From positions 270,001-302,000 of the forward strand of contig NZ_CP043315.1 of the NCBI RefSeq assembly GCF_008189285.1: 32,000 nucleotides of DNA. Reading direction: 5' to 3'. The DNA comes from Candidatus Saccharimonadota bacterium (lineage in GTDB: Bacteria > Pseudomonadota > Alphaproteobacteria > CAJXXZ01 > 1604HC). Below the pieces are notes generated by a model. That model was not told the DNA's origin, did not search any database, and worked only from the letters and a program-made list of their open reading frames with translations. Positions 1 through 32,000 of this stretch are shown one piece after another. The translations under genes and the position numbers were made by a program. Position 1 is the stretch's first letter; each line of letters opens with the position of its first letter.

Positions 1-2204
1 TCAAGATTCTCCCAAATCATTCTAATTCCTACAGATTTATCTTTAGATAGAATTTTAGTTGGGTATATATCAAATATTTTAATTGTAATATTTTGATCAA
101 ACTCGCTTTTAATTCTATTCATGATTGTTGATATTTCTACTTTCTGCGGAATGTTAAATGACAAATCCTTATAAATAACATTATGCATTGAAATTTCATT
201 AATTGCATTATCTTTATTTTCACTGTTTAGTCTATGAGCTAAATCTAAGTTAATTTCAAATGCGAATGCTTTATGTTTAATTTTAAAATGCTTCATCATA
301 TTTTTATCTACTTCAATCAATTTGCATATTGATTTGTCTTGAATAATCCATTCGCATCCATTATATAGATTTTTTTGTGAATCACATCTTACATTATTCA
401 TTTTTAGGAAATTTTCCACTTCCAACTTACAATCAAAGAAGTCTTTTTCTTTTGATTTCCAGTCTTCTAATTTGTTAATCCAAACACACCCTAAAGAATT
501 TGATTCATATTTTTTTGCATTCTTTGAAAATATTTTACCAATTTCAAAAATTCCATCGCATTGCCAGTTGTATCTTAAATATTTGCTAATCATATGTAAT
601 AGCCCAGGAAGCAAGGAAGGGCGCATACTGTGTTGTTTTGATGTCATGGGATTATTTACATTAACTAATTCGTGATTAAATAGCTCAGAATCTTTTTTAT
701 CCATAAATGAATTATTTAAAACTTCATAAAGGCCGCGTTGAGTCCAAAATTTCCTCATGTCAAAGTCATTATTATTGCTAAATGTTACTTTGCTAAATGG
801 CAAATCCTTTGAAGGTATGTTGTTAATTCCATAATACCTAATTATTTCCTCTATTAAGCAATGAGGGTCTTTTATGTCATTTCTTCTCCATATAGGAGCA
901 TCAACACTTATTTTATCATCATCATTTTGCATAATTTTAAATCCAAAATCTTGCAAAGCTTTGATTACATTGTTTTTGGCGTATTCATGACCTGAAATAT
1001 CCGATATTTGATCAAAATTCAAATGAATAATATGTTCATTTAATTGTTTGATGCATTTTATCCCTGAAATAAATTTATATCCCAAATATTTTTCTAATAG
1101 TTCAGATAAATAATTTACTGCGATTTCTAAATTTGAAGAATCTCCATAAGAATATTTTAAATTACTTTTTTCGCAATTAAACGATATTGCATAAATGTTG
1201 ATATTGTTTTTATTTTTACTGTTCTCATCTCTAGCATCGCTATTTTCATTGCCAATATTTATGTCATCTTTTATTTCTACCCTTAAATCAGAAATGTTTT
1301 TATCAGATTCATGAAAAATATCTATGGTATTTTTTGCCTCTAATTTAACCTCAGATTTAACCTCAGAAATATCTTTGTCAGATACATAAAAATTATATCC
1401 AAAAGCATAATGAACATAATTTACAATATTTTCCATTGCGCTATCTGTAATTTTAGCCCCAATCTCACTTAAGCGATTTAATATGAAAAATGGAGTTTTG
1501 TTTGATTGGTCATTTTTTGAATCTTTGTTTGTGTTTCTACTCATAGTGATTTGCGCATAATCAATATCTTGACTCGCATCAAAAGGAGTTTTTGATAAAT
1601 CTGAATCTTTCAACGAATTTTTGTTTTTATATAATTCAAATTTGGAATCTGAAGAATCTGCAAACCCTGCTGAAGTTTCTCTAGCAATTCCAGCAATATT
1701 TAAAACATCTTTTCTATTTGCTGTTACTTCTATGTCAAATAAATCTCCGTCATCAAATAAATCTCCCACAGAATCTTCAATATTTGCATATTCTGTTATA
1801 TCTAATATTCCATCAGAATCGCCATTATTTATATTTAATTCATCAGCAGAACAAAGCATTCCGCAGCTTTCAATTCCTCTTATTTTAGCTTTTTGAAGAA
1901 CGAAGTTATCTCTAGGAATTTTTGCTCCTATGCGCGCTAAAATAACTCTCATTCCTAAATATAAATTTGATGCGCCGCAAACAATTTCATATTTTTCATT
2001 ATTTTTTGTTTTTACAACACATAAATTTAATTTATCTGCATTTGGATGTTTAGATAATTCTAATATTTCTGCTACTGCAAAGTTTTCAAAAGAATTTTTA
2101 GCTTTTCTTGATTCTATCTCCAATCCTCTTTCAATTAATCTGCTTTCAAGGTTGTCCAGCTTAAAATCATAAAACTCTTTTATCCAGTTTGTTGTAAATT
2201 TCAT
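1..2204 (-). CDS. pheT: phenylalanine--tRNA ligase beta subunit (3' end runs off the window start)
   Basis: My own minus-strand translation from the ATG at 2204..2202 gives MKFTTNWIKEFYDFKL...AEILELSKHPNADKLNLCVV...IVCGASNL...KIRGIESCGMLCSADEL, the canonical PheT N-terminal tRNA-binding domain. The frame stays open down to position 3 (...FDIYPTKILSKDKSVGIRMIWENL, an FDX-ACB-like C-terminal region). The start forms an ATGA overlap with the pheS stop. It is absent from the ORF track because no stop lies inside the window. Confidence 0.85.
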   Translation of the reverse strand, partial: MKFTTNWIKEFYDFKLDNLESRLIERGLEIESRKAKNSFENFAVAEILELSKHPNADKLNLCVVKTKNNEKYEIVCGASNLYLGMRVILARIGAKIPRDNFVLQKAKIRGIESCGMLCSADELNINNGDSDGILDITEYANIEDSVGDLFDDGDLFDIEVTANRKDVLNIAGIARETSAGFADSSDSKFELYKNKNSLKDSDLSKTPFDASQDIDYAQITMSRNTNKDSKNDQSNKTPFFILNRLSEIGAKITDSAMENIVNYVHYAFGYNFYVSDKDISEVKSEVKLEAKNTIDIFHESDKNISDLRVEIKDDINIGNENSDARDENSKNKNNINIYAISFNCEKSNLKYSYGDSSNLEIAVNYLSELLEKYLGYKFISGIKCIKQLNEHIIHLNFDQISDISGHEYAKNNVIKALQDFGFKIMQNDDDKISVDAPIWRRNDIKDPHCLIEEIIRYYGINNIPSKDLPFSKVTFSNNNDFDMRKFWTQRGLYEVLNNSFMDKKDSELFNHELVNVNNPMTSKQHSMRPSLLPGLLHMISKYLRYNWQCDGIFEIGKIFSKNAKKYESNSLGCVWINKLEDWKSKEKDFFDCKLEVENFLKMNNVRCDSQKNLYNGCEWIIQDKSICKLIEVDKNMMKHFKIKHKAFAFEINLDLAHRLNSENKDNAINEISMHNVIYKDLSFNIPQKVEISTIMNRIKSEFDQNITIKIFDIYPTKILSKDKSVGIRMIWENL

Positions 2205-3205
2205 AATGCGATTCCTTTGCTTCCGTATTTTTTCAACCAGGGTAAGTTATTATCCACTAAATCATGTATTTCACTTATTCCAAATTTTATCATTGCAATT
2301 CTTTCTAAACCAATTCCGAATGCAAATCCTTTTTTATATCCATTTTTCTGTAATATATTTTTTCTGATCATTCCTGCGCCTAATATTTCAAGCCATTTCC
2401 CATTATCAAATTTTACATCTACCTCTACTGATGGCTCAGTAAAAGGAAAATACCCAGGCCTTAATTGAATCTCCACATCATCTTTTTCAAAGAATTTCTT
2501 CAAAAAATCAAGCAAAAATCCTTTTAGCGTTGAAACTGAAGCATTGTCATCCACAATAAATCCTTCAATTTGATGAAACATTGGCAAATGAGTTGAATCA
2601 TCGTCTCTTCTATACACATCTCCAATTGAGTAAATTCTGAAATTATCTTTGTATTTTCCCGACTCCAAAGCTCTGATTTGCACTGAAGTTGTATGTGTGC
2701 GAAGTACATTTTCCTCAACAAAAAAAGTATCTTTTTCATTTCGAGCAGGATGGTTTTTTTCTATATTCAGCGCTTCAAAATTATAATATTCACTTTCTAT
2801 AGAAGGGCCTTTTTCATGACAAAAACCCATCTCTTGCATGATTTTGTGTATTTGTTCTTTGGCGAGTGAAAGAGGGTGCATCTTGCCAATATTTGAGTAT
2901 ACAGGAATAGTAAAATCAACTTGCTCTGCAGATTGAGCTAAGTTTTGCATTTCATTAATTTTCTCTTTGTATAAATTGCTGAAAAAATCTTTCAGGTCAT
3001 TTATTTTTTTACCTACTATTTTTTTATCTTCGCCATTAATATCAGGATCTTTCATGCATTGTCTAAGAATAGTAGTGATTATCCCATCTTTTCCTACAAA
3101 ATGCGATTTAGCTAAATTTAAATCTTTGATATCGTTGCATTGATTAATATGCTCGGTAATATCTAATTGAATTTTTTTGCATTTTTGATCGTCAAATTGA
3201 TTCAT
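2201..3205 (-). CDS. pheS: phenylalanine--tRNA ligase alpha subunit
   Basis: A 334-aa ORF with class II aaRS motifs typical of PheS (FRIYSIGDVYRRD, HQIEGF, GFAFGIGLERIAMIKFGI). It lies directly upstream of pheT with a 4-nt ATGA overlap. Confidence 0.95.
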   Translation of the reverse strand: MNQFDDQKCKKIQLDITEHINQCNDIKDLNLAKSHFVGKDGIITTILRQCMKDPDINGEDKKIVGKKINDLKDFFSNLYKEKINEMQNLAQSAEQVDFTIPVYSNIGKMHPLSLAKEQIHKIMQEMGFCHEKGPSIESEYYNFEALNIEKNHPARNEKDTFFVEENVLRTHTTSVQIRALESGKYKDNFRIYSIGDVYRRDDDSTHLPMFHQIEGFIVDDNASVSTLKGFLLDFLKKFFEKDDVEIQLRPGYFPFTEPSVEVDVKFDNGKWLEILGAGMIRKNILQKNGYKKGFAFGIGLERIAMIKFGISEIHDLVDNNLPWLKKYGSKGIAL

Positions 3206-3622
3206 ATTTCCTCTTTTTTAACCTTATTATAGATGCATGAGATTAAATTTGAAATATCTTGTTTGGCAGATAAGGTGCAAAAAATATAATTTGTCATTTA
3301 TTGTTTTGTTTATTCTAATGTCGTTTGTAAATTATAAACTTAAATGTCTAAAAATGCATAAATTATAATTAAATTCTGATGCGTAAAAAATGAACAAATA
3401 AATTAATGGTTTAACAATTCTTAATTTAAAATACTAAACATTAATAAATTCAAAGAGCATGCGTTATAATTAGTTAAGCAAGTTCTAAAACTTAAATTAT
3501 TTCTTAATTAACAAGGCAATTAGAAGAGATTGCATAATTGCAACAAGAAGGCCTGATTATCCAAATTAAGTAAATAGCTCTATTTCTTCTATCTTCGAAA
3601 TTAAAATTCTATATTGATTTAC

Positions 3623-3937
3623 TTAATCAATATTTGAATTAATCCATTTCTGCAAATCTTCTGCGCTCATAGATCCAGTTTTTCTGTCAATTTCTTTTCC
3701 ATCTTTTAGAATGACCAAAGTAGGTATGCTTCGTACGTTGTAATTTTGAGAAATAGAAGACATCTCATCTATGTTGATTTTGCAAAAACTAACACCATCA
3801 TTCGATTCTTTCGCTACTTGTTCAAAAATAGGCGAAAAATTTAAGCAAGGACCGCACCATTGAGCCCAAAAATCTAGCACACATAGTCCAGATTCTAATT
3901 TATTCAAATTTTCTTGATTTATATTTATAACGTTCAT
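3623..3937 (-). CDS. trxA: thioredoxin
   Basis: A 104-aa ORF with the WCGPC active site (DFWAQWCGPC) and thioredoxin length. A GGAGG Shine-Dalgarno lies 5 nt upstream of the ATG (reverse complement of 3938..3950). Confidence 0.9.
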   Translation of the reverse strand: MNVININQENLNKLESGLCVLDFWAQWCGPCLNFSPIFEQVAKESNDGVSFCKINIDEMSSISQNYNVRSIPTLVILKDGKEIDRKTGSMSAEDLQKWINSNID

Positions 3938-4092
3938 ATTTCCTCCGTATTGAAATTATACGACTTTTTTGGTAAAAAACACATGTTGGTTAGTGAAAAT
4001 CATGTAATATTTTCGATCATAATTGCTAGATATATAGCAGTTTGATTTAATTGAAAAAGTGTGGTAAAAGTTGTTTAAGAATCGGAGTTTCT

Positions 4093-4347
4093 ATGAAGTT
4101 AAAGTTAAAAACTAAAAAAGCATTGATCAAAAGAATAAATGTATCCGCTACTAGACTAAAAAGAGGAAGTGCCTGCAAAAGGCATAACTTGAGAAGAAGA
4201 AGCACAAACATGAAAAGACAAACTAGAGATTTGCTAGATGTGCATGTTTCTCATGAGAGAGCAATAGCGAGATGGGCTCCATATTCTAGATTAAGAAGAA
4301 TGAAATCAAAAGCAGCTTCATCATATTCAGCAAGGGAGATAATTTAA
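4093..4347 (+). CDS. rpmI: 50S ribosomal protein L35 (with a ~20-aa C-terminal extension)
   Basis: MKLKLKTKKALIKRINVSATRLKRGSACKRHNLRRRS... has the basic L35 pattern, and GGAG lies 6 nt upstream of the ATG at 4093. The ORF-track start at 4051 is a TTG that would add 14 non-conserved residues. The stop abuts the rplT ATG. Confidence 0.8.
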   Translation: MKLKLKTKKALIKRINVSATRLKRGSACKRHNLRRRSTNMKRQTRDLLDVHVSHERAIARWAPYSRLRRMKSKAASSYSAREII

Positions 4348-4701
4348 ATGACAAGAATTAAAAGAGGAACAAATAAAAATAGAAGACATAAAAAGATTTT
4401 AGAGGCTTCTAAGGGTTATCAAGGCAGATCTTCAACTTGTTACCGTATTGCAAAATTAAGAGTTGAAAAAGCTTGGCAGTATGAATATAGAGACAGAAGA
4501 AACAAAAAAAGAGATTTTAGAAGACTTTGGGTGCAAAGAATAAATGCAGCTACAAGATCTTTGGGAATGAATTACAGTAGATTCATGAACTGTTTGAAGA
4601 AGTCTGAAATTGATCTAAACAGAAAAATGTTGTCTGAGATCGCTATTGCGCATCCAACTCAGTTCAAATCTTTGTTTGATCAAGTTGCATCATTTGCTTA
4701 A
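4348..4701 (+). CDS. rplT: 50S ribosomal protein L20
   Basis: [18 protein letters not shown]...GYQGR...[24 protein letters not shown] is a typical L20 sequence. The gene follows rpmI immediately. Confidence 0.95.
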
Positions 4702-4905
4702 TAGAAATATTCAAGCAAATAAAGCGCAATTATTTTGAATTTTTAAATAGATAGTAAAATCAAAATAGGTAGTAAATATCAACAAAAAGAGATTTATTAT
4801 ATGATTTTCAATCAAAAAATTTTTGAAGCAAACTTTGATAATTCAGAAAAAATCAATATATTATGCTATAAATCACTACAAATTATAGTTTTGTGAAATA
4901 TTAAA

Positions 4906-5179
4906 AGATTTTAGATTTTAGATTTTAGATTTTAGATTTTAGATTTTAGATTTTAGATTTTAGATTTTAGATTTTAGATTTTAGATTTTAGATTTTAGAT
5001 TTTAGATTTTAGATTTTAGATTTTAGATTTTAGATTTTAGATTTTTAGATTTTAGATTTTAGATTTTAGATTTTAGATTTTAGATTTTAGATTTTAGATT
5101 TTAGATTTTAGATTTTAGATTTTAGATTTTAGATTTTAGATTTTAGATTTTAGATTTTAGATTTTAGATTTTAGATTTT
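4906..5179. repeat. heptanucleotide microsatellite (AGATTTT)x39, with one unit carrying an extra T
   Basis: Counted directly. There are 20 units from 4906, and the 20th (5039..5046) is AGATTTTT. A further 19 units run from 5047 to 5179. No other substitution is visible. Confidence 0.95.
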
Positions 5180-6012
5180 AAAAGGTCATTGATCTAATAA
5201 TCTATACTATAGCTTCATGATTTAATCATCATAACATTTATTGTATAGTTTATTACATAATTGAGTTGTATTACAGAGTTATAAATTACATTGTAAAAAA
5301 TATTTAAGAATATTGTTTTGTTAAATTTGTGTTCGTATTGATAGTGATTTTACAAACAAAAAATCTAAACATTTAAGAGCATTGCTATTAAAATTATTTG
5401 AAAATTGCATAGCAAATTTCTGTTTAATTATATTTATACTGACTATTTATTTAAAAACTCAAAACTGTGTATAAATTCTACTTATTCTGTTGGTATTTGC
5501 TATTTATTGTACATTTAAAACATTATTTATTTAAATTTATTTAAAAATTAAAAAATCATATTTAATTGGCAGTTATTTATAGCATTTGAGTAAATAAATA
5601 TTCTTTTGCATATAAGTTTATCATTTCAGGAAAAATGAAAATGAATTTTAAGTAGATCAAAAGAGAATCAATTAAGAAAGATAAAAATGAATTTTGCAGG
5701 ATTAGTTTGCAGAATTGTTATATAAAATCAAATTAATTGAATGTCACATAAAATCAAAATTGACTGAAATATTGCATAAAATGTATAAAATCATAAATAT
5801 TTCTTGAAAGCATTTTGACGAAAGAATGAAATATTTCTAGAATAAATTAAAAGATGGCTAATAGCAAAAGAAAAAATAACAAGAGTTGTAAATTCAATGA
5901 AATTACCAAATTGTTTTCAACAATATGCAAATTTTTAACAGTATTTGCTTGTAAAATTTAATAAATTGAATGGAAGTTTGTATGAAATGAATTTGTAATT
6001 TTCATAGATTTA

Positions 6013-6110
6013 AAAAAGCTGAACAACCTTGCAAAAAAAATCAATAATTTTTTATAAATATTAAATAAGATCATAAATATCTCAAACTTCCATACCTTTA
6101 ATCTTAGAGG
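6013..6110. repeat. copy A of a ~97-bp imperfect direct repeat in the rplT-ychF spacer
   Basis: AAAAAGCTGAACAACCTTGCAAAAAAAATCAATAATTTTTTATAAATATTAAATAAGATCATAAATATCTCAAAC... aligns by eye with 6188..6284 at roughly four matches in every five positions. Confidence 0.7.
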
Positions 6111-6187
6111 CATTTGCTTGCAATGTTAAATGAGCCTTATGCAGATTGAGTAAAATTGCAGTAAATCAATAATTTTTATAAATTTCG

Positions 6188-6284
6188 AAAAAGCTGAATA
6201 ACTTTGAAAAGAAATCAATAATTTTTATAAATGTTAAATAAAATCATAAATATTTCAAATCTAAACAGCTTTAATTTTGTAGAT
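6188..6284. repeat. copy B of the ~97-bp imperfect direct repeat
   Basis: AAAAAGCTGAATAACTTTGAAAAGAAATCAATAATTTTTATAAATGTTAAATAAAATCATAAATATTTCAAATC... lies 175 bp downstream of copy A. A partial third copy (ATAAAATCATAAATATTTC) is at 5786..5804. Confidence 0.7.
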
Positions 6285-6501
6285 GATTTCTTATAATATT
6301 AAATGCAATTATAATTTTTTATAAAATTTCAATGAGATATCAATAATTTTCATAAATTGTAGAGAGAAAAATTGGCAAAAAAATCAATAATTCATAAATT
6401 GCAGAGAGAGTGCAAAGTAATTTTTATGGGTGAAAAGTATTAATTTCAGAATAAAGGTAATTTGATTTGATCAATGAGAGTATAATGAGTATAATGCTTT
6501 T

Positions 6502-7584
6502 ATGGGATTTTCTTGTGGTTGTGTAGGCTTGCCTAATGTTGGTAAGTCTACTTTGTTCAATGTTTTATTAAAAAAAGCTGTTGCTGAAGCATCTAATTAT
6601 GCGTTTTGTACTATTGAGCCTAATAAAGGGCATGTTGCTGTTCTTGACTCTAGATTGGAAATTTTGTCTAAAATCGAAGGATCAAAGAAAATAATTTATC
6701 CAACATTGGAATGTGTTGATATTGCTGGTCTAGTTAAAGGTGCTAGCGAAGGAGAGGGTTTAGGGAATAAATTTCTTGGGCATATTCGCCAAGTAGATTT
6801 AATAATGCATGTAGTTAGATGTTTTGAAAACAAAGATATTACACATGTAGAAGGAAGAATAAATCCTGTTTTTGATGTAGAGCTTGTAGAAACAGAGTTA
6901 ATTTTTGCTGATTCTGAGATTCTTGATAGATGGGTAAACAAAAAAGGAAAAGGAGTGAAGCATTCTGCTAAGGAGTTAGAATTGGCTAAAAAAGCTCTAG
7001 ATCTTTTAAATAATGGAGTTTATTTAAGTAATTCTGGTAAGTTTAATGAAGAAGAAGTTGATGAATTGAAAAAGATGGGAATTATTACTATCCTTCCTAA
7101 GTTTTATGTGGCAAACATGTCAGAAGATGATTTCAAAAACGGAAACGAATATCTTGATAGTCTAAAAAAAGCATATCCTAGCGATATTATTATTCCTATC
7201 TGCGTCAAATTAGAAGCAGAGTGCCTGGAATTAAATGATGAAGAGCAAAAAGAAATGTATGATGAGTATGGATTAAAAGAAAATGGATTGAATCTTGTTT
7301 TGAAAACAGGATATAACATGTTGAATTTGCATACATATTTTACAATAGGACCCAAAGAAGCTAGAGGGTGGGCAATTTCTAAGGATGCGTTGGCTCCTGA
7401 AGCTGCTGGAGCTATACATACTGATTTCGAAAAAGGGTTTATCAGCGCTGATGTTATTTCTTATGATGATTTTGTGGAATGCAATGGGCATGCAGAGGCT
7501 AGAAATAAAGGAAAATTAAGGCAAGAAGGCAAGAAGTACATTGTGCAAGATGGCGATGTGTGTAATTTTAAATTTAATGTTTAA
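6502..7584 (+). CDS. ychF: ribosome-binding ATPase YchF
   Basis: A 360-aa ORF with N-terminal MGFSCGCVGLPNVGKSTLFN (G1/P-loop). The C-terminal ...GKKYIVQDGDVCNFKFNV is typical of the YchF/OLA1 family. Confidence 0.95.
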   Translation: MGFSCGCVGLPNVGKSTLFNVLLKKAVAEASNYAFCTIEPNKGHVAVLDSRLEILSKIEGSKKIIYPTLECVDIAGLVKGASEGEGLGNKFLGHIRQVDLIMHVVRCFENKDITHVEGRINPVFDVELVETELIFADSEILDRWVNKKGKGVKHSAKELELAKKALDLLNNGVYLSNSGKFNEEEVDELKKMGIITILPKFYVANMSEDDFKNGNEYLDSLKKAYPSDIIIPICVKLEAECLELNDEEQKEMYDEYGLKENGLNLVLKTGYNMLNLHTYFTIGPKEARGWAISKDALAPEAAGAIHTDFEKGFISADVISYDDFVECNGHAEARNKGKLRQEGKKYIVQDGDVCNFKFNV

Positions 7585-8259
7585 TTTATTAGGCTAAATT
7601 TATTCATAGTTCAATCAATTTAAATTTCATTAGGGCGCTTGTTAATTTCAATAGCATTTGATCTTCCAATCTTTTTGCTTATGTGAATTTCGATTAACAA
7701 TTCAACTGTATAAAATTTGCTTAAAATATCTCGTTAAAATCTAAAATTATATTTATTATATTCAATATATCATTAAAATCTCAATAATACCTATTTGCCA
7801 ATTCTTTAGCTTATGTAAATTTAGCTTAAATTCTTTCATATATTTGGATATATATTATCCTGTGTTTTTATCTTTATTATGAATTTGTTAATTTCATTCT
7901 GATTATTTTTATTTTTCGATCAGTTATTAGAATTAATAAACGCAGAAAATTATCTAAGTTTTGTAGATTTGCATAATTAATCGCTTTGTTTTTTATATGA
8001 CATTTAATTTTCAACTCATTAGAATTATTTATTCAATCTTTATGTTTTTTGCATTATCTTTCTTGATTGTTGCTAAATTATAATTCTATTTTATATGTGT
8101 ATCAAGCAATGCATTGCTAAATTGCATAATTTTTTAATACAATTCATCATTTATTGTAATATTTATTGTAAATTAATTTATATTGAATGCAATTTTACTT
8201 ATTATATACAGTTAAATCAAATTGAGTTTAAATTAGTTTTAAATAAAATTTATTAGCTT

Positions 8260-8303
8260 TTTCTTTACAAACACTTGGCAAAATTAATCAAAATGGAGGA
8301 CGA
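8260..8303 (+). promoter_or_regulatory. conserved 5' module TTTCTTTACAA-N9-AAAATTAA-...GGAGG upstream of the 905-aa gene
   Basis: The same motif, with the same 9-nt internal spacing and the same distance to the ATG (44, 43 and 46 nt), is found upstream of the 1033-aa and 543-aa genes. Confidence 0.4.
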
Positions 8304-11021
8304 ATGAAATATAAAAATAAATTTTTATTGTCATTAGTAGTGCTATTAAGCGCGGATTGTATGAAAGGTAATCTTGAAAATAATCATATTGCCAGAGATT
8401 TAATGGAACAACTTTCAAAGACACAAGCTATGAATGCAATGAAAGCACATCAAGAAACAATTGATTCTATTCTTTTCATTAACCAAGGAGATTATTACTT
8501 AATTCAAGATGGTCATATGTACAAAGTTGACGATAGTTTGAAAAGTTCTATTTATGCAGATGCTACAGTAGCAAAAATTTCAGATGAAGTAAAAGCAAAA
8601 ATTACTGCAGGAGCAGTGGTTAACAGCGATAAAGAAGTAATTGATTCTGTTTTTGAATTTGTTAACAAAAAATCAACAGATGCTAAAATGAATTTATCTA
8701 ATTTAATGAACACTTTGTTAGAAGATGGGCTTTCTTCTGAAGATGATTTATTTGTTAGAGTTATTTCTGGATCTGAATTAAGCAACAGTGATGCTAATGC
8801 ATCCATTGATAGCTTAAACGATATTGATGAAGAGCATAAAAGTGAATTAAAAACATCTGTGTTGGTATCTGGAAATATTGATTATAAAAATAAGCATGAA
8901 GCATTGATTAGTGCGCAAAAAGAATTAGCACAATTTGCTGAAGACAACAGTGTTGCATTAAAAACTGCAATGAATAAAGCTGAAGCTGCTAAAGAAGAAT
9001 TAATTGAAAATGCAAGCAAAATCAGCGCTACATCTCATGAGATAAAATTAGCAAAACTTTATGCAGAGCAATTGAATATTATGAAAACTTATAAAGAGAA
9101 GATTGAATCTGATCAACGTAAGCTTAATTCTAAAGAAAATTCTGTGTTAGAGCTTAAAAGTGGTTCAGAGCGTGAAGCTGAAGAATTTAATCAAATTATG
9201 AGAAATGCTGTAGAAGCTGTAAGTATGATCAAAGCAATGCATAATGAATTAGATTTCTGGAAAACAAATGTTGGAGGAAGTGGAAGCGATAACCAAACAG
9301 CTAGAATGACTAGTTTTTACAACAAACTAAATGCAATGACAAACTTAATAGAGGTGTCAGGAATAGTTTATGCTAAAAATAATAGTGGTGAGTTAAATAG
9401 TTATGATCAATACAAAACAATGATTGAAGATCAAGACTTTATTAGCAAGATGAGCTCGCTTTCCATTGAAGGAGATAGCAATCCTATTTCAAAAGCTATA
9501 TATAATTTGTTGCAAATGACCAATTCATTAATAAAGTACCATGCTGCTTTCAACAGATCTCAATCTTTAGAATTTTCAGATTCAATAATTGAATTAAGCA
9601 GAGATTATTATAGAACTAATAGCAATGGAGACAAAGAGATTGAAATTGGAACTTTTGAATACATTGGTATCATGAGAGATGCGCAAAATAAAGATTACAC
9701 TTCCCAAGAAAATGATGCAGAGCTTATAGATCATGTAGAAAAAGCAATAAAAGTAGGGGTATCTTACGAAGAATTATTGCCTAGCGATGCTCTTGTTAAA
9801 GTTGATGCTGCATATAGACATATCCTAGATTCTGATAACACAGCAAAAGAAATAGAACTTGATGCAAAATTGATTGAACAATTAATGTTTGATGCAAATC
9901 AAGTTGTTGTAATAATAGATAATGCAGAAGTAATAATTGATTACAGCGATCTAATGATTACAAATGATGAGAAAGAAGAATTTTCGTATTTCCAGTATTC
10001 ATATGAAAGCGATGATGAAAAAGTAGAGCTTGATGAGAAAATTAGAGCAATTTTGATTAAAAAGCTTAAAGAGCATGCTTTAAGATCGACAGAAATCATG
10101 AAAATTGAAGCAAAAGAGTCTTGGGTTTCTATGAATGATACTATGGGAACACTAAATCAAGCTATTAACAATAACCTTGAAAAATCTCAAGATGATGATG
10201 GAAAATATACAAATATAGCCATGTATTACATTGCTGAACTTTCTGGGTTTGATGGTTCTAATTATGAAGAATTAAATAATGCTGTTAAAGATCATTTGAC
10301 AAGTCTTGGCTATGATGGGATAAACAAACCACAAGACATAGGAATCAGATGGAATTTTATACTTGGTGATCTTTACAATGAAGACTTATTGAATGTTTAT
10401 AAAAATGCTGTAAATGTTAAAAAAGCTTTAGCTGCATTAAAAATTGAGAAAGAAAAAGAAGAGCCTAGCGCTGAATTGAAACAAGATATCGAAGGTAAAA
10501 AAATAGAAGCAGAAAAATATAGCAATGCATTGCATGATTTTGTATATACTCCTGAGCCAGGAAATGGAAATGATCTAAATATTCCTGAAATCTTATGGAG
10601 TGGAGAAGGCGCCGCTTCTAGCTCAGTTAGCATATCATCAGGAAATAGAACAAGAGCAGGTTCTGCTAGATCAATATTTGATGAATATGTAGGGTATGGA
10701 AGATTCCAAGAAGGAATTGACAATTCTCTAAAAACATTAACAAATCCATTCGCAGGCGCAGCTTATTCTGCAGAGAAAACTGTACATACAAACTCTTTGG
10801 ATGCTCTTAATGCTGCAATTACAGAATTGGAAGCAAAGTTTAATGAAATAAATATTGATTCTGATGCATACAAATTTGAACTAGAGAAAAGCGCTGAATT
10901 GCATGCAGAAATAGATGTTCTTAATGTTGAAGTTAGTGCAAAATATCAAGATCAAGAAGATAAAGTTGCTGGATTGCAATCAGAATTAGATGCAATTCGT
11001 GAACAAATTAAAAATGCATAA
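8304..11021 (+). CDS. hypothetical large acidic, coiled-coil-rich secreted or surface protein
   Basis: A 905-aa uninterrupted ORF in a very AT-rich background, with GGAGG 4 nt upstream of the ATG. The N-terminus MKYKNKFLLSLVVLLSADC looks like a signal peptide. I recognise no family motif. Confidence 0.8.
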   Translation: MKYKNKFLLSLVVLLSADCMKGNLENNHIARDLMEQLSKTQAMNAMKAHQETIDSILFINQGDYYLIQDGHMYKVDDSLKSSIYADATVAKISDEVKAKITAGAVVNSDKEVIDSVFEFVNKKSTDAKMNLSNLMNTLLEDGLSSEDDLFVRVISGSELSNSDANASIDSLNDIDEEHKSELKTSVLVSGNIDYKNKHEALISAQKELAQFAEDNSVALKTAMNKAEAAKEELIENASKISATSHEIKLAKLYAEQLNIMKTYKEKIESDQRKLNSKENSVLELKSGSEREAEEFNQIMRNAVEAVSMIKAMHNELDFWKTNVGGSGSDNQTARMTSFYNKLNAMTNLIEVSGIVYAKNNSGELNSYDQYKTMIEDQDFISKMSSLSIEGDSNPISKAIYNLLQMTNSLIKYHAAFNRSQSLEFSDSIIELSRDYYRTNSNGDKEIEIGTFEYIGIMRDAQNKDYTSQENDAELIDHVEKAIKVGVSYEELLPSDALVKVDAAYRHILDSDNTAKEIELDAKLIEQLMFDANQVVVIIDNAEVIIDYSDLMITNDEKEEFSYFQYSYESDDEKVELDEKIRAILIKKLKEHALRSTEIMKIEAKESWVSMNDTMGTLNQAINNNLEKSQDDDGKYTNIAMYYIAELSGFDGSNYEELNNAVKDHLTSLGYDGINKPQDIGIRWNFILGDLYNEDLLNVYKNAVNVKKALAALKIEKEKEEPSAELKQDIEGKKIEAEKYSNALHDFVYTPEPGNGNDLNIPEILWSGEGAASSSVSISSGNRTRAGSARSIFDEYVGYGRFQEGIDNSLKTLTNPFAGAAYSAEKTVHTNSLDALNAAITELEAKFNEINIDSDAYKFELEKSAELHAEIDVLNVEVSAKYQDQEDKVAGLQSELDAIREQIKNA

Positions 11022-11173
11022 TTTAGCAATCTAATTGTTTATATTAAGTATTGGTAATATTAATAATGAGCGTTAGAAATCTAACATTTATATAAAATTA
11101 CAAAAACACCTTAAAGAGCTTGTAGAAATGCAGTGCTTATGCAATGAATTGAAAAGCTATAAAGTATTATCAT

Positions 11174-11216
11174 TTTCTTTGCAAGTATTATTTAAAATTA
11201 AATCAAAGGAATGGTA
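11174..11216 (+). promoter_or_regulatory. conserved 5' module TTTCTTTGCAA-N9-AAAATTAA-...AAGGA upstream of the IQ-motif protein gene
   Basis: See the alignment in the findings. The similarity to the 543-aa gene continues into the first 26 nt of coding sequence (ATGAAATATATCT[T/A]TTTAAGCATTG). Confidence 0.4.
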
Positions 11217-14200
11217 ATGAAATATATCTTTTTAAGCATTGTTGTCTTATTAATCTCAAACTCTCATATTGTGGCAGATGAAATAAATGATGATGAAATA
11301 TCACAAAATAAAATTGTAGAAAAAATCTATAAAAGAAAAATAAAACCAACTATTTCTAAAAAGAACAGTATAAAAAAAAGAAAATCAAGAAAATCTAAAC
11401 TTAAAGCCACAAAAAGAAGCAGAATAACTGGATCTAAAAGGCGAAAATTACCCGCAAAAAGAAGAAAGTCCTCTGCATCAAAATTGACCAAAAGATCATC
11501 AAGAAAAAGAGTTAGATTAAGTAGGGCAAAATATCCAATTGCAAAAAAACTTAATAAGATTAACTCTGTAGCTGTAAAGATTTCATATGAAGATATATAT
11601 AAAAATGAAATTAGAAAATTACAAGAAAAAGAAAATGAAATTAGAAATAAATTAATTGCTAGTAAAAATAATCATATGCTAGAAATAAAACTTAACAAAG
11701 AATTGACTAGCCTGCATTTGAAAACGATGCATTACAAATTATTGTTAAACAAACCCAATGATATATCAATGCAAATAAAGCAATTATCAAGCATGCAAAT
11801 GGATATTAGAAACAAATTTGACAAAGAAAAAGATCAAGCACAGAAAGATAAGCTGAGAAAAGAATTGCATGCCATTAGTGTGAATATAAATCATTATAAA
11901 TCACTATTAAATAGAAATAGATCTATGAAATCTGATTCATTATCAAGAAGAGATATGTCCGTAGAAGTTAATTTCAGGCCAAAAATTAACGAACCAAAAA
12001 GCACTGAGGGCGCAACTATATTGATGACAAAAGAACAAACTATATCACGTCCTGAAGAAATTGCAATTATTGCCCCAAAAGATTCTGTTGCATTAATAGA
12101 ATCATCAAGTAAAATTGAAAATCCTGCTAGAGACTCAGTTGTTTTAAAAAATAGCGAGCAAACAATTGTTAATCCAAAGAAATTAGTTGAGCTTGAAAGC
12201 GCATCATCAACAATAACAAATAAAGAAGATAAAAAAGAAGCGATCACCTTAGTGGAAAAAGAAGAGTATATAAGTAGAGATGAGCATAAAAAAAAGACTG
12301 TTGAATTATCTGGACATATGCATGAGATTAAATCAGAACACACAAAGCCTAATTTGATTGAGAAGGGGTCGCAGTTAGCAATTCCTCAATTTAAGGAAGA
12401 GGTAAAACTATTTGCGAATGATAAATCAATTACATCTCCAATAAGGGAAGAGCAGAAAAAAATAATTGAAGAAGAAAAACAACAACAATCAGCAACAAAG
12501 ATTCAAGCTTTATTTAGAGGAAGAAGTGCTAGAAAAGCAACTGAAGTAAAGAAAGTTGCTGAAGCAGAAGAGAAAAAGCTAGAAGAAGCAAGATTGAGTG
12601 AAGAAGAAAATAGAAAATTAATTAAATCTGAAGAGAAAATAGATAGAGAAGAAGGAGAAAAAAAGATTCGACTTTTATTGGAAAAATTAGTTGAAATAAA
12701 AGATATAAGAGCTACAACAGACAAAAGAAAAGAAAGGAATAAAAAATCAGAAGAAGAAAAAGAAACAAGAAAAGAAGTTGAAATAGTAGAGAGAAAGGAA
12801 ATAGAAGAACTAAAAGCTAAAGAAGAAAGAGCAAGAAAAGAAGTAGAAGCAAGATTAGATACAGAAGAAAAAGCAGCAACAAAGATTCAAGCTTTATTTA
12901 GAGGAAGAAGTGTAAGAAAAGCAACTGAAAAAACAACCCCAAAAGATATTGAAAGGAATAGCTCATCTGCCCCTTTAACTCCAAGAAAATTAAGTTTTGA
13001 TTCCTCAGACGATAGATCTTCAAGAGCTGAATCAGTCGATCATACACCTGGGCATGAAGATAAAAGAATATCAAGAGGATCAGATAGATCAACGTTTTCT
13101 TCAGATTCAACTTCTTCAAAAGGTTCAAAAAGATCATTAACAAAAGAGGAAATTGCAAAAAAAAATCAAAGCGCGAAGGTTGAAATAAACAATAATATAG
13201 AAGGGCAAAGAAGAAATGAAGCAATAACAAGAAAAAAGAACAAAGATATAAATAATAGAAAAAAAATAAAAATAAAACAAAACAAAATTAGAGCTAATAA
13301 TAGAATTAAACAAAATAAATTAAGAAAAGAAAAAGATCTGAGATTGTTCGGAAGAAAAATAGCAGAAGAAACTAATAGAAAACAAAAAGAATTAGAGAAA
13401 ATTAGAAAAGATAAACTAGATATTAAGCGGCTCAGTGAAGAAGAAAGTCGCACAAGGTCTGAATTGCAAAAAGAAGAAAGTTCTGGAAGATTAATGATAA
13501 AAGATTCTAAAGATAAAAATACATGGAAAGAAATTGCATTAAGTGAGAGTGATAATAACACTGAAGGACATGAAAATGATGATGAAAGCATGATTTCTGA
13601 AGAAATAACTCAAATTGAAAAAACTCTTGATCAGTTGAATGGAGAAAAGAAATCTATAGAAAATGGCATAAGAGAGTTTAAAAATAAAGTTGTGTTAAAA
13701 AATAAAGAAAAAGCAGAGTTAGCAAAAGATTTAAAAAAATTAAATGAATTGAAGAAAAAATCAGAAGAAAAATCTAATGAAAAAACACTTCCATTTGGAA
13801 GAACAAATCTTCAAAAGCTTAATGAAGCAGTTAAAAAACATGGAGGGTCAAATGCTGTAATTTTAATTGCAAGCATTGGAGAAAAAATTACAAGTTTAGG
13901 AAACGAAATAGTAGAATTAGAAAAAAACAAAAAAAAGCATGAAGAGAAATTAATTGCAGTGGAGAATGAAATTAAATCTAAACAAAAAGAATTGCAAACA
14001 AAGAAAAGCTTGCTTGAAAGAATAAAAAATGCCTTTAAAGCAGCGAGATCAAAAGTTATCCCTAGTAAAAGCAAAAAAAATAACAATCGAAATGCAGGAT
14101 CATCTGTAATTCCTTATTATGATGAAAGTCGTGAGGTATATTTATTGGATCCACAAATAACTCCTTACACATCTGAAAGAAGAAAAAATAATGACACAAA

Positions 14201-14318
14201 ATCTAGATCACCTTCTGGAAGTAGGTCAAATTCATTAAACTCTCCTTCTAAGTCTTCTTCTGCCAAAAATAAAACTCCACCTAAGTCAAAATATGCACAT
14301 ACAATATATTCTTATTAA
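11217..14318 (+). CDS. hypothetical secreted, hyper-charged protein with two IQ motifs
   Basis: A long ORF (1035 aa from the ATG at 11211). I prefer the ATG at 11217 because MKYIFLSIVVLLIS... then aligns with the paralogous MKYIYLSIAALLIS... and sits 6 nt after AAGGA. The order is signal peptide, a K/R/S polybasic tract, coiled-coil-like segments, and IQxxxRGxxxR twice. Confidence 0.85.
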   Translation: MKYIFLSIVVLLISNSHIVADEINDDEISQNKIVEKIYKRKIKPTISKKNSIKKRKSRKSKLKATKRSRITGSKRRKLPAKRRKSSASKLTKRSSRKRVRLSRAKYPIAKKLNKINSVAVKISYEDIYKNEIRKLQEKENEIRNKLIASKNNHMLEIKLNKELTSLHLKTMHYKLLLNKPNDISMQIKQLSSMQMDIRNKFDKEKDQAQKDKLRKELHAISVNINHYKSLLNRNRSMKSDSLSRRDMSVEVNFRPKINEPKSTEGATILMTKEQTISRPEEIAIIAPKDSVALIESSSKIENPARDSVVLKNSEQTIVNPKKLVELESASSTITNKEDKKEAITLVEKEEYISRDEHKKKTVELSGHMHEIKSEHTKPNLIEKGSQLAIPQFKEEVKLFANDKSITSPIREEQKKIIEEEKQQQSATKIQALFRGRSARKATEVKKVAEAEEKKLEEARLSEEENRKLIKSEEKIDREEGEKKIRLLLEKLVEIKDIRATTDKRKERNKKSEEEKETRKEVEIVERKEIEELKAKEERARKEVEARLDTEEKAATKIQALFRGRSVRKATEKTTPKDIERNSSSAPLTPRKLSFDSSDDRSSRAESVDHTPGHEDKRISRGSDRSTFSSDSTSSKGSKRSLTKEEIAKKNQSAKVEINNNIEGQRRNEAITRKKNKDINNRKKIKIKQNKIRANNRIKQNKLRKEKDLRLFGRKIAEETNRKQKELEKIRKDKLDIKRLSEEESRTRSELQKEESSGRLMIKDSKDKNTWKEIALSESDNNTEGHENDDESMISEEITQIEKTLDQLNGEKKSIENGIREFKNKVVLKNKEKAELAKDLKKLNELKKKSEEKSNEKTLPFGRTNLQKLNEAVKKHGGSNAVILIASIGEKITSLGNEIVELEKNKKKHEEKLIAVENEIKSKQKELQTKKSLLERIKNAFKAARSKVIPSKSKKNNNRNAGSSVIPYYDESREVYLLDPQITPYTSERRKNNDTKSRSPSGSRSNSLNSPSKSSSAKNKTPPKSKYAHTIYSY
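12501..12533 (+). other. IQ motif 1 (IQALFRGRSAR) within the 1033-aa protein
   Basis: An exact fit to the IQxxxRGxxxR consensus. The context SATKIQALFRGRSARKATE resembles neuromodulin AATKIQASFRGHITRKK. Confidence 0.7.
12885..12917 (+). other. IQ motif 2 (IQALFRGRSVR) within the 1033-aa protein
   Basis: An exact fit to IQxxxRGxxxR in the context AATKIQALFRGRSVRKATE. The DNA patch 12876..12929 is 52/54 identical to 12492..12545. Confidence 0.7.
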
Positions 14319-14411
14319 CTTGATTAATTATTATCCGTGATGAGGGAGAATAAAGTGAAAATTCCAAGGACAGCTCTTTTGTTTATTAGTTAAGCAAACT
14401 ATAATGTGCGC

Positions 14412-14996
14412 ATGAAGATATTCATAATTTTTGCTTTATGTATGTCTATTTCTGGGAAAAGTCTTTCTCAAGAATCGCATATTGTTTTTCTTGGTAAAAT
14501 TTTAGATTACCATTCGGATCATGATGAAATAAACTTGATTAATCAAAGAAATATTTCTCTGAATAAACTGAGGTTAGATTTTCCGCTTTTTGATTTATTT
14601 ATTTCTCAGAAAAATAAAACTTCTTTTGCAAAATGGTTTTATCATTTTTGCTCTTTGTCTATTATGAATTCGAGTAGAAAAAAACAAATGCAAGAAATTT
14701 ATAGCCTTATTAATATTTCTGTTGATGGATTTATTAATGGGGTCATGCAATTAAACTCTATTGATTGTAGCACTTTGTCAGATAATGCAAAAAATTGGAT
14801 TGATAGAGCGCAATTATGGATTAAAGCTTACAAAAAATTCGAAAAATCATATCAAGATAAATCTGGAAAGTTATATCAAAATAATAATCACGATATAACT
14901 AGAAAAATAAGTGAAAAGTCTTTTAAAAATAAATTTGAACAAAAAACAAATGAAAAGCTTGATGAGAAAAATTCTAAGAAAGTGGATGAAATATGA
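14412..14996 (+). CDS. hypothetical exported or membrane-anchored protein (possible reduced HemX/Mic60-like)
   Basis: The ORF has a hydrophobic N-terminus, MKIFIIFALCMSISGKSLSQ. Its stop overlaps the next gene's start (ATGA). The C-terminal ...LSDNAKNWIDRAQLWIKAYKKFEK resembles the end of mitofilin/HemX-type domains, but the match is weak. I prefer the ATG at 14412 over the track's GTG at 14406. Confidence 0.6.
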   Translation: MKIFIIFALCMSISGKSLSQESHIVFLGKILDYHSDHDEINLINQRNISLNKLRLDFPLFDLFISQKNKTSFAKWFYHFCSLSIMNSSRKKQMQEIYSLINISVDGFINGVMQLNSIDCSTLSDNAKNWIDRAQLWIKAYKKFEKSYQDKSGKLYQNNNHDITRKISEKSFKNKFEQKTNEKLDEKNSKKVDEI

Positions 14997-15733
14997 TTTT
15001 TAAAATAATATCTATAATATTGATTGTAATTACAATTAAAATATTTGATTTTATACCAATTCACATTAAAGTAGGAGATCTGAATTATAAATGCAATTTT
15101 TCTATCATAATTTTATTTGCGATGATGCTTTCTTGGATTATTTATTATTTTTGCAATTTAAAATATTGTATAAAATCCCACTGCAATAAATCTAAGCAAA
15201 GCAAGATGGAAAAACAAGAAATTGAAACAAATAAGAAAATAATTCAACAATCAATTGAAAATGTTTGCAAGATTTGTTTAAGCAATTATAATGATTTAAA
15301 TGGCCTAATAAGCGAAAATGATAAAAATGATAAAATTAATGAAGTTGAAAAAAGTTGCGCTCATAATAGAAGCATTTTAATTGATATGATTGATATGATT
15401 TGCAATGTTAATTTTCATAGTGCGAAAAATCTTGACTTATATATAAACGATAAATTATTTGAATTTATAGAAAAATCATATGAGTATTTAAGAAATAACA
15501 ATTACATTAAAGCGCAGGAAAGTTTAGAAAATTTGTATGATCATGTAAAAATATCGCCAAAAATTCATAATTATAAGTGCATTTATGAGAATTTATATGT
15601 TTGTTATATAGAAAATAAAGAATATGATAAATGTCAAAATATGTTAGATGATTTATATAAACGAAATGCAATTAATAAGGATCAATATGATGAAAAATGC
15701 AGAGGAATACTGAAGTATGGGAAAATTATATAA
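14993..15733 (+). CDS. hypothetical membrane protein, HemY_N-like N-terminus with a helical (TPR-like) C-terminus
   Basis: Two N-terminal hydrophobic helices flank IHIKVGDLNYKCNFS, compared with E. coli HemY VLIQTDNYNIETSV between its two TM helices. The C-terminal half is helical, with TPR-like Y/L/N spacing. Confidence 0.6.
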   Translation: MIFKIISIILIVITIKIFDFIPIHIKVGDLNYKCNFSIIILFAMMLSWIIYYFCNLKYCIKSHCNKSKQSKMEKQEIETNKKIIQQSIENVCKICLSNYNDLNGLISENDKNDKINEVEKSCAHNRSILIDMIDMICNVNFHSAKNLDLYINDKLFEFIEKSYEYLRNNNYIKAQESLENLYDHVKISPKIHNYKCIYENLYVCYIENKEYDKCQNMLDDLYKRNAINKDQYDEKCRGILKYGKII

Positions 15734-15859
15734 TAAGTCTAAATGCTAATCATGCTGTACAAAATATGCGAAATATGAAAAAATAATTTATTAGAAATCT
15801 TGTTATAAGATTTACTTGTAGGCTATTTTGTGTTCTAATTTACTTATTAAGGAGATTTT

Positions 15860-16387
15860 ATGAGTAGATTGCTTATGCCACGTTCTACAGCGCTGTGGTT
15901 ATTAAATAATACTAAATTAACATTGCAACAAATATCCAGTTTCTGCTCAATGTCCATTTTAGATCTAGATGTTATGAAGAGAGGATTTTCCGATTCTGCA
16001 TTACAAGAAAGCGACCCTGTTAGCAGAGGTCAGTTGTTATTGGAAGAAATAGAATTATGCGAAGAAAATCCAAGCAGGAAATTAAGCTTGAATGTTGTAG
16101 TAGAAGTTAAAAGTGAAATTAGGAAAATTCCATATAAATTAAAGAAGCAACTATCTAAATTTATTTCATGGATGCATAGAAATTATCCAGATTTGACAAA
16201 CAAAGAGATTGCAAAATTCTTTGGAGTAACGCAAAAAACTGTAGAAGATGTTGTGGATAATCCTAATTCATTTTTTGAAGCTTCAGACCCAATTTTAAAT
16301 GGAGTGTGTTCGAAAGAACATTTAAATGCTTTTATTGAAAAAGTAGAGCAAAATAGAGAAAAGGCTGCTAAGAAAAGTAAAAAATAA
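15860..16387 (+). CDS. DUF1013-family protein (alphaproteobacteria-restricted; annotated in some genomes as a cell-cycle regulator)
   Basis: MSRLLMPRSTALWLLNNTKLTLQQISSFC...DPVSRGQLLLEEIELCEENPSRKL...ISWMHRNYPDLTNKEIAKFFGVTQKTVE...DPILNGVC follows the conserved DUF1013 pattern (LMPKATAVWL..NT.L.F.QIA.FC, DP...GQLT.EEI..CE). AAGGAG lies 6 nt upstream of the ATG. Confidence 0.8.
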   Translation: MSRLLMPRSTALWLLNNTKLTLQQISSFCSMSILDLDVMKRGFSDSALQESDPVSRGQLLLEEIELCEENPSRKLSLNVVVEVKSEIRKIPYKLKKQLSKFISWMHRNYPDLTNKEIAKFFGVTQKTVEDVVDNPNSFFEASDPILNGVCSKEHLNAFIEKVEQNREKAAKKSKK

Positions 16388-16775
16388 TTAAATTATTGCA
16401 TTATTTAAAAGTAATTCTTAGAAATTATATTTCTTCTTGGATTTTCCTTCTTTTTATTCAATTTAGATATTTGAATTTCTTAAAATAACATTCATTTTAT
16501 TAATTATAAATCAAGAAATATAATTATATATGCACTAGAAGTATAACCAATGATTTCAGAATTAATGAAAAAATTATTTATCAATATTGCGCGATACACT
16601 ATTTAGATACAGCTGTTCTCTATTAGAGGTTGTATTTATTATATAAATTATTTTCATAAAAATTTACATTCAATGCTGCTTGCTAGCTCTATATTGCATA
16701 TTTATTTTTATATGAAGCTGATATAATCTAGGGAAATAGTGAAAAATACAAAAACCATGAAAGGTATAAATCAAA

Positions 16776-17300
16776 ATGCATGATTTTATATTGTTAACAA
16801 GTTCTTTTCTTGTAGGATCTATCCCATTTGGAAGGATTTGGTCTTTTTTGTTAGGGAAAAAAGATTTGAGAAATTGTGGATCAGGAAACATAGGAACAAC
16901 CAATGCTTTTAGGGTTAATGGAAAAGTTGTTGGAATTCTAACTGCTTTGTTTGATGTAGGGAAAGGATTTGCATGTTTGTTATTTCCTAATCCTGCTTTA
17001 TTTGGATCATGGATAGTAATTGGTCATATTTATGCACCATGGTCAGGTGGAAAAGGAGTCGCTGCATTTTTCGGAATATGTTTAGCAATTCTAAAATTTT
17101 ACGCACTAATACCTATGATTACATGGATCGCATTGGTTTATTGCAAAATTAGACCAACTTATGCTAGTTATGTAGCATTATTCATTATGTGTATTATTGC
17201 ATTTATTAAAGTTCAAGAGATTTTTATGTTAATAGCTTTGTTAAGTGTGGCAATTATATACAAACATATTGTTTCTGACCTATCCAAGAGATGCAGATGA
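16776..17300 (+). CDS. plsY: glycerol-3-phosphate acyltransferase PlsY
   Basis: A polytopic membrane ORF carrying the PlsY signature LVGSIPFGRIW...GSGNIGTTNAFRVNGK. Confidence 0.85.
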   Translation: MHDFILLTSSFLVGSIPFGRIWSFLLGKKDLRNCGSGNIGTTNAFRVNGKVVGILTALFDVGKGFACLLFPNPALFGSWIVIGHIYAPWSGGKGVAAFFGICLAILKFYALIPMITWIALVYCKIRPTYASYVALFIMCIIAFIKVQEIFMLIALLSVAIIYKHIVSDLSKRCR

Positions 17301-18406
17301 TAAAGTATGAACAGAATAATAATAAATTCAATAAAATTCTAACCGAAGAAGAAAAAATAGATTTTCTAAGAGTTATTAGGACGAAAAATATTGGCCCAAT
17401 TAGCTTTTTTCACTTGTTAAATACTCATAAAACTATAGATAAGGTAATTAAATTTTTAGAAACAAAACTTGAAGTTAAATCTAAAACATATGCTGTAGAA
17501 GAAATGAGAAAAATTCGTAATTATGGAGCTGATATTATATGTTTTTCAGAGCCAAATTACCCTATTTTATTACGTGAAATTAGAGATTGCCCTCCCGTTA
17601 TTTGCGCAAAAGGTGATTTGGGCATATTAAGTAGAGAGAAGCTTTTTGCAATTGCTGGGTCTAGAACATGCTCTGTACAAAGTCAAGTTATGACAAAAAG
17701 AATTACATCTGAATTAGGAGAAAATGGATACACTATAGTTTCAGGATTAGCTCGTGGAATTGATACATGCGCTCATCAGAATAGTTTAAATACTGGAACA
17801 ATTGCAGTTCTTGCAAATGGGATAGATCATGTTTACCCATCAGAAAATAAATCATTATACGAAAAAATTGCAATAAAAGGCGTTATATTATCAGAAGTAG
17901 AATTTGGAACAAAGCCATCTGCGCATTTATTCCCAAATCGAAATCGAATTATTGCTGGAATGAGTTTGGGAGTGTTAATTGCAGAAGCTAGTGTAAAATC
18001 TGGATCTCTAATTACTTCTCAATGTGCTCTAGAAAATGGTCGAGATGTTTTTGCTATACCTGGATGCCCGCTTGATCCTCGTTCGCGTGGTGCAAATAAA
18101 TTGATTAAACAAGGAGCTGCTTTAGTAGAATTTATTCACGATATTACAAATGCATTTGAAGATTTTTCTCTCAAAGAGCCAGTTGAGAGCTATATTCCAG
18201 AAATAAAATACGATTTCTCTGAGAAGCAACTATCTGATTATAGCGAGAAATTATTAGATATGATTGGATTTTTCCCAATTTCGATAGAATTACTTATTAA
18301 TAAAATGGATATTCCGATCAGTACGGTTAGAGCGCTGCTTGCTCAGCTTGAAATCGAAGGGAAAATATCGCATTCTTGGGGAAATAAAGTTTCATTGCGA
18401 AGATAA
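17291..18406 (+). CDS. dprA: DNA-processing protein DprA/Smf
   Basis: The DprA core motifs are present: GSRTCS...SGLARGIDTCAH...GTIAVLANGIDHVYPSEN...FPNRNRIIAGMS...AEASVKSGSLITSQCALENGRDVFAIPG. It overlaps plsY by 10 nt. Confidence 0.9.
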   Translation: MQMIKYEQNNNKFNKILTEEEKIDFLRVIRTKNIGPISFFHLLNTHKTIDKVIKFLETKLEVKSKTYAVEEMRKIRNYGADIICFSEPNYPILLREIRDCPPVICAKGDLGILSREKLFAIAGSRTCSVQSQVMTKRITSELGENGYTIVSGLARGIDTCAHQNSLNTGTIAVLANGIDHVYPSENKSLYEKIAIKGVILSEVEFGTKPSAHLFPNRNRIIAGMSLGVLIAEASVKSGSLITSQCALENGRDVFAIPGCPLDPRSRGANKLIKQGAALVEFIHDITNAFEDFSLKEPVESYIPEIKYDFSEKQLSDYSEKLLDMIGFFPISIELLINKMDIPISTVRALLAQLEIEGKISHSWGNKVSLRR

Positions 18407-18582
18407 TGTAATTCGCAAATAAATTTTCTTTACAAGTGATTTATGAAAATAAATATTAACATGGAAAATTCATTGTATAGTATAAATTTGCATAAATAAA
18501 TATTTCTATGAAAATGATTGGTGAAAATATCAATGTAAAAAATAGCATTGTTTTATGTTGCTTGCTTTTAGCGTTTAGTATT

Positions 18583-18656
18583 TATATTTCTATCGATTTC
18601 ATTTGGCTGCAGCTTTATTTTATATTTCTATCGATTTCATTTGAATGCAGTTTTAT
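18583..18656. repeat. tandem duplication of a ~36-38-bp unit (TATATTTCTATCGATTTCATTTGRMTGCAGYTTTAT)
   Basis: The copies at 18583..18618 and 18621..18656 differ at 3 positions. They lie in the convergent intergenic region between dprA and the 543-aa gene. Confidence 0.8.
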
Positions 18657-18781
18657 GTTAGATAAATATTTCTGTTAAAGATTTATGATGAGCTTAATCT
18701 CTCAATCTACTTCCATTTTTACAATGTTTTTTAAATTATTTCTTTTTTCTAAGCTCATTTCACGCTTCAGTAAGTTTATTA

Positions 18782-20413
18782 CTAGATGTCATTTTCATCA
18801 GAATCTTTATAATTACCAGACATCATACGTTGCCTAATCAGTGCCTTTCTCATTTTTTCTTCAAATTCGCTTTTTGTTTCTTTCGCTTTCTTTAATTTGA
18901 AGTTTCCTTTTCTTATTTCTGCGAACAAATCCGCTCTGCTATCTTGATCTTCACTTAAAGGCATTGAAGCTTTAGACAAGCCTTTTATTCCTTCTTTAGG
19001 AAGTGCTGGGGCATCAGGAATTGCTCCAGTTTTAGGCGCAGGAGGAGGTGTTGGAATTGCTCCAGTTTCAGATGCAGGAGTTTCGTCAAAAGCTATTTCT
19101 CCCATTGATAATTTATCAGCTCTTTTTTCTGCAGCAAGATCAAGAGCTTTTCTTTTTTCTCTGCCTTTTTCTTCAAGCTCTATCAGAAAACTCGCTTTAG
19201 TTGAATTTCCAGATGTTGCTTTAGACAAGCCTTTTATCCCTTCTTTAGGAAGTGCTGGGGCATCAGGAATTGCTCCAGTTTTAGGCGCAGGAGGAGGTGT
19301 TGGAATTGCTCCAGTTTTAGGCACAAGAGGAGGTGTTGGAATTGCTCCAGTTTCAGATGCAGGAGTTTCGTCAAAAGCTATTTCCCCCATTGATAATTTA
19401 TCAGCTCTTTTTTCTGCAGCAAGATCAAGAGCTTTTCTTTTTTCTCTGCCTTTTTCTTCAAGCTCTATCAGAAAACTCGCTTTAGTTGAATTTCCAGATG
19501 TTGCTTTAGACAAGCCTTTTATCCCTTCTTTAGGAAGTGCTGGGGCATCAGGAATTGCTCCAGTTTCAGATACAGAAGTTTGAAGTGCTGCATTAGTTGA
19601 ATTGTCTCCTGCTATTTTAGGAATTGAAAAATAATCATCATCTACATTAGTTGAATTGTCTGCTGTTTTTTTAGGTGAATTCAACGAAGGTGCATTTATG
19701 CTTCCTTTTGCTGATCTTTCAATTTCGTTCATCTCTTGAGAAGCATTTTGTTCGATTGCACTTCTCTTGCTATGTTCTTCTATTAAAAATGCTGAGGAAT
19801 TTTCTAGAATATTTTTAGCTTTATTAGTTGCAAATTGAGTGCTTTTAATTTTTGATTCAACAACAAATAATCTATTTTCCAATTCCACTTTTTCTTTTGC
19901 TGTTAATTTTGTGTTGTTTGTCAATTTTGTTGTTAACGCCATTTTCTCTGCATTCATGCTTCTTAGATCAGTCATATTTTTGTCATAATCTTTAGATAAT
20001 TGGTCATAATAAGAAACTGTTGCGCTTTTTGTTTTTGCAGATGATGCAGATGATCTTGAAGTTGGTCTGAAGCTTCTTCTTGCAATTCGTCTTCCAGATC
20101 TAGTTGCGCTTCTTCTAAATACAGGCTTGCGAGATCTTGAAATTCTTCTTTTAGCAGCTCTTCTTGATTTGGAAGTAACTTTCCTTCTTTTAGCAGCGGA
20201 TTTTCTTCTTGATTTAGCAGCGGATTTTCTTCTTGATTTGGAAGTAACTTTCTTTCTAGATTTTCTTTTTGTTTTTTTAAACGATTTATCATCGCTTTTT
20301 TTTATTTCAGTGTGAACAGGCTTTCCCTCTACAATACTCATGTTAACTTCTTTTGCATCAGCATATGTATTAGAAATCAATAAAGCGGCAATGCTTAAAT
20401 AGATATATTTCAT
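18782..20413 (-). CDS. hypothetical secreted protein: signal peptide, polybasic tract, coiled coil, proline-rich tandem repeats, C-terminal WH2/connector/acidic (WCA-like) tail
   Basis: A 543-aa ORF with AAGGAG 7 nt upstream of the ATG. The N-terminus MKYIYLSIAALLISNTYA|DA looks like a Sec signal peptide. The C-terminus ADLFAEIRKGNFKLKKAKETKSEFEEKMRKALIRQRMMSGNYKDSDENDI carries the WCA-like tail. Confidence 0.9.
   Translation of the reverse strand: MKYIYLSIAALLISNTYADAKEVNMSIVEGKPVHTEIKKSDDKSFKKTKRKSRKKVTSKSRRKSAAKSRRKSAAKRRKVTSKSRRAAKRRISRSRKPVFRRSATRSGRRIARRSFRPTSRSSASSAKTKSATVSYYDQLSKDYDKNMTDLRSMNAEKMALTTKLTNNTKLTAKEKVELENRLFVVESKIKSTQFATNKAKNILENSSAFLIEEHSKRSAIEQNASQEMNEIERSAKGSINAPSLNSPKKTADNSTNVDDDYFSIPKIAGDNSTNAALQTSVSETGAIPDAPALPKEGIKGLSKATSGNSTKASFLIELEEKGREKRKALDLAAEKRADKLSMGEIAFDETPASETGAIPTPPLVPKTGAIPTPPPAPKTGAIPDAPALPKEGIKGLSKATSGNSTKASFLIELEEKGREKRKALDLAAEKRADKLSMGEIAFDETPASETGAIPTPPPAPKTGAIPDAPALPKEGIKGLSKASMPLSEDQDSRADLFAEIRKGNFKLKKAKETKSEFEEKMRKALIRQRMMSGNYKDSDENDI
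18887..18934 (-). other. candidate WH2 (G-actin-binding) motif ADLFAEIRKGNFKLKK
   Basis: It matches the WH2 pattern LLxxIxxGxxLKK(V/A) with one extra residue before LKK. Compare WAVE (RSVLLEAIRKGIQLRKV) and N-WASP (ALLDQIRQGIQLKSV). Confidence 0.65.
18968..19567 (-). repeat. near-identical in-frame tandem repeats (249 bp, 285 bp, and a partial third of ~60 bp) encoding proline-rich and helical modules
   Basis: Units begin at 18971, 19220 and 19505. Units 1 and 2 differ by 2 substitutions plus a 36-bp indel that adds one more TGAIPTPPxxPK sub-repeat. Confidence 0.9.
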
Positions 20414-20459
20414 TACTATTCTCCTTTTATTTTAATTTTAAATATGATTTGCAAAGAAA
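20414..20459 (-). promoter_or_regulatory. conserved 5' module (reverse complement: TTTCTTTGCAA-N9-AAAATTAA-...AAGGAG) upstream of the 543-aa gene
   Basis: This is the third occurrence of the motif at the same distance from the start codon. Confidence 0.4.
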
Positions 20460-20676
20460 TTGCTAATTGATAGGAGAAATTGCTTATACTTAACTTATCA
20501 TGATTTAATTCTACATAAATTTATTTATCAAACATCGCTTTATTTCAATGATTTGTTTGTTTTAAAAAGAATTTAGAAAGAAAAGAGCAAATGATTTTTG
20601 AAGAATATTTGAAGTGATTTGCTTGTAAAATTTACAGAATAATGAGATCTTTAACACAAAGGAACTCAATTTTCTC

Positions 20677-21498
20677 ATGACATTTCTAGAAATTATCGAT
20701 AGATTAGAGAAGTTTTGGATAAAATTTGGTTGTAAAATTATTCATCCTGCTGATATGACAGTTGGAGCTGCAACTATGCATCCACACTTTATTTTAAATG
20801 CATCTAAAAAACATAGGTTGGCTTATATGCAACCATGCAGAAGGCCGCAAGATAGTAGGCCAGATAGCAAAAATAGACTTTATAAGCATCATCAATTCCA
20901 AGTTACAATTAATCCTGTAATGGAAAATATTCAAGATGTATTTTTGGACAGTTTGCTTGATATTGGATTTGATTTAGATGTTCATGAAATTAAATTTCTT
21001 GCTGGAAACTGGCAAAGTCCAAGTTTGGGAGCATTTGGAGTAGGTAGTGAAGTTTGGGCAAACAATAGCGAAATTGCGCAATTTACTTATTTTCAACAAG
21101 TGGGTGGAAAGCCATTAAGTGAACAAGTTGTTGAATTGACTTATGGACTTGAAAGAATCGCAATGAGTTTGCAGAATATTGAAAATTGGCGAGATATAAT
21201 ATGGCAAGATGGAGTTAAATATGATGATATAGATGATTCAGAGTTTAGCATTGCCTCTAATAATAATTATAATGTTGAGTATCTTAAAAATACTTTTGAT
21301 ATGCATTTAAATGAATCAATTCATTTATTGAGTTTGAATTTGCGATACCCAGCATACGAGGAATTTTTGAGAGCTAGTCACGCATTTAATACATTAGAAT
21401 CCAGGCAAGCATTCAGTCCTACACAACGCGTTGATGAGTTAAATAAATTGAGAAGTGTGGGGCAGAAATGCGCAAGCCAAGAAAGCAATAAATCATGA
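20677..21498 (+). CDS. glyQ: glycine--tRNA ligase alpha subunit
   Basis: FLEIIDRLEKFW...GC.I..P.DM.VGA.T.HP...YMQPCRRPQDSR...NRLYKHHQFQV...LTYGLERIAM is a typical GlyQ sequence. Confidence 0.95.
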   Translation: MTFLEIIDRLEKFWIKFGCKIIHPADMTVGAATMHPHFILNASKKHRLAYMQPCRRPQDSRPDSKNRLYKHHQFQVTINPVMENIQDVFLDSLLDIGFDLDVHEIKFLAGNWQSPSLGAFGVGSEVWANNSEIAQFTYFQQVGGKPLSEQVVELTYGLERIAMSLQNIENWRDIIWQDGVKYDDIDDSEFSIASNNNYNVEYLKNTFDMHLNESIHLLSLNLRYPAYEEFLRASHAFNTLESRQAFSPTQRVDELNKLRSVGQKCASQESNKS

Positions 21499-23495
21499 AT
21501 AAATTTTTATTTGAAATTATGCACGAGAGCATTCCTAGTGAAATAATAGAGACTAGTAAGAAAAGATGGATTGATGCAATTAAAAGTGAATTTGAAGACC
21601 ATCAAATCAGAAATGTTTCTCTTGATATTTATTTGACTAATACAAGAGTTATAACTTCTGTAAATGATTTGCCAAGCGAGATTTGCAAAGATGATGAAAT
21701 TATCAAGGGTCCGAAATCTAGCATCGCTGATGAAATATTGGAGAAATTTCTTAAAAAACATGGAAAAAATAAATCAGATGCATATGTGGAAAATGGATTC
21801 TATTATGTAAAAAACATTTATGCTTCAAAAAACATTGAAGATATGATTCCTGAGATTTGTATAAATATCATGAAAAAAATGAAATGGAACAAAGTAATGT
21901 TCTGGAGCAAGAAAATGGGATGGATCAGGCCAATTAGGAGATTGGTATCAATTTTTAATGGAAGTCCAATGCTTTGGCATATGGATGCTATTGATTTATC
22001 TACTTCATCTTCTTTTATATATGATTTAATTAAAAGAGAAGAGTTTATTGCGTCTAATTTTGAAGAATATGAAAATTGCCTAGAAAACAAAAATATATAT
22101 TTAGAAGAAAGCAAAAAATTGGATATTTTGATTATGGAGATTGAAAATTCTTTTAGAAAACTTAAATCAACTAATGAGAATGATAAAAACACAAAATTGA
22201 TTATTAATAATGAGAATAATAACAAAAATGATCAATTTCTTGATAATAATTCCGATAATAACTTTGAAAACAATAAAAAGTTATGCTGTATTAATCAAAA
22301 AGATATTTTAAGAATTTGCTCTCAAATGGAATCTGTAAATGTATATTGCGCAGAGATTAATGACACTTTTGAAATACCTAATGAAATCAAGCAGGCTATT
22401 CTAAAAGAGCAGCAACATATTGGAATTTTTCATGGAAATATTTTGAAATATTTATTTGTATTTTCTGATTACGCATTGAAGAGCAGTGATTTGCTGTTAA
22501 GTCAAACTAAAAGAACTGTATTGTCGAAATTTAATGATGCATATTTCTTTTGGACAAGAGATATGGCATGCAATGAAGAGTATTATTCATCAAAATTGCA
22601 ATCAACTTTGTTTTATAAAGATTTAGGAAGCTTGTATCAAAAGTCAGAAAGAATTAAAAAAGTTGCAGAGAGATTATGTCCTAATAATGATAATTTAATA
22701 AGAGAAATTGGGCTTATTCAATTTGATTTATGCATGCAAACTGTAGATGAAATGACAGAATTGCAAGGATTGCTTTCTTATTTTTATGCAAAACGAAATA
22801 ACGAAAATGAAAATGTATGTAATATTTTGTATAATCAATATGTAAATAATATTTCTACAAAAGATGATTTGTATTTATCTTTATTGTACAATTTAGATAG
22901 CGCTCTTGCATTTATTGGAAAAGGGATGACGCCTAGTGGATCAGCAGATCCTTTGGCCATTAGAAGAAAATGCTTGCAAATTATTGATTGTATTATTAAA
23001 TTAAGTGAAAAAGGAATTTCTGTAAATTTAAATGAATTGATCGAGAATTTCAAATTGAATTTTGACAACCAGGGAATTTCTTTGGATTTATCTGGATTTT
23101 CTACATATTTCCAGAAGAGATGTGATTATGTTTTAAATAAAAAATATGGAATATTGTCTAAAATGAATAAAGAAAAAGACATAATAGATGCAAAGAAAAA
23201 GCTTGATAAATTATCTAGTTTTGCAGAATTAGATAAAATTGTTGAAGTGTATAACAGATTGAATAAGCTAGATTACGACAATGCAATTCACAGTCAAAAT
23301 TCCGATGAAACTGAAAATCAATATAAAGTTTTGATGGCTCTTATTGGCGAGGAAAATGATTTGAACAACTTGCTTAATATAAGTTATGAAGTAGAGAAGA
23401 TTTTTGACAAAGTATTTCTTGAAGATAATTTACATATAAAAGGCATGCTGTGCAAAATAAAGGAGAAATTTGAGCAATTTGCTGATTTTAAATAA
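21495..23495 (+). CDS. glyS: glycine--tRNA ligase beta subunit
   Basis: A 666-aa ORF starting in an ATGA overlap with glyQ. It carries the conserved GlyS motif SGSADPLAIRRK (compare DPFALRR). It contains an Asn-rich low-complexity insert. Confidence 0.9.
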   Translation: MNKFLFEIMHESIPSEIIETSKKRWIDAIKSEFEDHQIRNVSLDIYLTNTRVITSVNDLPSEICKDDEIIKGPKSSIADEILEKFLKKHGKNKSDAYVENGFYYVKNIYASKNIEDMIPEICINIMKKMKWNKVMFWSKKMGWIRPIRRLVSIFNGSPMLWHMDAIDLSTSSSFIYDLIKREEFIASNFEEYENCLENKNIYLEESKKLDILIMEIENSFRKLKSTNENDKNTKLIINNENNNKNDQFLDNNSDNNFENNKKLCCINQKDILRICSQMESVNVYCAEINDTFEIPNEIKQAILKEQQHIGIFHGNILKYLFVFSDYALKSSDLLLSQTKRTVLSKFNDAYFFWTRDMACNEEYYSSKLQSTLFYKDLGSLYQKSERIKKVAERLCPNNDNLIREIGLIQFDLCMQTVDEMTELQGLLSYFYAKRNNENENVCNILYNQYVNNISTKDDLYLSLLYNLDSALAFIGKGMTPSGSADPLAIRRKCLQIIDCIIKLSEKGISVNLNELIENFKLNFDNQGISLDLSGFSTYFQKRCDYVLNKKYGILSKMNKEKDIIDAKKKLDKLSSFAELDKIVEVYNRLNKLDYDNAIHSQNSDETENQYKVLMALIGEENDLNNLLNISYEVEKIFDKVFLEDNLHIKGMLCKIKEKFEQFADFK

Positions 23496-23543
23496 TGCAA
23501 AATCAAAAACAATAAGTAATATGGAAGGCATGGAATTATATTT

Positions 23544-24437
23544 ATGAATAATTTTAATAATGAATTGGTTATAGTGGATGGATTCAGCTTGTTATTTAGG
23601 AATTTTTTCGCTATGCAAAATTTATATAATATTGACGGGCTTCCTATAGGTGGAGTTTCTGGATTTGTTAGAACTTTATTTAAAGTTGTTGATAATTTTA
23701 ATCCTCAATACTGCGCTATTGCATTAGATAGTGGAAAGCCAACTTGGAGACATAAATTATACCCTAAATATAAATCTAATAGAAAATCAACTCCTGAAGA
23801 TCTTGTTCCTCAGTTTCAAATTATGTTTGAGGCTTGTGATGCATTTGGAATTTCCGCCTTTAAGGGAGGAGAATGTGAGGCTGATGACTGGATAGCATCT
23901 ATAGTAAATAAGTATAAAAATACTTGTTCAAAAGTATATGTTTGTTCTAGTGATAAAGATTTGATGCAATTGGTTGGTGGAAATGTATATTTTATAGATC
24001 CATTTAAATTAATGATTATGCATGAGCATGATGTAGTTCAGAAAATGGGAGTGTCACCTTTGCAAATTCCTGATCTTTTTGGATTGATTGGAGATGCGAG
24101 TGATTGCATTCCTGGAGTTCCGAGCATTGGTCCGAAAACTGCATCAAATTGGATTAATGCATTTGAGAATATTGAAAATATATTTGAAAATAAAGATAAA
24201 TTAAACCCAAAATCAAGAAGAGGTAAATTTATTGAATTTTATGATCAAGCTATACTATCAAGAACATTAGCTCAATTAAAGCATGAATTAACTTTGCCTG
24301 AGATTTCTTCATTAAGCTATGGATCTGAAGAAGAAATTATACATGAATTTGTGCATAAATATAAAATGAGCAAACATATTAGAAAATACCCTAAATCTAT
24401 AACAACAAATAAGCAATCTTTTGATTTTATATATTGA
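23544..24437 (+). CDS. 5'-3' exonuclease / flap endonuclease (Pol I N-terminal-domain homologue, no polymerase domain)
   Basis: LVIVDGFSLLFRNFFA...KPTWRHKLYPKYKSNR...EADDWIASI...SSDKDLMQLV...GDASDCIPGVPSIGPKTA matches the PIN-like and H3TH motifs of the 5'-nuclease family. The ORF stops after 297 aa. Confidence 0.85.
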   Translation: MNNFNNELVIVDGFSLLFRNFFAMQNLYNIDGLPIGGVSGFVRTLFKVVDNFNPQYCAIALDSGKPTWRHKLYPKYKSNRKSTPEDLVPQFQIMFEACDAFGISAFKGGECEADDWIASIVNKYKNTCSKVYVCSSDKDLMQLVGGNVYFIDPFKLMIMHEHDVVQKMGVSPLQIPDLFGLIGDASDCIPGVPSIGPKTASNWINAFENIENIFENKDKLNPKSRRGKFIEFYDQAILSRTLAQLKHELTLPEISSLSYGSEEEIIHEFVHKYKMSKHIRKYPKSITTNKQSFDFIY

Positions 24438-24769
24438 TTATATTGATTGATTTTTTTATTTTGTATATTTATCTATTGTAAAATTATCAATATGATTCAA
24501 TTTATTTGATTTATTATGTGATTAAATAGTTAATTTAAATAAGTTTTTTAAACAAATGCATTGTGTGTTAAGTTTATCCAATTTTGCAGAATTGATTAAA
24601 TAATTTATCAAGTTTTTTTATTTGACAGCAATTGCATTTTCTCTTCAAAGTCAATCCAGCTCCTTCTTTATTGAATTTTAAAGTGTTTCTTTTTTTTGAT
24701 TAATTTATAAATAATATTTTATATTTTATTATTTTATATTCACATCTTATATGTTAAATTTTAGTTATT

Positions 24770-25975
24770 ATGAATTTGCTTAATTGGCTAGAGTCTAGAA
24801 AACTAATATATCAAAAAACCAACGAATCTAACTTATCGGATCAATTGGAGAAAAAGCAAATATGTGCTTATTTAGGAGCAGATTTAACAGCTTCAAGCTT
24901 GCATATTGGACATCTTCTTCCTTTGAGAATTCTAAAAATTCTTTCTGAGCATGGATGTAAAAGTATTTTTTTGTTTGGAAGAGGGACCACAATGATTGGA
25001 GATCCTTCTCTTAGAACCAAAGAAAGACCAATGTTAAGCCAAGAAGAGATTTATCAAAATATGAATAATATAAAGCCTCAAGTTGATAAATTAATTAAAA
25101 ATGTTATATATGAAGATAATGCTAATTGGTTGCTAAATACTAATTTAATTGATTTTCTCAGAGAAGTGGGAAGTAAGTTTTCAGTTAATCAGATGGTAAA
25201 TTTAGAGACTTTTAAAAATAGAATTGAAAATAATAATCCTTTGAGTTTTTTGGAATTTTCATATCCTATTTTGCAATCTTATGATTTTTATCATTTAAAC
25301 AAGAATCATGGATGCAATCTTCAAATTGGTGGATCTGATCAATGGGGAAATATAATTAATGGAGTGCATTTTATAAAGAAAATGACATCAAAAGAAACTT
25401 ATGGCATTACACTGCCCTTGCTTTTGAAGGGTGGAAAAAAAATGGGCAAAAGTGTCGGAGGAGCTATATGGCTTGATGAAAAACAAACAAGTGTGTTTGA
25501 TTTTTGGCAATTTTGGAGAAATTTACCAGATTCTGATGTGGAAGATTATTTATTGAAGTTTACAGATATTCCTCATGAAGAAATTAAAGATATGGTTAAG
25601 AATTCTATAAATGATGCGAAAAAGAAGATTGCTGACTACTTGACTTCATGGGTTCATGGAGAGGAAAAAACAAAAAATGCTAAAGAAAAAAGCATTTCTA
25701 TTTTTGAAAACAAAAACATGAATAGTTTAGATGAGTTTAAATTGGATGATAAGCAATTCAGTAATTCAGAAATCAAATTGACAAAATTGCTTGTGGAAAT
25801 CGGATTATCTGATTCTGCATCTGACGCAAAGAGAAAAATTAAAAATAATAGCATAACTGTAAATTCAGAATTGATTGAAAAACAAGATGCAGTAATTTCT
25901 AAAAATGATTTTGATAGTGAAATTATTGTAGGGCATGGAAAAAAGAAAAAAATTAAAGTTGTTTTGGCAAAATAA
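24770..25975 (+). CDS. tyrS: tyrosine--tRNA ligase
   Basis: It has the HIGH motif (SLHIGHLLPL), a KMSKS-type motif (KKMGKS), GGSDQWGNI, and a C-terminal S4-like domain (LLVEIGLSDSASDAKRKIKNNSITVN). Confidence 0.95.
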   Translation: MNLLNWLESRKLIYQKTNESNLSDQLEKKQICAYLGADLTASSLHIGHLLPLRILKILSEHGCKSIFLFGRGTTMIGDPSLRTKERPMLSQEEIYQNMNNIKPQVDKLIKNVIYEDNANWLLNTNLIDFLREVGSKFSVNQMVNLETFKNRIENNNPLSFLEFSYPILQSYDFYHLNKNHGCNLQIGGSDQWGNIINGVHFIKKMTSKETYGITLPLLLKGGKKMGKSVGGAIWLDEKQTSVFDFWQFWRNLPDSDVEDYLLKFTDIPHEEIKDMVKNSINDAKKKIADYLTSWVHGEEKTKNAKEKSISIFENKNMNSLDEFKLDDKQFSNSEIKLTKLLVEIGLSDSASDAKRKIKNNSITVNSELIEKQDAVISKNDFDSEIIVGHGKKKKIKVVLAK

Positions 25976-26149
25976 GAATTCTTTAAGCAATCTGCAATTT
26001 TATCTGATTTGCAGAATTATCAATGCAGAATTTATATTCATATGCAAATCATCTTTTATTTCAAGAATCTGGATAAAATTTGTATATTATGTTATAAAGT
26101 GTTTTAAAGTGAGATCTTTTTTTGATCTTCATAGAAATTGGAGGAAATT

Positions 26150-26485
26150 ATGTCATTGACTGAAAATGATGTTAGAGCTCTTGAGCCTCTTGGCGATAGA
26201 GTTTTGGTAAAAAAATCTGATAGGAGCAGACAAACTGCGTCTGGAATAGTTCTGCCTGAGACTTCCAATGAAGATTCAATAACTGGAACTGTAATTTCTG
26301 CTGGGCCTGGATCATTGAATGATAAAGGCGAGAGGATTTCTATGCAAATTTCTGTTGGAGATGTTGTGTTGTTTGGTCAATGGGCTGGAACAAAAATCAA
26401 TGTTTCAGGATTAAAAGATGGAACATATGTAATTATAAAGTCTTCTGATATATCAGGAATTATTAAAGGAAAAAGCAATGAATAA
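26150..26485 (+). CDS. groES: co-chaperonin GroES
   Basis: MSLTENDVRALEPLGDRVLVKK...GIVLPE...G.VISAGPG is GroES-like. GGAGG lies 5 nt upstream of the ATG at 26150. The track start at 26138 is a TTG inside the SD region. Confidence 0.9.
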   Translation: MSLTENDVRALEPLGDRVLVKKSDRSRQTASGIVLPETSNEDSITGTVISAGPGSLNDKGERISMQISVGDVVLFGQWAGTKINVSGLKDGTYVIIKSSDISGIIKGKSNE

Positions 26486-28118
26486 GAGAATAGTTTTAGA
26501 TTTTGAAGCAAGAAAGAAAGTTATTGAAGGAATCGATAAAGCTGCTGATTGCGTAAAATCTACCCTAGGACCTAAAGGTAGAGTTGTTGTGATGGGGAAA
26601 TCTTTTGGATCTCCAAGAGTAACAAAAGATGGAGTTACTGTAGCAAAAGAAATAGAATTATCTGACGAGCTTCATAAAATTGGATCTGGATTCATCAAAG
26701 AAGTTGCCTCTAAAACTGTTGATGCAGCAGGTGATGGAACCACAACTGCTTGTGTAATATTGCAATCTTTAGTGAATAATGGGCTAAAAGTTGTTGAAGC
26801 AGGGATGAATTCTGTAGAAATTACAAAAGGAATGAATCATGCTTCTAAGAAAATTATTGACTATTTGAATGATATAGCAATTCCTGTTAAGGGAAATAGT
26901 GATCACATTAAACAAGTTGCGACTATTTCTGCAAATGGCGAAGAAGAAATTGGAAAATTAATTGCTGAAGCTGTTGGTAAGATTGGAAATGAAGGAATCA
27001 TCAGTGTAGATGACGGAAAATCCATTCAAACTGAATTAAATGTAGTTGAAGGTATGGAGCTAGATCGTGGTTTTGTTTCTCCTCATTTTGCCAATACAGA
27101 AAAACAAACATGCGAATTAGAAAATCCATATGTTTTGATTTATGACAAGAAAATCAGCTCTTTGGCAAATATTCTTCCATTATTAGAAAATGTAGTAAAA
27201 TCAAGCAGATCTCTTTTGATTATTGCAGAAGATGTTGATGGAATTGCTCTAAATACTTTGGTAGTTAACTCTCTTAACAAAATAATGAAAGTTTGCGTTA
27301 TTAAAAGTCCTGGATTCGGCGATAGAAGAAAAGAAATTTGTGAAGATATTGCAGTTTTGACTGGCGGATCATTTATTTCAGAAGAAATGGGCAAGTCCTT
27401 AGAAGAGACAACTGTTGAGCATTTGGGTCAAACTGAAAAAATTATTATCACAAAAGATAAAACCACCATTATAGGAGGAAAAGGCTCAGAAAATGAAATC
27501 AAGACAAGATATGAATTGATTAAATCAAATATTTCTGATGCTTCATCTGATTATGATAAAGAAAAATTAGAAGAAAGAAAATCTAAATTAATGAATGGGG
27601 TAGCTGTTATCAGCGTTGGGGGAGTTACTGAAAGCGAACAAAAAGAGAGAAAAGATAGAGTAGAAGATGCAGTTCAAGCTGTGAAAGCTGCTATAGAGGA
27701 GGGAATTCTTCCTGGAGGCGGTTCTGCATTAATTCATGCAAGTAAAAATTTGAACAATGTTTCTGGATCTCAAGCATTTAAAGCTGGTGTAGAGATAGTT
27801 AAGAAAGCTATTTTATCCCCACTTAATCAGAATTTAATCAATGCTGGCCATGATGATTCGGCAGTAATCATCGATCAAATTAAAAAATCTGATGATATTC
27901 AATTTGGTTATGATGTCCTTAATGAAGGATATGGAAATATGATGGAATTAGGAATTGTGGATCCTAAAAAGAGCACAAGATCTGCTTTGCAATATGCTGT
28001 TTCAGTAGCAACTTTGGTTCTAACAATGGGCGCTGCTATAGTAGATGAAGAAGATGATAAAAATTCTAGCGCTAATAACATGGGCGGCGGAATGCCTCCT
28101 ATGGGCGGAATGTATTAA
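26478..28118 (+). CDS. groEL: chaperonin GroEL
   Basis: TLGPKGR.VV....FG.P.VTKDGVTVAKEIEL...AGDGTTTA are GroEL motifs, and the protein ends in a Gly/Met-rich tail (GGGMPPMGGMY). The start overlaps the groES 3' end by 8 nt. Confidence 0.97.
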   Translation: MNKRIVLDFEARKKVIEGIDKAADCVKSTLGPKGRVVVMGKSFGSPRVTKDGVTVAKEIELSDELHKIGSGFIKEVASKTVDAAGDGTTTACVILQSLVNNGLKVVEAGMNSVEITKGMNHASKKIIDYLNDIAIPVKGNSDHIKQVATISANGEEEIGKLIAEAVGKIGNEGIISVDDGKSIQTELNVVEGMELDRGFVSPHFANTEKQTCELENPYVLIYDKKISSLANILPLLENVVKSSRSLLIIAEDVDGIALNTLVVNSLNKIMKVCVIKSPGFGDRRKEICEDIAVLTGGSFISEEMGKSLEETTVEHLGQTEKIIITKDKTTIIGGKGSENEIKTRYELIKSNISDASSDYDKEKLEERKSKLMNGVAVISVGGVTESEQKERKDRVEDAVQAVKAAIEEGILPGGGSALIHASKNLNNVSGSQAFKAGVEIVKKAILSPLNQNLINAGHDDSAVIIDQIKKSDDIQFGYDVLNEGYGNMMELGIVDPKKSTRSALQYAVSVATLVLTMGAAIVDEEDDKNSSANNMGGGMPPMGGMY

Positions 28119-29183
28119 TCATTCTATCAGAATAAGTTAGAGGATCTGGATTAGCGCTTAATTGAATGAGAATGTTATATTTCATTAATGTGAAATTATA
28201 AAATTTAAATTTATTAAGATATGCACTTATGCCAGTTAATAGCATTAAATTTATGTAAAAAGCATAAATTTTGATCAAATATTTTAACATGATCAATAAA
28301 GTTAGTTATATTTACAATAATTTAAAAATTTCTTATAACAAATCAGTTAGATTAAATTTGCAGGGCATAACAATTAAAATATTGTAAAAATTGATATAGT
28401 AAGCATTAAATTATATATTAAAATGTTTGTAAATTATAAATTGAGCCTCTAAGATTTAACAAATAAAATTACGCTCAATCTTTTTTCTATGATGTTTTAT
28501 AAAATTAAAAAATAGGATTATAGAAAATCTCTTAAAAATAAATATTATGGAAAATAAAAATAACAGTCAAAATTTATAATTTAATATTAAAATATTGGAT
28601 TTCATTTAGAGAAATAAGTAATAAATTTGCAAAATATATTATCAAGGCTAATAATTATACTTATAATCATCAAAATTAATACTTTGTTTGATTTTTTTAT
28701 ATAAAAGAAAAATGAATTAGATTAGTTAAATGACATTGATTGATTATGTGAGCTTTGTCAAATTTCAATAATTCATTAACCTATGCTTTTAATAATTTAT
28801 CAAAATAATACAATATAATGCGTATTATTACAGTTAATCAAAAATAAATAAATTCATAGCATTTTTTTGAGCAATAAATTTAATATTTTAAAATCATCTA
28901 AAATTAGAGCAGAAAATTATAGTATAAATTATTAAGATAGATTTCTATTAATAAAATTATAAATCGATTTATTAAGGTGCAAAATGAATTTAAATAGAAA
29001 CTAGCATTCAAAATAATATTTGTTTGTCGTTTGTTTCTGTTTTATTTTTAAGTAAAAATAAGCATTTCTATTTTATTTATGCATTTCCTTTTCAAATTTA
29101 TCGATAGAAGTGTGTCTTATAAATTTACAATATGTAAATATTTGCAATGAATTTACAATCATGAAATTCATTGTTTGTTTTGA

Positions 29184-30629
29184 TCAATTAACTGAAGGGT
29201 TGTGAGAAATTTTTACTCTACAGAATGCAGAAACAACTGTTCTCCATTTATCATTTTCACTTAAGGTATTGAATTCTTTTTTGCTTGTTAAATAAGATTT
29301 GATCAACTGCTCATCTTTGAATGCTTTGTTATCAAATTTCATAATTTCCATTTTAGCTCCAAATGTAAATTTATTTAAAGGCATAGCAAATCCAGTGGAA
29401 ATAATATTTGATTTCGCATGAATTGTTGAATCTTTAGCATCTTTCCATTCTGTTTTTCTGTCTGAATACATGTATGAAGCGTAAATCTCCAAGCCTTCCA
29501 TTGATCCTGAAGGAATTGTAAATGCAACAGTAGGAGAAACAACATACCCTCCATTTGCTTTGTCATGAATTTGATTGTCAAATTTCACACCTTTGATTTT
29601 ATTATTATGAAAATCATCAGAATAAGATTGAATTTTTTTATCAGCAATTAATCCATAGCTTAATCCAAATTTCACAAATTTATAGCCAATATTATTTCCT
29701 AATGTAAATCCTTTAACATCATTCATTTTAACTGCATCTACTTCATATCTTTTTGCATAACCAAAAGTAGCATAAGAGCAGTTTGTGAAATTACCTTTTT
29801 TAGCATTCCATTTTATACCAGCTCCTAAATGATTTTTCATAGAATCATCATTTAACTTATCATTTTCATTAATTTTAGCAAAAGAGTATCCGCCTTTATT
29901 TGGGTGATTAGGTGTGTAACTTAATGCGGCTACAACATTATTTTCCTTGTTGTTAATAAATTTCTTTGCCTTGATCATTATTTTCATGGAAGTTGCAGTA
30001 TTAGTATTAATTCTCTCATTTGTCATTACATTAGGAGCAAGTATCTCGTCTGACATGGCATACAAGTTTGTTGTTTTGCTTATAATGCCACAACTCAAAG
30101 GAGCGAGCTTCTTGTCAGCTCCATAAGTGTAACCAGCTCTAGCTGACAATTTTAATTTCGTTTGTCTGAAATAATTTTTCACATATAAGCTTGCTTGACT
30201 TACAGAAAACTTCTCAGGATTTGCTTTAATGGCAAATTGAACACCAATTTTCATATTTCCTGTTATTTTTTGCAAAGCAATACCTATTTTTGCATTAGAA
30301 AATTTTAGATTATCAAATGGATCTTTGATTTTTGATTTTTTATCTTTAGGTGACCAATTTTTTTTATCACCTTCAGACCAAACAATTTGATCTTGATCTG
30401 AAAATAAATGAGTTGATAAAATTTCTACATTTCCAGCAATATTGAAAGGGGCTTTACCTCTGTAATCATATATATCGCTTTCATGAAATGGAGATTCTTC
30501 ATTTGAATTTGAGTTATTACTCTCTTTCTTTGAAGTATTGCTTTGTGATTTAGGAGTTTTTTGATTGCTCTTATCAATGCTTTTTTCTGCATTTACACAT
30601 GCAATAGCTAATAATAAATAAACTAACAT
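29184..30629 (-). CDS. putative beta-barrel outer-membrane protein (porin-like)
   Basis: A 481-aa ORF with the signal peptide MLVYLLLAIACVNA|EKS. There are many short alternating hydrophobic/polar strands ending in aromatic residues (GYTYGADKK, FTLGNNIGYKFVKFGLSYGLI, GLEIYASYMYSD, FTFGAKMEIMKF). I recognise no family signature. Confidence 0.55.
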   Translation of the reverse strand: MLVYLLLAIACVNAEKSIDKSNQKTPKSQSNTSKKESNNSNSNEESPFHESDIYDYRGKAPFNIAGNVEILSTHLFSDQDQIVWSEGDKKNWSPKDKKSKIKDPFDNLKFSNAKIGIALQKITGNMKIGVQFAIKANPEKFSVSQASLYVKNYFRQTKLKLSARAGYTYGADKKLAPLSCGIISKTTNLYAMSDEILAPNVMTNERINTNTATSMKIMIKAKKFINNKENNVVAALSYTPNHPNKGGYSFAKINENDKLNDDSMKNHLGAGIKWNAKKGNFTNCSYATFGYAKRYEVDAVKMNDVKGFTLGNNIGYKFVKFGLSYGLIADKKIQSYSDDFHNNKIKGVKFDNQIHDKANGGYVVSPTVAFTIPSGSMEGLEIYASYMYSDRKTEWKDAKDSTIHAKSNIISTGFAMPLNKFTFGAKMEIMKFDNKAFKDEQLIKSYLTSKKEFNTLSENDKWRTVVSAFCRVKISHNPSVN

Positions 30630-30739
30630 AGAGAAATTATATATTAATTGTTAATTATTTTCTATATCAATAATTTATATGCAAAACTATATAATAACTG
30701 TTGCATTATTTTCTTTATTTTAATAAGTCTACAATAGAT

Positions 30740-31009
30740 CTAATTTTGATGCATTAAGTGAATTGGAGTTCTTGATGATTGAGTTCTGCCCAAAATCACT
30801 TTTTCTCTGTTGTAATGTTTTTTGAATTTTGCATGATTTTTACATTTTTTATTGCGAAGTTTTTTGTATTTGCTTTTTACAATTTGCTTGTGTTTTGTAA
30901 TATAAAATTTATTTCCATCTAAAGTCATTGTTTTTTCCTCACAAATATTTATGAAAGTTTTTGCATTTATCATAGATAGAGACAAAAGCATTAAAAATAA
31001 TCTATTCAT
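30740..31009 (-). CDS. hypothetical small basic secreted protein
   Basis: An 89-aa ORF with AAGGAG 7 nt upstream of the ATG. The signal-peptide-like N-terminus is MNRLFLMLLSLSMINA|K. The mature part is Lys-rich and has 2 Cys. Confidence 0.5.
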   Translation of the reverse strand: MNRLFLMLLSLSMINAKTFINICEEKTMTLDGNKFYITKHKQIVKSKYKKLRNKKCKNHAKFKKHYNREKVILGRTQSSRTPIHLMHQN

Positions 31010-31128
31010 TTTTAATTCTCCTTTGGGAATAGTTTATTTATATTATTTTAATATTATATTTAATTTATTCATGCAAATCATGTAATTTTAAGATAAGATT
31101 CATTAAATTTAAAAATTTATTGATAAAA

Positions 31129-31749
31129 TTATCTAGAATCTGAAAATTTCCTTAAGGGTTTGTAGCTTTTTCTATGAAATTTCGTAATTCCAAATTCGTT
31201 AATTGCGTCAATATGATTTTTAGTTCCATATCCAACATTAGATTCCCAAGAATATTTACAGTAAAATTGACCCAATTGCTTCATATAAAAATCTCTCGAT
31301 TCCTTAGCAATTATAGAAGCGTATGAAATCATAAGATTATTTTTATCGCCATTCACTAAACTGATAACATTGTGAATAGTTTTAGGAATATATTTCCCAT
31401 CAAGCAAAATATTCATTTTATTTACATTTTTGCTGCTTAATTGCGAGTTTTTATTTAATTTATTATATTTATTTTTAAGCATATTCCATGATTTTCTTAT
31501 TGCATCATCAGTAGCAACTCGCAATCCAAATTTGTCTATATCATGAGCATGAGACCAAGATAAGGCAAAGTCATATTTATTTCTGATTTTATGAAATGTA
31601 TTATTTCGCATATTTTTTGTTAACGATTTAGAGTCTCTCACTTCATAATTGTCTATTTTTTCATATAGAATACTACACACCACAACTGGACCAGCCCATG
31701 ATCCATATCCAACCTCATCTGTATAAATGCAATATTCTTTCAACGGCAT
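31129..31749 (-). CDS. rnhB: ribonuclease HII
   Basis: TDEVGYGSWAGPVVVCS (compare DEAGRGPLAGPVV), DSKSLT, and ...ASIIAKESRDFYM are RNase HII motifs. Confidence 0.9.
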   Translation of the reverse strand: MPLKEYCIYTDEVGYGSWAGPVVVCSILYEKIDNYEVRDSKSLTKNMRNNTFHKIRNKYDFALSWSHAHDIDKFGLRVATDDAIRKSWNMLKNKYNKLNKNSQLSSKNVNKMNILLDGKYIPKTIHNVISLVNGDKNNLMISYASIIAKESRDFYMKQLGQFYCKYSWESNVGYGTKNHIDAINEFGITKFHRKSYKPLRKFSDSR

Positions 31750-31779
31750 TTTATTTAAAAAAAATCCTGTTCAATTAAA

Positions 31780-32000
31780 TTAACTATTCATCATTCTAAA
31801 GAAATGATCATTATCTTTGCTATTATGGATCTTATCCAATAAGAATTCCAAAGCTTCAACTGTATTCATTTCTGAAATAATTCTTCTGATTAGCCAAATT
31901 TTTGACAATTCCCCTTCATTTCTCAGCAATTCTTCTTTTCTTGTTCCTGACTTAAGTATATCCAATGCTGGGAAGATTCTTTTGTCTGCTGCTTTTCTGT
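31780..32000 (-). CDS. rho: transcription termination factor Rho (C-terminal part only; the 5' end lies beyond the window end)
   Basis: The minus-strand frame is open to the window edge: ...[41 protein letters not shown]...[11 protein letters not shown]. This matches the conserved Rho C-terminus (RIFPAIDI..SGTR.EELL). Confidence 0.9.
   Translation of the reverse strand, partial: [72 protein letters not shown]

Follow-up and report, generated by a model that had tools for sequence, protein, structure and literature searches.

In the window analysed here, a 32,000-nucleotide stretch of DNA, three genes (called A, B and C) are preceded by the same upstream element. This arrangement raises the question of whether they encode a co-regulated family of Sec-exported effectors directed at host calmodulin and actin, as the initial annotation had proposed. 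The stretch comes from the 628-kb genome (G+C 28%) of Candidatus Cytomitobacter indipagum, a member of the Holosporaceae that lies naked in the cytoplasm of the marine diplonemid Diplonema aggregatum, without a surrounding host membrane (PMC5845003). A surface or secreted protein would thus directly meet host actin and calmodulin. Analysis of the sequence partly supports the proposal and points to B and C as candidates for the symbiont's handling of the host cytoskeleton.

A 5′ module precedes three genes

The pattern TTTCTTTRCAA-N9-AAAATTAA occurs at exactly three sites in the window, each 43-46 nt 5′ of an ATG, and every copy is followed by a long open reading frame with a good Shine-Dalgarno sequence. 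The module of gene A (TTTCTTTACAA-N9-AAAATTAA; 8260-8287, + strand) begins 44 nt before the ATG, that of gene B (11174-11201, + strand) 43 nt before the ATG at 11217, and that of gene C (20432-20459, − strand) 46 nt before the ATG at 20413. The interval initially singled out, 8260-20459, runs exactly from the module of A to that of C.

In 100 shuffles of the window the pattern gave no match, a result to be read with the pattern having been built from the same three sites. For a non-circular comparison, the window was scored with a B/C consensus of 32 fixed positions over ~64,000 window positions. The region upstream of gene A scored 24/32 at the right offset, a value reached at just one other of the ~64,000 positions, and the remaining 19 gene upstream regions scored at most 20/32. 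The claim of one module before three genes is thus borne out. A degenerate copy with two mismatches (18425-18452, + strand; 23/32 against the B/C consensus), located 3′ of dprA and with no long open reading frame behind it, is possibly a relic.

Among 120 metagenome matches to the module pattern, none had an open reading frame at the matching distance. The sigma-70 promoter call on the module was negative, with no recognisable promoter, and the three modules revealed no common RNA fold (z-scores of +2.05, -0.03 and +0.34). The module may be a common regulatory site; beyond this, we infer that A, B and C could be co-regulated and that B could cooperate with C.

Gene A (FZC35_01125; 8304-11021, + strand) encodes a mostly helical protein of 905 aa and pI 4.6 with a Sec-type leader, MKYKNKFLLSLVVLLSA, cleaved before DC. 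It is no protein paralogue of B or C, the module and the opening MKY being all that is in common. Gene A would then be an unrelated acidic, helical, exported protein that shares just the short upstream element. The notion of an effector family therefore holds for B and C, which are paralogues (see below), and fails for A, where only the cis element is common.

Genes B and C share their front end

Gene B (11217-14318, + strand; 1033 aa, pI 9.9), whose start at 11217 agrees with the NCBI annotation, and gene C (FZC35_01160; 18782-20413, − strand; 543 aa, pI 10.0), named 'WH2 domain-containing' in UniRef, are ~80% identical in nucleotides from -45 to +50, a contiguous block of ~95 nt. BLASTP aligned the two proteins over ~110 residues with E=1e-7. 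Both follow the layout MKYI(F/Y)LSI..LLISN...A↓D, then an acidic or near-neutral spacer, then a polybasic tract, as the annotation of a signal-peptide and polybasic cassette common to two proteins had it. In B, the putative signal peptide, recognised by inspection, is MKYIFLSIVVLLISNSHIVA before DE (11217-11276, + strand); it is directly followed by an acidic spacer (11277-11321, + strand) and by a polybasic tract at aa 36-113 (11322-11555, + strand) whose 78 residues include 37 K+R and no D/E. In C, the putative signal peptide, likewise recognised by inspection, is MKYIYLSIAALLISNTYA before DA (20360-20413, − strand), directly followed by a near-neutral spacer (20285-20359, − strand) and by a tract at aa 44-128 (20030-20284, − strand) whose 85 residues include 39 K+R and no D/E.

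The leaders of A, B and C were judged by inspection and hydropathy for their n-, h- and c-regions, the A↓D site and the early mature charge. Their n-region is K2, the 12-residue Kyte-Doolittle average peaks at 2.0-2.8, cleavage would fall at IVA↓D, TYA↓D and LSA↓D, and the mature region opens with 18 residues whose net charge is -2 to -4. The h-regions are not long enough to serve as membrane anchors, and the proteins have no further hydrophobic segment. By inspection and hydropathy, all three thus display the complete set of features of a Sec (type I signal peptidase) leader. We read B and C as lineage-specific paralogues in which a common front end was joined, by copying, to different eukaryote-mimicking back ends.

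Gene B carries two IQ motifs on a predicted long helix

The two IQ motifs attributed to B were recovered by Pfam IQ: cassette 1, ATKIQALFRGRSARKATE, at aa 426-443 (12492-12545, + strand) and cassette 2, ATKIQALFRGRSVRKATE, at aa 554-571 (12876-12929, + strand). Taken singly, they score 22.2 and 23.8 bits, above the Pfam gathering score of 20.3, and a regular expression confirmed that IQALFRGRSARKA and IQALFRGRSVRKA fit the IQxxxRGxxxR consensus. The cassettes are identical at 52/54 nt while their flanks are unrelated, which indicates a recent duplication and not long-term selection. AlphaFold2 predicts one continuous alpha-helix over aa 409-567 (159 residues; 12441-12917, + strand) with pLDDT values of 80-96, and E/K/R make up 60% of the section between both motifs, in agreement with the ER/K helix first annotated. 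This support for IQ motifs set in a helix is modest, since single-sequence AlphaFold2 helices come easily for charged sequences. The best solved-structure sequence match of the IQ region is the IQ motif of Sp17, and the C-terminus of the protein is a Ser/Lys-rich low-complexity stretch.

Host calmodulin is a plausible target of B on these sequence grounds. The Legionella SidJ/SdjA proteins and other calmodulin-activated effectors also use an IQ-type helix for host calmodulin (PMC6858067). In that type the helix turns on a catalytic domain and the proteins are type IV substrates, whereas B has no recognisable catalytic domain and combines two canonical IQ motifs, a long E/K/R-rich helix and a Sec-type leader. 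Its IQ helix is nearer to a myosin lever arm or to neuromodulin than to SidJ/SdjA.

Gene C carries proline-rich repeats and a WH2 motif

In C, a proline-rich repeat region at aa 284-483 (18965-19564, − strand) contains six 12-residue TGAIPxxPxxPK units, which sit in a tandem repeat of 285 bp with 98% identity. Pfam Drf_FH1 gives 25.2 bits, under its gathering score of 40, and no run of prolines exceeds PPP, a weak basis for profilin binding. No WH2 match was found in the internal 95-residue repeats. The WH2 motif itself, DSRADLFAEIRKGNFKLKKA, lies at aa 491-510 (18884-18943, − strand); Pfam WH2 scores 19.7 bits on the whole protein, and on the isolated tail it just reaches the gathering score, with 23.1 bits (E 5.7e-5).

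Downstream, a possible central amphipathic helix, EFEEKMRKALIRQRMM (aa 516-531; 18821-18868, − strand), was placed in the central-region position by eye only, and profile and PDB searches aligned no known central region to it. The protein ends with a short acidic stretch, YKDSDENDI (aa 535-543; 18785-18811, − strand), with four acidic residues, and contains no tryptophan anywhere. Of a VCA arrangement, C thus has the WH2 motif and the proline-rich region and lacks an acidic tail with tryptophan. The annotated WCA-like tail stands for the WH2 motif and, plausibly, the central helix, and falls short in its acidic part, which makes classical Arp2/3 activation the least secure step. Host actin is a plausible target of C.

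Distribution and relatives

A, B and C are all orphans, and neither C. primus nor Nesciobacter, with which C. indipagum has a cytoplasmic, mitochondrion-associated lifestyle in common, yielded an orthologue; conservation is therefore unusable as an argument for function. A HMMER search of C against 1.84 billion representative proteins returned, besides C itself, a single biologically meaningful match (E 3.2e-8), the WH2 protein of Candidatus Cardinium hertigii (AWN81445.1 / WP_162534056.1; P0004), an intracellular insect symbiont. A third match was discarded as a compositional proline-rich one. As in C, polyproline in P0004 precedes, in this order, a WH2 motif of the same type (DTRQALFAQIREGGVTLRKV for DSRADLFAEIRKGNFKLKKA in C), a helix and an acidic end. 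P0004 differs in its three units of polyproline plus WH2, in its full acidic tail with a tryptophan (...NNEWDD), and in having neither the signal peptide nor the polybasic tract of C; it also belongs to another phylum, Bacteroidota, and to an insect host. The likeness extends over ~70 residues, so that convergence or shared mimicry is possible rather than orthology. A profile built from both WH2 tails matched the WH2 motifs of N-WASP, WAVE2 and Cobl in the PDB.

RickA of Rickettsia and Wbm0076 of Wolbachia, from cytosolic or intracellular alphaproteobacteria like C. indipagum, also place a proline-rich region before C-terminal WH2, central and acidic elements. RickA is located on the bacterial surface (PMC11077975), and Wbm0076, with polyproline and a VCA region, needs an N-terminal hydrophobic segment for membrane localisation (PMC9980815). 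Unlike C, RickA has no Sec signal; both proteins have a tryptophan in the acidic region (W280 in Wbm0076) that is absent from C, and neither has a polybasic tract. Outside the motif, the HMMER search detected no homology of C to either.

Proline-rich repeats with WH2-like actin-binding elements are also found in surface or injected proteins of other bacteria, namely ActA of Listeria, BimA of Burkholderia and VopL/VopF of Vibrio. In ActA, from a Gram-positive, a cleavable Sec leader is combined with a membrane anchor at the C-terminus and an N-terminal region that activates Arp2/3. BimA belongs to the trimeric autotransporters, and VopL/VopF, which carry three WH2 motifs besides a dimerisation domain, are substrates of type III secretion. 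Pfam and NCBIfam revealed no such anchoring or secretion domain in C.

Putative export route

The export logic had been described as unusual against a Rickettsiales background, with leaders only and no beta-barrel domain. Pfam and NCBIfam indeed found no beta-barrel or autotransporter family, nor any other bacterial domain, in B or C, which sets them apart from type V autotransporters such as Sca2, IcsA and BimA with their C-terminal beta-barrel translocator. The taxon is Holosporaceae and not Rickettsiales, so that type IV or type I secretion and autotransporters are the wrong baseline for comparison. Within Holosporaceae, leader-only export has precedents: Sec-type periplasmic proteins of Holospora end up extracellular, including an 89-kDa protein of H. 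obtusa that is periplasmic, exposed outside the cell and equipped with two actin-binding motifs (PMC9866348; PMC11909080), as well as the leader-bearing 63-kDa PRP1, which is secreted and binds host DNA (PMC9866348). Trafficking of H. obtusa is actin-based (PMC11909080). These proteins serve an infectious-form life cycle in ciliate nuclei, foreign to Cytomitobacter, and database searches gave no sequence similarity to the 89-kDa protein or PRP1.

According to the published genome paper, Sec is reduced in Cytomitobacter, remnants of type II secretion and the type IV pilus are present, and there is a modified type VI system (bioRxiv 10.1101/719211); 106 signal-peptide proteins are predicted. With these Holospora precedents and the retained type II secretion/type IV pilus genes as a candidate outer-membrane route, export is less odd than claimed. 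Sec passage of a polycationic tract of ~80 residues is energetically awkward, and counts against the proposed export. Exposure of B and C to the host is a step that we infer.

Alternative interpretations

B and C could instead reside in the envelope as TolA/TonB-like proteins, periplasmic or anchored in the inner membrane, with IQ and WH2 arising by coincidence in charged low-complexity sequence and no role in the host. The layout, in which long charged helices or a proline-rich spacer come after a hydrophobic segment at the N-terminus, also occurs in envelope-spanning proteins; electron microscopy of the symbiont shows a prominent periplasm (PMC5845003), Pfam and NCBIfam revealed no domain for outer-membrane translocation, and the motif evidence consists of short matches of 20-24 bits. 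Both IQ copies are, however, above the Pfam curated threshold; the WH2 tail of C retrieved a bona fide WH2/VCA protein among 1.84 billion (E 3.2e-8), the tail profile reaches N-WASP and WAVE2, and the WASP/WAVE order of proline-rich repeats, WH2 and acidic end is unlikely by chance. Pfam and NCBIfam also gave no TolA, TonB or other envelope-domain match. We consider envelope residence unlikely. A still more sceptical view treats A, B and C as fast-evolving orphan frames of drifting repeats and low complexity with no specific function, and the module as the trace of a recent segmental duplication. The missing orthologues, the recent internal copies (the 98% identical 285-bp repeat and the 52/54-nt IQ cassettes) and a B-C similarity that forms one contiguous block of ~95 nt speak for it. 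At 28% G+C, open frames as long as 3.1, 2.7 and 1.6 kb, each behind a good Shine-Dalgarno sequence, cannot be accidental, a 628-kb genome under strong deletion pressure has kept all three, the IQ and WH2 motifs fit curated models, and gene A, unrelated in protein, has the module at the same offset; we hold this view to be highly improbable.

Two further proposals keep a role in the host and change its nature. The first, in line with the initial annotation, makes C a RickA-like nucleation-promoting factor of the WASP/WAVE type, acting through a putative host Arp2/3 complex to form branched actin for motility, positioning or mitochondrial entry. The order of proline-rich region, WH2, short helix and acidic end is that of VCA proteins, and WAVE2 is nearest to the WH2 motif of C (in an alignment with DSRADLFAEIRKGNFKLKKAKE on one side). 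MRKALIRQRMM in C also has a possible counterpart in ILSRRIAVEY, the WAVE central motif in WAVE1. Actin is used for trafficking by Holospora (PMC11909080). Against this stand the few acidic residues, just four, of the C-terminal stretch and the complete lack of tryptophan in C, the acidic-region tryptophan being important in known factors of this type, as the lowered toxicity of Wbm0076 W280A illustrates (PMC9980815). We consider such a factor quite unlikely. The R/S/K-rich N-terminal tract could also be a host-targeting or membrane-crossing signal (nuclear/nucleolar, mitochondrial presequence-like or cell-penetrating) instead of a surface tether, which would place B and C at a host organelle. 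The tracts are free of acidic residues and show KRRK/RRKS clusters as well as stretches rich in R/S/A, the symbionts are found in association with the mitochondrion and enter it (PMC5845003; PMC13462478), and PRP1 of Holospora is secreted and binds host DNA (PMC9866348). The tract is not, however, at the extreme mature N-terminus, where 15-25 acidic or neutral residues come first, and the partners of WH2 and IQ are cytosolic, which leaves organelle targeting with little probability.

A model for B and C

We propose instead that B and C are paralogues with a common front end, exported and acting on host actin and calmodulin. This scheme, built on the motifs and sequence anatomy described above and, for Sec export, on inspection of the leaders, has in our estimate an even chance of being right. 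The front end would run from a 5′ untranslated element and ribosome-binding site through the Sec signal peptide and acidic spacer to the long polybasic tract. The leader would direct B and C through SecYEG, with the acidic first ~18 mature residues keeping the site Sec-compatible. By analogy with the periplasmic proteins of Holospora, both could then pass to the cell surface or into the host cytosol via residual type II secretion/type IV pilus or another route, where the polybasic tract would tether them to an anionic surface, be it lipopolysaccharide of the bacterium itself or a host membrane. Clustered on the surface, the proline-rich repeats and WAVE-like WH2 motif of C would bind host G-actin, possibly profilin-actin, leading to local actin assembly or tethering; a WH2 and proline-rich mode independent of Arp2/3 is equally possible. 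The two IQ motifs of B, ~128 residues apart on a helix of ~24 nm, would bind host calmodulin or calmodulin-like light chains.

A bolder extension, which we regard as a long shot, is that the front end is an undescribed display or delivery module. With it, an extremely reduced symbiont living in the cytosol would carry interchangeable eukaryote-mimicking motifs, WH2 for actin and IQ for calmodulin, on its outer surface, using no autotransporter, type III or type IV system. On this reading C would be the first candidate actin-assembly factor in Holosporales, in which actin-based trafficking is seen, and actin assembled by C would position the bacterium and push it into the mitochondrion. Actin at C would then supply the force or the tether against, and then into, this organelle; contact with and entry into the mitochondrion are processes for which the bacterial factors are stated to be unknown (PMC13462478).

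Composition and neighbours

The GC3 values of A, B and C (0.165-0.19) are at or slightly under the low end of those of housekeeping genes (0.18-0.26), which indicates resident genes and not recent imports. Just 3′ of B, two small open reading frames with a 4-nt overlap (14406-15733, + strand) encode proteins of 196 and 246 aa, the N-terminus being leader-like in the former and hydrophobic in the latter. The module is absent before either of them, and they may be co-transcribed with B.

Genomic setting and distribution of the three genes

At the protein level, gene C (18782-20413, minus strand) matches FZC35_01160 of Candidatus Cytomitobacter indipagum (628,024-bp contig) with 100% identity, and the products of genes A (8304-11021, plus strand) and B (11217-14318, plus strand) are likewise identical to proteins of this species, an endosymbiont that lives free in the cytoplasm of the diplonemid Diplonema aggregatum (PMC5845003). 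Cytomitobacter belongs to the Holosporaceae, order Holosporales, not to the Rickettsiales. The window has a G+C content of 28% and its remaining genes are housekeeping genes (pheS, trxA, rpmI, rplT, ychF, trcR, plsY, dprA, glyQS, tyrS, groES/EL, rnhB and a 5'-3' exonuclease gene). Rfam and tRNA scans of the whole window gave no match.

As judged from database searches, A, B and C are species-specific orphans. Each matched only itself among 5.8 billion proteins, within the best 8000 candidates of a word pre-filter and with low-complexity queries, and a filter-free HMMER search for which gene C was the sole query returned no orthologue of C. No counterpart of the three genes was found in the sister symbionts C. 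primus and Nesciobacter, in searches where matches through the WH2 (actin-binding) or IQ (calmodulin-binding) motif alone fall below significance at database scale. A contig search anchored on dprA returned a single Rhodospirillales MAG with 37% identity, from a collection that apparently lacks C. indipagum and C. primus. A recent import from the host was considered and rejected, there being no compositional sign of one: A, B and C have GC3 values of 0.165-0.19, against 0.18-0.26 for the housekeeping genes, and sit at the bottom of that range or slightly under it. The raised G+C of gene C arises at second codon positions and is thus due to amino-acid composition.

A 5' module common to the three genes

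The window contains exactly three copies of the pattern TTTCTTTRCAA-N9-AAAATTAA, at 8260 (+), 11174 (+) and 20459 (-). All of them lie 5' of a long ORF that has a Shine-Dalgarno sequence, and start 43-46 nt ahead of its ATG. The initial annotation, whose region of interest is bounded by the outer ends of two of these copies (8260 and 20459), was therefore right in assigning one 5' module to the three genes. Since this pattern had been written from its own three sites, a non-circular test was run with a consensus of the 32 fixed bases identical between B and C. A match of 24/32 was found 5' of A, 52 nt ahead of the ATG, compared with 51 nt (B) and 54 nt (C). Just one other of the ~64,000 window positions reached a score of 24, none of the remaining 19 genes had more than 20 in its upstream region, and the chance of such a match 5' of A at the right offset was estimated at ~0.005. 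A metagenome scan for the module pattern gave at least 120 scattered matches; among the matches listed, none had an ORF at the module-to-ORF distance, and no relatives emerged.

Two functional assignments of the module gained no support. It was not called as a sigma-70 promoter, in a scan that is itself uninformative in AT-rich DNA (57 hits versus 73 expected); by hand, no -10 element could be placed at a usable distance from its -35-like TTGCAA/TTTACA. An anti-Shine-Dalgarno hairpin or RNA switch pairing UUUCUUU with AAAGGAG was rejected, as it forms in B alone (z +2.05, -0.03 and +0.34), and no RNA fold is common to the three copies.

Immediately after dprA, within 18417-18656, is a degenerate module (18425; 23/32 against the B/C consensus) that no long ORF follows. 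A 38-bp tandem repeat in two copies and a 56-aa hydrophobic ORF come next, and this module may be a relic of a further family member. The module is absent 5' of the other leader-bearing ORFs of the window, at 14406, 29184-30629 and 30740-31009. The latter two, both on the minus strand and without a family match, encode 481 aa (MLVYLLLAIACVNA...) and a basic protein of 89 aa (MNRLFLMLLSLSMINA...). Directly 3' of gene B, at 14406-15733, two ORFs with a 4-nt mutual overlap encode 196 aa with a leader-like N-terminus and 246 aa with hydrophobic segments at the N-terminus and a weak match to TPR, neither with a significant family match; the pair may form one operon with gene B.

A duplicated front end in B and C

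At the nucleotide level, B and C resemble each other in one contiguous block of ~95 nt, ~80% identical from -45 to +50, which then decays to background, the signature of a front-end duplication; a repeat scan of the window recovered it as inverted-repeat pairs I1 and I2. The start of gene B at 11217 agrees with the NCBI annotation. The two proteins align over ~110 residues (BLASTP E=1e-7) and both open with MKYI(F/Y)LSI..LLISN. By inspection, their leaders look like Sec-type signal peptides, with a hydrophobic core of 10-13 residues and a terminal A|D. With few or no 19-residue windows above a Kyte-Doolittle value of 1.6, this core is not long enough to anchor the protein in a membrane. The net charge over the first 18 mature residues is -4 (B) and -2 (C), and the polybasic tract contains 37 K+R in 78 residues (B) and 39 in 85 (C), with zero acidic residues in either. 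An acidic mature start, near the cleavage site, is tolerated by Sec export, and the acidic early mature region seems to serve as a buffer that separates the leader from the polycationic tract.

The leader and polybasic N-terminus attributed earlier to B and C are thus common to both. The proposed family of three genes holds in part, with B and C as paralogues and A connected to them through the cis element only. Gene A encodes 905 aa (pI 4.6, predicted mostly helical) with a similar leader, MKYKNKFLLSLVVLLSA|DC, and is otherwise unrelated to B and C. Its AlphaFold2 model was unusable (mean pLDDT 38). A lipoprotein assignment for A was rejected: LSAD|C has Asp at -1 and is not a lipobox.

IQ motifs on a predicted single helix in B

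Pfam detects two IQ motifs in gene B (33.7 bits for the whole protein), each copy alone lying above the gathering score (22.2 and 23.8 bits versus 20.3), and both copies satisfy IQxxxRGxxxR. The best sequence match among solved structures is the IQ motif of Sp17 (AALKIQAAFRGH), and the B motif is also very close to that of neuromodulin, AATKIQASFRGH. AlphaFold2 predicted residues 409-567 as a single unbroken helix of ~159 residues (pLDDT 80-96) bearing both motifs, in a single-sequence model, which does not tell a stable single helix apart from a coiled coil. The 101 residues separating the motifs are 60% E/K/R, which agrees with the IQ - ER/K helix - IQ arrangement first read from the sequence. 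Elsewhere, B is helical, Ser-rich or Lys/Asn-rich sequence of low complexity, for which no domain match was obtained in Pfam or NCBIfam.

The two IQ cassettes (12492-12545 and 12876-12929) are sharp-edged segments of 54 nt, identical at 52 of 54 positions with wholly unrelated flanks, which marks the second copy as recent. The duplication took exactly the motif and kept the reading frame, but says nothing on long-term constraint.

Proline-rich repeats and a WH2 motif in C

In gene C, the N-terminal cassette is followed by a helical segment, proline-rich repeats and a WH2 tail. The repeats comprise six 12-residue TGAIPxxPxxPK units within a 285-bp tandem repeat (98% identical). The C-terminus reads DSRADLFAEIRKGNFKLKKA-KETKS-EFEEKMRKALIRQRMM-SGN-YKDSDENDI, of which the first element is the WH2 motif, visibly close to that of WAVE2. 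Pfam WH2 scored 19.7 bits on the whole protein and 23.1 bits, equal to the gathering score, on the isolated tail (E 5.7e-5). Our strongest evidence for assigning WH2 to C comes from running HMMER without a filter against 1.84 billion representative proteins, with three hits in all: C itself, a pufferfish protein (compositional, proline-rich) and a WH2 protein of Candidatus Cardinium hertigii (AWN81445.1, hereafter P0004), the last with E 3.2e-8 and aligned to residues 453-542 of C. A profile of the C and Cardinium tails matches the WH2 motifs of N-WASP (E 1.2e-5), WAVE2 and Cobl in the PDB.

The C tail had been described as WCA-like (WH2, central helix and acidic tail). The proline-rich repeats and one WAVE-like WH2 were recovered, but a full WCA was not: the 'central' helix was assigned by eye, and the acidic end has four acidic residues, with tryptophan absent there and from the entire protein. 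On its sequence, C is accurately described as proline-rich repeats, one WAVE-like WH2, a possible C helix and a truncated acidic end. Additional WH2 motifs in its internal 95-residue repeats were discounted, as these have no Pfam match, leaving one WH2 and no tandem array.

Export route

Export through a leader alone had been considered unusual by comparison with Rickettsiales effectors. For a member of the Holosporaceae this yardstick is wrong, and both Holospora precedents and type II secretion/type IV pilus genes speak against the claim. Type II secretion carries Sec-exported periplasmic proteins over the outer membrane, so a candidate second export step exists. Cytomitobacter has a reduced Sec system, a few type II secretion/type IV pilus genes for which a hybrid system was proposed, a modified type VI system without inner tube and outer-membrane component, and 106 predicted signal-peptide proteins (bioRxiv 10.1101/719211). 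[quoted passage not shown] The route of RickA to the rickettsial surface is also unknown (PMC11077975). By analogy, the presumed export logic of B and C has precedent.

Proposed function and alternatives

We infer, with confidence divided about evenly for and against, that B and C face the host, each built around the same export-and-tether cassette. Their leaders would direct Sec export, after which both proteins would cross the outer membrane and be kept on lipopolysaccharide or host membrane by the polybasic tract; C would then bind G-actin, and B calmodulin or a light chain. With no tryptophan in the C tail, classical Arp2/3 activation is the least secure part of this scheme, and C, when clustered, could act through WH2 and proline-rich segments without Arp2/3. 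We put forward as hypotheses that B and C cooperate and that they are co-regulated with A. Overall, the actin/calmodulin reading is partly supported.

That B and C are instead envelope residents whose motifs are coincidental seems unlikely, given long open frames in AT-rich DNA, matches to curated models and the Cardinium hit. The same three observations make it highly improbable that the genes are drifting orphans without function. A true RickA-like Arp2/3 activator in C is a distinctly doubtful proposition, its Arp2/3-activating signature being incomplete. We give only a slim chance to the polybasic tract being a host-organelle targeting or penetrating signal.

Comparison with known systems

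Bacterial mimics of the WASP family (RickA, ActA, Wbm0076) and calmodulin exploitation (SidJ) are well known; to our knowledge, no such factor has been described for Holosporales or any diplonemid symbiont. C would resemble RickA, Wbm0076, ActA and the Cardinium protein in its way of working, but it lacks their defining tryptophan-containing acidic tail and has no detectable homology to them beyond the motif, and is therefore not filed as a member of that family. P0004 differs in having three [polyproline + WH2] units, a textbook central helix and an acidic tail ending in NNEWDD; it looks like a complete VCA-type mimic from an insect symbiont of the Bacteroidota. The literature searched mentions it just in passing ('WH2 ... 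may function as adhesins'; PMC4007549). SidJ is a calmodulin-exploiting effector (PMC6858067), but the likeness of B to it is limited to the IQ helix, B having no catalytic domain, and the B helix resembles a myosin lever arm more than the SidJ helix. The front end combining a Sec leader and a polybasic tract was found in none of the comparators examined.

Diplonemids are among the most abundant marine heterotrophic protist groups, and B and C are concrete, clonable candidates for host-cytoskeleton handling by a 628-kb endosymbiont; as the system is in culture, simple experiments could reveal how this is done. The modular build suggests how a reduced genome makes new host-interaction proteins, from one export-and-tether cassette and varied short linear motifs, and the copying of the IQ motif alone as a precise 54-nt cassette is part of the same picture. 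Actin, WH2 and calmodulin are unmentioned in the genome paper (bioRxiv 10.1101/719211) and in a 2026 preprint on these symbionts, and according to a 2026 volume-EM study it is not known which bacterial factors underlie mitochondrial association (PMC13462478). Our search of the literature on diplonemid actin, Arp2/3 or calmodulin found nothing usable.

Other features of the window

Between the B and C loci, at 15860-16387, lies a gene of the TrcR family of transcriptional cell-cycle regulators (Pfam 64 bits). A near-perfect 7-nt microsatellite (AGATTTT, 39 copies, 99% matches) occupies 4906-5180, in the gene-free 1.8-kb spacer (~19% G+C) separating rplT from ychF, a lot of non-coding DNA for a genome of 628 kb. 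Immediately 5' of ychF, at 5983-6392, a repeat of ~25-70 nt (families D6, D7, D9 and D10) is present in three dispersed copies ~170 nt apart.

Follow-up and report, generated by a model that had tools for sequence, protein, structure and literature searches.

A 36-nucleotide bipartite element, most likely a shared promoter or control site, precedes three signal-peptide genes of the endosymbiont Candidatus Cytomitobacter indipagum

In Escherichia coli, the genes of the PhoB regulon carry the Pho box, which consists of two 7-bp direct repeats separated by a 4-bp spacer, takes the place of the -35 and is found some 10 bp ahead of the -10 hexamer. In the variable surface-protein families of Mycoplasma (vlp/vsp) and among Borrelia lipoprotein paralogues, it is a 5' cassette of promoter plus signal peptide that is conserved. 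For Legionella, Zusman and co-workers reportedly described the PmrA site in 2007 in tandem-repeat form. About 40 Legionella effector genes are under the direct control of PmrA and about 30 under that of CpxR, both of them wHTH response regulators that act through shared upstream elements, and such a motif could be used for finding new effectors (PMC6989116, PMC2701608). The element described here resembles these Legionella elements in being a short conserved stretch of DNA at a fixed place just upstream of a candidate -10, in an intracellular bacterium and on genes for secreted or effector proteins that are unrelated in other respects. It differs from them in sequence and in having three known copies that are all clustered, and secretion of the gene products, which carry signal peptides, would be Sec-dependent, unlike that of the Legionella effectors with their type IV C-terminal signal. 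Moreover, whereas the Legionella elements are bound by a winged-helix response regulator, both co-regulation and a regulator are inferred by us for the present element.

The usual view of extremely reduced endosymbiont genomes is that most gene regulation has been lost, and species-specific secreted proteins are the least understood side of the biology of reduced endosymbionts. The window analysed, 32,000 nucleotides in length, originates from Ca. Cytomitobacter indipagum (Holosporales), an endosymbiont of Diplonema aggregatum with a genome of 628 kb. This genome contains 106 signal-peptide genes, the roles of which were left open (George et al., 10.1101/719211). In this 32-kb window, the pattern TTTCTTTRCAA-N9-AAAATTAA has three exact matches, at 8260-8287 (+), 11174-11201 (+) and 20432-20459 (-), all of them on the coding strand and with their 3' end 15-18 nt ahead of the start codon (ATG) of an ORFan with a signal peptide. 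The first-pass annotation had quoted these upstream sequences, which all read exactly as given there, and its 9-nt spacing at 43-46 nt before the ATG was borne out as well, the distance from motif start to ATG measuring 44 nt for a gene of 905 aa, 43 nt for the gene of an IQ-motif protein (IQ) and 46 nt for that of a WH2 protein (WCA). The concern that the motif might be equally frequent in shuffled sequence was dispelled, as dinucleotide-preserving shuffles of the window, from which the chance expectation was taken, gave 0.13 matches at up to two mismatches and 1.12 at up to three, against four observed at either threshold, which at two mismatches is far above chance. In the 5' direction, conservation continues for another 8 nt, giving ATTAKC-NN-TTTCTTTRCAA-N9-AAAATTAA (36 nt), a form that is exact in all three copies and has zero matches in the shuffles, even allowing up to three mismatches. 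Upstream of the window's other genes, where the motif had been said to be absent, there is indeed no copy at up to three mismatches.

Copy 1 (ATTAGC-TT-TTTCTTTACAA-ACACTTGGC-AAAATTAA; 8252..8287, +) lies upstream of FZC35_01125 (8304..11021, +), which encodes the 905-aa protein, an ORFan with the N-terminal signal-peptide-like sequence MKYKNKFLLSLVVLLSADC, no Pfam domain and a homologue search that returned the protein itself alone; the Shine-Dalgarno sequence (SD) is GGAGG (8295-8299, +). Copy 2 (ATTATC-AT-TTTCTTTGCAA-GTATTATTT-AAAATTAA; 11166..11201, +) is followed by the SD AAGGA (11206-11210, +) and the IQ gene (P0123; 11217..14318, +), the 1033-aa product of which possesses a signal peptide, a K/R-rich region and two IQ calmodulin-binding motifs. 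Copy 3 (ATTAGC-AA-TTTCTTTGCAA-ATCATATTT-AAAATTAA; 20432..20467, -) precedes, with the SD AAGGAG (20426-20421, -), the WCA gene FZC35_01160 (18782..20413, -), annotated as hypothetical / WH2 domain-containing, whose 543-aa product combines a signal peptide and a K/R-rich region with proline-rich repeats and a WH2 motif and was likewise the only hit of its own homologue search. A degenerate fourth copy, TTTCTTTACAA-GTGATTTAT-GAAAATAA, is situated in a gene-less stretch at 18425..18452 (+); its block 1 is perfect and its block 2 matches at 6 of 8 positions (two mismatches), and it has no ATTAKC extension, SD or downstream gene. Taken alone this copy is without significance, and it is possibly a relic, its membership being uncertain.

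The IQ and WCA (WH2) proteins are paralogues across about 110 N-terminal residues (33% identity, E=1e-7), past which their similarity ends, and a profile of the shared N-terminus compared with 1.84 billion representatives matched IQ and WCA alone. Because homologue and profile searches found no further relatives, there are no orthologous upstream regions for footprinting. At the DNA level, the two genes align over 71 nt (68 in IQ, 71 in WCA; 11174-11241 versus 20459-20389) with 87% identity (E=2.7e-10), which delimits a 5' cassette made up of the motif, the leader and the first 8 codons, encoding MKYIFLSI in IQ (11174..11241, +) and MKYIYLSI in WCA (20389..20459, -). A second, independent comparison recovered this patch. 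Alignment and identity profile both show sharp edges, from the motif start to codon 8, and beyond the cassette the homologous N-terminus is merely 33-39% identical as protein. In codons 2-8 all six conserved residues use the same codon, including the rarer ATC and AGC, compared to 22 of 42 past codon 8 (Fisher p=0.034). A paralogous 5' cassette was thus found for IQ and WCA, two genes alone, and the earlier description of a cassette on three genes stands for the motif, which is common to the three, and not for the start of the signal peptide, which IQ and WCA alone have in common. As in the vlp/vsp-type families, the upstream region and signal-peptide start of IQ and WCA are near-identical, and their mature parts, which are completely different, change by way of internal repeats, the recent internal duplications being visible as 285-nt repeats of 97% identity in WCA and 73-nt repeats of 89% in IQ. 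Unlike those families, there are two members alone, the third gene has the DNA motif without the shared signal peptide, and no phase-variation device (homopolymer, invertible promoter) is visible.

This paralogy raises the alternative that the shared upstream DNA is a passive relic, that is, the footprint of a promoter-plus-signal-peptide duplication or of short-tract gene conversion around an ordinary constitutive promoter, without dedicated regulator or co-regulation. We regard this as unlikely, even though the N-terminal paralogy is demonstrable, both proteins evolve through recent internal duplication, all copies sit inside 12 kb and the 5' cassettes form inverted repeats which could undergo gene conversion; that the N-terminal module occurs in just two proteins, and hence in no large family, fits such a relic too. 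The sharp 5' edge of the similar patch, however, coincides exactly with the motif, and the differences between IQ and WCA concentrate in spacer and leader and not in the blocks or codons 1-8, unlike what a recent conversion tract would leave.

The gene of the 905-aa protein bears most directly on this alternative. Its product has no protein similarity to IQ or WCA, and its coding start shares only ATGAAATAT with these two genes, a 9-mer that occurs eight times in the window and at 5826 and 28185 does not mark gene starts. Despite this lack of coding similarity, 18 of the 19 block positions are kept, identity to the IQ copy being 10/11 in block 1, 8/8 in block 2 and 6/8 in ATTAKC-NN, while the spacer is randomised (2/9), and neutral decay would not spare the blocks. 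Since the blocks are kept and the spacer has diverged in this gene, a constrained bipartite DNA site is suggested and the promoter or operator reading is favoured. As far as can be judged from the sequence, this block/spacer pattern indicates selection and not solely a relic of duplication. The duplication footprint proposed in the first-pass annotation consequently survives for IQ/WCA, with their N-terminal paralogy and 68-71-nt patch, and fails for the 905-aa gene. With three sites, all within 12 kb, common descent and function are not fully separable.

The likeliest reading of the element is that of a promoter or control site which three neighbouring, species-specific genes share in a fixed orientation and at a fixed distance from the start codon. 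That the three copies represent one promoter-region element kept by selection, on which a factor docks and by which the genes are co-switched, is in our judgement somewhat better than an even proposition. Within block 2 (AAAATTAA) there would be a hexamer similar to a -10, which reads TAAAAT upstream of IQ and WCA and CAAAAT upstream of the 905-aa gene, the candidate -10 lying at 8279-8284 in copy 1, 11193-11198 in copy 2 and 20440-20435 in copy 3. In both hexamers position 2 is A and position 6 is T, as in a -10, CAAAAT being without the first T, and yAAAAT is located 18-21 nt before the ATG in the three copies, compared to 20 nt for the TATAAT of pheS and 17 nt for that of trx. No -35 hexamer is present 16-18 nt upstream of yAAAAT, the hexamers found there being TCATTT, GCAATT and GCTTTT, and TTGCAA/TTTACA is merely 8 nt away from it. 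In agreement with the earlier remark that no sigma-70 -35/-10 pair fits the motif, a sigma-70 consensus scan gave zero pairs overlapping the three copies; its sigma-70-like matches numbered 57 versus 72.8 expected, which is below chance.

In the mechanism that we favour, the first transcribed nucleotide would be the A of TCA/ATA, which lies 2-4 nt upstream of the SD, with predicted start sites at about 8290-8291, 11205 and 20428 and leaders of 12-15 nt. In place of a -35, ATTAKC-NN-TTTCTTTRCAA (about -39 to -21) may serve as the docking site for a specific factor, putatively a winged-helix activator of the response-regulator type on two 7-nt half-sites, TTAKCWW and TTTRCAA, 11 nt apart in the manner of a Pho or PmrA box, or alternatively a non-housekeeping sigma, and the three genes would be switched together. 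As to its origin, the element of IQ and WCA would have been inherited in the 68-71-nt cassette together with the duplicated N-terminal module, and the 905-aa gene would have kept the functional blocks alone. Such an arrangement of 7 nt (TTAKCWW), 4 nt (TTTC) and 7 nt (TTTRCAA), 8 nt before a -10-like hexamer and without -35, is like that of the Pho box. Unlike in the Pho box, the half-sites resemble each other weakly, with 3, 4 and 6 of 7 matches, and the sequence is unrelated to CTGTCAT. When the element is compared with itself, offset 11 comes out on top by a slim margin (0.45 versus 0.42 at offset 6). In each of the three copies, 8 nt separate the end of the putative second half-site from yAAAAT, a distance that depends on the putative -10 assignment. 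The leaders proposed here are short.

A promoter of the sigma-54 type, with the -24 in ATTAKC-NN, the -12 in TTTRCA, the start in AAAATTAA and an enhancer-binding protein needed, would account for the distance between the two conserved 5' pieces, which is exactly the -24/-12 spacing. The sigma-54 consensus is TGGCAC-N5-TTGCA, with a near-invariant GG. Of its 11 positions, 9 are matched by WCA (TAGCAA-N5-TTGCA), 8 by IQ and 7 by the 905-aa gene, yet the GG is missing in all three (AG, AT, AG), the 905 copy also lacks the GC of the -12 (AC), and block 2, the best-conserved part, is left without explanation. As sigma-54 with an AAA+ activator is in addition not to be expected in a 628-kb genome, we consider this reading highly improbable. 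The consensus sequences of sigma-32, sigma-28 and ECF promoters were compared by eye and none fits. An extended palindrome or MerR-type operator in a 20-bp spacer was also discarded, as on inspection the palindromy is limited to the central TTGCAA and absent in the 905 copy.

The earlier suggestions had further included a 5'-UTR element. Transcription would then start upstream of the motif and UUUCUUU would pair with the SD (AAAGGA / AAAGGAG / GGAGG), as an anti-SD or fourU-like switch, which we deem improbable; a variant in which S1, Hfq or a protein of this kind is bound by the U-rich block and the A-rich one appears just as doubtful to us. In the minimum-energy fold of short constructs, UUUCUUU is paired with the SD in all three genes, but these helices amount to -0.5, -4.3 and -2.2 kcal/mol, which does not surpass shuffled sequence (z = +1.40, -0.45, +0.49), and longer constructs fold less well than shuffled sequence or fail to improve on it (z = +1.43, +1.05, -0.04). 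Nucleotide conservation running into the first 26 nt of coding sequence would suit a constraint at the RNA level, and a sigma-70-like TTGAGT-16-TAAAAT has its 3' end 11 nt upstream of the 905 copy; against this, no consistent upstream promoter is seen across the three genes, and a fixed 9-nt spacer of free sequence is typical for a protein-DNA site. As RNA, the 5' regions are unstructured, and Rfam, compared with them, gave no family at gathering score or E<=1. Of the options that had been put forward, promoter or operator is thus favoured by the block/spacer pattern, and the 5'-UTR element is weak, its helices of -0.5 to -4.3 kcal/mol being no better than those of shuffled sequence.

Beyond the window, four regions of 21 kb (84 kb) around a DprA anchor, from C. 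primus, two Cytomitobacter genomes and one related MAG, contain no motif copy at up to three mismatches and none of the three genes. Scanning genome contigs with the 28-nt pattern gave at least 118 single chance matches in unrelated genomes, and among the matches listed many are in Bacteroidota and Clostridia MAGs. Matches in one Holosporaceae and one Rickettsiales MAG were set aside as chance, since neither is followed by a start codon at the spacing typical of the motif and neither resembles the cassette any further. In metagenome scans, the 36-nt pattern had 0 matches, and one unrelated activated-sludge sequence, which came up twice, matched the 28-nt pattern when N14-19 and ATGAAA were required behind it.

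A constrained, position-fixed element on three signal-peptide genes, two of which encode eukaryote-like IQ or WH2 motifs, would offer a testable entry point; new are the motif and the organism, as the concept is familiar from the effector regulons of Legionella and Coxiella. It is conceivable, although we put this forward tentatively and hold it to be less probable than the shared element itself, that secreted proteins directed at the host (IQ/calmodulin-binding-like, WH2/actin-binding-like and coiled-coil) form a small regulon of their own, of which the motif is the mark and which a non-housekeeping sigma or a response regulator retained in the 628-kb genome controls. If this is true, the timing of effectors is still under transcriptional control in an extremely reduced endosymbiont of a protist, and the motif can serve as a genome-wide handle on further effectors, as was the PmrA element for the Legionella 'ceg' genes.

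A response regulator of the winged-helix class in Alphaproteobacteria is CtrA, whose box reads TTAA-N7-TTAAC. The putative half-sites of the present element have the 11-nt period of the CtrA box, and the element differs from that box in sequence, reading TTAG-N7-TTTAC, TTAT-N7-TTTGC and TTAG-N7-TTTGC, so that 6-7 of 9 positions match; the canonical CtrA box TTAA-N7-TTAAC occurs nowhere in the window. TrcR is encoded in the window (Pfam PF06242, 'Transcriptional cell cycle regulator TrcR'), and trcR is a putative CtrA target according to an Orientia preprint (10.64898/2025.12.09.693123).

The motif TTTCTTTRCAA-N9-AAAATTAA is a real, non-random promoter-region element common to three clustered ORFan secreted-protein genes. 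The three upstream stretches in which the first-pass annotation had noticed it read as quoted there when the window was re-read, and no mismatch occurs in the copies of the 905-aa gene (8260-8287, + strand), the IQ gene (11174-11201, + strand) and the WCA gene (20432-20459, - strand). In all three genes the motif lies on the coding strand, starting 44, 43 and 46 nt before the ATG codons at 8304, 11217 and 20413 and ending 16, 15 and 18 nt before them, respectively. Its frequency is above chance: compared to dinucleotide-preserving shuffles of the window, four matches are present at up to 2 mismatches (0.13 expected) and four at up to 3 (1.12 expected), while block 1 (TTTCTTTRCAA) by itself occurs four times versus 0.48 expected. 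As first drawn, the motif is exact in all copies but too short, since the 5’ extension ATTAKC-NN is conserved too; the extended element ATTAKC-NN-TTTCTTTRCAA-N9-AAAATTAA has 0 mismatches in 3/3 copies and no match in the shuffles, even at up to 3 mismatches. A degenerate fourth copy (18425-18452, + strand) combines a perfect block 1 with two mismatches in block 2 (AAAATTAA); it is without 5’ extension, Shine-Dalgarno (SD) sequence or downstream gene, and alone is not significant after removal of the three true copies.

The 543-aa WH2 protein, encoded by the WCA gene, and the 905-aa protein are 100% identical to FZC35_01160 and FZC35_01125 of Candidatus Cytomitobacter indipagum, carried on a 628,024-bp contig. 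This member of the Holosporaceae lives inside the diplonemid Diplonema aggregatum (PMC5845003); its genome holds 106 signal-peptide genes, and the published genome description makes no mention of promoters or sigma factors (10.1101/719211). In Pfam searches the 1033-aa protein matched IQ motifs; the 543-aa protein matched the WH2 motif and, likewise weakly and below threshold, an FH1-like proline-rich region; the 905-aa protein had no match. Among 5.8 billion clustered proteins neither the WCA nor the 905-aa protein has a homologue besides itself, and a profile of the N-terminus common to IQ and WCA matched only these two among 1.84 billion representatives. With its predicted signal peptide, K/R-rich tract, proline-rich repeats and WH2 motif, the WH2 protein resembles an actin nucleation-promoting factor. 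Its minus-strand gene contains, at 18969-19578, a 285-nt tandem duplication (97% identity) and a 76-nt unit present three times that encodes proline-rich ‘TGAIPDAPALPKEGIKGLSKA’ segments, repeats which by their sequence indicate a very recent internal expansion. In the IQ gene, both IQ calmodulin-binding motifs (IQALFRGRSxRKATE) fall inside a 73-nt repeat (12473-12545 and 12857-12929; 89% identity, 384 nt apart), and therefore the IQ unit was duplicated inside the gene.

The IQ and WCA proteins are paralogues across ~110 N-terminal residues (33% identity, E=1e-7) that take in the signal peptide as well as a K/R-rich region. Their DNA shares one sharp patch (11174-11241, 68 nt, in IQ; 20459-20389, 71 nt, in WCA; 87% identity over a 71-nt alignment, E=2.7e-10), recovered independently as an inverted repeat, which begins exactly at the motif start and ends at codon 8. 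No similarity was found 5’ of the ATTAKC extension, and 3’ of the patch identity falls to background. Conserved residues in codons 2-8 use the identical codon in 6/6 cases, with the less common ATC and AGC among them, versus 22/42 beyond codon 8 (Fisher p=0.034). A passive relic of duplication or conversion accounts for this pair, but not for the clustering of the IQ/WCA differences in spacer and leader, and it leaves over the pattern of the 905-aa gene, whose protein is unrelated to either. Upstream of the latter gene, 6/8 positions of the 5’ extension, 10/11 of block 1 and 8/8 of block 2 match the IQ copy, versus 2/9 of the 9-nt spacer. Such conservation of the blocks, with a free spacer sequence of invariant length, looks like the pattern of a constrained bipartite protein-DNA site, and neutral decay after duplication would not be expected to give it. 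The promoter-region element thus appears to be constrained, and is in part duplication legacy, in part selected site. Variable surface-protein families carry promoter-plus-signal-peptide cassettes, structurally like the IQ/WCA pair. The 5’ cassettes of IQ and WCA (11166-11287 and 20343-20467) form inverted repeats around a 9.1-kb segment with IQ, two ORFans, trcR, plsY, dprA and WCA.

The motif had been described as unlike a sigma-70 -35/-10 promoter, and a sigma-70 consensus scan bears this out: none of the three copies carries a -35/-10 pair, and the region overall has 57 matches, below the 72.8 expected by chance. Block 2 holds a -10-like hexamer with both critical positions present, which reads TAAAAT in IQ and WCA and CAAAAT in the 905-aa gene. 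It precedes the ATG by 18-21 nt, a distance like that of the perfect TATAAT boxes that pheS (20 nt) and trx (17 nt) have in the window before their own start codons. Since the three copies disagree at the usual -35 position and the conserved part upstream of the hexamer spans about -39 to -21, the best reading would be a promoter with an ordinary -10 and upstream recognition via a specific factor. The predicted transcription starts fall on the A of TCA/ATA, around positions 8290, 11205 and 20428, 2-4 bases 5’ of the SD sequence, and not much further downstream, because good SD sequences are present. The element was tested against four classes, sigma-70 promoters, sigma-54 promoters, CtrA boxes and known RNAs, and fits none of them. 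A sigma-54 -24/-12 promoter would fit the spacing between the two 5’ pieces and 9/11 consensus positions in WCA; the invariant GG is, however, absent from all copies and the GC from one, and block 2 would go unexplained. The CtrA box TTAA-N7-TTAAC was rejected, the copies matching only 6-7/9 positions, and no canonical box occurs anywhere in the window. In a 5’-UTR anti-SD hairpin, UUUCUUU would pair with the SD sequence, as it does in minimum-energy folds of short constructs of all three genes, yet these helices reach -0.5, -4.3 and -2.2 kcal/mol (z = +1.40, -0.45 and +0.49), longer constructs are less stable than shuffles or at most equally stable, and Rfam gives no match even at E<=1.

For a promoter relying on a specific factor, the conserved 5’ part might consist of two half-sites of 7 nt with a period of 11 nt (TTAKCWW-TTTC-TTTRCAA), the second ending 8 nt before the candidate -10, which, given that -10, is the position of a response-regulator site. 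Pho and PmrA boxes have the same geometry, although the half-site likeness here is weak (3, 4 and 6 matches of 7 across the three copies) and self-similarity is highest at offset 11 only marginally. Functionally, the closest analogue is PmrA/CpxR of Legionella and Coxiella, winged-helix response regulators with about 40 (PmrA) and about 30 (CpxR) effector genes under their control. They act on these genes via common elements immediately 5’ of the -10, which have been used for effector prediction (PMC6989116, PMC2701608). Elements of this kind have been described before; what is new here is the motif, and the organism in which it occurs.

With DprA as anchor, a 21-kb stretch was obtained from each of four relatives: C. 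primus (OX638200.1), two further Cytomitobacter assemblies and a MAG of 558 kb that is related to them. Neither the motif, at up to 3 mismatches, nor the 905-aa, IQ and WCA genes are present in these 4 x 21 kb. No exact copy of the 36-nt pattern exists in the metagenome collection, where relaxing the pattern gave a single unrelated sequence, found two times, and the motif pattern yields at least 118 chance matches in the genome collection. In the relatives dprA is followed by topA, and in the MAG thereafter by two ORFs and glyQ. C. indipagum instead has, 3’ of dprA, a 375-nt gene-less stretch (18407-18781) that separates convergent dprA and WCA and contains the degenerate fourth copy; WCA therefore lies at a synteny or rearrangement breakpoint. 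The same stretch carries a 38-nt tandem direct repeat (18581-18618 and 18619-18656, 92% identity). The orientation of the glyQS-exo block versus trcR-plsY-dprA in C. indipagum and the MAG is unlike that in the other three, so inversions happened here within the genus.

Upstream of trcR (15734-15859 in the window; 8882-8998 and 8779-8875 in relatives’ sequences L119 and L120) three Cytomitobacter genomes share the conserved word AAGATTTACTTG, with TTCAAT or TCTAAT 17 nt past it. This looks like a sigma-70-type promoter of normal spacing, so the standard spacing would exist in the genus. For a signal-peptide ORF (14406/14412-14996) a perfect TATAAT ends 6 nt before the likely ATG (TATAATGTGCGCATGAAG; 14394-14414), which suggests a leaderless or near-leaderless transcript. 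Finally, cumulative GC skew reaches its minimum near 4 kb of the window, with genes on the minus strand to the left and on the plus strand to the right, and 4702-6501 is an ORF-free 1.8 kb of 19% GC with repeated ATAAAATC words at about 5720-5800; this region, next to the skew minimum near 4000, is a probable replication origin.

Follow-up and report, generated by a model that had tools for sequence, protein, structure and literature searches.

Phytoplasma SAP11 is a Sec-dependent effector whose signal peptide precedes a stretch that is basic or NLS-like and then helical regions; phytoplasmas, which are wall-less, inhabit the host cytoplasm and have neither a T3SS nor a T4SS. Among bacterial actin factors, Rickettsia Sca2 and Burkholderia BimA, like IcsA, belong to the autotransporters, and Vibrio VopL, named together with VopF, and Chlamydia TARP are exported by a T3SS. 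The N-WASP basic region and the MARCKS effector domain are disordered segments of 10–25 residues, rich in K, R and S, in proteins with actin- or calmodulin-related motifs. Rickettsia RickA, which mimics the PRD-WCA arrangement of WASP-type factors, has no Sec signal. Within the Holosporales, the 89-kDa and 63-kDa proteins of Holospora obtusa carry signal peptides, are stored in the periplasm, are translocated to the host and have been linked to actin and nuclear binding. Liberibacter, which live in the host cytoplasm without a T3SS or T4SS, also deliver effectors through Sec (PMC7073121, PMC10405523).

We describe two proteins of 1033 and 543 amino acids (p1033 and p543), encoded in a 32,000-nt stretch of DNA (the window) from Candidatus Cytomitobacter indipagum, a Holosporales endosymbiont of the marine protist Diplonema, which are best read as a putative new variant of Sec-dependent, eukaryote-like effectors. 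Like SAP11 and the Liberibacter effectors, both have a predicted Sec signal peptide followed by a basic segment and helical regions; those effectors differ in being small (10–25 kDa), in having short NLSs and in showing no sequence relationship to either protein, and phytoplasmas, unlike C. indipagum, lack an outer membrane. The Holospora proteins are likewise orphan signal-peptide proteins, from the same order; no homology to them was detected, since neither p1033 nor p543 found any relative, and Cytomitobacter has no infectious form. In p543, proline-rich repeats, a putative WH2, a helix and an acidic tail recall the PRD-WCA of WASP-type factors; in contrast to RickA, Sca2, BimA, VopL/VopF and TARP, it has no more than this one WH2 and no tryptophan in the tail, and it shares no sequence similarity with them. 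A disordered K/R/S-rich segment in a protein with actin- or calmodulin-related motifs is also reminiscent of N-WASP and MARCKS, although here it spans some 90 residues behind a bacterial signal peptide and the likeness is compositional only.

The symbiont lies free in the Diplonema cytoplasm without a surrounding host membrane, has a prominent periplasm, and adjoins the mitochondrion or is occasionally found inside it. Its 628-kb genome keeps peptidoglycan synthesis, secABDFY, ffh and gspD/gspF/pilB/pilM/pilQ, lacks a T1SS and encodes 106 signal-peptide proteins. We know of no account of how diplonemid endosymbionts keep their cytoplasmic position or enter the mitochondrion, nor of any effector characterised in them, and the papers that we examined make no mention of WH2, IQ or actin for Cytomitobacter.

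Table 1. Features of p1033, p543 and p905 in the window (aa, residues of the protein; AF2, AlphaFold2).
Feature	Coordinates	Strand	Basis or details
p1033 5' cis block: motif TTTCTTTGCAA-N9-AAAATTAA (11174-11201), Shine-Dalgarno AAGGA (11206-11210)	11166..11216	+	DNA identity, motif scan, inverted repeat I2
p1033 whole coding sequence, 1033 aa	11217..14318	+	ORF list and translation; identical to NCBI hypothetical protein P0002
p1033 predicted signal peptide, aa 1-20: MKYIFLSIVVLLISNSHIVA, then DE	11217..11276	+	n-region K2, hydrophobic core, I-V-A at -3..-1
p1033 acidic spacer, aa 21-35	11277..11321	+	translation, charge profile
p1033 polybasic acid-free tract, aa 36-124, 89 aa, 39 K/R, 14 S	11322..11588	+	charge profile
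p1033 predicted helical hairpin, aa 124-240, start SYED	11586..11936	+	AF2 helices 124-176, 180-240; pLDDT 70-85
p1033 two IQ motifs, DNA repeats 12473-12545 and 12857-12929	12473..12929	+	Pfam PF00612
p543 5' cis block: motif (20432-20459), Shine-Dalgarno AGGAG (20421-20425)	20414..20467	-	DNA identity, motif scan, inverted repeat
p543 whole coding sequence, 543 aa	18782..20413	-	identical to FZC35_01160
p543 predicted signal peptide, aa 1-18: MKYIYLSIAALLISNTYA, then DA	20360..20413	-	translation, shuffle test, hydropathy
p543 polybasic acid-free tract, aa 43-136, 94 aa, 41 K/R, 21 S	20006..20287	-	charge profile
p543 predicted helical hairpin, aa 131-237, start SYYD	19703..20023	-	AF2 helices 131-166, 172-237; pLDDT >90
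p543 285-nt tandem repeat, proline-rich GAIPxPP units and helical unit	19017..19578	-	repeat copies 97-98% identical
p543 WH2 motif, aa 490-514	18872..18946	-	Pfam PF02205; AF2 helices 489-501, 514-531
p905 third, weaker 5' element (8260-8287) and signal peptide MKYKNKFLLSLVVLLSA, then DC	8260..8354	+	motif scan, DNA identity

A preliminary description of this DNA had claimed an N-terminal architecture common to the two proteins, and BLASTP, the charge profile and the AF2 models (run in single-sequence mode) all bear this out. Residues 1-111 of p1033 and 1-101 of p543 are 33% identical (E=1e-7), and both heads run in the same order, from signal peptide through a short acidic spacer and an acid-free K/R/S tract to a predicted helical hairpin. 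When the parts were compared separately, the signal peptides scored far above composition-preserving shuffles (z=12.5; none of 2000 reached the score); the tracts did not do so significantly (z=1.6; 151 of 2000), nor did the spacer or the hairpin. The signal peptide is the sole part of the head that can be aligned beyond composition, and residue-by-residue homology of the tracts is not demonstrable: they agree in composition, length and position. The shared head pattern is real, with two members, and what it does we infer.

The two genes are most clearly paralogous in their first eight codons and the non-coding DNA 5' of these. Over positions -60 to -1 the two are 78% identical, against a background of 50±4%, and the 5' motif occurs three times in the window where none is expected. 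In codons 1-8, 23 of 24 nt are identical; there are no synonymous changes in these codons, compared with four in codons 11-15, which points to selection on the 5' nucleotides as the probable cause rather than recent gene conversion. A sigma-70 scan placed no site at the shared element and yielded fewer overall than shuffled sequence does, and we therefore call the element a putative promoter at most. No Rfam family or tRNA was found in the window. The p1033 start at 11217 is favoured over an upstream ATG at 11211 because the Shine-Dalgarno AAGGA lies 6 nt before it, because the homologous AGGAG of p543 stands 7 nt before its ATG, and because the 1033-aa length of NCBI P0002 corresponds to this start.

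The N-termini show every sequence feature of a cleavable Sec-type signal peptide, as had been suggested, and are probably processed by SPase I. By rule, that of p1033 parses into MK, YIFLSIVVLLI and SNSHIVA before DE, and that of p543 into MK, YIYLSIAALLI and SNTYA before DA, giving in each a positive n-region, a core of 10–15 residues (maximum 11-aa Kyte-Doolittle 3.14 and 2.33 respectively) and small residues at -3 and -1, with A at -1 and a predicted A-x-A-type cleavage site. The first 18 mature residues carry a net charge of -4 in p1033 and -2 in p543, and the basic tract starts 15–24 residues past the predicted cleavage site, leaving the early mature region without positive charge. Pfam and NCBIfam revealed no autotransporter, transmembrane or lipobox feature in either protein. 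A lipoprotein reading was rejected, there being no Cys in p1033 or p543 and a non-canonical lipobox in p905.

A K/R/S tract of ~75 residues had been noted in each protein; the tracts are indeed there, although at 89 and 94 residues they are somewhat longer. Their charge is exceptional for the window, the highest net value per 60 residues being +31 in p1033 and +32 in p543, followed among its 20 proteins by ribosomal protein L20 at +17, with all others at +10 or below. Both tracts are predicted to be disordered, with pLDDT below 50 throughout in p1033 and mostly so in p543, which has a weak helix at 59-91; a Pfam scan of the p1033 tract gave no match. In p543 the tract consists partly of a 24-nt (8-aa) tandem unit (TRF period 24, 4.5 copies, 20160-20263). 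The earlier argument from the many K-(K/R)-x-(K/R) matches to the classical NLS pattern carries no weight beyond composition, since p1033 has five and p543 two where shuffled tracts have 4.4 and 3.2 (P=0.46 and 0.87). Neither helical amphipathicity nor enrichment of kinase-site patterns exceeded that of shuffles. As charge, length, position and the absence of acidic residues are conserved while the sequence cannot be aligned above composition, selection would seem to act on how charged and how long the tract is and on where it lies, rather than on its sequence.

Behind the tract, the AF2 hairpin of each protein begins at S-Y-x-D, in agreement with the helix start proposed there. Foldseek with the p543 model found generic helical hairpins and nothing specific. 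The C-terminal parts bear putative eukaryote-type motifs, as had also been proposed. In p1033, IQ (PF00612) scores 33.7 bits against a gathering cut-off of 20.3 in two stretches, encoded by 73-nt repeat copies that are 89% identical, and a predicted single helix of ~120 aa (440-561, AF2) lies between the motifs. PDB sequence searches gave nothing specific, the weak match of p1033 also falling on an IQ motif. In p543, whose UniRef name (as FZC35_01160) is 'WH2 domain-containing', WH2 (PF02205) reaches 23.4 bits in the C-terminal fragment only, compared with 19.7 in the whole protein and a cut-off of 23.1; the two upstream repeat units have no WH2 match in Pfam, and an FH1-like match on the proline repeats (E=1.7e-5) is below cut-off. 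The WH2 motif is followed by the helix 514-531 and a short acidic tail (...NYKDSDENDI) without the tryptophan typical of Arp2/3 activators, so that p543 does not have a WCA of the WASP/RickA type, and the NCBIfam scan gave no RickA-type match. Neither protein has an autotransporter match in Pfam or NCBIfam, and their C-termini are predicted to be helical or disordered rather than a beta-barrel.

The best explanation for these data is that two lineage-specific C. indipagum genes carry a duplicated 5' cassette, which extends from the cis and ribosome-binding region through the hairpin and is joined in p543 to proline-rich repeats, WH2 and a connector-like helix and in p1033 to an IQ-helix-IQ rod together with additional coiled coils. 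This is supported by the hairpins, which in p1033 and p543 alike are predicted to start at S-Y-x-D. We propose, tentatively and with some doubt, that p1033 and p543 are Sec-exported candidate host-interaction proteins in which the polycationic, disordered tract is a bulk-charge tether. SecYEG/SecA would export both, the acidic spacer allowing translocation to start despite the basic tract behind it, and from the periplasm they would pass to the cell surface, either by the GspD/PilQ secretin machinery that the symbiont has kept or by another route. There the bulk charge of the tract (~90 residues, about +40) may hold the proteins electrostatically to the anionic envelope, and the hairpin of ~110 residues would be a stalk on which the tails, putatively binding actin and calmodulin, face the host cytoplasm. 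Retention of secABDFY, ffh and gspD/pilQ and the lack of a host membrane around the symbiont support such a scheme, as does the fact that no other type of anchor was found in p1033 or p543, and the Sec-exported periplasmic proteins of Holospora that reach the host offer a precedent. On the other side, it is energetically unfavourable for SecYEG to move some 40 positive charges against the membrane potential; the T2SS/T4P machinery that remains is a reduced one, which may be unable to secrete proteins; and Rickettsia RARP-1, which has a signal peptide and was at one time taken for an effector, reportedly proved to be periplasmic. The evidence for constraint, moreover, is limited to one pair, two members with no orthologues, and the tract could just as well have a host polyanion as its target.

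A host target is central to another reading, which we consider doubtful although worth serious weight, in which p1033 and p543 are set free in the host, the signal peptide serves bacterial exit only, and the tract targets the nucleus or nucleolus (as an NLS), acidic phospholipids such as PIP2, PS or mitochondrial cardiolipin, tubulin tails, F-actin or RNA. The K/R/S composition of the tract is like that of eukaryotic polybasic switch domains. [quoted passage not shown] NLS-type and basophilic-kinase-type patterns are present in the tract, but their counts are what composition predicts; WH2/proline-rich actin nucleation is usually of use to a bacterium only if surface-bound, and the acidic mature N-terminus led us to reject the tract as a mitochondrial presequence. 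That the proteins instead stay in the periplasm as envelope proteins, with the tract binding peptidoglycan or membrane lipids and IQ and WH2 being chance motifs in low-complexity sequence, is unlikely. The prominent periplasm and retained peptidoglycan synthesis would suit such a role, the IQ and WH2 models are short (21–28 residues), the whole-protein WH2 score is below cut-off, and the route across the outer membrane that we propose for p1033 and p543 is putative. Chance, however, sits poorly with two IQ copies at 89% DNA identity flanking a 120-aa helix and with the canonical order of proline-rich repeats, WH2, helix and acidic tail in p543; the periplasm has neither calmodulin nor actin, and a 628-kb genome is unlikely to retain 1576 functionless codons.

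Two further readings seem very improbable. One holds that there is no export, the hydrophobic N-terminus being an uncleaved anchor or irrelevant and the tract cytoplasmic, for example nucleoid-bound in the manner of histone-H1-like proteins. Extreme positive charge does favour cytoplasmic retention under the positive-inside rule, and chlamydial Hc2 and H1-like tails resemble the tracts in composition; yet the flanks of the hydrophobic core, net negative over the 15 residues that follow it and positive before it, predict an N-in/C-out topology, both proteins have a canonical A-x-A-type cleavage site, the Pfam scan gave no H1 or Hc match, and the conserved acidic spacer would be hard to account for. 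In the other, to which we give just as little credence, the tract has no function of its own and arose neutrally, through replication slippage in purine-rich, AT-biased DNA of low complexity. The AT skew of p1033 is strong across the gene (0.28-0.43), the p543 tract holds the 24-nt repeat and the tract sequences cannot be aligned, but equal purine bias elsewhere in p1033 yields mixed K/E, whereas the tracts run for 89 and 94 residues without D or E and are alike in position (between spacer and hairpin), length and charge in two genes whose similarity has elsewhere fallen to background.

Returning to the tether, a bolder extension, which we regard as quite improbable, is that the tract is a so far undescribed device which, whatever its sequence, serves surface display or passage of the outer membrane in a minimal-genome Gram-negative endosymbiont, driving its actin- and calmodulin-dependent positioning beside, or entry into, the mitochondrion. 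If this were so, host-cytoskeleton modules, namely an actin assembly factor of WASP-like type and a lever-arm mimic that binds calmodulin, would be displayed without an autotransporter, lipid anchor or T3SS/T4SS. With their putative calmodulin-binding (p1033) and actin-assembly (p543) layouts and an unusual common export head, the two proteins are concrete, testable candidates. A charge-based anchoring or targeting device would give reduced Gram-negative symbionts a simple, easily evolved route of display; otherwise, the pair would be a clean case of cassette duplication, of regulatory DNA plus signal peptide, that yields lineage-specific secreted orphans.

As far as these searches show, the modular effector family that had been envisaged has no members beyond this pair. 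In word-indexed searches with the full sequences each protein matched itself only, and an HMMER profile of the module, run against 1.84 billion representative proteins, returned just p1033 and p543, with no third member. A scan of a genome collection, from which the source genome is absent, for the back-translated start MKYI(F/Y)LSI gave 53 matches, all due to chance; the six inspected, alphaproteobacterial ones included, were short ORFs without a tract. In a metagenome collection, the combination of 5' element and ATGAAATA was matched twice, both times by chance. Within the window, a third gene, encoding a protein of 905 aa (p905), has a 5' element with 64% identity over -60 to -1, where the background maximum is 61%; its related signal peptide is followed by no polybasic tract, and the protein has a net charge of -64.

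The 1033-aa and 543-aa proteins (p1033 and p543) are encoded on one 628,024-bp contig; p1033 has an identical counterpart among the hypothetical proteins of Candidatus Cytomitobacter indipagum, and p543 is 100% identical to FZC35_01160 of this organism, labelled 'WH2 domain-containing' in UniRef. C. indipagum belongs to the Holosporales and lives as an endosymbiont in the marine protist Diplonema aggregatum. Its genome is 628 kb in size with ~29.5% GC, and the GC content of the window (19-37%) is consistent with this. The preliminary description had proposed a paralogous N-terminal architecture for the two proteins, and this was borne out. Translation confirmed the near-identical starts (MKYIFLSIVVLLISNSHIVA/DE in p1033, MKYIYLSIAALLISNTYA/DA in p543), both of which satisfy the sequence rules for a cleavable Sec signal peptide, and residues 1-111 of p1033 are 33% identical to residues 1-101 of p543 (BLASTP, E=1e-7). 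When each segment was compared with composition-preserving shuffles (n=2000), the signal peptides scored 61 against 17.2±3.5 (z=12.5; 0/2000 as high). The similarity of the basic tracts was not significant (z=1.6; 151/2000 shuffles reached the score), nor was that of the acidic spacer, the hairpin or the remainder of the proteins. The described likeness of the tracts is thus one of composition, length, position and charge, and not of sequence.

Defined as acid-free runs, the tracts reach a peak net charge per 60-residue window of +31 in p1033 and +32 in p543; the runner-up among the 20 proteins of the window is ribosomal protein L20 (+17), and every other is at or below +10. Both runs end at S-Y-x-D, which had been taken for a helix start. 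AlphaFold2 in single-sequence mode agreed, predicting disordered tracts and, from this motif, a helical hairpin (helices 124-176/180-240 in p1033, pLDDT 70-85; 131-166/172-237 in p543, pLDDT above 90). The conserved boundary and the matching hairpin suggest that the first ~240 residues of both proteins derive from one ancestor. Within the p543 tract lies a 24-nt (8-aa) tandem unit in ~4.5 copies, which implies that slippage remodels the tract. The tracts begin 15-24 residues after the cleavage site, and the first 18 mature residues carry a net charge of -4 (p1033) or -2 (p543). Positive charges shortly after a signal peptide prevent Sec export and reverse the topology; a conserved acidic spacer is as expected if p1033 and p543 have to be exported in spite of the tract.

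Positions of the two genes and of features associated with them
Feature	Position	Strand	Details
p1033 gene	11217-14318	+	1033 aa
p543 gene	18782-20413	-	543 aa
p1033 basic tract	residues 36-124		89 aa, 39 K/R, 14 S
p543 basic tract	residues 43-136		94 aa, 41 K/R, 21 S
IQ-coding 73-nt direct repeat of p1033	12473-12545, 12857-12929	+	89% identity
p543 285-nt tandem repeat	19017-19578	-	97-98% identity
Third copy of upstream element (p905)	8260-8354, including gene start	+	44 nt before ATG, then signal peptide

The paralogy of p1033 and p543 is strongest at the DNA level. Identity is 49/63 (78%) from -60 to -1, 23/24 over the first eight codons and 63% from +25 to +60, beyond which it drops to the background level (50±4%, maximum 61%, for random 60-mers from the window). 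There is no synonymous change in codons 1-8 compared with four in codons 11-15, which argues for selection on the nucleotides of a putative promoter, leader and translation-initiation region and against recent gene conversion. The start of p1033 was placed at 11217 and not at the ATG at 11211 because AAGGA lies 6 nt upstream of 11217, matching AGGAG 7 nt 5' of the p543 ATG. A composite motif in the shared upstream DNA, TTTCTTTRCAA-N9-AAAATTAA, has three copies in the window (0 expected), each 43-46 nt before the ATG of a gene: p1033, p543 and p905, the last encoding a 905-aa protein directly upstream of p1033. The p905 start, MKYKNKFLLSLVVLLSA/DC, is a signal peptide related to the other two, but no similarity to p1033 or p543 was found beyond this and the upstream element; p905 is strongly acidic (net -64) and coiled-coil-rich, lacks a basic tract and matched no database family. 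As a simple sigma-70 scan did not flag the upstream element, we only infer that it may be a promoter or operator. A lone TTTCTTTACAA at 18425-18435 (+), between dprA and p543, may be a decayed fourth copy; it adjoins a 38-nt tandem repeat (18581-18656; 2.1 copies, 90-92% identical) that overlaps a hydrophobic 56-aa ORF. The 5' cassettes of p1033 and p543 (11166-11287 and 20343-20467) are arranged as an inverted repeat of ~120 nt with 73-83% identity, enclosing a 9-kb segment with p1033, trcR, plsY, dprA and p543.

The modular effector family suggested from the sequence was not supported by the searches. From 1.84 billion representative proteins, a HMMER profile built on the module (residues 1-135 and 1-147) retrieved only p1033 and p543 at E<=0.001. 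In local tests of single-protein sensitivity the two found each other at ~25 bits (E ~1-2 at that database size), and we estimate that the two-sequence profile should have given an equally close third member a higher score. Word-indexed searches with full-length p1033 and p543 returned the query alone, and DNA pattern scans of genome collections (C. indipagum itself not among them) and metagenome collections gave chance matches only. Present evidence points to a pair, with a third gene more loosely connected, rather than to a large family. C. indipagum encodes 106 signal-peptide and 276 hypothetical proteins against 60 and 169 in C. primus, which makes it plausible that secreted orphan proteins have expanded in this lineage.

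In its C-terminal part p1033 carries two IQ motifs (PF00612, 33.7 bits; cut-off 20.3) flanking a predicted 120-residue single helix (440-561), with more long helices downstream; this IQ-helix-IQ layout recalls that of a myosin lever arm. The tandem repeat of p543 codes for proline-rich GAIPxPP units, with an FH1-like match under the cut-off (E=1.7e-5), and for a helical unit, and its near-perfect duplication suggests that both expanded very recently. The repeat helix, SFLIELEEKGREKRKA, is WH2-like by eye and had no Pfam match. Downstream of the repeats, p543 has a candidate WH2 motif, which scored 19.7 bits when full-length p543 was scanned and 23.4 bits when a fragment was used (cut-off 23.1). 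After it come a helix (514-531) and a short tail of acidic character, DSDENDI. This order of proline-rich region, WH2, helix and acidic tail is reminiscent of WASP/RickA-type activators; however, the usual tail tryptophan is missing and RickA-type models did not match, and p543 was therefore not classed as a WCA protein.

We propose, tentatively and at somewhat under an even chance, that p1033 and p543 are exported by Sec and arrive at the bacterial surface, where the polycationic disordered tract would tether them to the anionic envelope by its bulk charge and the hairpin would form a stalk from which the actin-related and calmodulin-related tails are presented to the cytoplasm of the host. 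The tether is suggested by the lack of another anchor, no autotransporter, transmembrane segment or lipobox having been found in either protein, and by the fact that actin assembly factors are usually useful only if surface-bound. C. indipagum lies free in the host cytoplasm without a surrounding host membrane, mostly beside the mitochondrion and now and then within it. It has a prominent periplasm and retains secABDFY, ffh, yidC and a reduced T2SS/T4P set including the secretins gspD and pilQ; T1SS is absent. There are precedents: in Holospora, of the same order, signal-peptide proteins of the periplasm pass into the host, and a link with actin and with nuclear binding has been made for them; outside the Holosporales, Sec-dependent effectors with NLSs have been described in Liberibacter. 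Residence of p1033 and p543 in the periplasm is rather unlikely, and retention in the bacterial cytoplasm very improbable.

The main rival, doubtful yet to be taken seriously, is that p1033 and p543 are released and that the tract aims at a host polyanion: the nucleus, acidic lipids, the mitochondrion or the cytoskeleton. The NLS argument made earlier for the tracts proved empty. The p1033 tract has 5 matches to K-(K/R)-x-(K/R) and the p543 tract 2, where shuffled tracts give 4.4 and 3.2, so these patterns provide no evidence for nuclear targeting, nor do they exclude it; basophilic kinase patterns and helical amphipathicity were likewise no more than composition predicts. That the tracts are functionless low complexity is equally improbable as cytoplasmic retention, since purine-rich sequence elsewhere in p1033 yields mixed K/E whereas the tracts hold no acidic residue. 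Sec-signal-bearing, eukaryote-like candidate effectors of reduced intracellular bacteria are a known kind. The specific head, in which putative regulatory DNA is followed by a signal peptide, an acidic spacer, a disordered tract (~90 aa, charge ~+40) and a hairpin, has no detectable relative. The observation of this shared head is solid and its functional steps are all inferred; the papers searched or read contain no mention of WH2, IQ or actin in Cytomitobacter. The proteins are two good candidates for experiments.

Two further orphan genes follow p1033 (14406-15733, +). The product of one, 196 aa long, starts in the manner of a signal peptide (MRMKIFIIFALCMSISG...); that of the other, 246 aa long, has a membrane segment at its N-terminus and matches TPR weakly. 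With these, the 8.3-15.7 kb interval has the appearance of a small island of lineage-specific proteins predicted to be exported. The remaining genes of the window are housekeeping (pheS, trx, rplT, ychF, trcR, plsY, dprA, glyQS, tyrS, groESL). Between rplT and ychF, a 1.8 kb interval (4702-6501) has no ORF above 51 aa and a centre of 19% GC; DnaA-box matches there were at chance level, and tRNA and Rfam scans gave no match. GC skew and gene orientation switch sign nearby, at ~4000. A 481-aa protein (29184-30629, -) with the signal peptide MLVYLLLAIACVNA/EKS had no match in Pfam or NCBIfam; it is K/N-rich with alternating hydrophobic residues, and could be an outer-membrane porin-like orphan.

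Follow-up and report, generated by a model that had tools for sequence, protein, structure and literature searches.

The question raised by this locus is whether a protein of an intracellular bacterium that carries two motifs of the eukaryotic IQ type could bind the calmodulin of its host. The gene lies in a 32-kb stretch of DNA, hereafter the window, from Ca. Cytomitobacter indipagum, a member of the Holosporaceae that lives as an endosymbiont in the diplonemid Diplonema aggregatum. As the initial annotation had supposed, this bacterium is intracellular, obligately so, and it lives free in the host cytoplasm with no enclosing host membrane (PMC5845003). The product of the ORF matches at 100% identity a 1033-aa NCBI entry, 'hypothetical protein [Candidatus Cytomitobacter indipagum]', which starts at the second of two in-frame methionines; the ATG at this point is preceded by AAGGA at 6 nt, and a paralogous gene in the window reads ATA where the upstream ATG stands. 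Residues are numbered throughout from the upstream ATG (11211), and the features of both genes are collected in Table 1.

Table 1. Features of the IQ-motif gene and of its paralog, in window coordinates
Feature	Position	Strand	Remarks
IQ-motif ORF	11217..14318	+	1033 aa from ATG 11217; 1035 aa from in-frame ATG 11211 (ORF list)
Shared 5' cassette	11166..11260	+	~51 nt of upstream DNA including AAGGA (11206-11210), and first 44 coding nt
Sec-type signal-peptide-like N-terminus MKYIFLSIVVLLISNSHIVA	11217..11276	+	read from the sequence; followed by acidic stretch DEINDDE
Polybasic K/R/S tract	11328..11555	+	~aa 40-115; predicted disordered, pLDDT <50
Predicted single continuous alpha-helix with both IQ motifs	12438..12929	+	aa 410-573, 164 residues, ~25 nm (AlphaFold2)
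IQ motif 1 patch SATKIQALFRGRSARKATE	12489..12545	+	core IQALFRGRSAR, aa 431-441, nt 12501-12533; Pfam IQ 22.9 bits alone
E/K/R-rich linker	12546..12875	+	aa 446-555; 29% E, 20% K, 11% R, no Pro; no Pfam match
IQ motif 2 patch AATKIQALFRGRSVRKATE	12873..12929	+	core IQALFRGRSVR, aa 559-569, nt 12885-12917; Pfam IQ 24.3 bits alone
Ser-rich segment, predicted disordered	12936..13142	+	~aa 576-644; 24% Ser; pLDDT <50, no secondary structure
C-terminal long helices	13143..14054	+	aa 645-757, 792-855, 865-876, 880-948; AlphaFold2 pLDDT 79-91
Disordered S/P-rich tail	to 14315	+	C-terminal to the long helices
Paralogous ORF	18782..20413	-	543 aa; same 5' cassette, signal peptide and polybasic tract as the IQ gene
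Candidate WH2 actin-binding motif RADLFAEIRKGNFKLKKAKE	~18872-18946	-	C-terminal in the paralog
Shared 5' cassette, second copy	20467-20370	-	start of the paralogous ORF

Both motifs that the initial annotation had read in the translation are present and fit IQxxxRGxxxR exactly, as it had stated, as well as the pattern [FILV]Qxxx[RK]Gxxx[RK], and together with the lead-in that it had described as eukaryotic (AA/TK) the motif equals the eukaryotic AATKIQAxFRG subtype residue for residue. A scan with the Pfam IQ model (PF00612), which it had proposed, gave 33.7 bits (E 2.1e-8) for the whole protein over two stretches, and each motif scanned alone as a 35-aa peptide exceeded the gathering cutoff of 20.3 bits; the reversed protein and three shuffled versions gave no match at E<=10. 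Chance would supply 0.008 matches to the IQ regular expression in a protein of equal length and composition, and the two motifs are the only matches in all six frames of the window. Up to R11 the motif is complete; its distal hydrophobic anchor is missing, positions 12-14 being K-A-T in both copies where the extended consensus has [FILVWY] at position 14. A further point against a calmodulin-binding reading is the composition of the protein (17% K, 12% E, 11% S), low-complexity K/E/R/S-rich sequence being of the type in which short motifs easily arise.

The initial annotation had also described a 54-nt patch shared by the two motifs amid differing surroundings, and this is what the alignment gives: positions 12492-12545 and 12876-12929 are identical at 52 of 54 nt (55 of 57 when counted from 12489 and 12873), and an ungapped comparison at the offset of 384 leaves only background purine-rich similarity outside the patch. 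A repeat search in the gene returned 73 nt at 89% identity and no other substantial repeat. All 17 residues common to both motifs are written with the identical codon (P~7e-6 given the codon usage of the window), which points to a recent copy or gene conversion rather than to two independent motifs, and since one copying event would lie behind both, the duplication does not double the evidence. Of the two explanations offered before, gene conversion or strong constraint, the former agrees with the nucleotide-level identity, whereas strong constraint at the peptide level does not, as the synonymous sites are identical too. An older 384-nt tandem duplication in which selection preserved the IQ motifs was considered and rejected on the same identity of synonymous sites and on the differing character of the post-motif sequences, an ER/K helix following IQ motif 1 and a Ser/Pro-rich disordered segment following IQ motif 2.

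Both IQ motifs are predicted to lie in an exposed alpha-helix, which in the AlphaFold2 model of the fragment aa 405-600 (mean pLDDT 84.7, blocks 86-97) spans fragment residues 6-169 and ends directly past IQ motif 2 (TTPKD); the full-length, single-sequence model has a helix over 442-561 at pLDDT 71-81 and is of low confidence over both IQ cores (pLDDT <50). The linker, which sets the two cores 128 residues or ~19 nm apart, is 64% charged (60% E+K+R, 4% D) and 27% hydrophobic including Ala, with a hydrophobic patch IRLLLEKLVEI, and carries 0.4-0.57 opposite-charge pairs per residue at i,i+3/i+4 spacing, densest at aa 505-555. It is predicted to be helical at pLDDT up to 97 and resembles an ER/K single alpha-helix, although with this patch it may instead be a coiled coil. 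Pfam assigns the IQ protein to no family besides IQ, with no match in the N-terminal 420 aa, no Myosin_head and no domain in the C-terminal helices. A Foldseek search of the full-length model against the PDB returned nothing at E<=1e-3 and generic long-helix proteins only, a null that is uninformative on the fold because the mean pLDDT of that model is 54.

An exhaustive phmmer search of 1.84e9 representative proteins retrieved seven non-self matches, all of them multi-IQ-repeat proteins that align only at aa ~390-600. Four carry organism names and are eukaryotic (Diphylleia, Effrenium, Tachypleus and Cacopsylla, the last as 'Neuromodulin'), one is a metagenomic 'myosin heavy subunit' and two are without names, so that the only named sequence relatives are eukaryotic IQ-repeat proteins, in keeping with the earlier description of the motif as a eukaryotic hallmark. 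Among solved structures the IQ motifs of the axonemal radial-spoke proteins RSP23 and Sp17 come closest, and the exact peptide ATKIQALFRG[RS] is present in eukaryote-type metagenomic genes, one of which has a layout that, read by eye, resembles IQ, RhoGEF and RhoGAP domains. No ortholog or bacterial homolog of the IQ protein was found among the 1.84e9 representatives, and the closest relative found has no copy of the gene at the syntenic site, between its p905 and p196 orthologs. The survey of homologues that the initial annotation had suggested thus leaves conservation unsupported, and the protein is, as judged from sequence comparison, a species-specific orphan. In C. primus and in a second genome (~622 kb) the region upstream of TrcR is rearranged, and the p196 and p246 orthologs are the only ones at the locus, a comparison that covers this locus and not IQ genes elsewhere in those genomes.

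The IQ gene has a GC content of 25-32% and codon choices (AGA, TTA, GGA, AAA) typical of the symbiont, which argues against assembly contamination. Contamination of the assembly with host DNA was rejected on these properties together with the closed chromosome context and a 5' end that is common to another bacterial gene. A scan for promoters and terminators around the gene found sites no commoner than in shuffled sequence, and tRNA and Rfam scans of the whole window gave no match.

The N-terminus of the IQ protein has the layout of a Sec signal peptide, with MK, a hydrophobic core of 13 residues (YIFLSIVVLLISN) and SNSHIVA|DE, and is modelled by AlphaFold2 as a helix over residues 3-16. Judged by this layout, the protein would be exported through Sec; it has no autotransporter barrel and no recognisable translocation signal. 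The region aa 25-120 has a net charge of +35, and the polybasic tract includes the NLS-like sequences KKRK, KRRK and RKRVR. C. indipagum has been credited with 106 signal-peptide proteins (a total given without a gene list), a reduced Sec system and a T2SS/T4P remnant (bioRxiv 10.1101/719211).

The 5' end of the gene recurs at the start of the paralog, the two copies of the cassette being identical at 80 of 98 nt in a local alignment. Exact-pattern searches of the window recover these two copies only, with 0 expected by chance. The encoded N-termini share 15 of 22 residues, and BLASTP aligns the paralog with aa 3-113 of the IQ protein, including the polybasic tract (E 1e-7). An alignment of this N-terminal module from both proteins found no further members in genome contigs and metagenome contigs, and a search of the module against an index of 5.8e9 proteins returned nothing at E<=10, which is uninformative because the query proteins themselves were not returned.

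The paralog further contains proline-rich repeats (TGAIPTPPPAPK) within a 285-nt tandem duplication, with a 277-nt repeat at 97% identity, and the candidate WH2 motif. With the Pfam WH2 model (PF02205, cutoff 23.1 bits) this motif scores 19.7 bits in the whole protein, below the cutoff, and 24.5 bits as a 44-aa peptide alone, above it; it is the single WH2 to pass the threshold, and an FH1-like match falls below threshold. The pairing of a paralog that bears this candidate WH2 with a common cassette lends support to a host-facing protein family. A cassette that links IQ and WH2 is not mentioned in three Cytomitobacter and Holosporales papers (10.1101/719211, PMC11909080, 10.64898/2026.01.29.702485), in which the word 'calmodulin' is absent as well; a supplement of the first contains neither 'calmodulin', 'PF00612' nor 'WH2', and among the papers listed by a literature search none joined IQ calmodulin-binding with eukaryotic-like or symbiont.

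The reading preferred here, at a probability of about 0.5, is that of a modular protein, putatively exported, that would serve as a scaffold or sink by binding the calmodulin of the host, or a light chain related to it, rather than that of a SidJ-like calmodulin-activated enzyme. The Sec signal peptide would move the IQ protein out of the bacterial cytoplasm and, as no host membrane surrounds the bacterium, anything that reaches or crosses its surface meets the host cytosol directly. There the IQ motifs would stand at both ends of a rigid, charged helix and each would recruit one host calmodulin or calmodulin-like EF-hand light chain, probably in the Ca2+-independent (apo) manner that is typical for full IQxxxRGxxxR motifs. 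Because no catalytic domain is detectable, the protein would most likely act as a scaffold, tether or local calmodulin sink, which would bring it closer to neuromodulin, or to a myosin neck without its motor, than to an enzyme that calmodulin activates. The second IQ motif would go back to a module of ~57 nt that was recently copied in frame or spread by gene conversion, and the IQ gene and its WH2 sister would form a small family in which one export or anchoring cassette has been joined to different short linear motifs for binding host proteins. Export, the identity of the EF-hand partner, the Ca2+ independence of binding and the role as scaffold or sink are what we infer from these features.

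The initial annotation had named Legionella SidJ as a precedent, which is accurate in that its IQ helix binds calmodulin Ca2+-independently with a Kd of ~90 nM (PMC6858067), although the analogy is a loose one. SidJ and SdjA are likewise proteins of an intracellular bacterium with an IQ-type helix, and in both systems calmodulin would mark the eukaryotic cytosol. SidJ is, however, a glutamylase of kinase-like fold that calmodulin switches on, whereas the IQ protein has no detectable SidJ-type catalytic domain, homology or structural match; SidJ has one degenerate C-terminal IQ (IQxxxRxxRK), as against two full mid-protein motifs (aa 431 and 559 of 1035), and is delivered by Dot/Icm, as against a Sec-type signal peptide here, where the secretion machinery of the bacterium is reduced. 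An identical motif subtype, (A)ATKIQAxFRGxxxRK, is found in neuromodulin/GAP-43, neurogranin, PEP-19, Sp17 and RSP23, which act as non-catalytic calmodulin reservoirs or docking sites, the role proposed for the IQ protein. There is no homology to these proteins beyond the motif, and the IQ protein differs in its length of 1033 aa with signal peptide, polybasic tract and long helices. The Ser of IQASFRG is phosphorylated by PKC; the IQ protein has Leu in its place, and Thr rather than a hydrophobic residue at position 14.

The architecture of the helix recalls the neck and ER/K region of myosins VI, X and VIIa, in which IQ motifs are contiguous with a long charged E/K/R helix and form a rigid rod decorated with light chains, but the IQ protein has no motor domain and its two motifs stand on either side of the charged helix, not in tandem at a spacing of 23-25 residues. 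The paralog pairs proline-rich repeats with a candidate WH2 and in this recalls the WH2/proline-rich actin effectors Rickettsia RickA/Sca2, Chlamydia TARP, Vibrio VopL/VopF and Listeria ActA, to which it shows no homology, and the two proteins together fit the strategy of cytosolic bacteria that copy host interaction motifs.

It is unlikely, but deserves serious weight, that the K/R/A-rich helix of a fast-evolving low-complexity orphan drifted into an IQ-like sequence and that this segment was then duplicated by the kind of internal-repeat dynamics seen in the paralog, the protein being a periplasmic, surface or structural coiled-coil, or the product of a barely functional young gene, that binds no calmodulin in vivo. 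Such an origin would suit a gene without a conserved ortholog that is absent from the syntenic site of its nearest relative, has a strongly biased composition and belongs to a family in which internal duplications are active, as in the repeat of the paralog; the nucleotide-level nature of the IQ duplication and the Thr at position 14 fit it too, and Pfam IQ matches are rare but do occur in bacterial metagenome proteins (PMC7407188). It accounts less readily for motifs that each pass a curated threshold alone, including the AATK lead-in and the Gly, beyond a simple regular expression whose chance expectation is in any case low, with four composition-matched controls negative, and for a copy that is in frame and lies with its template within one predicted helix. 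It would also leave unexplained the cassette-sharing paralog with an unrelated eukaryotic WH2 that passes its threshold alone, two such coincidences being hard to credit within one small family of a bacterium that dwells in host cytosol. It is very improbable that the ORF is functionless, a pseudogene-like remnant in decay or without expression: the 'hypothetical' annotation, the absence of homologs and the large share of low-complexity sequence would agree with decay, but the 1033 codons run uninterrupted at 28% GC, where base composition leads stops to be expected about every 12 codons, the AAGGA ribosome-binding site is well placed, the 5' cassette is common to another intact gene and the long helices are confidently predicted.

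Essential and regulatory light chains and calmodulin-like proteins are also bound by IQ motifs, and the motifs could be functional with a partner other than calmodulin, such as a centrin, a calmodulin-like protein or a myosin light chain of the flagellate. In that case the helix would imitate a myosin neck, competing for light chains or docking on cytoskeletal or axonemal assemblies, an idea favoured by the radial-spoke IQ proteins among its nearest solved relatives, by the likeness of IQ and ER/K helix to a myosin neck followed by a single alpha-helix domain, and by the cytoskeletal theme that the candidate actin-binding WH2 of the sister gene suggests. It is nevertheless decidedly unlikely, as full motifs with Gly at position 7 are, of all classes, the ones most closely tied to apo-calmodulin, the spacing of the two cores is far from that of myosins, and the sequence gives no discrimination among EF-hand partners. 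A further proposal concerns origin and would be compatible with function: the IQ segment may have come by horizontal transfer from eukaryotic DNA, that of the host, and been ameliorated since. The exclusively eukaryotic named matches, the residue-for-residue agreement with a eukaryotic subtype and the status of the gene as an insertion relative to the closest relative found would all be explained in this way. Little likelihood is given to it, however, as the similarity is limited to a motif of ~20 residues with unaligned flanks, the GC content and codon choices are those of the symbiont, the N-terminal third is bacterial and of within-genome origin, being paralogous to the WH2 gene, and the named matches include no diplonemid protein.

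Beyond the reading of the IQ protein as an exported calmodulin-binding scaffold or sink lies a broader proposal, possible but doubtful, that C. indipagum builds host-facing proteins by fusing a reusable cassette to different eukaryotic short linear motifs, decorating its surface with host calmodulin and actin. The cassette would comprise promoter-proximal DNA, a ribosome-binding site, the signal peptide and a polybasic anchor, and would be fused in one case to IQ motifs (for calmodulin or light chains) and in the other to proline-rich repeats and WH2 (for actin or profilin). Proteins of this kind could control the positioning of the bacterium beside mitochondria or its segregation at host division, and would represent, for symbionts of diplonemids or of the Holosporaceae, the first effector system whose host targets can be named, with motif mimicry arising de novo in one species. 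With the IQ protein, the hijacking of calmodulin by an IQ helix, so far known from Legionella SidJ/SdjA, would extend to a non-enzymatic tandem-IQ rod in a protist mutualist or commensal, and the locus would offer a clean case of species-specific, evolutionarily very young mimicry of short linear motifs. If the motifs do not bind, the case would still illustrate the ease with which low-complexity orphan genes come to carry canonical eukaryotic motifs.

Diplonemids rank with the most abundant and diverse heterotrophic protists of the sea, and their Holosporaceae symbionts have genomes of ~0.62 Mb (628 kb in C. indipagum), 22-50% of the genes being hypothetical, many of these with products predicted to be secreted. 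The targets of these symbiont effectors are stated to be unknown in published work (10.1101/719211). The present analysis provides two concrete candidate host targets: the IQ protein would act on calmodulin and the WH2 paralog on actin. The 5' cassette is a recognisable feature by which the remaining family members could be listed across the whole genome.

The IQ gene of Ca. Cytomitobacter indipagum lies in an open reading frame of 1035 codons (11211..14318, +) that is 100% identical to the 1033-aa 'hypothetical protein [Candidatus Cytomitobacter indipagum]' of a 628,024-bp contig. The initial annotation had proposed two motifs fitting the IQ consensus, a claim borne out by the core regular expression and by the Pfam IQ HMM with which it was to be checked: PF00612 (gathering threshold 20.3 bits) gave the whole protein 33.7 bits (E 2.1e-8) and the motifs, as isolated 35-aa peptides, 22.9 and 24.3 bits, above the threshold in each case. 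No IQ match was returned by the reversed protein or by three composition-matched shuffles, even at E<=10, and the plain IQ expression, with an expectation of 0.008 occurrences for a protein of such length and composition, matches nothing in the window's six frames besides the two motifs (...EEEKQQQSATKIQALFRGRSARKATEVKK... and ...DTEEKAATKIQALFRGRSVRKATEKTT...). At position 14 of the extended consensus Thr replaces a hydrophobic residue; the other computable PF00612 tests at the motif level were passed.

Coordinates of the IQ gene, its motifs, its neighbours and its paralog (residues of the IQ protein are counted from the in-frame ATG at 11211)
Feature	Nucleotides (strand)	Residues	Description
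Putative envelope/secreted protein cluster	8304..11021, 14406..14996 and 14993..15733 (+)		p905, p196 and p246, around the IQ gene; same strand, upstream of trcR
p905	8304..11021 (+)	905 aa	Orphan flanking the IQ gene; export features; helix-rich; starts MKYKNKFLLSLVVLLSADC
Shared 5' cassette	11166-11260 (+) and 20467-20370 (-)		80/98 nt identical; 51 nt upstream to 44 nt inside the ORF
Polybasic tract	11328..11555 (+)		Follows the signal-peptide-like N-terminus of the IQ protein
IQ1 core	12501-12533 (+)	aa 431-441	Fits [FILV]Qxxx[RK]Gxxx[RK]
IQ2 core	12885-12917 (+)	aa 559-569	Fits [FILV]Qxxx[RK]Gxxx[RK]
p196	14406..14996 (+)	196 aa	Orphan flanking the IQ gene; export features; starts (V)RMKIFIIFALCMSISG
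p246	14993..15733 (+)	246 aa	Orphan with export features: two hydrophobic segments; weak TPR-like match
WH2 paralog	18782..20413 (-)	543 aa	Between dprA and glyQ; starts MKYIYLSIAALLISNTYADAKE, then a comparable polybasic tract
Direct repeat in the WH2 gene	19017..19293 and 19302..19578		277 nt, period 285 nt, 97% identity
Third, partial repeat copy	18969..19044		76 nt

When 1.84 billion cluster representatives were searched exhaustively with phmmer (E<=1e-3), 8 proteins were returned, the IQ protein itself and seven others, and no bacterial homolog. Each of the seven is a multi-IQ-repeat protein (…AATKIQAGFRGHKARKE…) that aligns to aa ~390-600 only; the four from named organisms are eukaryotic (Diphylleia rotans, Effrenium voratum, Tachypleus tridentatus and Cacopsylla, the last named 'Neuromodulin'), and the remainder are one metagenomic 'myosin heavy subunit' and two proteins without a name. 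Among proteins of solved structure, the IQ motifs of RSP23 and Sp17, both from axonemal radial spokes, come closest in sequence. A degenerate DNA search of metagenomes for ATKIQALFRG(R/S) found four contigs, of which one (Ga0272412_1028049) carries a long ORF with AATKIQALFRG in a layout that, read by eye, resembles IQ + RhoGEF + RhoGAP, two hold near-identical exon-like fragments of 64 aa, and the fourth (VFQS010138402.1, 1014 bp, 30% GC), an AT-rich fragment with AATKIQALFRG at 721-752, might derive from another symbiont or a protist. By these matches, the bacterial motif cannot be told apart from genuine eukaryotic IQ motifs of the AATKIQAxFRG subtype.

The 54-nt patches that hold the two motifs are 52/54 identical, as first reported, and 55/57 identical with one extra codon, while their flanks differ and show only background similarity at the same offset; the IQ gene has no other substantial repeat. 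The initial annotation attributed this identity to gene conversion or strong constraint. All 17 residues common to both patches use the same codon, which has a probability of ~7e-6 under protein-level conservation only (calculated from codon usage in the genes of the window); the identical codons favour gene conversion, and the data do not point to strong constraint. An old 384-nt tandem duplication, with the patch as its last remaining core, was ruled out, since an E/K/R-rich helix follows IQ1 and a Ser/Pro-rich disordered segment follows IQ2. The codon pattern indicates that a module of ~57 nt was recently copied in frame, or gene-converted, which makes both motifs the product of one evolutionary event.

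The true start of the IQ protein is most likely ATG 11217 (MKYIF...), because AAGGA precedes it by 6 nt, the database entry begins there and ATA replaces the upstream ATG in the paralog. Its N-terminus is arranged like a Sec signal peptide (MK, YIFLSIVVLLISN, SHIVA|DE), from which export is inferred, followed by an acidic stretch and then by a disordered polybasic tract, with a net charge of +35 over aa 25-120. This tract and its equivalent in the paralog are rich in K, R, S, T and A and lack acidic residues; several classical NLS-like tetrads (KKRK, KRRK, RKRVR) occur in that of the IQ protein. Possible destinations of such a tract are the nucleus or nucleolus, acidic membranes and the bacterial envelope. 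Helical segments occupy aa 109-241, and a disordered region comes after them. When aa 405-600 were folded alone, an uninterrupted helix was predicted at aa 410-573 (mean pLDDT 84.7, blocks up to 97). IQ1 sits close to the beginning of this helix and IQ2 at the end, with a spacing of 128 residues (~19 nm). The linker between them (aa 446-555; 29% E, 20% K, 11% R, zero proline) has a dense i,i+3 and i,i+4 opposite-charge pattern resembling that of ER/K single alpha-helices. In the full-length single-sequence model a helix is also seen at 442-561 and the IQ cores are of low confidence. Beyond IQ2 a Ser-rich disordered segment gives way to long helices, at aa 645-757 (pLDDT 84-91) and at aa 792-948, and the tail is disordered. 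No Pfam family other than IQ was matched, and Foldseek with the full-length model (mean pLDDT 54) against the PDB returned no fold relative at E<=1e-3; the protein shows no apparent sign of an enzymatic domain.

The WH2 paralog is related to the IQ protein by BLASTP at aa 3-113 (E 1e-7) and by a 5' cassette covering the non-coding upstream DNA, ribosome-binding site and signal-peptide codons of both genes, including a conserved TTTCTTTGCAA...TATTTAAAATTAAA element that may belong to a promoter or 5' UTR. Two exact patterns drawn from the cassette occur only at these two sites in the window, with zero expected, and the cassette (TTTCTTTGCAAnTnnTATTTAAAATTAAA...GTAATGAAATATATCT in DNA, MKYI[FY]LSI..LLISN in protein) would be usable as a probe for surveying the family across the genome. 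The C-terminal RADLFAEIRKGNFKLKKAKE of the paralog scored 24.5 bits against Pfam WH2 (cutoff 23.1 bits) when scanned alone and 19.7 bits in whole-protein context, and a weak FH1-like match covers its proline repeats. The paralog is a candidate actin-binding effector. The two genes thus seem to share one expression and export cassette, each with a different eukaryotic short linear motif (calmodulin; actin). As a putative effector, the WH2/proline-rich sister recalls RickA, Sca2, TARP and VopL. Its three proline-rich units (TGAIPTPPPAPK...) include two within a 285-nt tandem duplication, 97% identical, and internal duplication is ongoing in this gene family, in parallel with the IQ patch copy.

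Housekeeping neighbours in the window (pheS, trx, rplT, ychF, trcR, plsY, dprA, glyQ/glyS, 5'-3' exonuclease, tyrS, groEL and rnhB) are ordinary alphaproteobacterial genes, and three related loci were reached through trcR. In the closest (L003, from the Logan assembly of SRR12358676), positions 1-1005, compared with window 8304..14996, contain the p905 ortholog (C-terminal 123 aa, E 6e-13), then 130 nt, then the p196 ortholog, and the 3.1-kb IQ gene between them is missing. The signal-peptide orphans diverge far faster from this locus than their housekeeping neighbour, with identities of 28% for the p905 C-terminus, 41% for p246 and 55% for p196 versus 79% for TrcR. In C. primus and a second ~622-kb genome the locus is rearranged relative to window 14406..23495 and contains only the p196 and p246 orthologs, which together with glyQ/glyS are inverted and immediately upstream of trcR; topA follows dprA there, whereas in C. 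indipagum dprA is followed by the WH2 gene and glyQS. Compared with C. primus, the WH2 gene sits on a rearrangement breakpoint. The IQ gene is a lineage-specific innovation, very young or very mobile, and selection on it cannot be argued from conservation, there being none.

The host of Ca. C. indipagum, a Holosporaceae endosymbiont, is the diplonemid flagellate Diplonema aggregatum, in whose cytoplasm it lives with no enclosing host membrane (PMC5845003). Its genome paper reports 106 predicted signal-peptide proteins, a reduced Sec system, T2SS/T4P remnants and a modified T6SS, and a share of hypothetical proteins of 22-50%, the targets of which it gives as unknown (bioRxiv 10.1101/719211). 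In such a cell the IQ protein may, with a probability of roughly one half, be an exported scaffold, tether or local sink that binds host calmodulin or a calmodulin-like light chain. Sec would export it to the bacterial surface or the host cytosol, where the polybasic tract may hold it on the envelope or on acidic membranes of the host; each IQ motif would then bind one calmodulin or calmodulin-like light chain on the rigid helix, independently of Ca2+ as is typical of full IQ motifs, and a scaffold, tether or sink role is proposed because there is no catalytic domain. The motifs, the predicted helix, the paralogy and the lifestyle are established; export, the binding partner and the role are inferences. 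That the partner is instead a different EF-hand protein is distinctly improbable.

Orphan status, the single duplication event, Thr at IQ position 14, reduced secretion systems with neither an autotransporter barrel nor a recognisable translocation signal, and low-complexity composition count against calmodulin binding by an exported protein. That the motif arose by chance or neutrally in a fast-evolving orphan is unlikely; coincidence poorly accounts for an IQ and WH2 pair in a bacterium surrounded by host cytosol. Capture and amelioration of a host fragment, which would concern origin only, is very improbable: the IQ gene has a GC content of 25-32% and native codon choice, and therefore bears no trace of recent foreign origin. 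A non-functional ORF is barely credible, being contradicted by a frame open for 1033 codons at 28% GC, the GC content of the window.

The closest functional precedent is Legionella SidJ/SdjA, in which a C-terminal 'IQxxxRxxRK' helix binds calmodulin with a Kd of ~90 nM regardless of Ca2+ (PMC6858067). SidJ is a calmodulin-activated enzyme unrelated in sequence, which places the IQ protein outside that family. Apo-calmodulin binding that involves no IQ motif is known from CopC and OspC3 (PMC9239266). The architecture of the IQ protein resembles a motor-less myosin neck with an ER/K helix, or alternatively an oversized neuromodulin, and its proposed strategy groups with bacterial mimics of short linear motifs. 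The finding, which is specific, directly testable and based on motif-level inference, is unreported in the Cytomitobacter/Holosporales papers 10.1101/719211, PMC11909080 and 10.64898/2026.01.29.702485, from which the word 'calmodulin' is absent; 'calmodulin', 'PF00612' and 'WH2' are all absent from one supplement of the first. Elsewhere in the window, a 481-aa ORF (29184..30629, -) with no Pfam family at E<=0.1 carries an evident signal peptide (MLVYLLLAIACVNA|EK), and its sequence pattern suggests an outer-membrane beta-barrel.

Follow-up and report, generated by a model that had tools for sequence, protein, structure and literature searches.

A WH2 protein of 'Ca. Cytomitobacter indipagum': a candidate actin-binding effector rather than a canonical WCA nucleation-promoting factor

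Introduction

Does a bacterium living inside a diplonemid, a marine protist, encode a protein able to act on the actin of its host and, if so, does this protein work as a nucleation-promoting factor (NPF) of the WASP/WAVE type? The question is raised by one gene of a 32,000-nucleotide window of contig NZ_CP043315.1 (positions 270,001 to 302,000, the whole stretch analysed here). In a preliminary description, its product had been read as a secreted protein ending with a WH2 motif, a connector and an acidic region, i.e. with the domain order of the class I NPFs that activate Arp2/3.

Bacterial mimics of actin regulators, such as ActA, RickA, BimA, TARP and VopL, have taught much on actin nucleation and, to our knowledge, they all come from pathogens of animals. 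The actin machinery of Euglenozoa has, as far as we know, barely been studied. With a WH2 effector in a symbiont from the Holosporaceae that inhabits a diplonemid, actin mimicry would reach a new order of bacteria as well as a host belonging to the Euglenozoa.

Results

A genuine gene encoding an orphan protein

The gene occupies positions 18782..20413 of the window, on the reverse strand, and encodes 543 aa followed by a stop codon. Its product has exactly the sequence of QEK37988.1 / WP_148980835.1 from 'Ca. Cytomitobacter indipagum', a member of the Holosporaceae that lives as an endosymbiont in Diplonema, and already bears in RefSeq and UniProt the automatic name 'WH2 domain-containing protein'; our literature search found no paper that treats it. 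This is a genuine gene: a strong Shine-Dalgarno sequence, AAGGAG, can be read in the sequence 7 nt 5' of the ATG at 20413 (20421..20426, reverse strand), an ORF of 543 aa is kept open in a genome of ~30% GC, and its GC3 of 0.176 is the usual value for the C. indipagum genome.

The protein is an orphan, without orthologue in four related genomes or in public databases. The corresponding loci of C. primus and of three other close relatives, reached via GlyQ homologues, are rearranged, and tblastn showed that the gene is absent from all four. A scan of genome contigs with DprA gave only an unrelated Rhodospirillales MAG, a word-indexed database search returned the protein itself when the full sequence was used and no candidate with the 61-aa tail, and two metagenome scans, with an alignment of the N-terminal module and with the last 105 aa, gave no match. 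An exhaustive phmmer search of 1.84 billion representatives with aa 127-543 retrieved only the protein itself, a WH2 protein of Cardinium and a fish proline-rich protein. A recent transfer from the host was also considered and is unsupported, as GC3 is native and no eukaryotic relative was found by the exhaustive search.

A credible WH2 motif with a borderline score

The last 50 residues of the ORF (18785-18934, reverse strand) read ADLFAEIRKGNFKLKKAKETKSEFEEKMRKALIRQRMMSGNYKDSDENDI, exactly as previously described, and the WH2 pattern with one extra residue that had been noticed there is indeed present. The motif spans aa 490-514 (18872..18946, reverse strand), as supported by Pfam, shuffles, regular expression and AF2, and its core, LFAEIRKGNFKLKKA (aa 496-510), fits the hydrophobic pattern LLxxI, then G, then LKK[VTA]. 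Against PF02205, for which the curated gathering score (GA) is 23.1 bits, the protein scores on either side of this threshold: 19.7 bits with the whole sequence, 22.4 with the last 105 aa and 23.6 with the last 69 aa (E 3.9e-5). The Pfam scan that had been proposed as a check therefore gives a borderline result. On the same scale, WAVE1 reaches 34.0 bits, the second WH2 motif (W2) of N-WASP 30.1 and a single bona fide Cardinium WH2 19.8, less than either of the two tail fragments.

Several controls argue for a motif that is more than a chance string. Nine shuffles and the reversed tail gave no WH2 match with PF02205 at E<=10. A loose WH2 regular expression matches the protein once, is matched by 46 of 200,000 shuffles (p ~2e-4 per protein) and finds no second match in the six-frame translation of the window; Pfam likewise detects a single WH2 stretch in the protein at E<=10. 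In the AF2 model, a helix at aa 489-501 is followed by an extended LKKA segment, and this predicted secondary structure matches that of a WH2 motif, a short helix with LKKA extended after it. Taken together, these sequence data make the WH2 motif credible, with a borderline score and over ~25 residues of one orphan sequence.

The same borderline score can be read in the opposite way. The motif could have arisen by chance in a protein that never meets actin and that would be a periplasmic or envelope protein, such as a TolA/TonB-like spacer with a helical and a proline-rich part, a polycationic surface protein or one binding nucleic acids, or a fast-evolving repeat protein without fixed function. 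The K/E-rich helical composition makes strings of the LKK type easier to obtain, and a custom HMM built from five WASP-type WH2 seeds, too narrow to inform, gives only 5.9 bits, a score reached by 18 of 20,000 shuffles, the ORF not being the top one of the window. The orphan status of the protein and its 98%-identical internal repeats (see below) would also fit such an origin. Against it stand the clean shuffled and reversed controls, as well as the best non-self database match, which is a genuine WH2 protein, that of Cardinium hertigii, and not a K-rich bacterial envelope protein.

An exported-type leader, a helical hairpin and proline-rich repeats

Of the Sec signal peptide and the polybasic tract of the preliminary description, the latter is borne out by residue counts, and a segment resembling the former is seen by inspection. 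The N-terminus (aa 1-20; 20354..20413, reverse strand; leader MKYIYLSIAALLISNTYADA) is signal-peptide-like as judged by eye, with MK as n-region, YIYLSIAALLI as hydrophobic core and a cleavage-type motif A-D-A / T-Y-A, so that candidate cleavage points are ...TYA|DA or ADA|KE; in the AF2 model, aa 5-22 form a helix. As the protein contains no Cys, it is not a lipoprotein. The polybasic tract (~aa 37-126; 20036..20305, reverse strand) is made of 8-aa repeats rich in K, R, S and A, and aa 20-126 contain 43 K/R versus 5 D/E, i.e. a net charge of +38. Passage of this +38 tract through Sec and crossing of the outer membrane are putative steps, a point against an exported actin effector.

The AF2 model consists of helix and coil throughout, with zero strands. 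Its confident part is a helical hairpin at aa 131-237 (19703..20023, reverse strand; pLDDT 83-98), possibly an oligomerisation or scaffold domain according to the model; Foldseek matches were confined to generic helical hairpins, each with E>0.1. Further downstream lies a repeat region (aa 283-488; 18950..19567, reverse strand), in which the proline-rich repeats already mentioned in the preliminary description are present as six 12-aa mini-repeats, TGAIP(T/D)(P/A)P..PK, upstream of the WH2 tail, together with a 32-residue helix in two copies (aa 310-341 and 405-436). The mini-repeats are spanned by a DNA tandem repeat (285 bp x 1.9, 98% identity). Pfam Drf_FH1 scores 25.2 bits on the protein, under its GA of 40, and the longest Pro run of the proline stretches has three consecutive Pro. 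Classical profilin ligands have longer Pro runs, a point against an actin effector. The two internal helices (SFLIELEEKGREKRKAL) were examined as degenerate WH2 motifs of a tandem-WH2 nucleator and were rejected, having no Pfam match and no similarity to the tail (p 0.71).

TonB and TolA are likewise built from a signal peptide and a proline-rich spacer, a design that favours an envelope protein bearing a fortuitous motif. Nevertheless, Pfam and NCBIfam, searched at E<=10 / E<=1, gave no TonB_C, TolA or other envelope family, and the C-terminus that follows the repeats, ~55 aa with two helices according to AF2, has no folded domain.

A paralogue carrying IQ motifs

Another gene of the window speaks on the same point. 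A 1035-aa paralogue (11211..14318, forward strand; BLASTP 36% identity over 112 aa, E 6e-8) has in common with the WH2 protein the signal peptide and the polybasic leader, which are conserved, and carries instead of WH2 two perfect IQ (calmodulin-binding) motifs, IQALFRGRS[AV]R, at 12501-12542 and 12885-12926. Pfam IQ scores 33.7 bits on this paralogue, versus a GA of 20.3. As the same leader is thus associated with IQ motifs, the addition of eukaryote-type short motifs to it appears as a pattern, and these sequences suggest that a single export leader is shared by a small modular family whose eukaryote-type motifs, WH2 or IQ, differ from member to member. A paralogue independently bearing another eukaryote-type motif above the Pfam threshold argues against a WH2 motif due to chance, an explanation that we regard, on the whole, as less likely than not.

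The connector-like helix and the acidic end

After the WH2 motif, AF2 predicts a 'C-like' helix at aa 514-531 (KSEFEEKMRKALIRQRMM; 18821..18874, reverse strand; pLDDT ~73-76) and then, in agreement with composition, a short acidic disordered end at aa 532-543 (SGNYKDSDENDI; 18785..18820, reverse strand). Proline-rich region, WH2, helix and acidic end stand in the W-C-A order. In a true class I NPF, WH2 would bring actin, the helix at aa 514-531 would be C and SGNYKDSDENDI would be A, and Arp2/3 would be activated to form actin clouds or tails, as by RickA, ActA and B. thailandensis BimA.

The similarity of the connector and acidic parts to WAVE and WASP, which had been put forward in the preliminary description, did not withstand the controls. 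The best local alignment of the C/acidic part obtained by Smith-Waterman does fall on the C-A region of WAVE1 (ALIRQRMMSGNYKDSDEN vs ATILSRRIAVEYSDSEDD), with p=0.026 against shuffles, the values being 0.20 for N-WASP and 0.14 for Cardinium; the likeness is visible, yet within chance across the three tests, and hence not significant. The C helix of a class I NPF is amphipathic and has a conserved hydrophobic face and Arg. F517/M521/A524/L525/M531 lie on one face of the predicted helix; its hydrophobic moment of 0.19 is not above that of shuffles (mean 0.28), so that the helix is not measurably amphipathic. The W-to-C linker has ~5-10 residues, versus 17-25 in WAVE1 and N-WASP, whose sequences were verified.

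The acidic end counts merely 12 residues, with a net charge of -3, and the absence of the Trp, which had been noticed for the tail, extends to the entire protein, the Trp count of which is zero. We weigh it as the failure of a defining feature, since the conserved Trp of the A region, which inserts into Arp3/ArpC1 pockets, is described in structural work as crucial to Arp2/3 binding and activation (PMC7274804). With such a short acidic tail and no Trp, canonical Arp2/3 activation is improbable. The exhaustive HMMER search of 1.84 billion representatives, furthermore, contained no WASP, WAVE or RickA relative.

Two other observations speak in favour of a class I NPF: the region after WH2 aligns with the real C region of Cardinium (...AEALRKRL), and an actin-based trafficking of Holospora has been reported, according to its citation in PMC11909080. 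Our literature search found no paper naming a WH2 or RickA-type factor behind this trafficking. From the initial proposal, the domain order, the WH2 motif and the proline-rich repeats can thus be retained; the Trp, the length of the acidic part, the C similarity and the relatives speak against it. The protein is probably not a canonical Arp2/3 activator as judged from its sequence, and we consider a true class I NPF to be quite unlikely.

The short distance between LKKA and the next helix, which starts only ~5 residues further, suggests still another possibility, namely a sequestering protein of the beta-thymosin kind, in which WH2 and the helix at aa 514-531 would together cap a single actin monomer on its two faces, lower local polymerisation and keep actin off the symbiont. 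With a helix so soon after LKKA, the tail looks less like the WASP arrangement than like the long beta-thymosin form of the motif. Conversely, upstream proline-rich repeats are typical of WH2 proteins that promote assembly and not of those that sequester actin, and Pfam Thymosin has no match at E<=10, which makes this possibility scarcely plausible.

Discussion

The closest protein, the 'WH2 domain-containing protein' AWN81445.1 (P0122) of Cardinium hertigii, matches with an E-value of 9.7e-9 and 32% identity over 68 aa. Three identical repeats add up in this E-value, and one pairwise alignment on its own gives only 38.5 bits. Like the C. indipagum protein, it comes from an intracellular symbiont, has a proline-rich stretch directly before WH2 and a K/E-rich linker after it, and bears a one-residue insertion in WH2 (LFAQIREGGVTLRKV in Cardinium, LFAEIRKGNFKLKKA here). 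It differs in that it has three WH2 motifs (49.9 bits in total) instead of one, that its C region is canonical and that its acidic tail is long, with NNEWDD at the end; no N-terminal hydrophobic signal-like segment was seen in its sequence. Cardinium belongs, moreover, to the Bacteroidota, and the similarity is confined to ~68 residues. Cardinium also has a related protein, CAHE_0010 (mentioned in PMC3486910). When the tail and the Cardinium WCA served as phmmer queries against PDB, no WCA chain was found, because the motifs are too short.

With WASP and WAVE (reference sequences: N-WASP 6UHC_H and 2VCP_D; WAVE1 3P8C_D), the protein has in common the WH2 consensus, a helix after WH2 and a C-terminal end rich in D, E and S, with a local resemblance of its tail to ...RRIAVEYSDSEDD of WAVE1. 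It has, in contrast, no conserved Trp, an acidic part of 12 aa instead of ~20-25 aa, a short W-C linker and no significant sequence relationship to these proteins, which are eukaryotic, cytosolic and devoid of signal peptide. RickA is alike in that it belongs to an alphaproteobacterium dwelling in the cytosol and combines a proline-rich region with WH2 motif(s) near its C-terminus; it differs by the lack of a Sec signal and by a characteristic N-terminal repeat with a G-actin-binding domain. The acidic end of RickA carries the conserved Trp. RickA activates Arp2/3, mimicking host nucleation-promoting factors (bioRxiv 2023.02.26.530123).

The functional analogy that we favour is with effectors lacking a CA region, i.e. 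Chlamydia TARP, B. pseudomallei BimA, Rickettsia Sca2 and Vibrio VopL/VopF, which combine WH2 and proline-rich segments with an oligomerising or scaffold element and which reach the host cytosol by delivery or are exposed there. It would be an analogy of design, as these proteins have no sequence homology to the C. indipagum protein and use T3SS signals or autotransporter anchors, whereas the latter combines a Sec-type leader with a polybasic tract and is devoid of beta-barrel. Its single WH2 motif contrasts with the three of VopL/F and Sca2, and the protein does not belong with the tandem-WH2 nucleators (Spire, Cobl, VopL/VopF, Sca2), defined by at least three tandem WH2. Nor does it resemble the autotransporters of actin motility (BimA, Sca2, IcsA): it has no C-terminal beta-barrel/translocator domain, no autotransporter domain was detected by Pfam, and the WH2 tail itself forms the C-terminus.

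A precedent may exist within the Holosporaceae. An 89-kDa periplasmic protein of Holospora obtusa is reported to carry two actin-binding motifs and to be exposed to the host at the invasion tip (PMC9866348); it belongs to the same family of bacteria and, being periplasmic, is also Sec-routed. It has, however, no homology detectable in our exhaustive search and belongs to the specialised infectious form, which is not reported in Cytomitobacter (PMC5845003).

Cytomitobacter lives free in the host cytoplasm, with no surrounding host membrane (PMC5845003), and as the protein combines WH2 and proline-rich segments with a signal peptide in such a naked bacterium, host actin is a reasonable target. 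The C. indipagum genome keeps T2SS/T4P and T6SS remnants and encodes 106 predicted signal-peptide proteins, and its authors have speculated on effectors targeting cytoskeletal proteins (bioRxiv 719211). We thus propose, giving it about an even chance of being right, that the WH2 protein is a lineage-specific, Sec-exported effector binding host G-actin and not a canonical WCA nucleation-promoting factor. As suggested by its sequence, the signal peptide would carry it over the inner membrane, and it would then arrive at the bacterial surface or in the host cytosol. It could be released through the remnant T2SS/T4P-like system or, alternatively, the +38 polybasic tract could hold it on the outer surface, which is anionic. 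The helix of the WH2 motif (aa 489-501) would insert into the barbed-end cleft of an actin monomer, with LKKA running along it, while the six proline-rich mini-repeats and the hairpin might provide multivalency, adaptor binding or oligomerisation. Actin would in this way be concentrated or tethered at or near the symbiont, in the style of TARP- or Ena/VASP-type effectors. Our search of the literature on diplonemid Arp2/3 or actin regulators, including those of Diplonema aggregatum, found nothing usable, and we count this against an actin effector.

The practical gain is modest for now, as RefSeq and UniProt carry the WH2 label already and as the attractive Arp2/3-activator reading fails its defining test. 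A bolder scenario, which we hold to be very unlikely, is that of a modular effector family evolved in situ, with one Sec and polybasic leader for delivery and with WH2 for actin and IQ for calmodulin or myosin light chains, in which the WH2-helix-acidic tail would be a minimal, Trp-independent activator or recruiter of the divergent Arp2/3/actin system of the euglenozoan host and would serve to position the symbiont next to the mitochondrion or to push it into this organelle. If true, such a tail would offer the first molecular handle on how Holosporales manipulate actin and a new solution for engaging Arp2/3. The WH2 protein and its IQ-motif paralogue are concrete, testable candidates for the positioning of Cytomitobacter beside host mitochondria.

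The WH2 protein gene and its genomic setting

The 50 C-terminal residues that the preliminary description read as a WASP/WAVE/RickA-like tail on a secreted bacterial protein are exactly translated from window 18785-18934 (-), the 3'-terminal part of a 543-codon ORF (window 18782..20413, -). This ORF is a real gene, as a canonical AAGGAG is found 7 nt 5' of its ATG, its length of 1.6 kb in DNA of roughly 30% GC is not due to chance, and its third-position GC (0.176) falls within the range of the housekeeping genes of the window (0.17-0.26), its total GC being slightly raised because of second positions (Pro/Ala/Ser/Arg codons). The product has the same sequence as QEK37988.1 / WP_148980835.1 from 'Candidatus Cytomitobacter indipagum', which lives in the diplonemid Diplonema aggregatum as a Holosporaceae endosymbiont and has a 628-kb genome. 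The protein is called hypothetical in GenBank and 'WH2 domain-containing protein' in RefSeq and UniRef; its WH2 label is already public.

The protein starts with a signal-peptide-like leader (aa 1-20), followed by a polybasic tract (about aa 37-126; net charge +38 over aa 20-126, with 43 K/R and 5 D/E), a confidently predicted helical hairpin (aa 131-237, pLDDT 83-98) and a repeat region (aa 283-488). The latter contains six 12-aa proline-rich mini-repeats, TGAIP(T/D)(P/A)P..PK, and a 32-residue helix present twice, the underlying DNA being a 285-bp tandem repeat, 98% identical. The WH2 then consists of a short predicted helix (aa 489-501) and an extended LKKA, and is followed by a second predicted helix (aa 514-531) and a disordered end (aa 532-543, SGNYKDSDENDI).

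The loci of C. primus and of three more close relatives (L002-L005) were reached via GlyQ homologues (63-79% identity). As neither tblastn against these loci nor metagenome scans gave a match, and no orthologue was thus found in either, the gene is a species-level orphan; it is located at a synteny breakpoint and its codon composition is native. No signal of a recent transfer from a eukaryote was seen in phmmer matches or codon composition. In the four relatives, topA-dprA-plsY-trcR are on one strand, then come two unknown genes that immediately precede glyQ. In the window, the trcR-plsY-dprA block, oriented the other way, is placed between these two genes (14406-15733) and glyQ, topA is not adjacent, and the WH2 protein gene occupies the junction between dprA and glyQ (breakpoint region, window 14406-20677).

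In the same region, a 246-aa ORF (window 14993-15733, +) is similar, as judged by eye, to the N-terminal portion of a 360-397 aa membrane protein whose gene immediately precedes glyQ in the relatives (MIFKIISIILIV... vs MISKIIYIISVAII...), and may be truncated, since it is ~120-150 residues shorter. Elsewhere, mreB, two small genes and a PBP2-type transpeptidase gene separate the 5'-3' exonuclease gene from tyrS in two relatives (L003 13626-17265 and L005 13659-17262). In the window (24437-24770) and in L004, tyrS directly follows the exonuclease gene, and the rod-shape cluster is therefore absent at this site of the window.

Significance of the WH2 motif

With the Pfam WH2 model (PF02205, gathering score 23.1 bits), the whole protein scores 19.7 bits, its last 105 aa 22.4 and its last 69 aa 23.6, as compared in the same run to 34.0 for WAVE1, 30.1 for the second N-WASP WH2 and 19.8 for one Cardinium WH2. 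That the motif arose by chance, on an envelope protein or some other one, would suit such borderline scores in an orphan gene, but is rather unlikely in view of several controls. Nine composition-preserving shuffles of the tail and its reversed sequence gave no WH2 match, even at E<=10. A loose WH2 regex matches N-WASP twice, WAVE1 once, Cardinium three times and our protein once, as against 46 of 200,000 of its shuffles, and gives no other match in the six-frame translation of the window (64,000 residues). Finally, when 1.84 billion representative proteins were searched exhaustively by phmmer with aa 127-543 as query, three passed E<=0.001, namely our protein, a fish proline-rich protein and, as the top match other than itself, a WH2 protein of Cardinium hertigii (E 9.7e-9). 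This E value sums three identical repeats, a single pairwise alignment reaching only 38.5 bits. The alignment spans the WH2 together with its flanks (68 aa, 32% identity), and the one-residue insertion previously noticed in the WH2 is common to both proteins (LFAQIREGGVTLRKV vs LFAEIRKGNFKLKKA). A narrow, self-built 5-seed WH2 HMM was unconvincing. Judged from these comparisons, the WH2 is probably real but borderline: its initial recognition is made credible by the shuffle, regex and phmmer controls, with PF02205 scores lying around the gathering score.

The Cardinium protein (AWN81445.1, 681 aa, from a Bacteroidota endosymbiont) displays PPPPPP plus WH2 repeated identically three times, then a C region of textbook type and a Trp-bearing acidic tail (...AEALRKRLEEIKK...EEDNDNDDGTNNEWDD), and is thus a complete W-W-W-C-A protein. 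The 2012 paper on the Cardinium genome does no more than call a WH2 and proline-rich protein Sca2-like.

Connector and acidic regions

The connector and acidic regions that had also been proposed find no support. The last 33 residues were compared by Smith-Waterman alignment (5,000 shuffles) to the WCA sequences of WAVE1 and N-WASP, verified against PDB chains 6UHC_H, 2VCP_D and 3P8C_D, and to the CA region of Cardinium; the p values (0.026, 0.20 and 0.14, respectively) are not significant after three tests. AF2 predicts a helix at aa 514-531, with F517, M521, A524, L525 and M531 sharing one face, but its hydrophobic moment is lower than the average of its shuffles. The acidic end is short (12 residues, net charge -3) and, as previously remarked, without tryptophan; both Trp and Cys are absent from the entire protein. 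In cryo-EM of NPF-bound Arp2/3, the conserved Trp is sandwiched in Arp3 and ArpC1 pockets, and it is described as crucial for Arp2/3 binding and activation (PMC7274804). Since this Trp is missing here, the protein lacks a defining feature of class I NPFs, which makes a true WCA activator of Arp2/3 improbable, and we rejected its membership in the WASP/WAVE/RickA family. Two other candidates were discarded, namely an autotransporter and, the WH2 being single, a tandem-WH2 nucleator.

An IQ-motif paralogue

A 1035-aa paralogue (window 11211..14318, +) has the same N-terminal module, with a nearly identical signal peptide (MKYIFLSIVVLLISN vs MKYIYLSIAALLISN) and a polybasic tract (aa 41-112; 35 K/R, 0 D/E), and is aligned by BLASTP over 112 aa (E 6e-8, 36% identity). 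In place of the WH2, it bears a perfect IQ (calmodulin-binding) motif twice, IQALFRGRS[AV]R (window 12501-12542 and 12885-12926, +; Pfam IQ 33.7 bits vs GA 20.3), and is a second protein of the symbiont with a eukaryote-type motif. Within 10 kb, two proteins thus combine one export and polybasic leader with different short motifs of eukaryote type, related to cytoskeleton or motors. A common leader with different motifs makes it more likely a priori that the motifs at the C-terminus work as modules directed at the host rather than being noise, which further argues against a chance WH2. The paralogue also contains long K/E-rich helical stretches after the IQ motifs, and the AT skew of its coding strand is very high (0.35-0.47).

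Possible role towards host actin

Cytomitobacter is free in the host cytoplasm, with no enclosing host membrane, and favours sites beside the mitochondrion, occasionally inside it (PMC5845003). Its genome retains Sec, a T2SS/T4P remnant and a modified T6SS, with 106 predicted signal-peptide proteins, and its authors, who do not mention WH2, actin or RickA, speculated that effectors acting on cytoskeletal proteins position the symbiont (bioRxiv 719211). Another member of the family, Holospora obtusa, has periplasmic protein stores, including an 89-kDa protein with two host-exposed actin-binding motifs (PMC9866348), and actin-based trafficking of Holospora is reported in work cited in PMC11909080. 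In this 2025 Holosporales review, we found no discussion of WH2, of the actin factor RickA or of the present protein; the protein is also absent from 2026 papers on these symbionts, and our literature search retrieved no paper linking WH2 and Holosporales.

We favour, with moderate confidence, an exported, host-facing protein whose single WH2 would bind host G-actin, and whose proline-rich mini-repeats and helical hairpin would provide multivalency or oligomerisation. What was observed is the motif with its statistics, the domain architecture, the existence of a paralogue, the lack of orthologues and the life of the symbiont in the cytoplasm; export across both membranes, binding to actin and any effect on its polymerisation are inferred from these. 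That the WH2 would rather be a thymosin-like sequestering module seems very improbable. The proposed actin-binding protein would resemble TARP and B. pseudomallei BimA, which are WH2 and proline-rich effectors for which a CA region is dispensable. It would take bacterial WH2 effectors into a bacterial order and a host lineage that are both new for them, and its combined Sec and polybasic leader is unusual. That the protein comes from Holosporales and belongs to a modular WH2/IQ family adds to its interest.

Other features of the window

Two long segments (window 4801-6000 and 28201-28800) are very AT-rich (GC 0.17-0.20), without any ORF of at least 100 aa. Adjoining the IQ paralogue, a 905-aa ORF (window 8304-11021, +) without Pfam or NCBIfam match has a hydrophobic N-terminal leader (MKYKNKFLLSLVVLLSADC...) and a D/E/N-rich composition with coiled-coil-like stretches; it is a candidate orphan secreted protein. 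Finally, a 481-aa ORF (window 29184-30629, -), also without Pfam or NCBIfam match, has a signal-peptide-like start (MLVYLLLAIACVNA) and is G/Y/N/K-rich, with alternating patterns by eye that suggest an outer-membrane beta-barrel.

Follow-up and report, generated by a model that had tools for sequence, protein, structure and literature searches.

A WH2 motif and near-identical proline-rich tandem repeats in a candidate exported protein of Candidatus Cytomitobacter indipagum

The proline-rich repeats lie within a single gene, FZC35_01160, whose product carries a bona fide WH2 motif, as judged from profile matches, and is predicted to bind actin. On balance, and with modest confidence, we favor the view that this gene encodes an exported host-actin-binding effector resembling BimA, ActA, and the PRD-WH2 part of WASP, and that its repeats are recent in-frame tandem duplications. 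The protein is a candidate, and we infer every functional step.

Gene structure and the repeat array

The only long open reading frame spanning the repeats in the window (the whole stretch of 32,000 nucleotides that was analyzed) is located on the minus strand at 18782–20413, and its translation gave 543 amino acids followed by a stop codon. It was a 100% match in NCBI and UniRef to FZC35_01160 (WP_148980835.1) of the diplonemid endosymbiont Ca. Cytomitobacter indipagum. The database entries had already been automatically named "WH2 domain-containing protein," and none of the papers found discusses this gene. The ribosome-binding site is strong: a Shine-Dalgarno sequence, AAGGAG, can be read directly at 20421–20426 (minus strand), 7 nt upstream of the ATG at 20413. 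A promoter scan was uninformative (13 promoter-like sites versus 7.8 expected), and a terminator scan found none. The neighboring genes are dprA and glyQS; no remnant of a truncated neighbor was found near the WH2 gene. The GC contents of the three codon positions are 0.42, 0.47, and 0.18, and the elevated GC of the gene stems from the second positions. Recent horizontal transfer from a eukaryote is unsupported, since the GC3 value (0.176) resembles that of the neighboring genes.

The array consists of a 249-nt unit (unit 1, 18968–19216), a 285-nt unit (unit 2, 19217–19501), and a partial third copy (19502–19567), all encoded on the minus strand. The two units were delimited by Tandem Repeats Finder (TRF), a repeat search, and MAFFT, and the partial copy by the latter two. 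TRF reported a repeat at 19017–19566 with a period of 285 and 1.9 copies (98% matches, score 1079), as well as a nested 36-nt period at 19266–19365. In the repeat search, 19017–19293 and 19302–19578 were 97% identical, and a 76-nt segment occurred three times, at 18969, 19218, and 19503. This identity is far above chance. Unit 1 is distinguished from unit 2 by two internal substitutions (18989 T/C and 19108 T/C), the boundary base, and one 36-nt indel, while the third copy equals unit 2 over 65 nt (19502–19566) and decays beyond that point in the MAFFT alignment. The near-identical tandem repeats at 18968–19567, with two substitutions and a 36-nt indel, had been described in the earlier note and were confirmed. 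The description and the quoted peptides in that note stand, but its unit starts were 2–3 nt off, and the match of the third copy, given there as "~57 nt," really extends over 65 nt.

All repeat lengths are multiples of three (83, 95, and 12 codons), and the array is in frame. Both internal substitutions are synonymous (Gly, GGA/GGG). At the level of DNA, there is 100% identity among the three DAPALPK sub-repeats and between the two TPPPAPK sub-repeats; the TPPLVPK sub-repeat is 2 nt apart from TPPPAPK. Since the DNA is near-identical and the differences are synonymous only, a very recent duplication or gene conversion is indicated, in agreement with the recent expansion or concerted evolution suggested before.

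Domain organization of the predicted protein

The first 18 residues (MKYIYLSIAALLISNTYA, followed by D; 20360–20413, minus strand) form a putative Sec-type signal peptide, recognized by inspection of the sequence. It comprises the n-region MK, a hydrophobic core of 13–14 residues, and T-Y-A at positions -3 to -1; AlphaFold2 (AF2) placed a helix at residues 5–22. Farther downstream is a basic tract (aa 37–128; 20030–20305, minus strand) with 42 K/R versus 2 D/E and a net charge of +40, made of old 24-nt (8-aa) KSRRKSAA-type repeats (TRF 20160–20263, period 24; families D5 and D6). The next region, aa 131–237 (19703–20023, minus strand), was modeled by single-sequence AF2 as a helical hairpin with helices at 131–166 and 172–237 (pLDDT 83–98) and had no Pfam match. 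It is connected to the array by a linker (aa 238–282; 19568–19702, minus strand) containing an older, diverged 18-aa duplication (family D3, 65%–88% identity), whose copies, ..ADNSTNV.. and ..GDNSTNA.., are related to the start of the repeat helix, SGNSTKA.

The partial copy comes first in the protein and encodes ETGAIPDAPALPK and EGIKGLSKA (aa 283–304). The 285-nt unit encodes the 49-aa remainder of the first helical block (TSGNSTKASFLIELEEKGREKRKALDLAAEKRADKLSMGEIAFDETPAS), then the TPPLVPK, TPPPAPK, and DAPALPK motifs and EGIKGLSKA, and the 249-nt unit encodes the identical 49-aa remainder of the second block, the TPPPAPK and DAPALPK motifs, and EGIKGLSKA. The array thus contains six 12-aa TGAIPxxPxxPK motifs, of the form IP(T/D)(P/A)PxxPK, alternating with two identical 58-aa blocks. 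In the AF2 model, each block includes one 32-residue helix, at 310–341 (pLDDT 74–84) in the 285-nt unit and at 405–436 in the 249-nt unit, which bears out the earlier reading of the repeats as proline-rich modules with a helical block. Most of the model is of low confidence or disordered, with a mean pLDDT of 59.8; it shows the proline tracts as disordered, a helix in each unit, and then two more helices, that of the WH2 and another behind it.

The repeated helical block belongs to no family detectable in Pfam, and it shows no significant similarity to the WH2 block, the alignment score being below the shuffle mean. The ideas that it is a WH2 in degenerate form or an entire P-W-C-A module were rejected, since it has no Pfam match at E = 10 and its local alignment scores do not exceed the shuffle means. 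Given a single WH2 and a repeat block without such a match, the protein was also rejected as a tandem-WH2 nucleator of the VopL/VopF, Spire, Cobl, or TARP-like type. An NCBIfam scan of the protein yielded no match.

A regular expression search for (F/L/W)PPPP over the protein found no FPPPP/EVH1 motif, the longest proline run being 3, and neither a class I nor a class II SH3 consensus was present. The ActA-type class of EVH1 ligands was rejected on this basis. The earlier proposal that the proline tracts recruit Ena/VASP or SH3 proteins fits these motifs poorly, and recruitment of Ena/VASP appears unlikely. Pfam Drf_FH1 was sub-threshold (25.2 versus 40 bits) and FH2 was absent, which speaks against the formin (FH1-FH2) class. 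Because EVH1 and SH3 motifs are missing, proline runs do not exceed 3, and FH1 is sub-threshold, profilin binding is something that we infer.

WH2 motif and the C-terminal region

The WH2 motif occupies aa 486–514 (..DSRADLFAEIRKGNFKLKKAKE..; 18872–18958, minus strand), with an AF2 helix at 489–501. Pfam PF02205 gave a marginal match to the C-terminal 69 aa (23.6 bits versus a cutoff of 23.1, E = 3.9e-5) and scored below this cutoff in the full-length scan (19.7 bits, E = 6.6e-4). Like the WH2 of solved actin complexes, the sequence ADLFAEIRKG-NFK-LKKA combines a short helix on the N-terminal side with an LKKV-type motif after it. A three-sequence profile that included repeats of a WH2 protein from Ca. 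Cardinium hertigii matched N-WASP (3m3n_W, E = 7.7e-6), WAVE2 (2a40_C), and Cobl (4jhd_C) in PDB; the C-terminal sequence on its own retrieved only noise from PDB. The earlier note had placed the repeats upstream of a WH2; they lie directly upstream of it, and by both the Pfam and the PDB profile evidence this WH2 is genuine.

Next to the WH2 is a predicted helix (aa 514–531, KSEFEEKMRKALIRQRMM; 18821–18874, minus strand; AF2 pLDDT 73–76), at the position expected for a WASP-type C/connector helix. It includes LIRQR and partly aligns with the C region of the Cardinium WH2 protein; its hydrophobic moment, 0.19, was equaled or exceeded in 70% of shuffles. The protein ends with a short acidic tail, GNYKDSDENDI (aa 533–543; 18785–18817, minus strand), with a net charge of -3 and 4 acidic residues. 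The tryptophan count of the whole protein is zero, and the canonical V-C-A (WCA) class was rejected since the acidic tail has no conserved tryptophan.

We consider it unlikely that the protein is a WCA-type nucleation-promoting factor, in which the WH2 (V), helix 514–531 (C), and the acidic tail (A) would activate host Arp2/3 in the manner of RickA, ActA, and WASP-family proteins and the proline repeats would represent the proline-rich domain of WASP/WAVE. The order of proline-rich region, WH2, helix, and acidic tail at the extreme C-terminus does fit V-C-A, and the BLASTP and MAFFT alignments connect this region with the Cardinium protein, whose last unit has a canonical C helix and a ..EEDNDNDDGTNNEWDD tail. 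Euglenozoa keep Arp2/3 with WASH as its only activator, and the A domains of Leishmania WASH are devoid of any hydrophobic residue (PMC3298513); a tail without tryptophan may therefore suffice in the euglenozoan host lineage. However, the absence of tryptophan, the presence of just four acidic residues in the tail, and a hydrophobic moment no higher than that of shuffled controls all argue against such a factor, and no existing profile covers its C and A regions.

Predicted function

As an exported actin-binding effector, the protein would leave the cytoplasm through the Sec system and then would be either released or held at the bacterial surface by its polycationic tract. Cytomitobacter lives free in the host cytoplasm and is not enclosed by a host membrane (PMC5845003), so the bacterial surface meets the host cytoplasm directly. 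There, the WH2 would bind host G-actin and the repeat helices would act as spacers. The disordered proline motifs would offer multivalent docking, with profilin-actin as the most likely partner and SH3- or WW-type proteins as possible ones. Clustered at the surface, PRD and WH2 together would feed monomers to barbed ends and tether filaments, as in the PRD-WH2 of WASP-family proteins, for which this combination works as a surface polymerase without CA (PMC5753033). The terminal helix and the acidic tail may provide weak engagement of Arp2/3. Actin would thereby be assembled or tethered locally, so that the symbiont could be positioned, moved, or partitioned, and each duplication of a unit would add two or three proline motifs and one helix. 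The authors of the genome had speculated on effectors targeting cytoskeletal proteins for positioning (10.1101/719211). Actin, profilin, formin, and Arp2/3 are not mentioned in the diplonemid proteomics paper, and the literature retrieved on actin regulators of related hosts covers kinetoplastids only.

The protein could alternatively bind monomers or filament ends without promoting assembly, and would then sequester actin, tether the symbiont to the host cytoskeleton, or damp local actin dynamics, which we regard as quite unlikely. Monomer sequestration is possible for single WH2 or thymosin-like motifs; the WH2 found here is single, and the proline motifs are weak candidates for profilin binding. 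Unoccupied WH2 domains are known to cap and tether barbed ends (PMC5753033), which also favors this alternative. The recently amplified proline array just upstream of the WH2, on the contrary, is the typical layout of an assembly factor, although the sequence does not separate sequestration from assembly.

A Sec leader alone takes a protein only to the periplasm. Searches of Pfam and NCBIfam revealed no autotransporter, anchor domain, or defined signal for secretion across the outer membrane in FZC35_01160. The presence of a Sec leader in the absence of an outer membrane translocation domain could mean that the protein is not directed to the host at all and is a component of the bacterial envelope, for example, a periplasm-spanning linker of charged helices and proline-rich segments like TonB or TolA, with a lysine-rich helix that looks like WH2 by coincidence. 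The proline-rich composition, the K/E/A-rich helices, the sub-threshold WH2 score of the full-length protein, and the orphan state of the gene in a fast-evolving genome are consistent with this explanation, which we nevertheless consider very unlikely. The two WH2 E-values, obtained over 24,736 models, correspond to per-model probabilities of about 1e-8 to 1e-9, and the profile matches solved WH2-actin complexes. TonB_C, TolA, and other envelope domains were found neither in Pfam nor in NCBIfam, the dprA and glyQS neighborhood is not a tol/ton context, and the TonB/TolA-like class was rejected accordingly. Finally, a paralogue with a common leader bears IQ motifs.

A paralogue with IQ motifs

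The N-terminal module is shared with a second gene in the window (11217–14318, plus strand), which encodes a leader and a basic tract as in FZC35_01160, with coiled-coil regions and two IQ motifs farther downstream. The IQ motifs, IQALFRGRSAR and IQALFRGRSVR, were identified by a regular expression, and the Pfam IQ profile scored 33.7 bits versus a cutoff of 20.3. The similarity includes a 5' cassette of about 52 nt upstream and the first 15 codons (20369–20468, minus strand), whose identity with the 5' end of the IQ-motif gene (11165–11261, plus strand) amounts to about 85%; the pattern TTTCTTTGCAARTNNTATTTAAAATTAAA has exactly 2 matches in the window versus 0 expected. The N-termini of the two proteins are related (BLASTP E = 6e-8), and their basic tracts are 36% identical over 112 aa. 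A profile of the shared module was used to search for further family members, and nothing scored. Since the common leader and basic tract are combined with another eukaryote-type motif, IQ, the N-terminal module is argued to deliver host-directed cargo. The paralogue, the coding on the minus strand, the Sec leader, the basic tract, the tryptophan-less tail, and the orphan status had not been noticed in the earlier note.

A more speculative scenario, to which we attach little probability, is a small family of host-directed effectors that has native codon usage, was not acquired by recent transfer, and is built on a reusable cassette comprising the 5' region, the Sec leader, and the polycationic tract; WH2 with proline repeats in one gene and IQ motifs in the other would have been grafted onto it. 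Its WH2 member would be a tryptophan-less WCA-like factor tuned to euglenozoan Arp2/3 and WASH that drives actin-based positioning, for example beside mitochondria, or partitioning of the cytosolic endosymbiont in diplonemids, and the number of repeats would be a rapid tuning knob.

Orphan status and variation of the repeat number

An exhaustive phmmer search of 1.84 billion representative proteins identified no orthologue of FZC35_01160. The only non-self matches were the C. hertigii WH2 protein, which was the sole one covering the WH2, and a proline-repeat protein of Takifugu. A word-indexed protein search retrieved only the product itself, metagenome scans for an orthologue found none, and the protein cluster has one member from one contig. 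In three sister Cytomitobacter-like genomes, which were reached through DprA, tblastn detected no homologue of the WH2 gene, and the locus is rearranged, with topA following dprA. The protein is dispensable for the genus, and as an orphan absent from the three sister genomes it cannot draw support for its function from conservation.

Length polymorphism of the array, which the earlier note had expected, is plausible. Units of 249–285 nt with an identity of about 99% allow the copy number to change in frame through slippage or unequal recombination, so that length variation is mechanistically expected; the array is represented by a single sequence. That the deposited copy number is an assembly artifact, collapsed or expanded, is highly improbable: the Illumina reads (2 × 125 nt) are shorter than the unit and the gene is present in one assembly only, but Nanopore reads were used in Unicycler to close the genome, with an Illumina coverage of 3423× (10.1101/719211), the two substitutions and the 36-nt indel tell the copies apart, and the frame is intact.

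Comparison with known systems

For diplonemid endosymbionts, as for other Holosporaceae, the genome papers describe the mode of interaction with the host cell as unknown. FZC35_01160 is a concrete candidate effector, combining predicted export, a WH2, a freshly amplified proline array, and a symbiont surface located in the host cytoplasm. The leader and basic-tract cassette common with the IQ-motif gene offers a handle for listing more effectors in these 0.6-Mb genomes. The significance is limited by the restriction of this orphan gene to one species and by the "WH2 domain-containing" label already present in the databases.

The earlier likening to repeat-bearing bacterial actin effectors is apt, as the examples of ActA (PMC2121076) and BimA (PMC11499645) show. 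Burkholderia BimA has a signal peptide, a NIPVPPPMPGGGA direct repeat (NIPVPPPMP..), and a WH2-like domain, and its PDASX repeats vary from 2 to 7 between strains with an additive effect on actin polymerization (PMC11499645). FZC35_01160 likewise has a signal peptide, an IPxPPPxP-type repeat (TGAIPTPPPAPK versus NIPVPPPMPGGGA in BimA), and a WH2-type motif. BimA, in contrast, belongs to the trimeric autotransporters and is anchored in the membrane by its C-terminus; the order of motifs differs, and there is no sequence homology. A BimA-type trimeric autotransporter was rejected, since the YadA-like anchor/translocator was absent in Pfam and NCBIfam searches and the C-terminus consists of the WH2, a helix, and the acidic tail. 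In Listeria ActA, proline-rich repeats interdigitate with long repeats, and the number of the former scales the motility rate, the latter acting independently (PMC2121076). The same interdigitation of short proline-rich and longer repeats is seen in FZC35_01160, whereas ActA carries FPPPP EVH1 ligands, a C-terminal transmembrane anchor in a Gram-positive wall, and an N-terminal Arp2/3-activating region, and is not homologous.

RickA and the WASP/WAVE proteins share with FZC35_01160 a proline-rich region, a WH2, a helix, and an acidic C-terminus; like WAVE, FZC35_01160 also has a basic region and a helical domain at the N-terminus. FZC35_01160 differs from the RickA/WASP family in having no homology to the N-terminal domains and no tryptophan in the acidic tail. 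RickA, moreover, has no Sec signal peptide (10.1101/2023.02.26.530123), unlike FZC35_01160. Membership in the RickA group was rejected, as the exhaustive phmmer search gave no RickA-like match.

The sole related database protein is AWN81445.1 of C. hertigii (CAHE_0010 in cEper1; E = 3e-8), noted in the literature just as a candidate host-interaction protein (PMC3486910, PMC5698495). The similarity is limited to about 68 residues around the WH2, and the Cardinium protein has neither a Sec leader nor a basic tract. Both are endosymbiont proteins in which proline-rich units were amplified as near-identical tandem repeats. In Cardinium these are polyproline and WH2 units, with the WH2 itself repeated three times, and they are accompanied by a canonical C helix and a tryptophan-containing acidic tail, ..NNEWDD, whereas the FZC35_01160 repeats carry only proline motifs and a helix, and its WH2 is single. 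Together, the two proteins suggest that endosymbionts repeatedly make predicted actin-binding proteins via tandem amplification of short modules.

Gene identity and protein architecture

The proline-rich repeat array lies within one ORF (18782-20413, 543 aa, coding strand minus), whose product matches FZC35_01160 (QEK37988.1 / WP_148980835.1) of Candidatus Cytomitobacter indipagum at 100% identity and is encoded on a 628,024-bp contig. This bacterium belongs to the Holosporaceae and lives as an endosymbiont in the diplonemid Diplonema aggregatum. NCBI and UniRef automatically name the protein 'WH2 domain-containing protein'; in the literature searched, FZC35_01160 is unmentioned and WH2 is nowhere tied to Cytomitobacter or Holospora.

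An AAGGAG motif is located 7 nt upstream of the ATG. The protein begins with a putative Sec-type leader (MKYIYLSIAALLISNTYA, followed by D; aa 1-18), judged from the sequence and single-sequence AF2 rather than by a signal-peptide predictor. Next come a polycationic tract built from old 8-aa repeats (aa 37-128, 42 K/R vs 2 D/E), a helical hairpin predicted by single-sequence AF2 (aa 131-237, pLDDT 83-98) and a linker (aa 238-282), in which the repeat search revealed an older, diverged 18-aa duplication. The repeat array (aa 283-482) precedes the WH2 motif DSRADLFAEIRKGNFKLKKAKE (aa 486-514, Pfam and profile search), a helix predicted by AF2 (aa 514-531) and the tail GNYKDSDENDI (aa 533-543). 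From N to C terminus the array runs P1 - H - P3 - H - P2 - EGIKGLSKA, where P is a 12-aa TGAIPxxPxxPK motif, present six times and predicted by AF2 to be disordered, and H is an identical 58-aa block with one predicted 32-residue helix (310-341 and 405-436, pLDDT 74-84).

The repeat array

Tandem Repeats Finder placed the array at 19017-19566 (period 285, 1.9 copies, 98% matches, score 1079), with a 36-nt period nested at 19266-19365. The repeat search and MAFFT alignment resolved a 249-nt unit (18968-19216), a 285-nt unit (19217-19501) and a third copy (19502-19566), of which 65 nt are identical to unit 2 before the similarity decays. What distinguishes the 249-nt from the 285-nt unit is a 36-nt indel, the boundary base and two internal substitutions. 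Each internal substitution swaps synonymous Gly codons (GGA/GGG), and all unit lengths are divisible by three. The three TGAIPDAPALPK sub-repeats are identical at the DNA level, as are the two TGAIPTPPPAPK sub-repeats.

The earlier note's description of these repeats proved accurate to within 2-3 nt. Its reading of what the modules contain, of their recent expansion and of the WH2 nearby also held, but the suggested length polymorphism and Ena/VASP or SH3 binding were unsupported. A motif search of the protein found neither FPPPP (EVH1) nor a class I/II SH3 consensus in the proline motifs, whose longest proline run is three.

Since the genome was assembled with Unicycler from 2 x 125 HiSeq reads (3423x) and Nanopore reads (10.1101/719211), the repeat is probably correctly resolved in the deposited sequence. 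The WH2 gene is represented by a single sequence in the protein, cluster and metagenome collections queried. Because the 249-285 nt units are about 99% identical and in frame, variation in repeat number is mechanistically plausible as a candidate property of this one known sequence.

The WH2 motif and known classes of actin regulators

The full-length protein scored 19.7 bits against the Pfam WH2 model, under the cut-off, while the C-terminal 69 aa alone reached 23.6 bits vs the 23.1 cut-off (E = 3.9e-5). A profile combining the WH2 block with the units of a Cardinium WH2 protein matched actin-bound WH2 chains of N-WASP (3m3n, E = 7.7e-6), WAVE2 (2a40) and Cobl (4jhd). The WH2 is thus established at the sequence level.

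Canonical WCA membership was rejected since the acidic-tail signature is missing, the whole protein being devoid of tryptophan. The hydrophobic moment of helix 514-531 was no higher than in shuffles. The missing tryptophan counts against an Arp2/3 reading but only weakens it, because the A domains of Leishmania WASH lack any hydrophobic residue; WASH is the only WASP-family activator in the host's phylum (PMC3298513). The absence of FPPPP removes the protein from the EVH1-ligand class. A tandem-WH2 nucleator was rejected, as FZC35_01160 has a single WH2: the repeated helical block gave zero Pfam matches even at E = 10 and, when aligned with the WH2 block, scored under the shuffle mean, so it was not accepted as a further WH2. 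The Pfam FH1 match was below threshold, and the protein belongs to none of the formin, RickA or BimA groups.

A paralogue with a shared N-terminal module

The ORF at 11217-14318 (+) encodes 1033 aa from the ATG at 11217, which is probably the start rather than 11211. It contains two strong IQ motifs, IQALFRGRSAR and IQALFRGRSVR (Pfam 33.7 bits vs the 20.3 cut-off). Its first ~110 residues are common to the WH2 protein (36% identity, E = 6e-8, BLASTP) and comprise the leader MKYI(Y/F)LSI..LLISN and a basic, K/R/S-rich tract. Similarity of the two genes at the DNA level, about 85% identity, reaches ~52 nt upstream of the ATG and ends abruptly beyond, giving a shared ~100-nt 5' cassette from about -52 through codon 15 (11165 onward on the plus strand, 20369-20468 on the minus strand). 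The window has exactly two instances of a 29-nt pattern from the shared upstream region vs 0 expected, and a profile search found no further copies of the N-terminal module elsewhere. The main argument that this module would serve the export or retention of host-directed cargo is that two genes with the cassette, leader and polycationic tract in common differ in their eukaryote-type motifs.

Next to the IQ-motif gene, a 905-aa ORF (8304-11021, +) has a signal-peptide-like N-terminus, MKYKNKFLLSLVVLLSADC.., It matched nothing in Pfam or NCBIfam, homologues were absent from the fetched sister loci, and it is possibly a further exported protein specific to this lineage.

Relatives and genomic context

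Apart from the protein itself, an exhaustive phmmer search of 1.84 billion representatives found just two matches. One of them, AWN81445.1 of Ca. Cardinium hertigii (E = 3e-8, to aa 453-542), is built of three near-identical ~182-aa tandem units that each contain polyproline and a WH2, and ends with a canonical C helix and an acidic ..NNEWDD tail. It is itself a full WCA-like candidate; in the literature, Cardinium WH2 proteins are mentioned merely in passing as a candidate host-interaction factor. The Takifugu rubripes protein A0A674PE76 (to aa 351-413) contains dozens of 12-aa TGSIPTPPPEPD repeats, which share 9/12 residues and an equal period with the bacterial TGAIPTPPPAPK motif. This likeness is probably convergence or composition, although the equal period is still curious.

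Three sister genomes were located via DprA (71%, 69% and 67% identity), and homologues of the WH2 gene were absent from their fetched loci. Genes there are ordered Exo<-GlyS<-GlyQ<-364aa<-152aa / TrcR->PlsY->DprA->TopA, with glyQS divergent and upstream of trcR. In the window, the minus-strand WH2 gene takes the place of topA after dprA and precedes glyQS, the rearranged region being 14406-24437. Given the missing homologues and the different dprA/glyQS order, the WH2 gene is, by comparison of these loci, an orphan at a lineage-specific rearrangement junction. With a GC3 of 0.176, the same as in neighbouring genes, it shows no sign of recent foreign origin.

An ORF at 14993-15733 (246 aa) corresponds to no more than the N-terminal ~235 residues of the relatives' 364-397-aa membrane protein, and no remnant of the rest was found within the window. 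The convergent spacer between the dprA and WH2-gene stops carries a 38-nt tandem repeat (18581-18660, 2.1 copies, 90% matches) and no predicted intrinsic terminator. Another repeat, the nearly perfect microsatellite (AGATTTT)x39 at 4906-5180 (99% matches), lies in DNA of 19% GC with no ORF of >=60 aa. Two short, very basic ORFs upstream of it presumably resemble ribosomal proteins.

Proposed mode of action and comparison with known systems

Following Sec export, the WH2 protein would be secreted or retained on the surface by its cationic tract. A possible secretion route is the reduced T2SS/T4P encoded in the genome. The WH2 would bind G-actin, and the multivalent proline array would recruit profilin-actin or another proline-recognition protein. 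Clustered proline-rich and WH2 regions could then supply barbed ends with monomers and tether the filaments, with a possible contribution to Arp2/3 engagement from the terminal helix and acidic tail.

The proline-rich and WH2 regions of WAVE1 and N-WASP perform barbed-end monomer delivery and filament tethering independently of CA (PMC5753033). In ActA, about 2-3 um/min is gained per proline repeat, and the long repeats interspersed with them have a separate action (PMC2121076). In BimA, a signal peptide, a WH2-like domain and a NIPVPPPMPGGGA direct repeat occur together with PDASX repeats, whose number varies from 2 to 7 between strains with an additive effect (PMC11499645). FZC35_01160 is a putative new, independently evolved bacterial proline-rich/WH2 actin effector within a class that is itself known.
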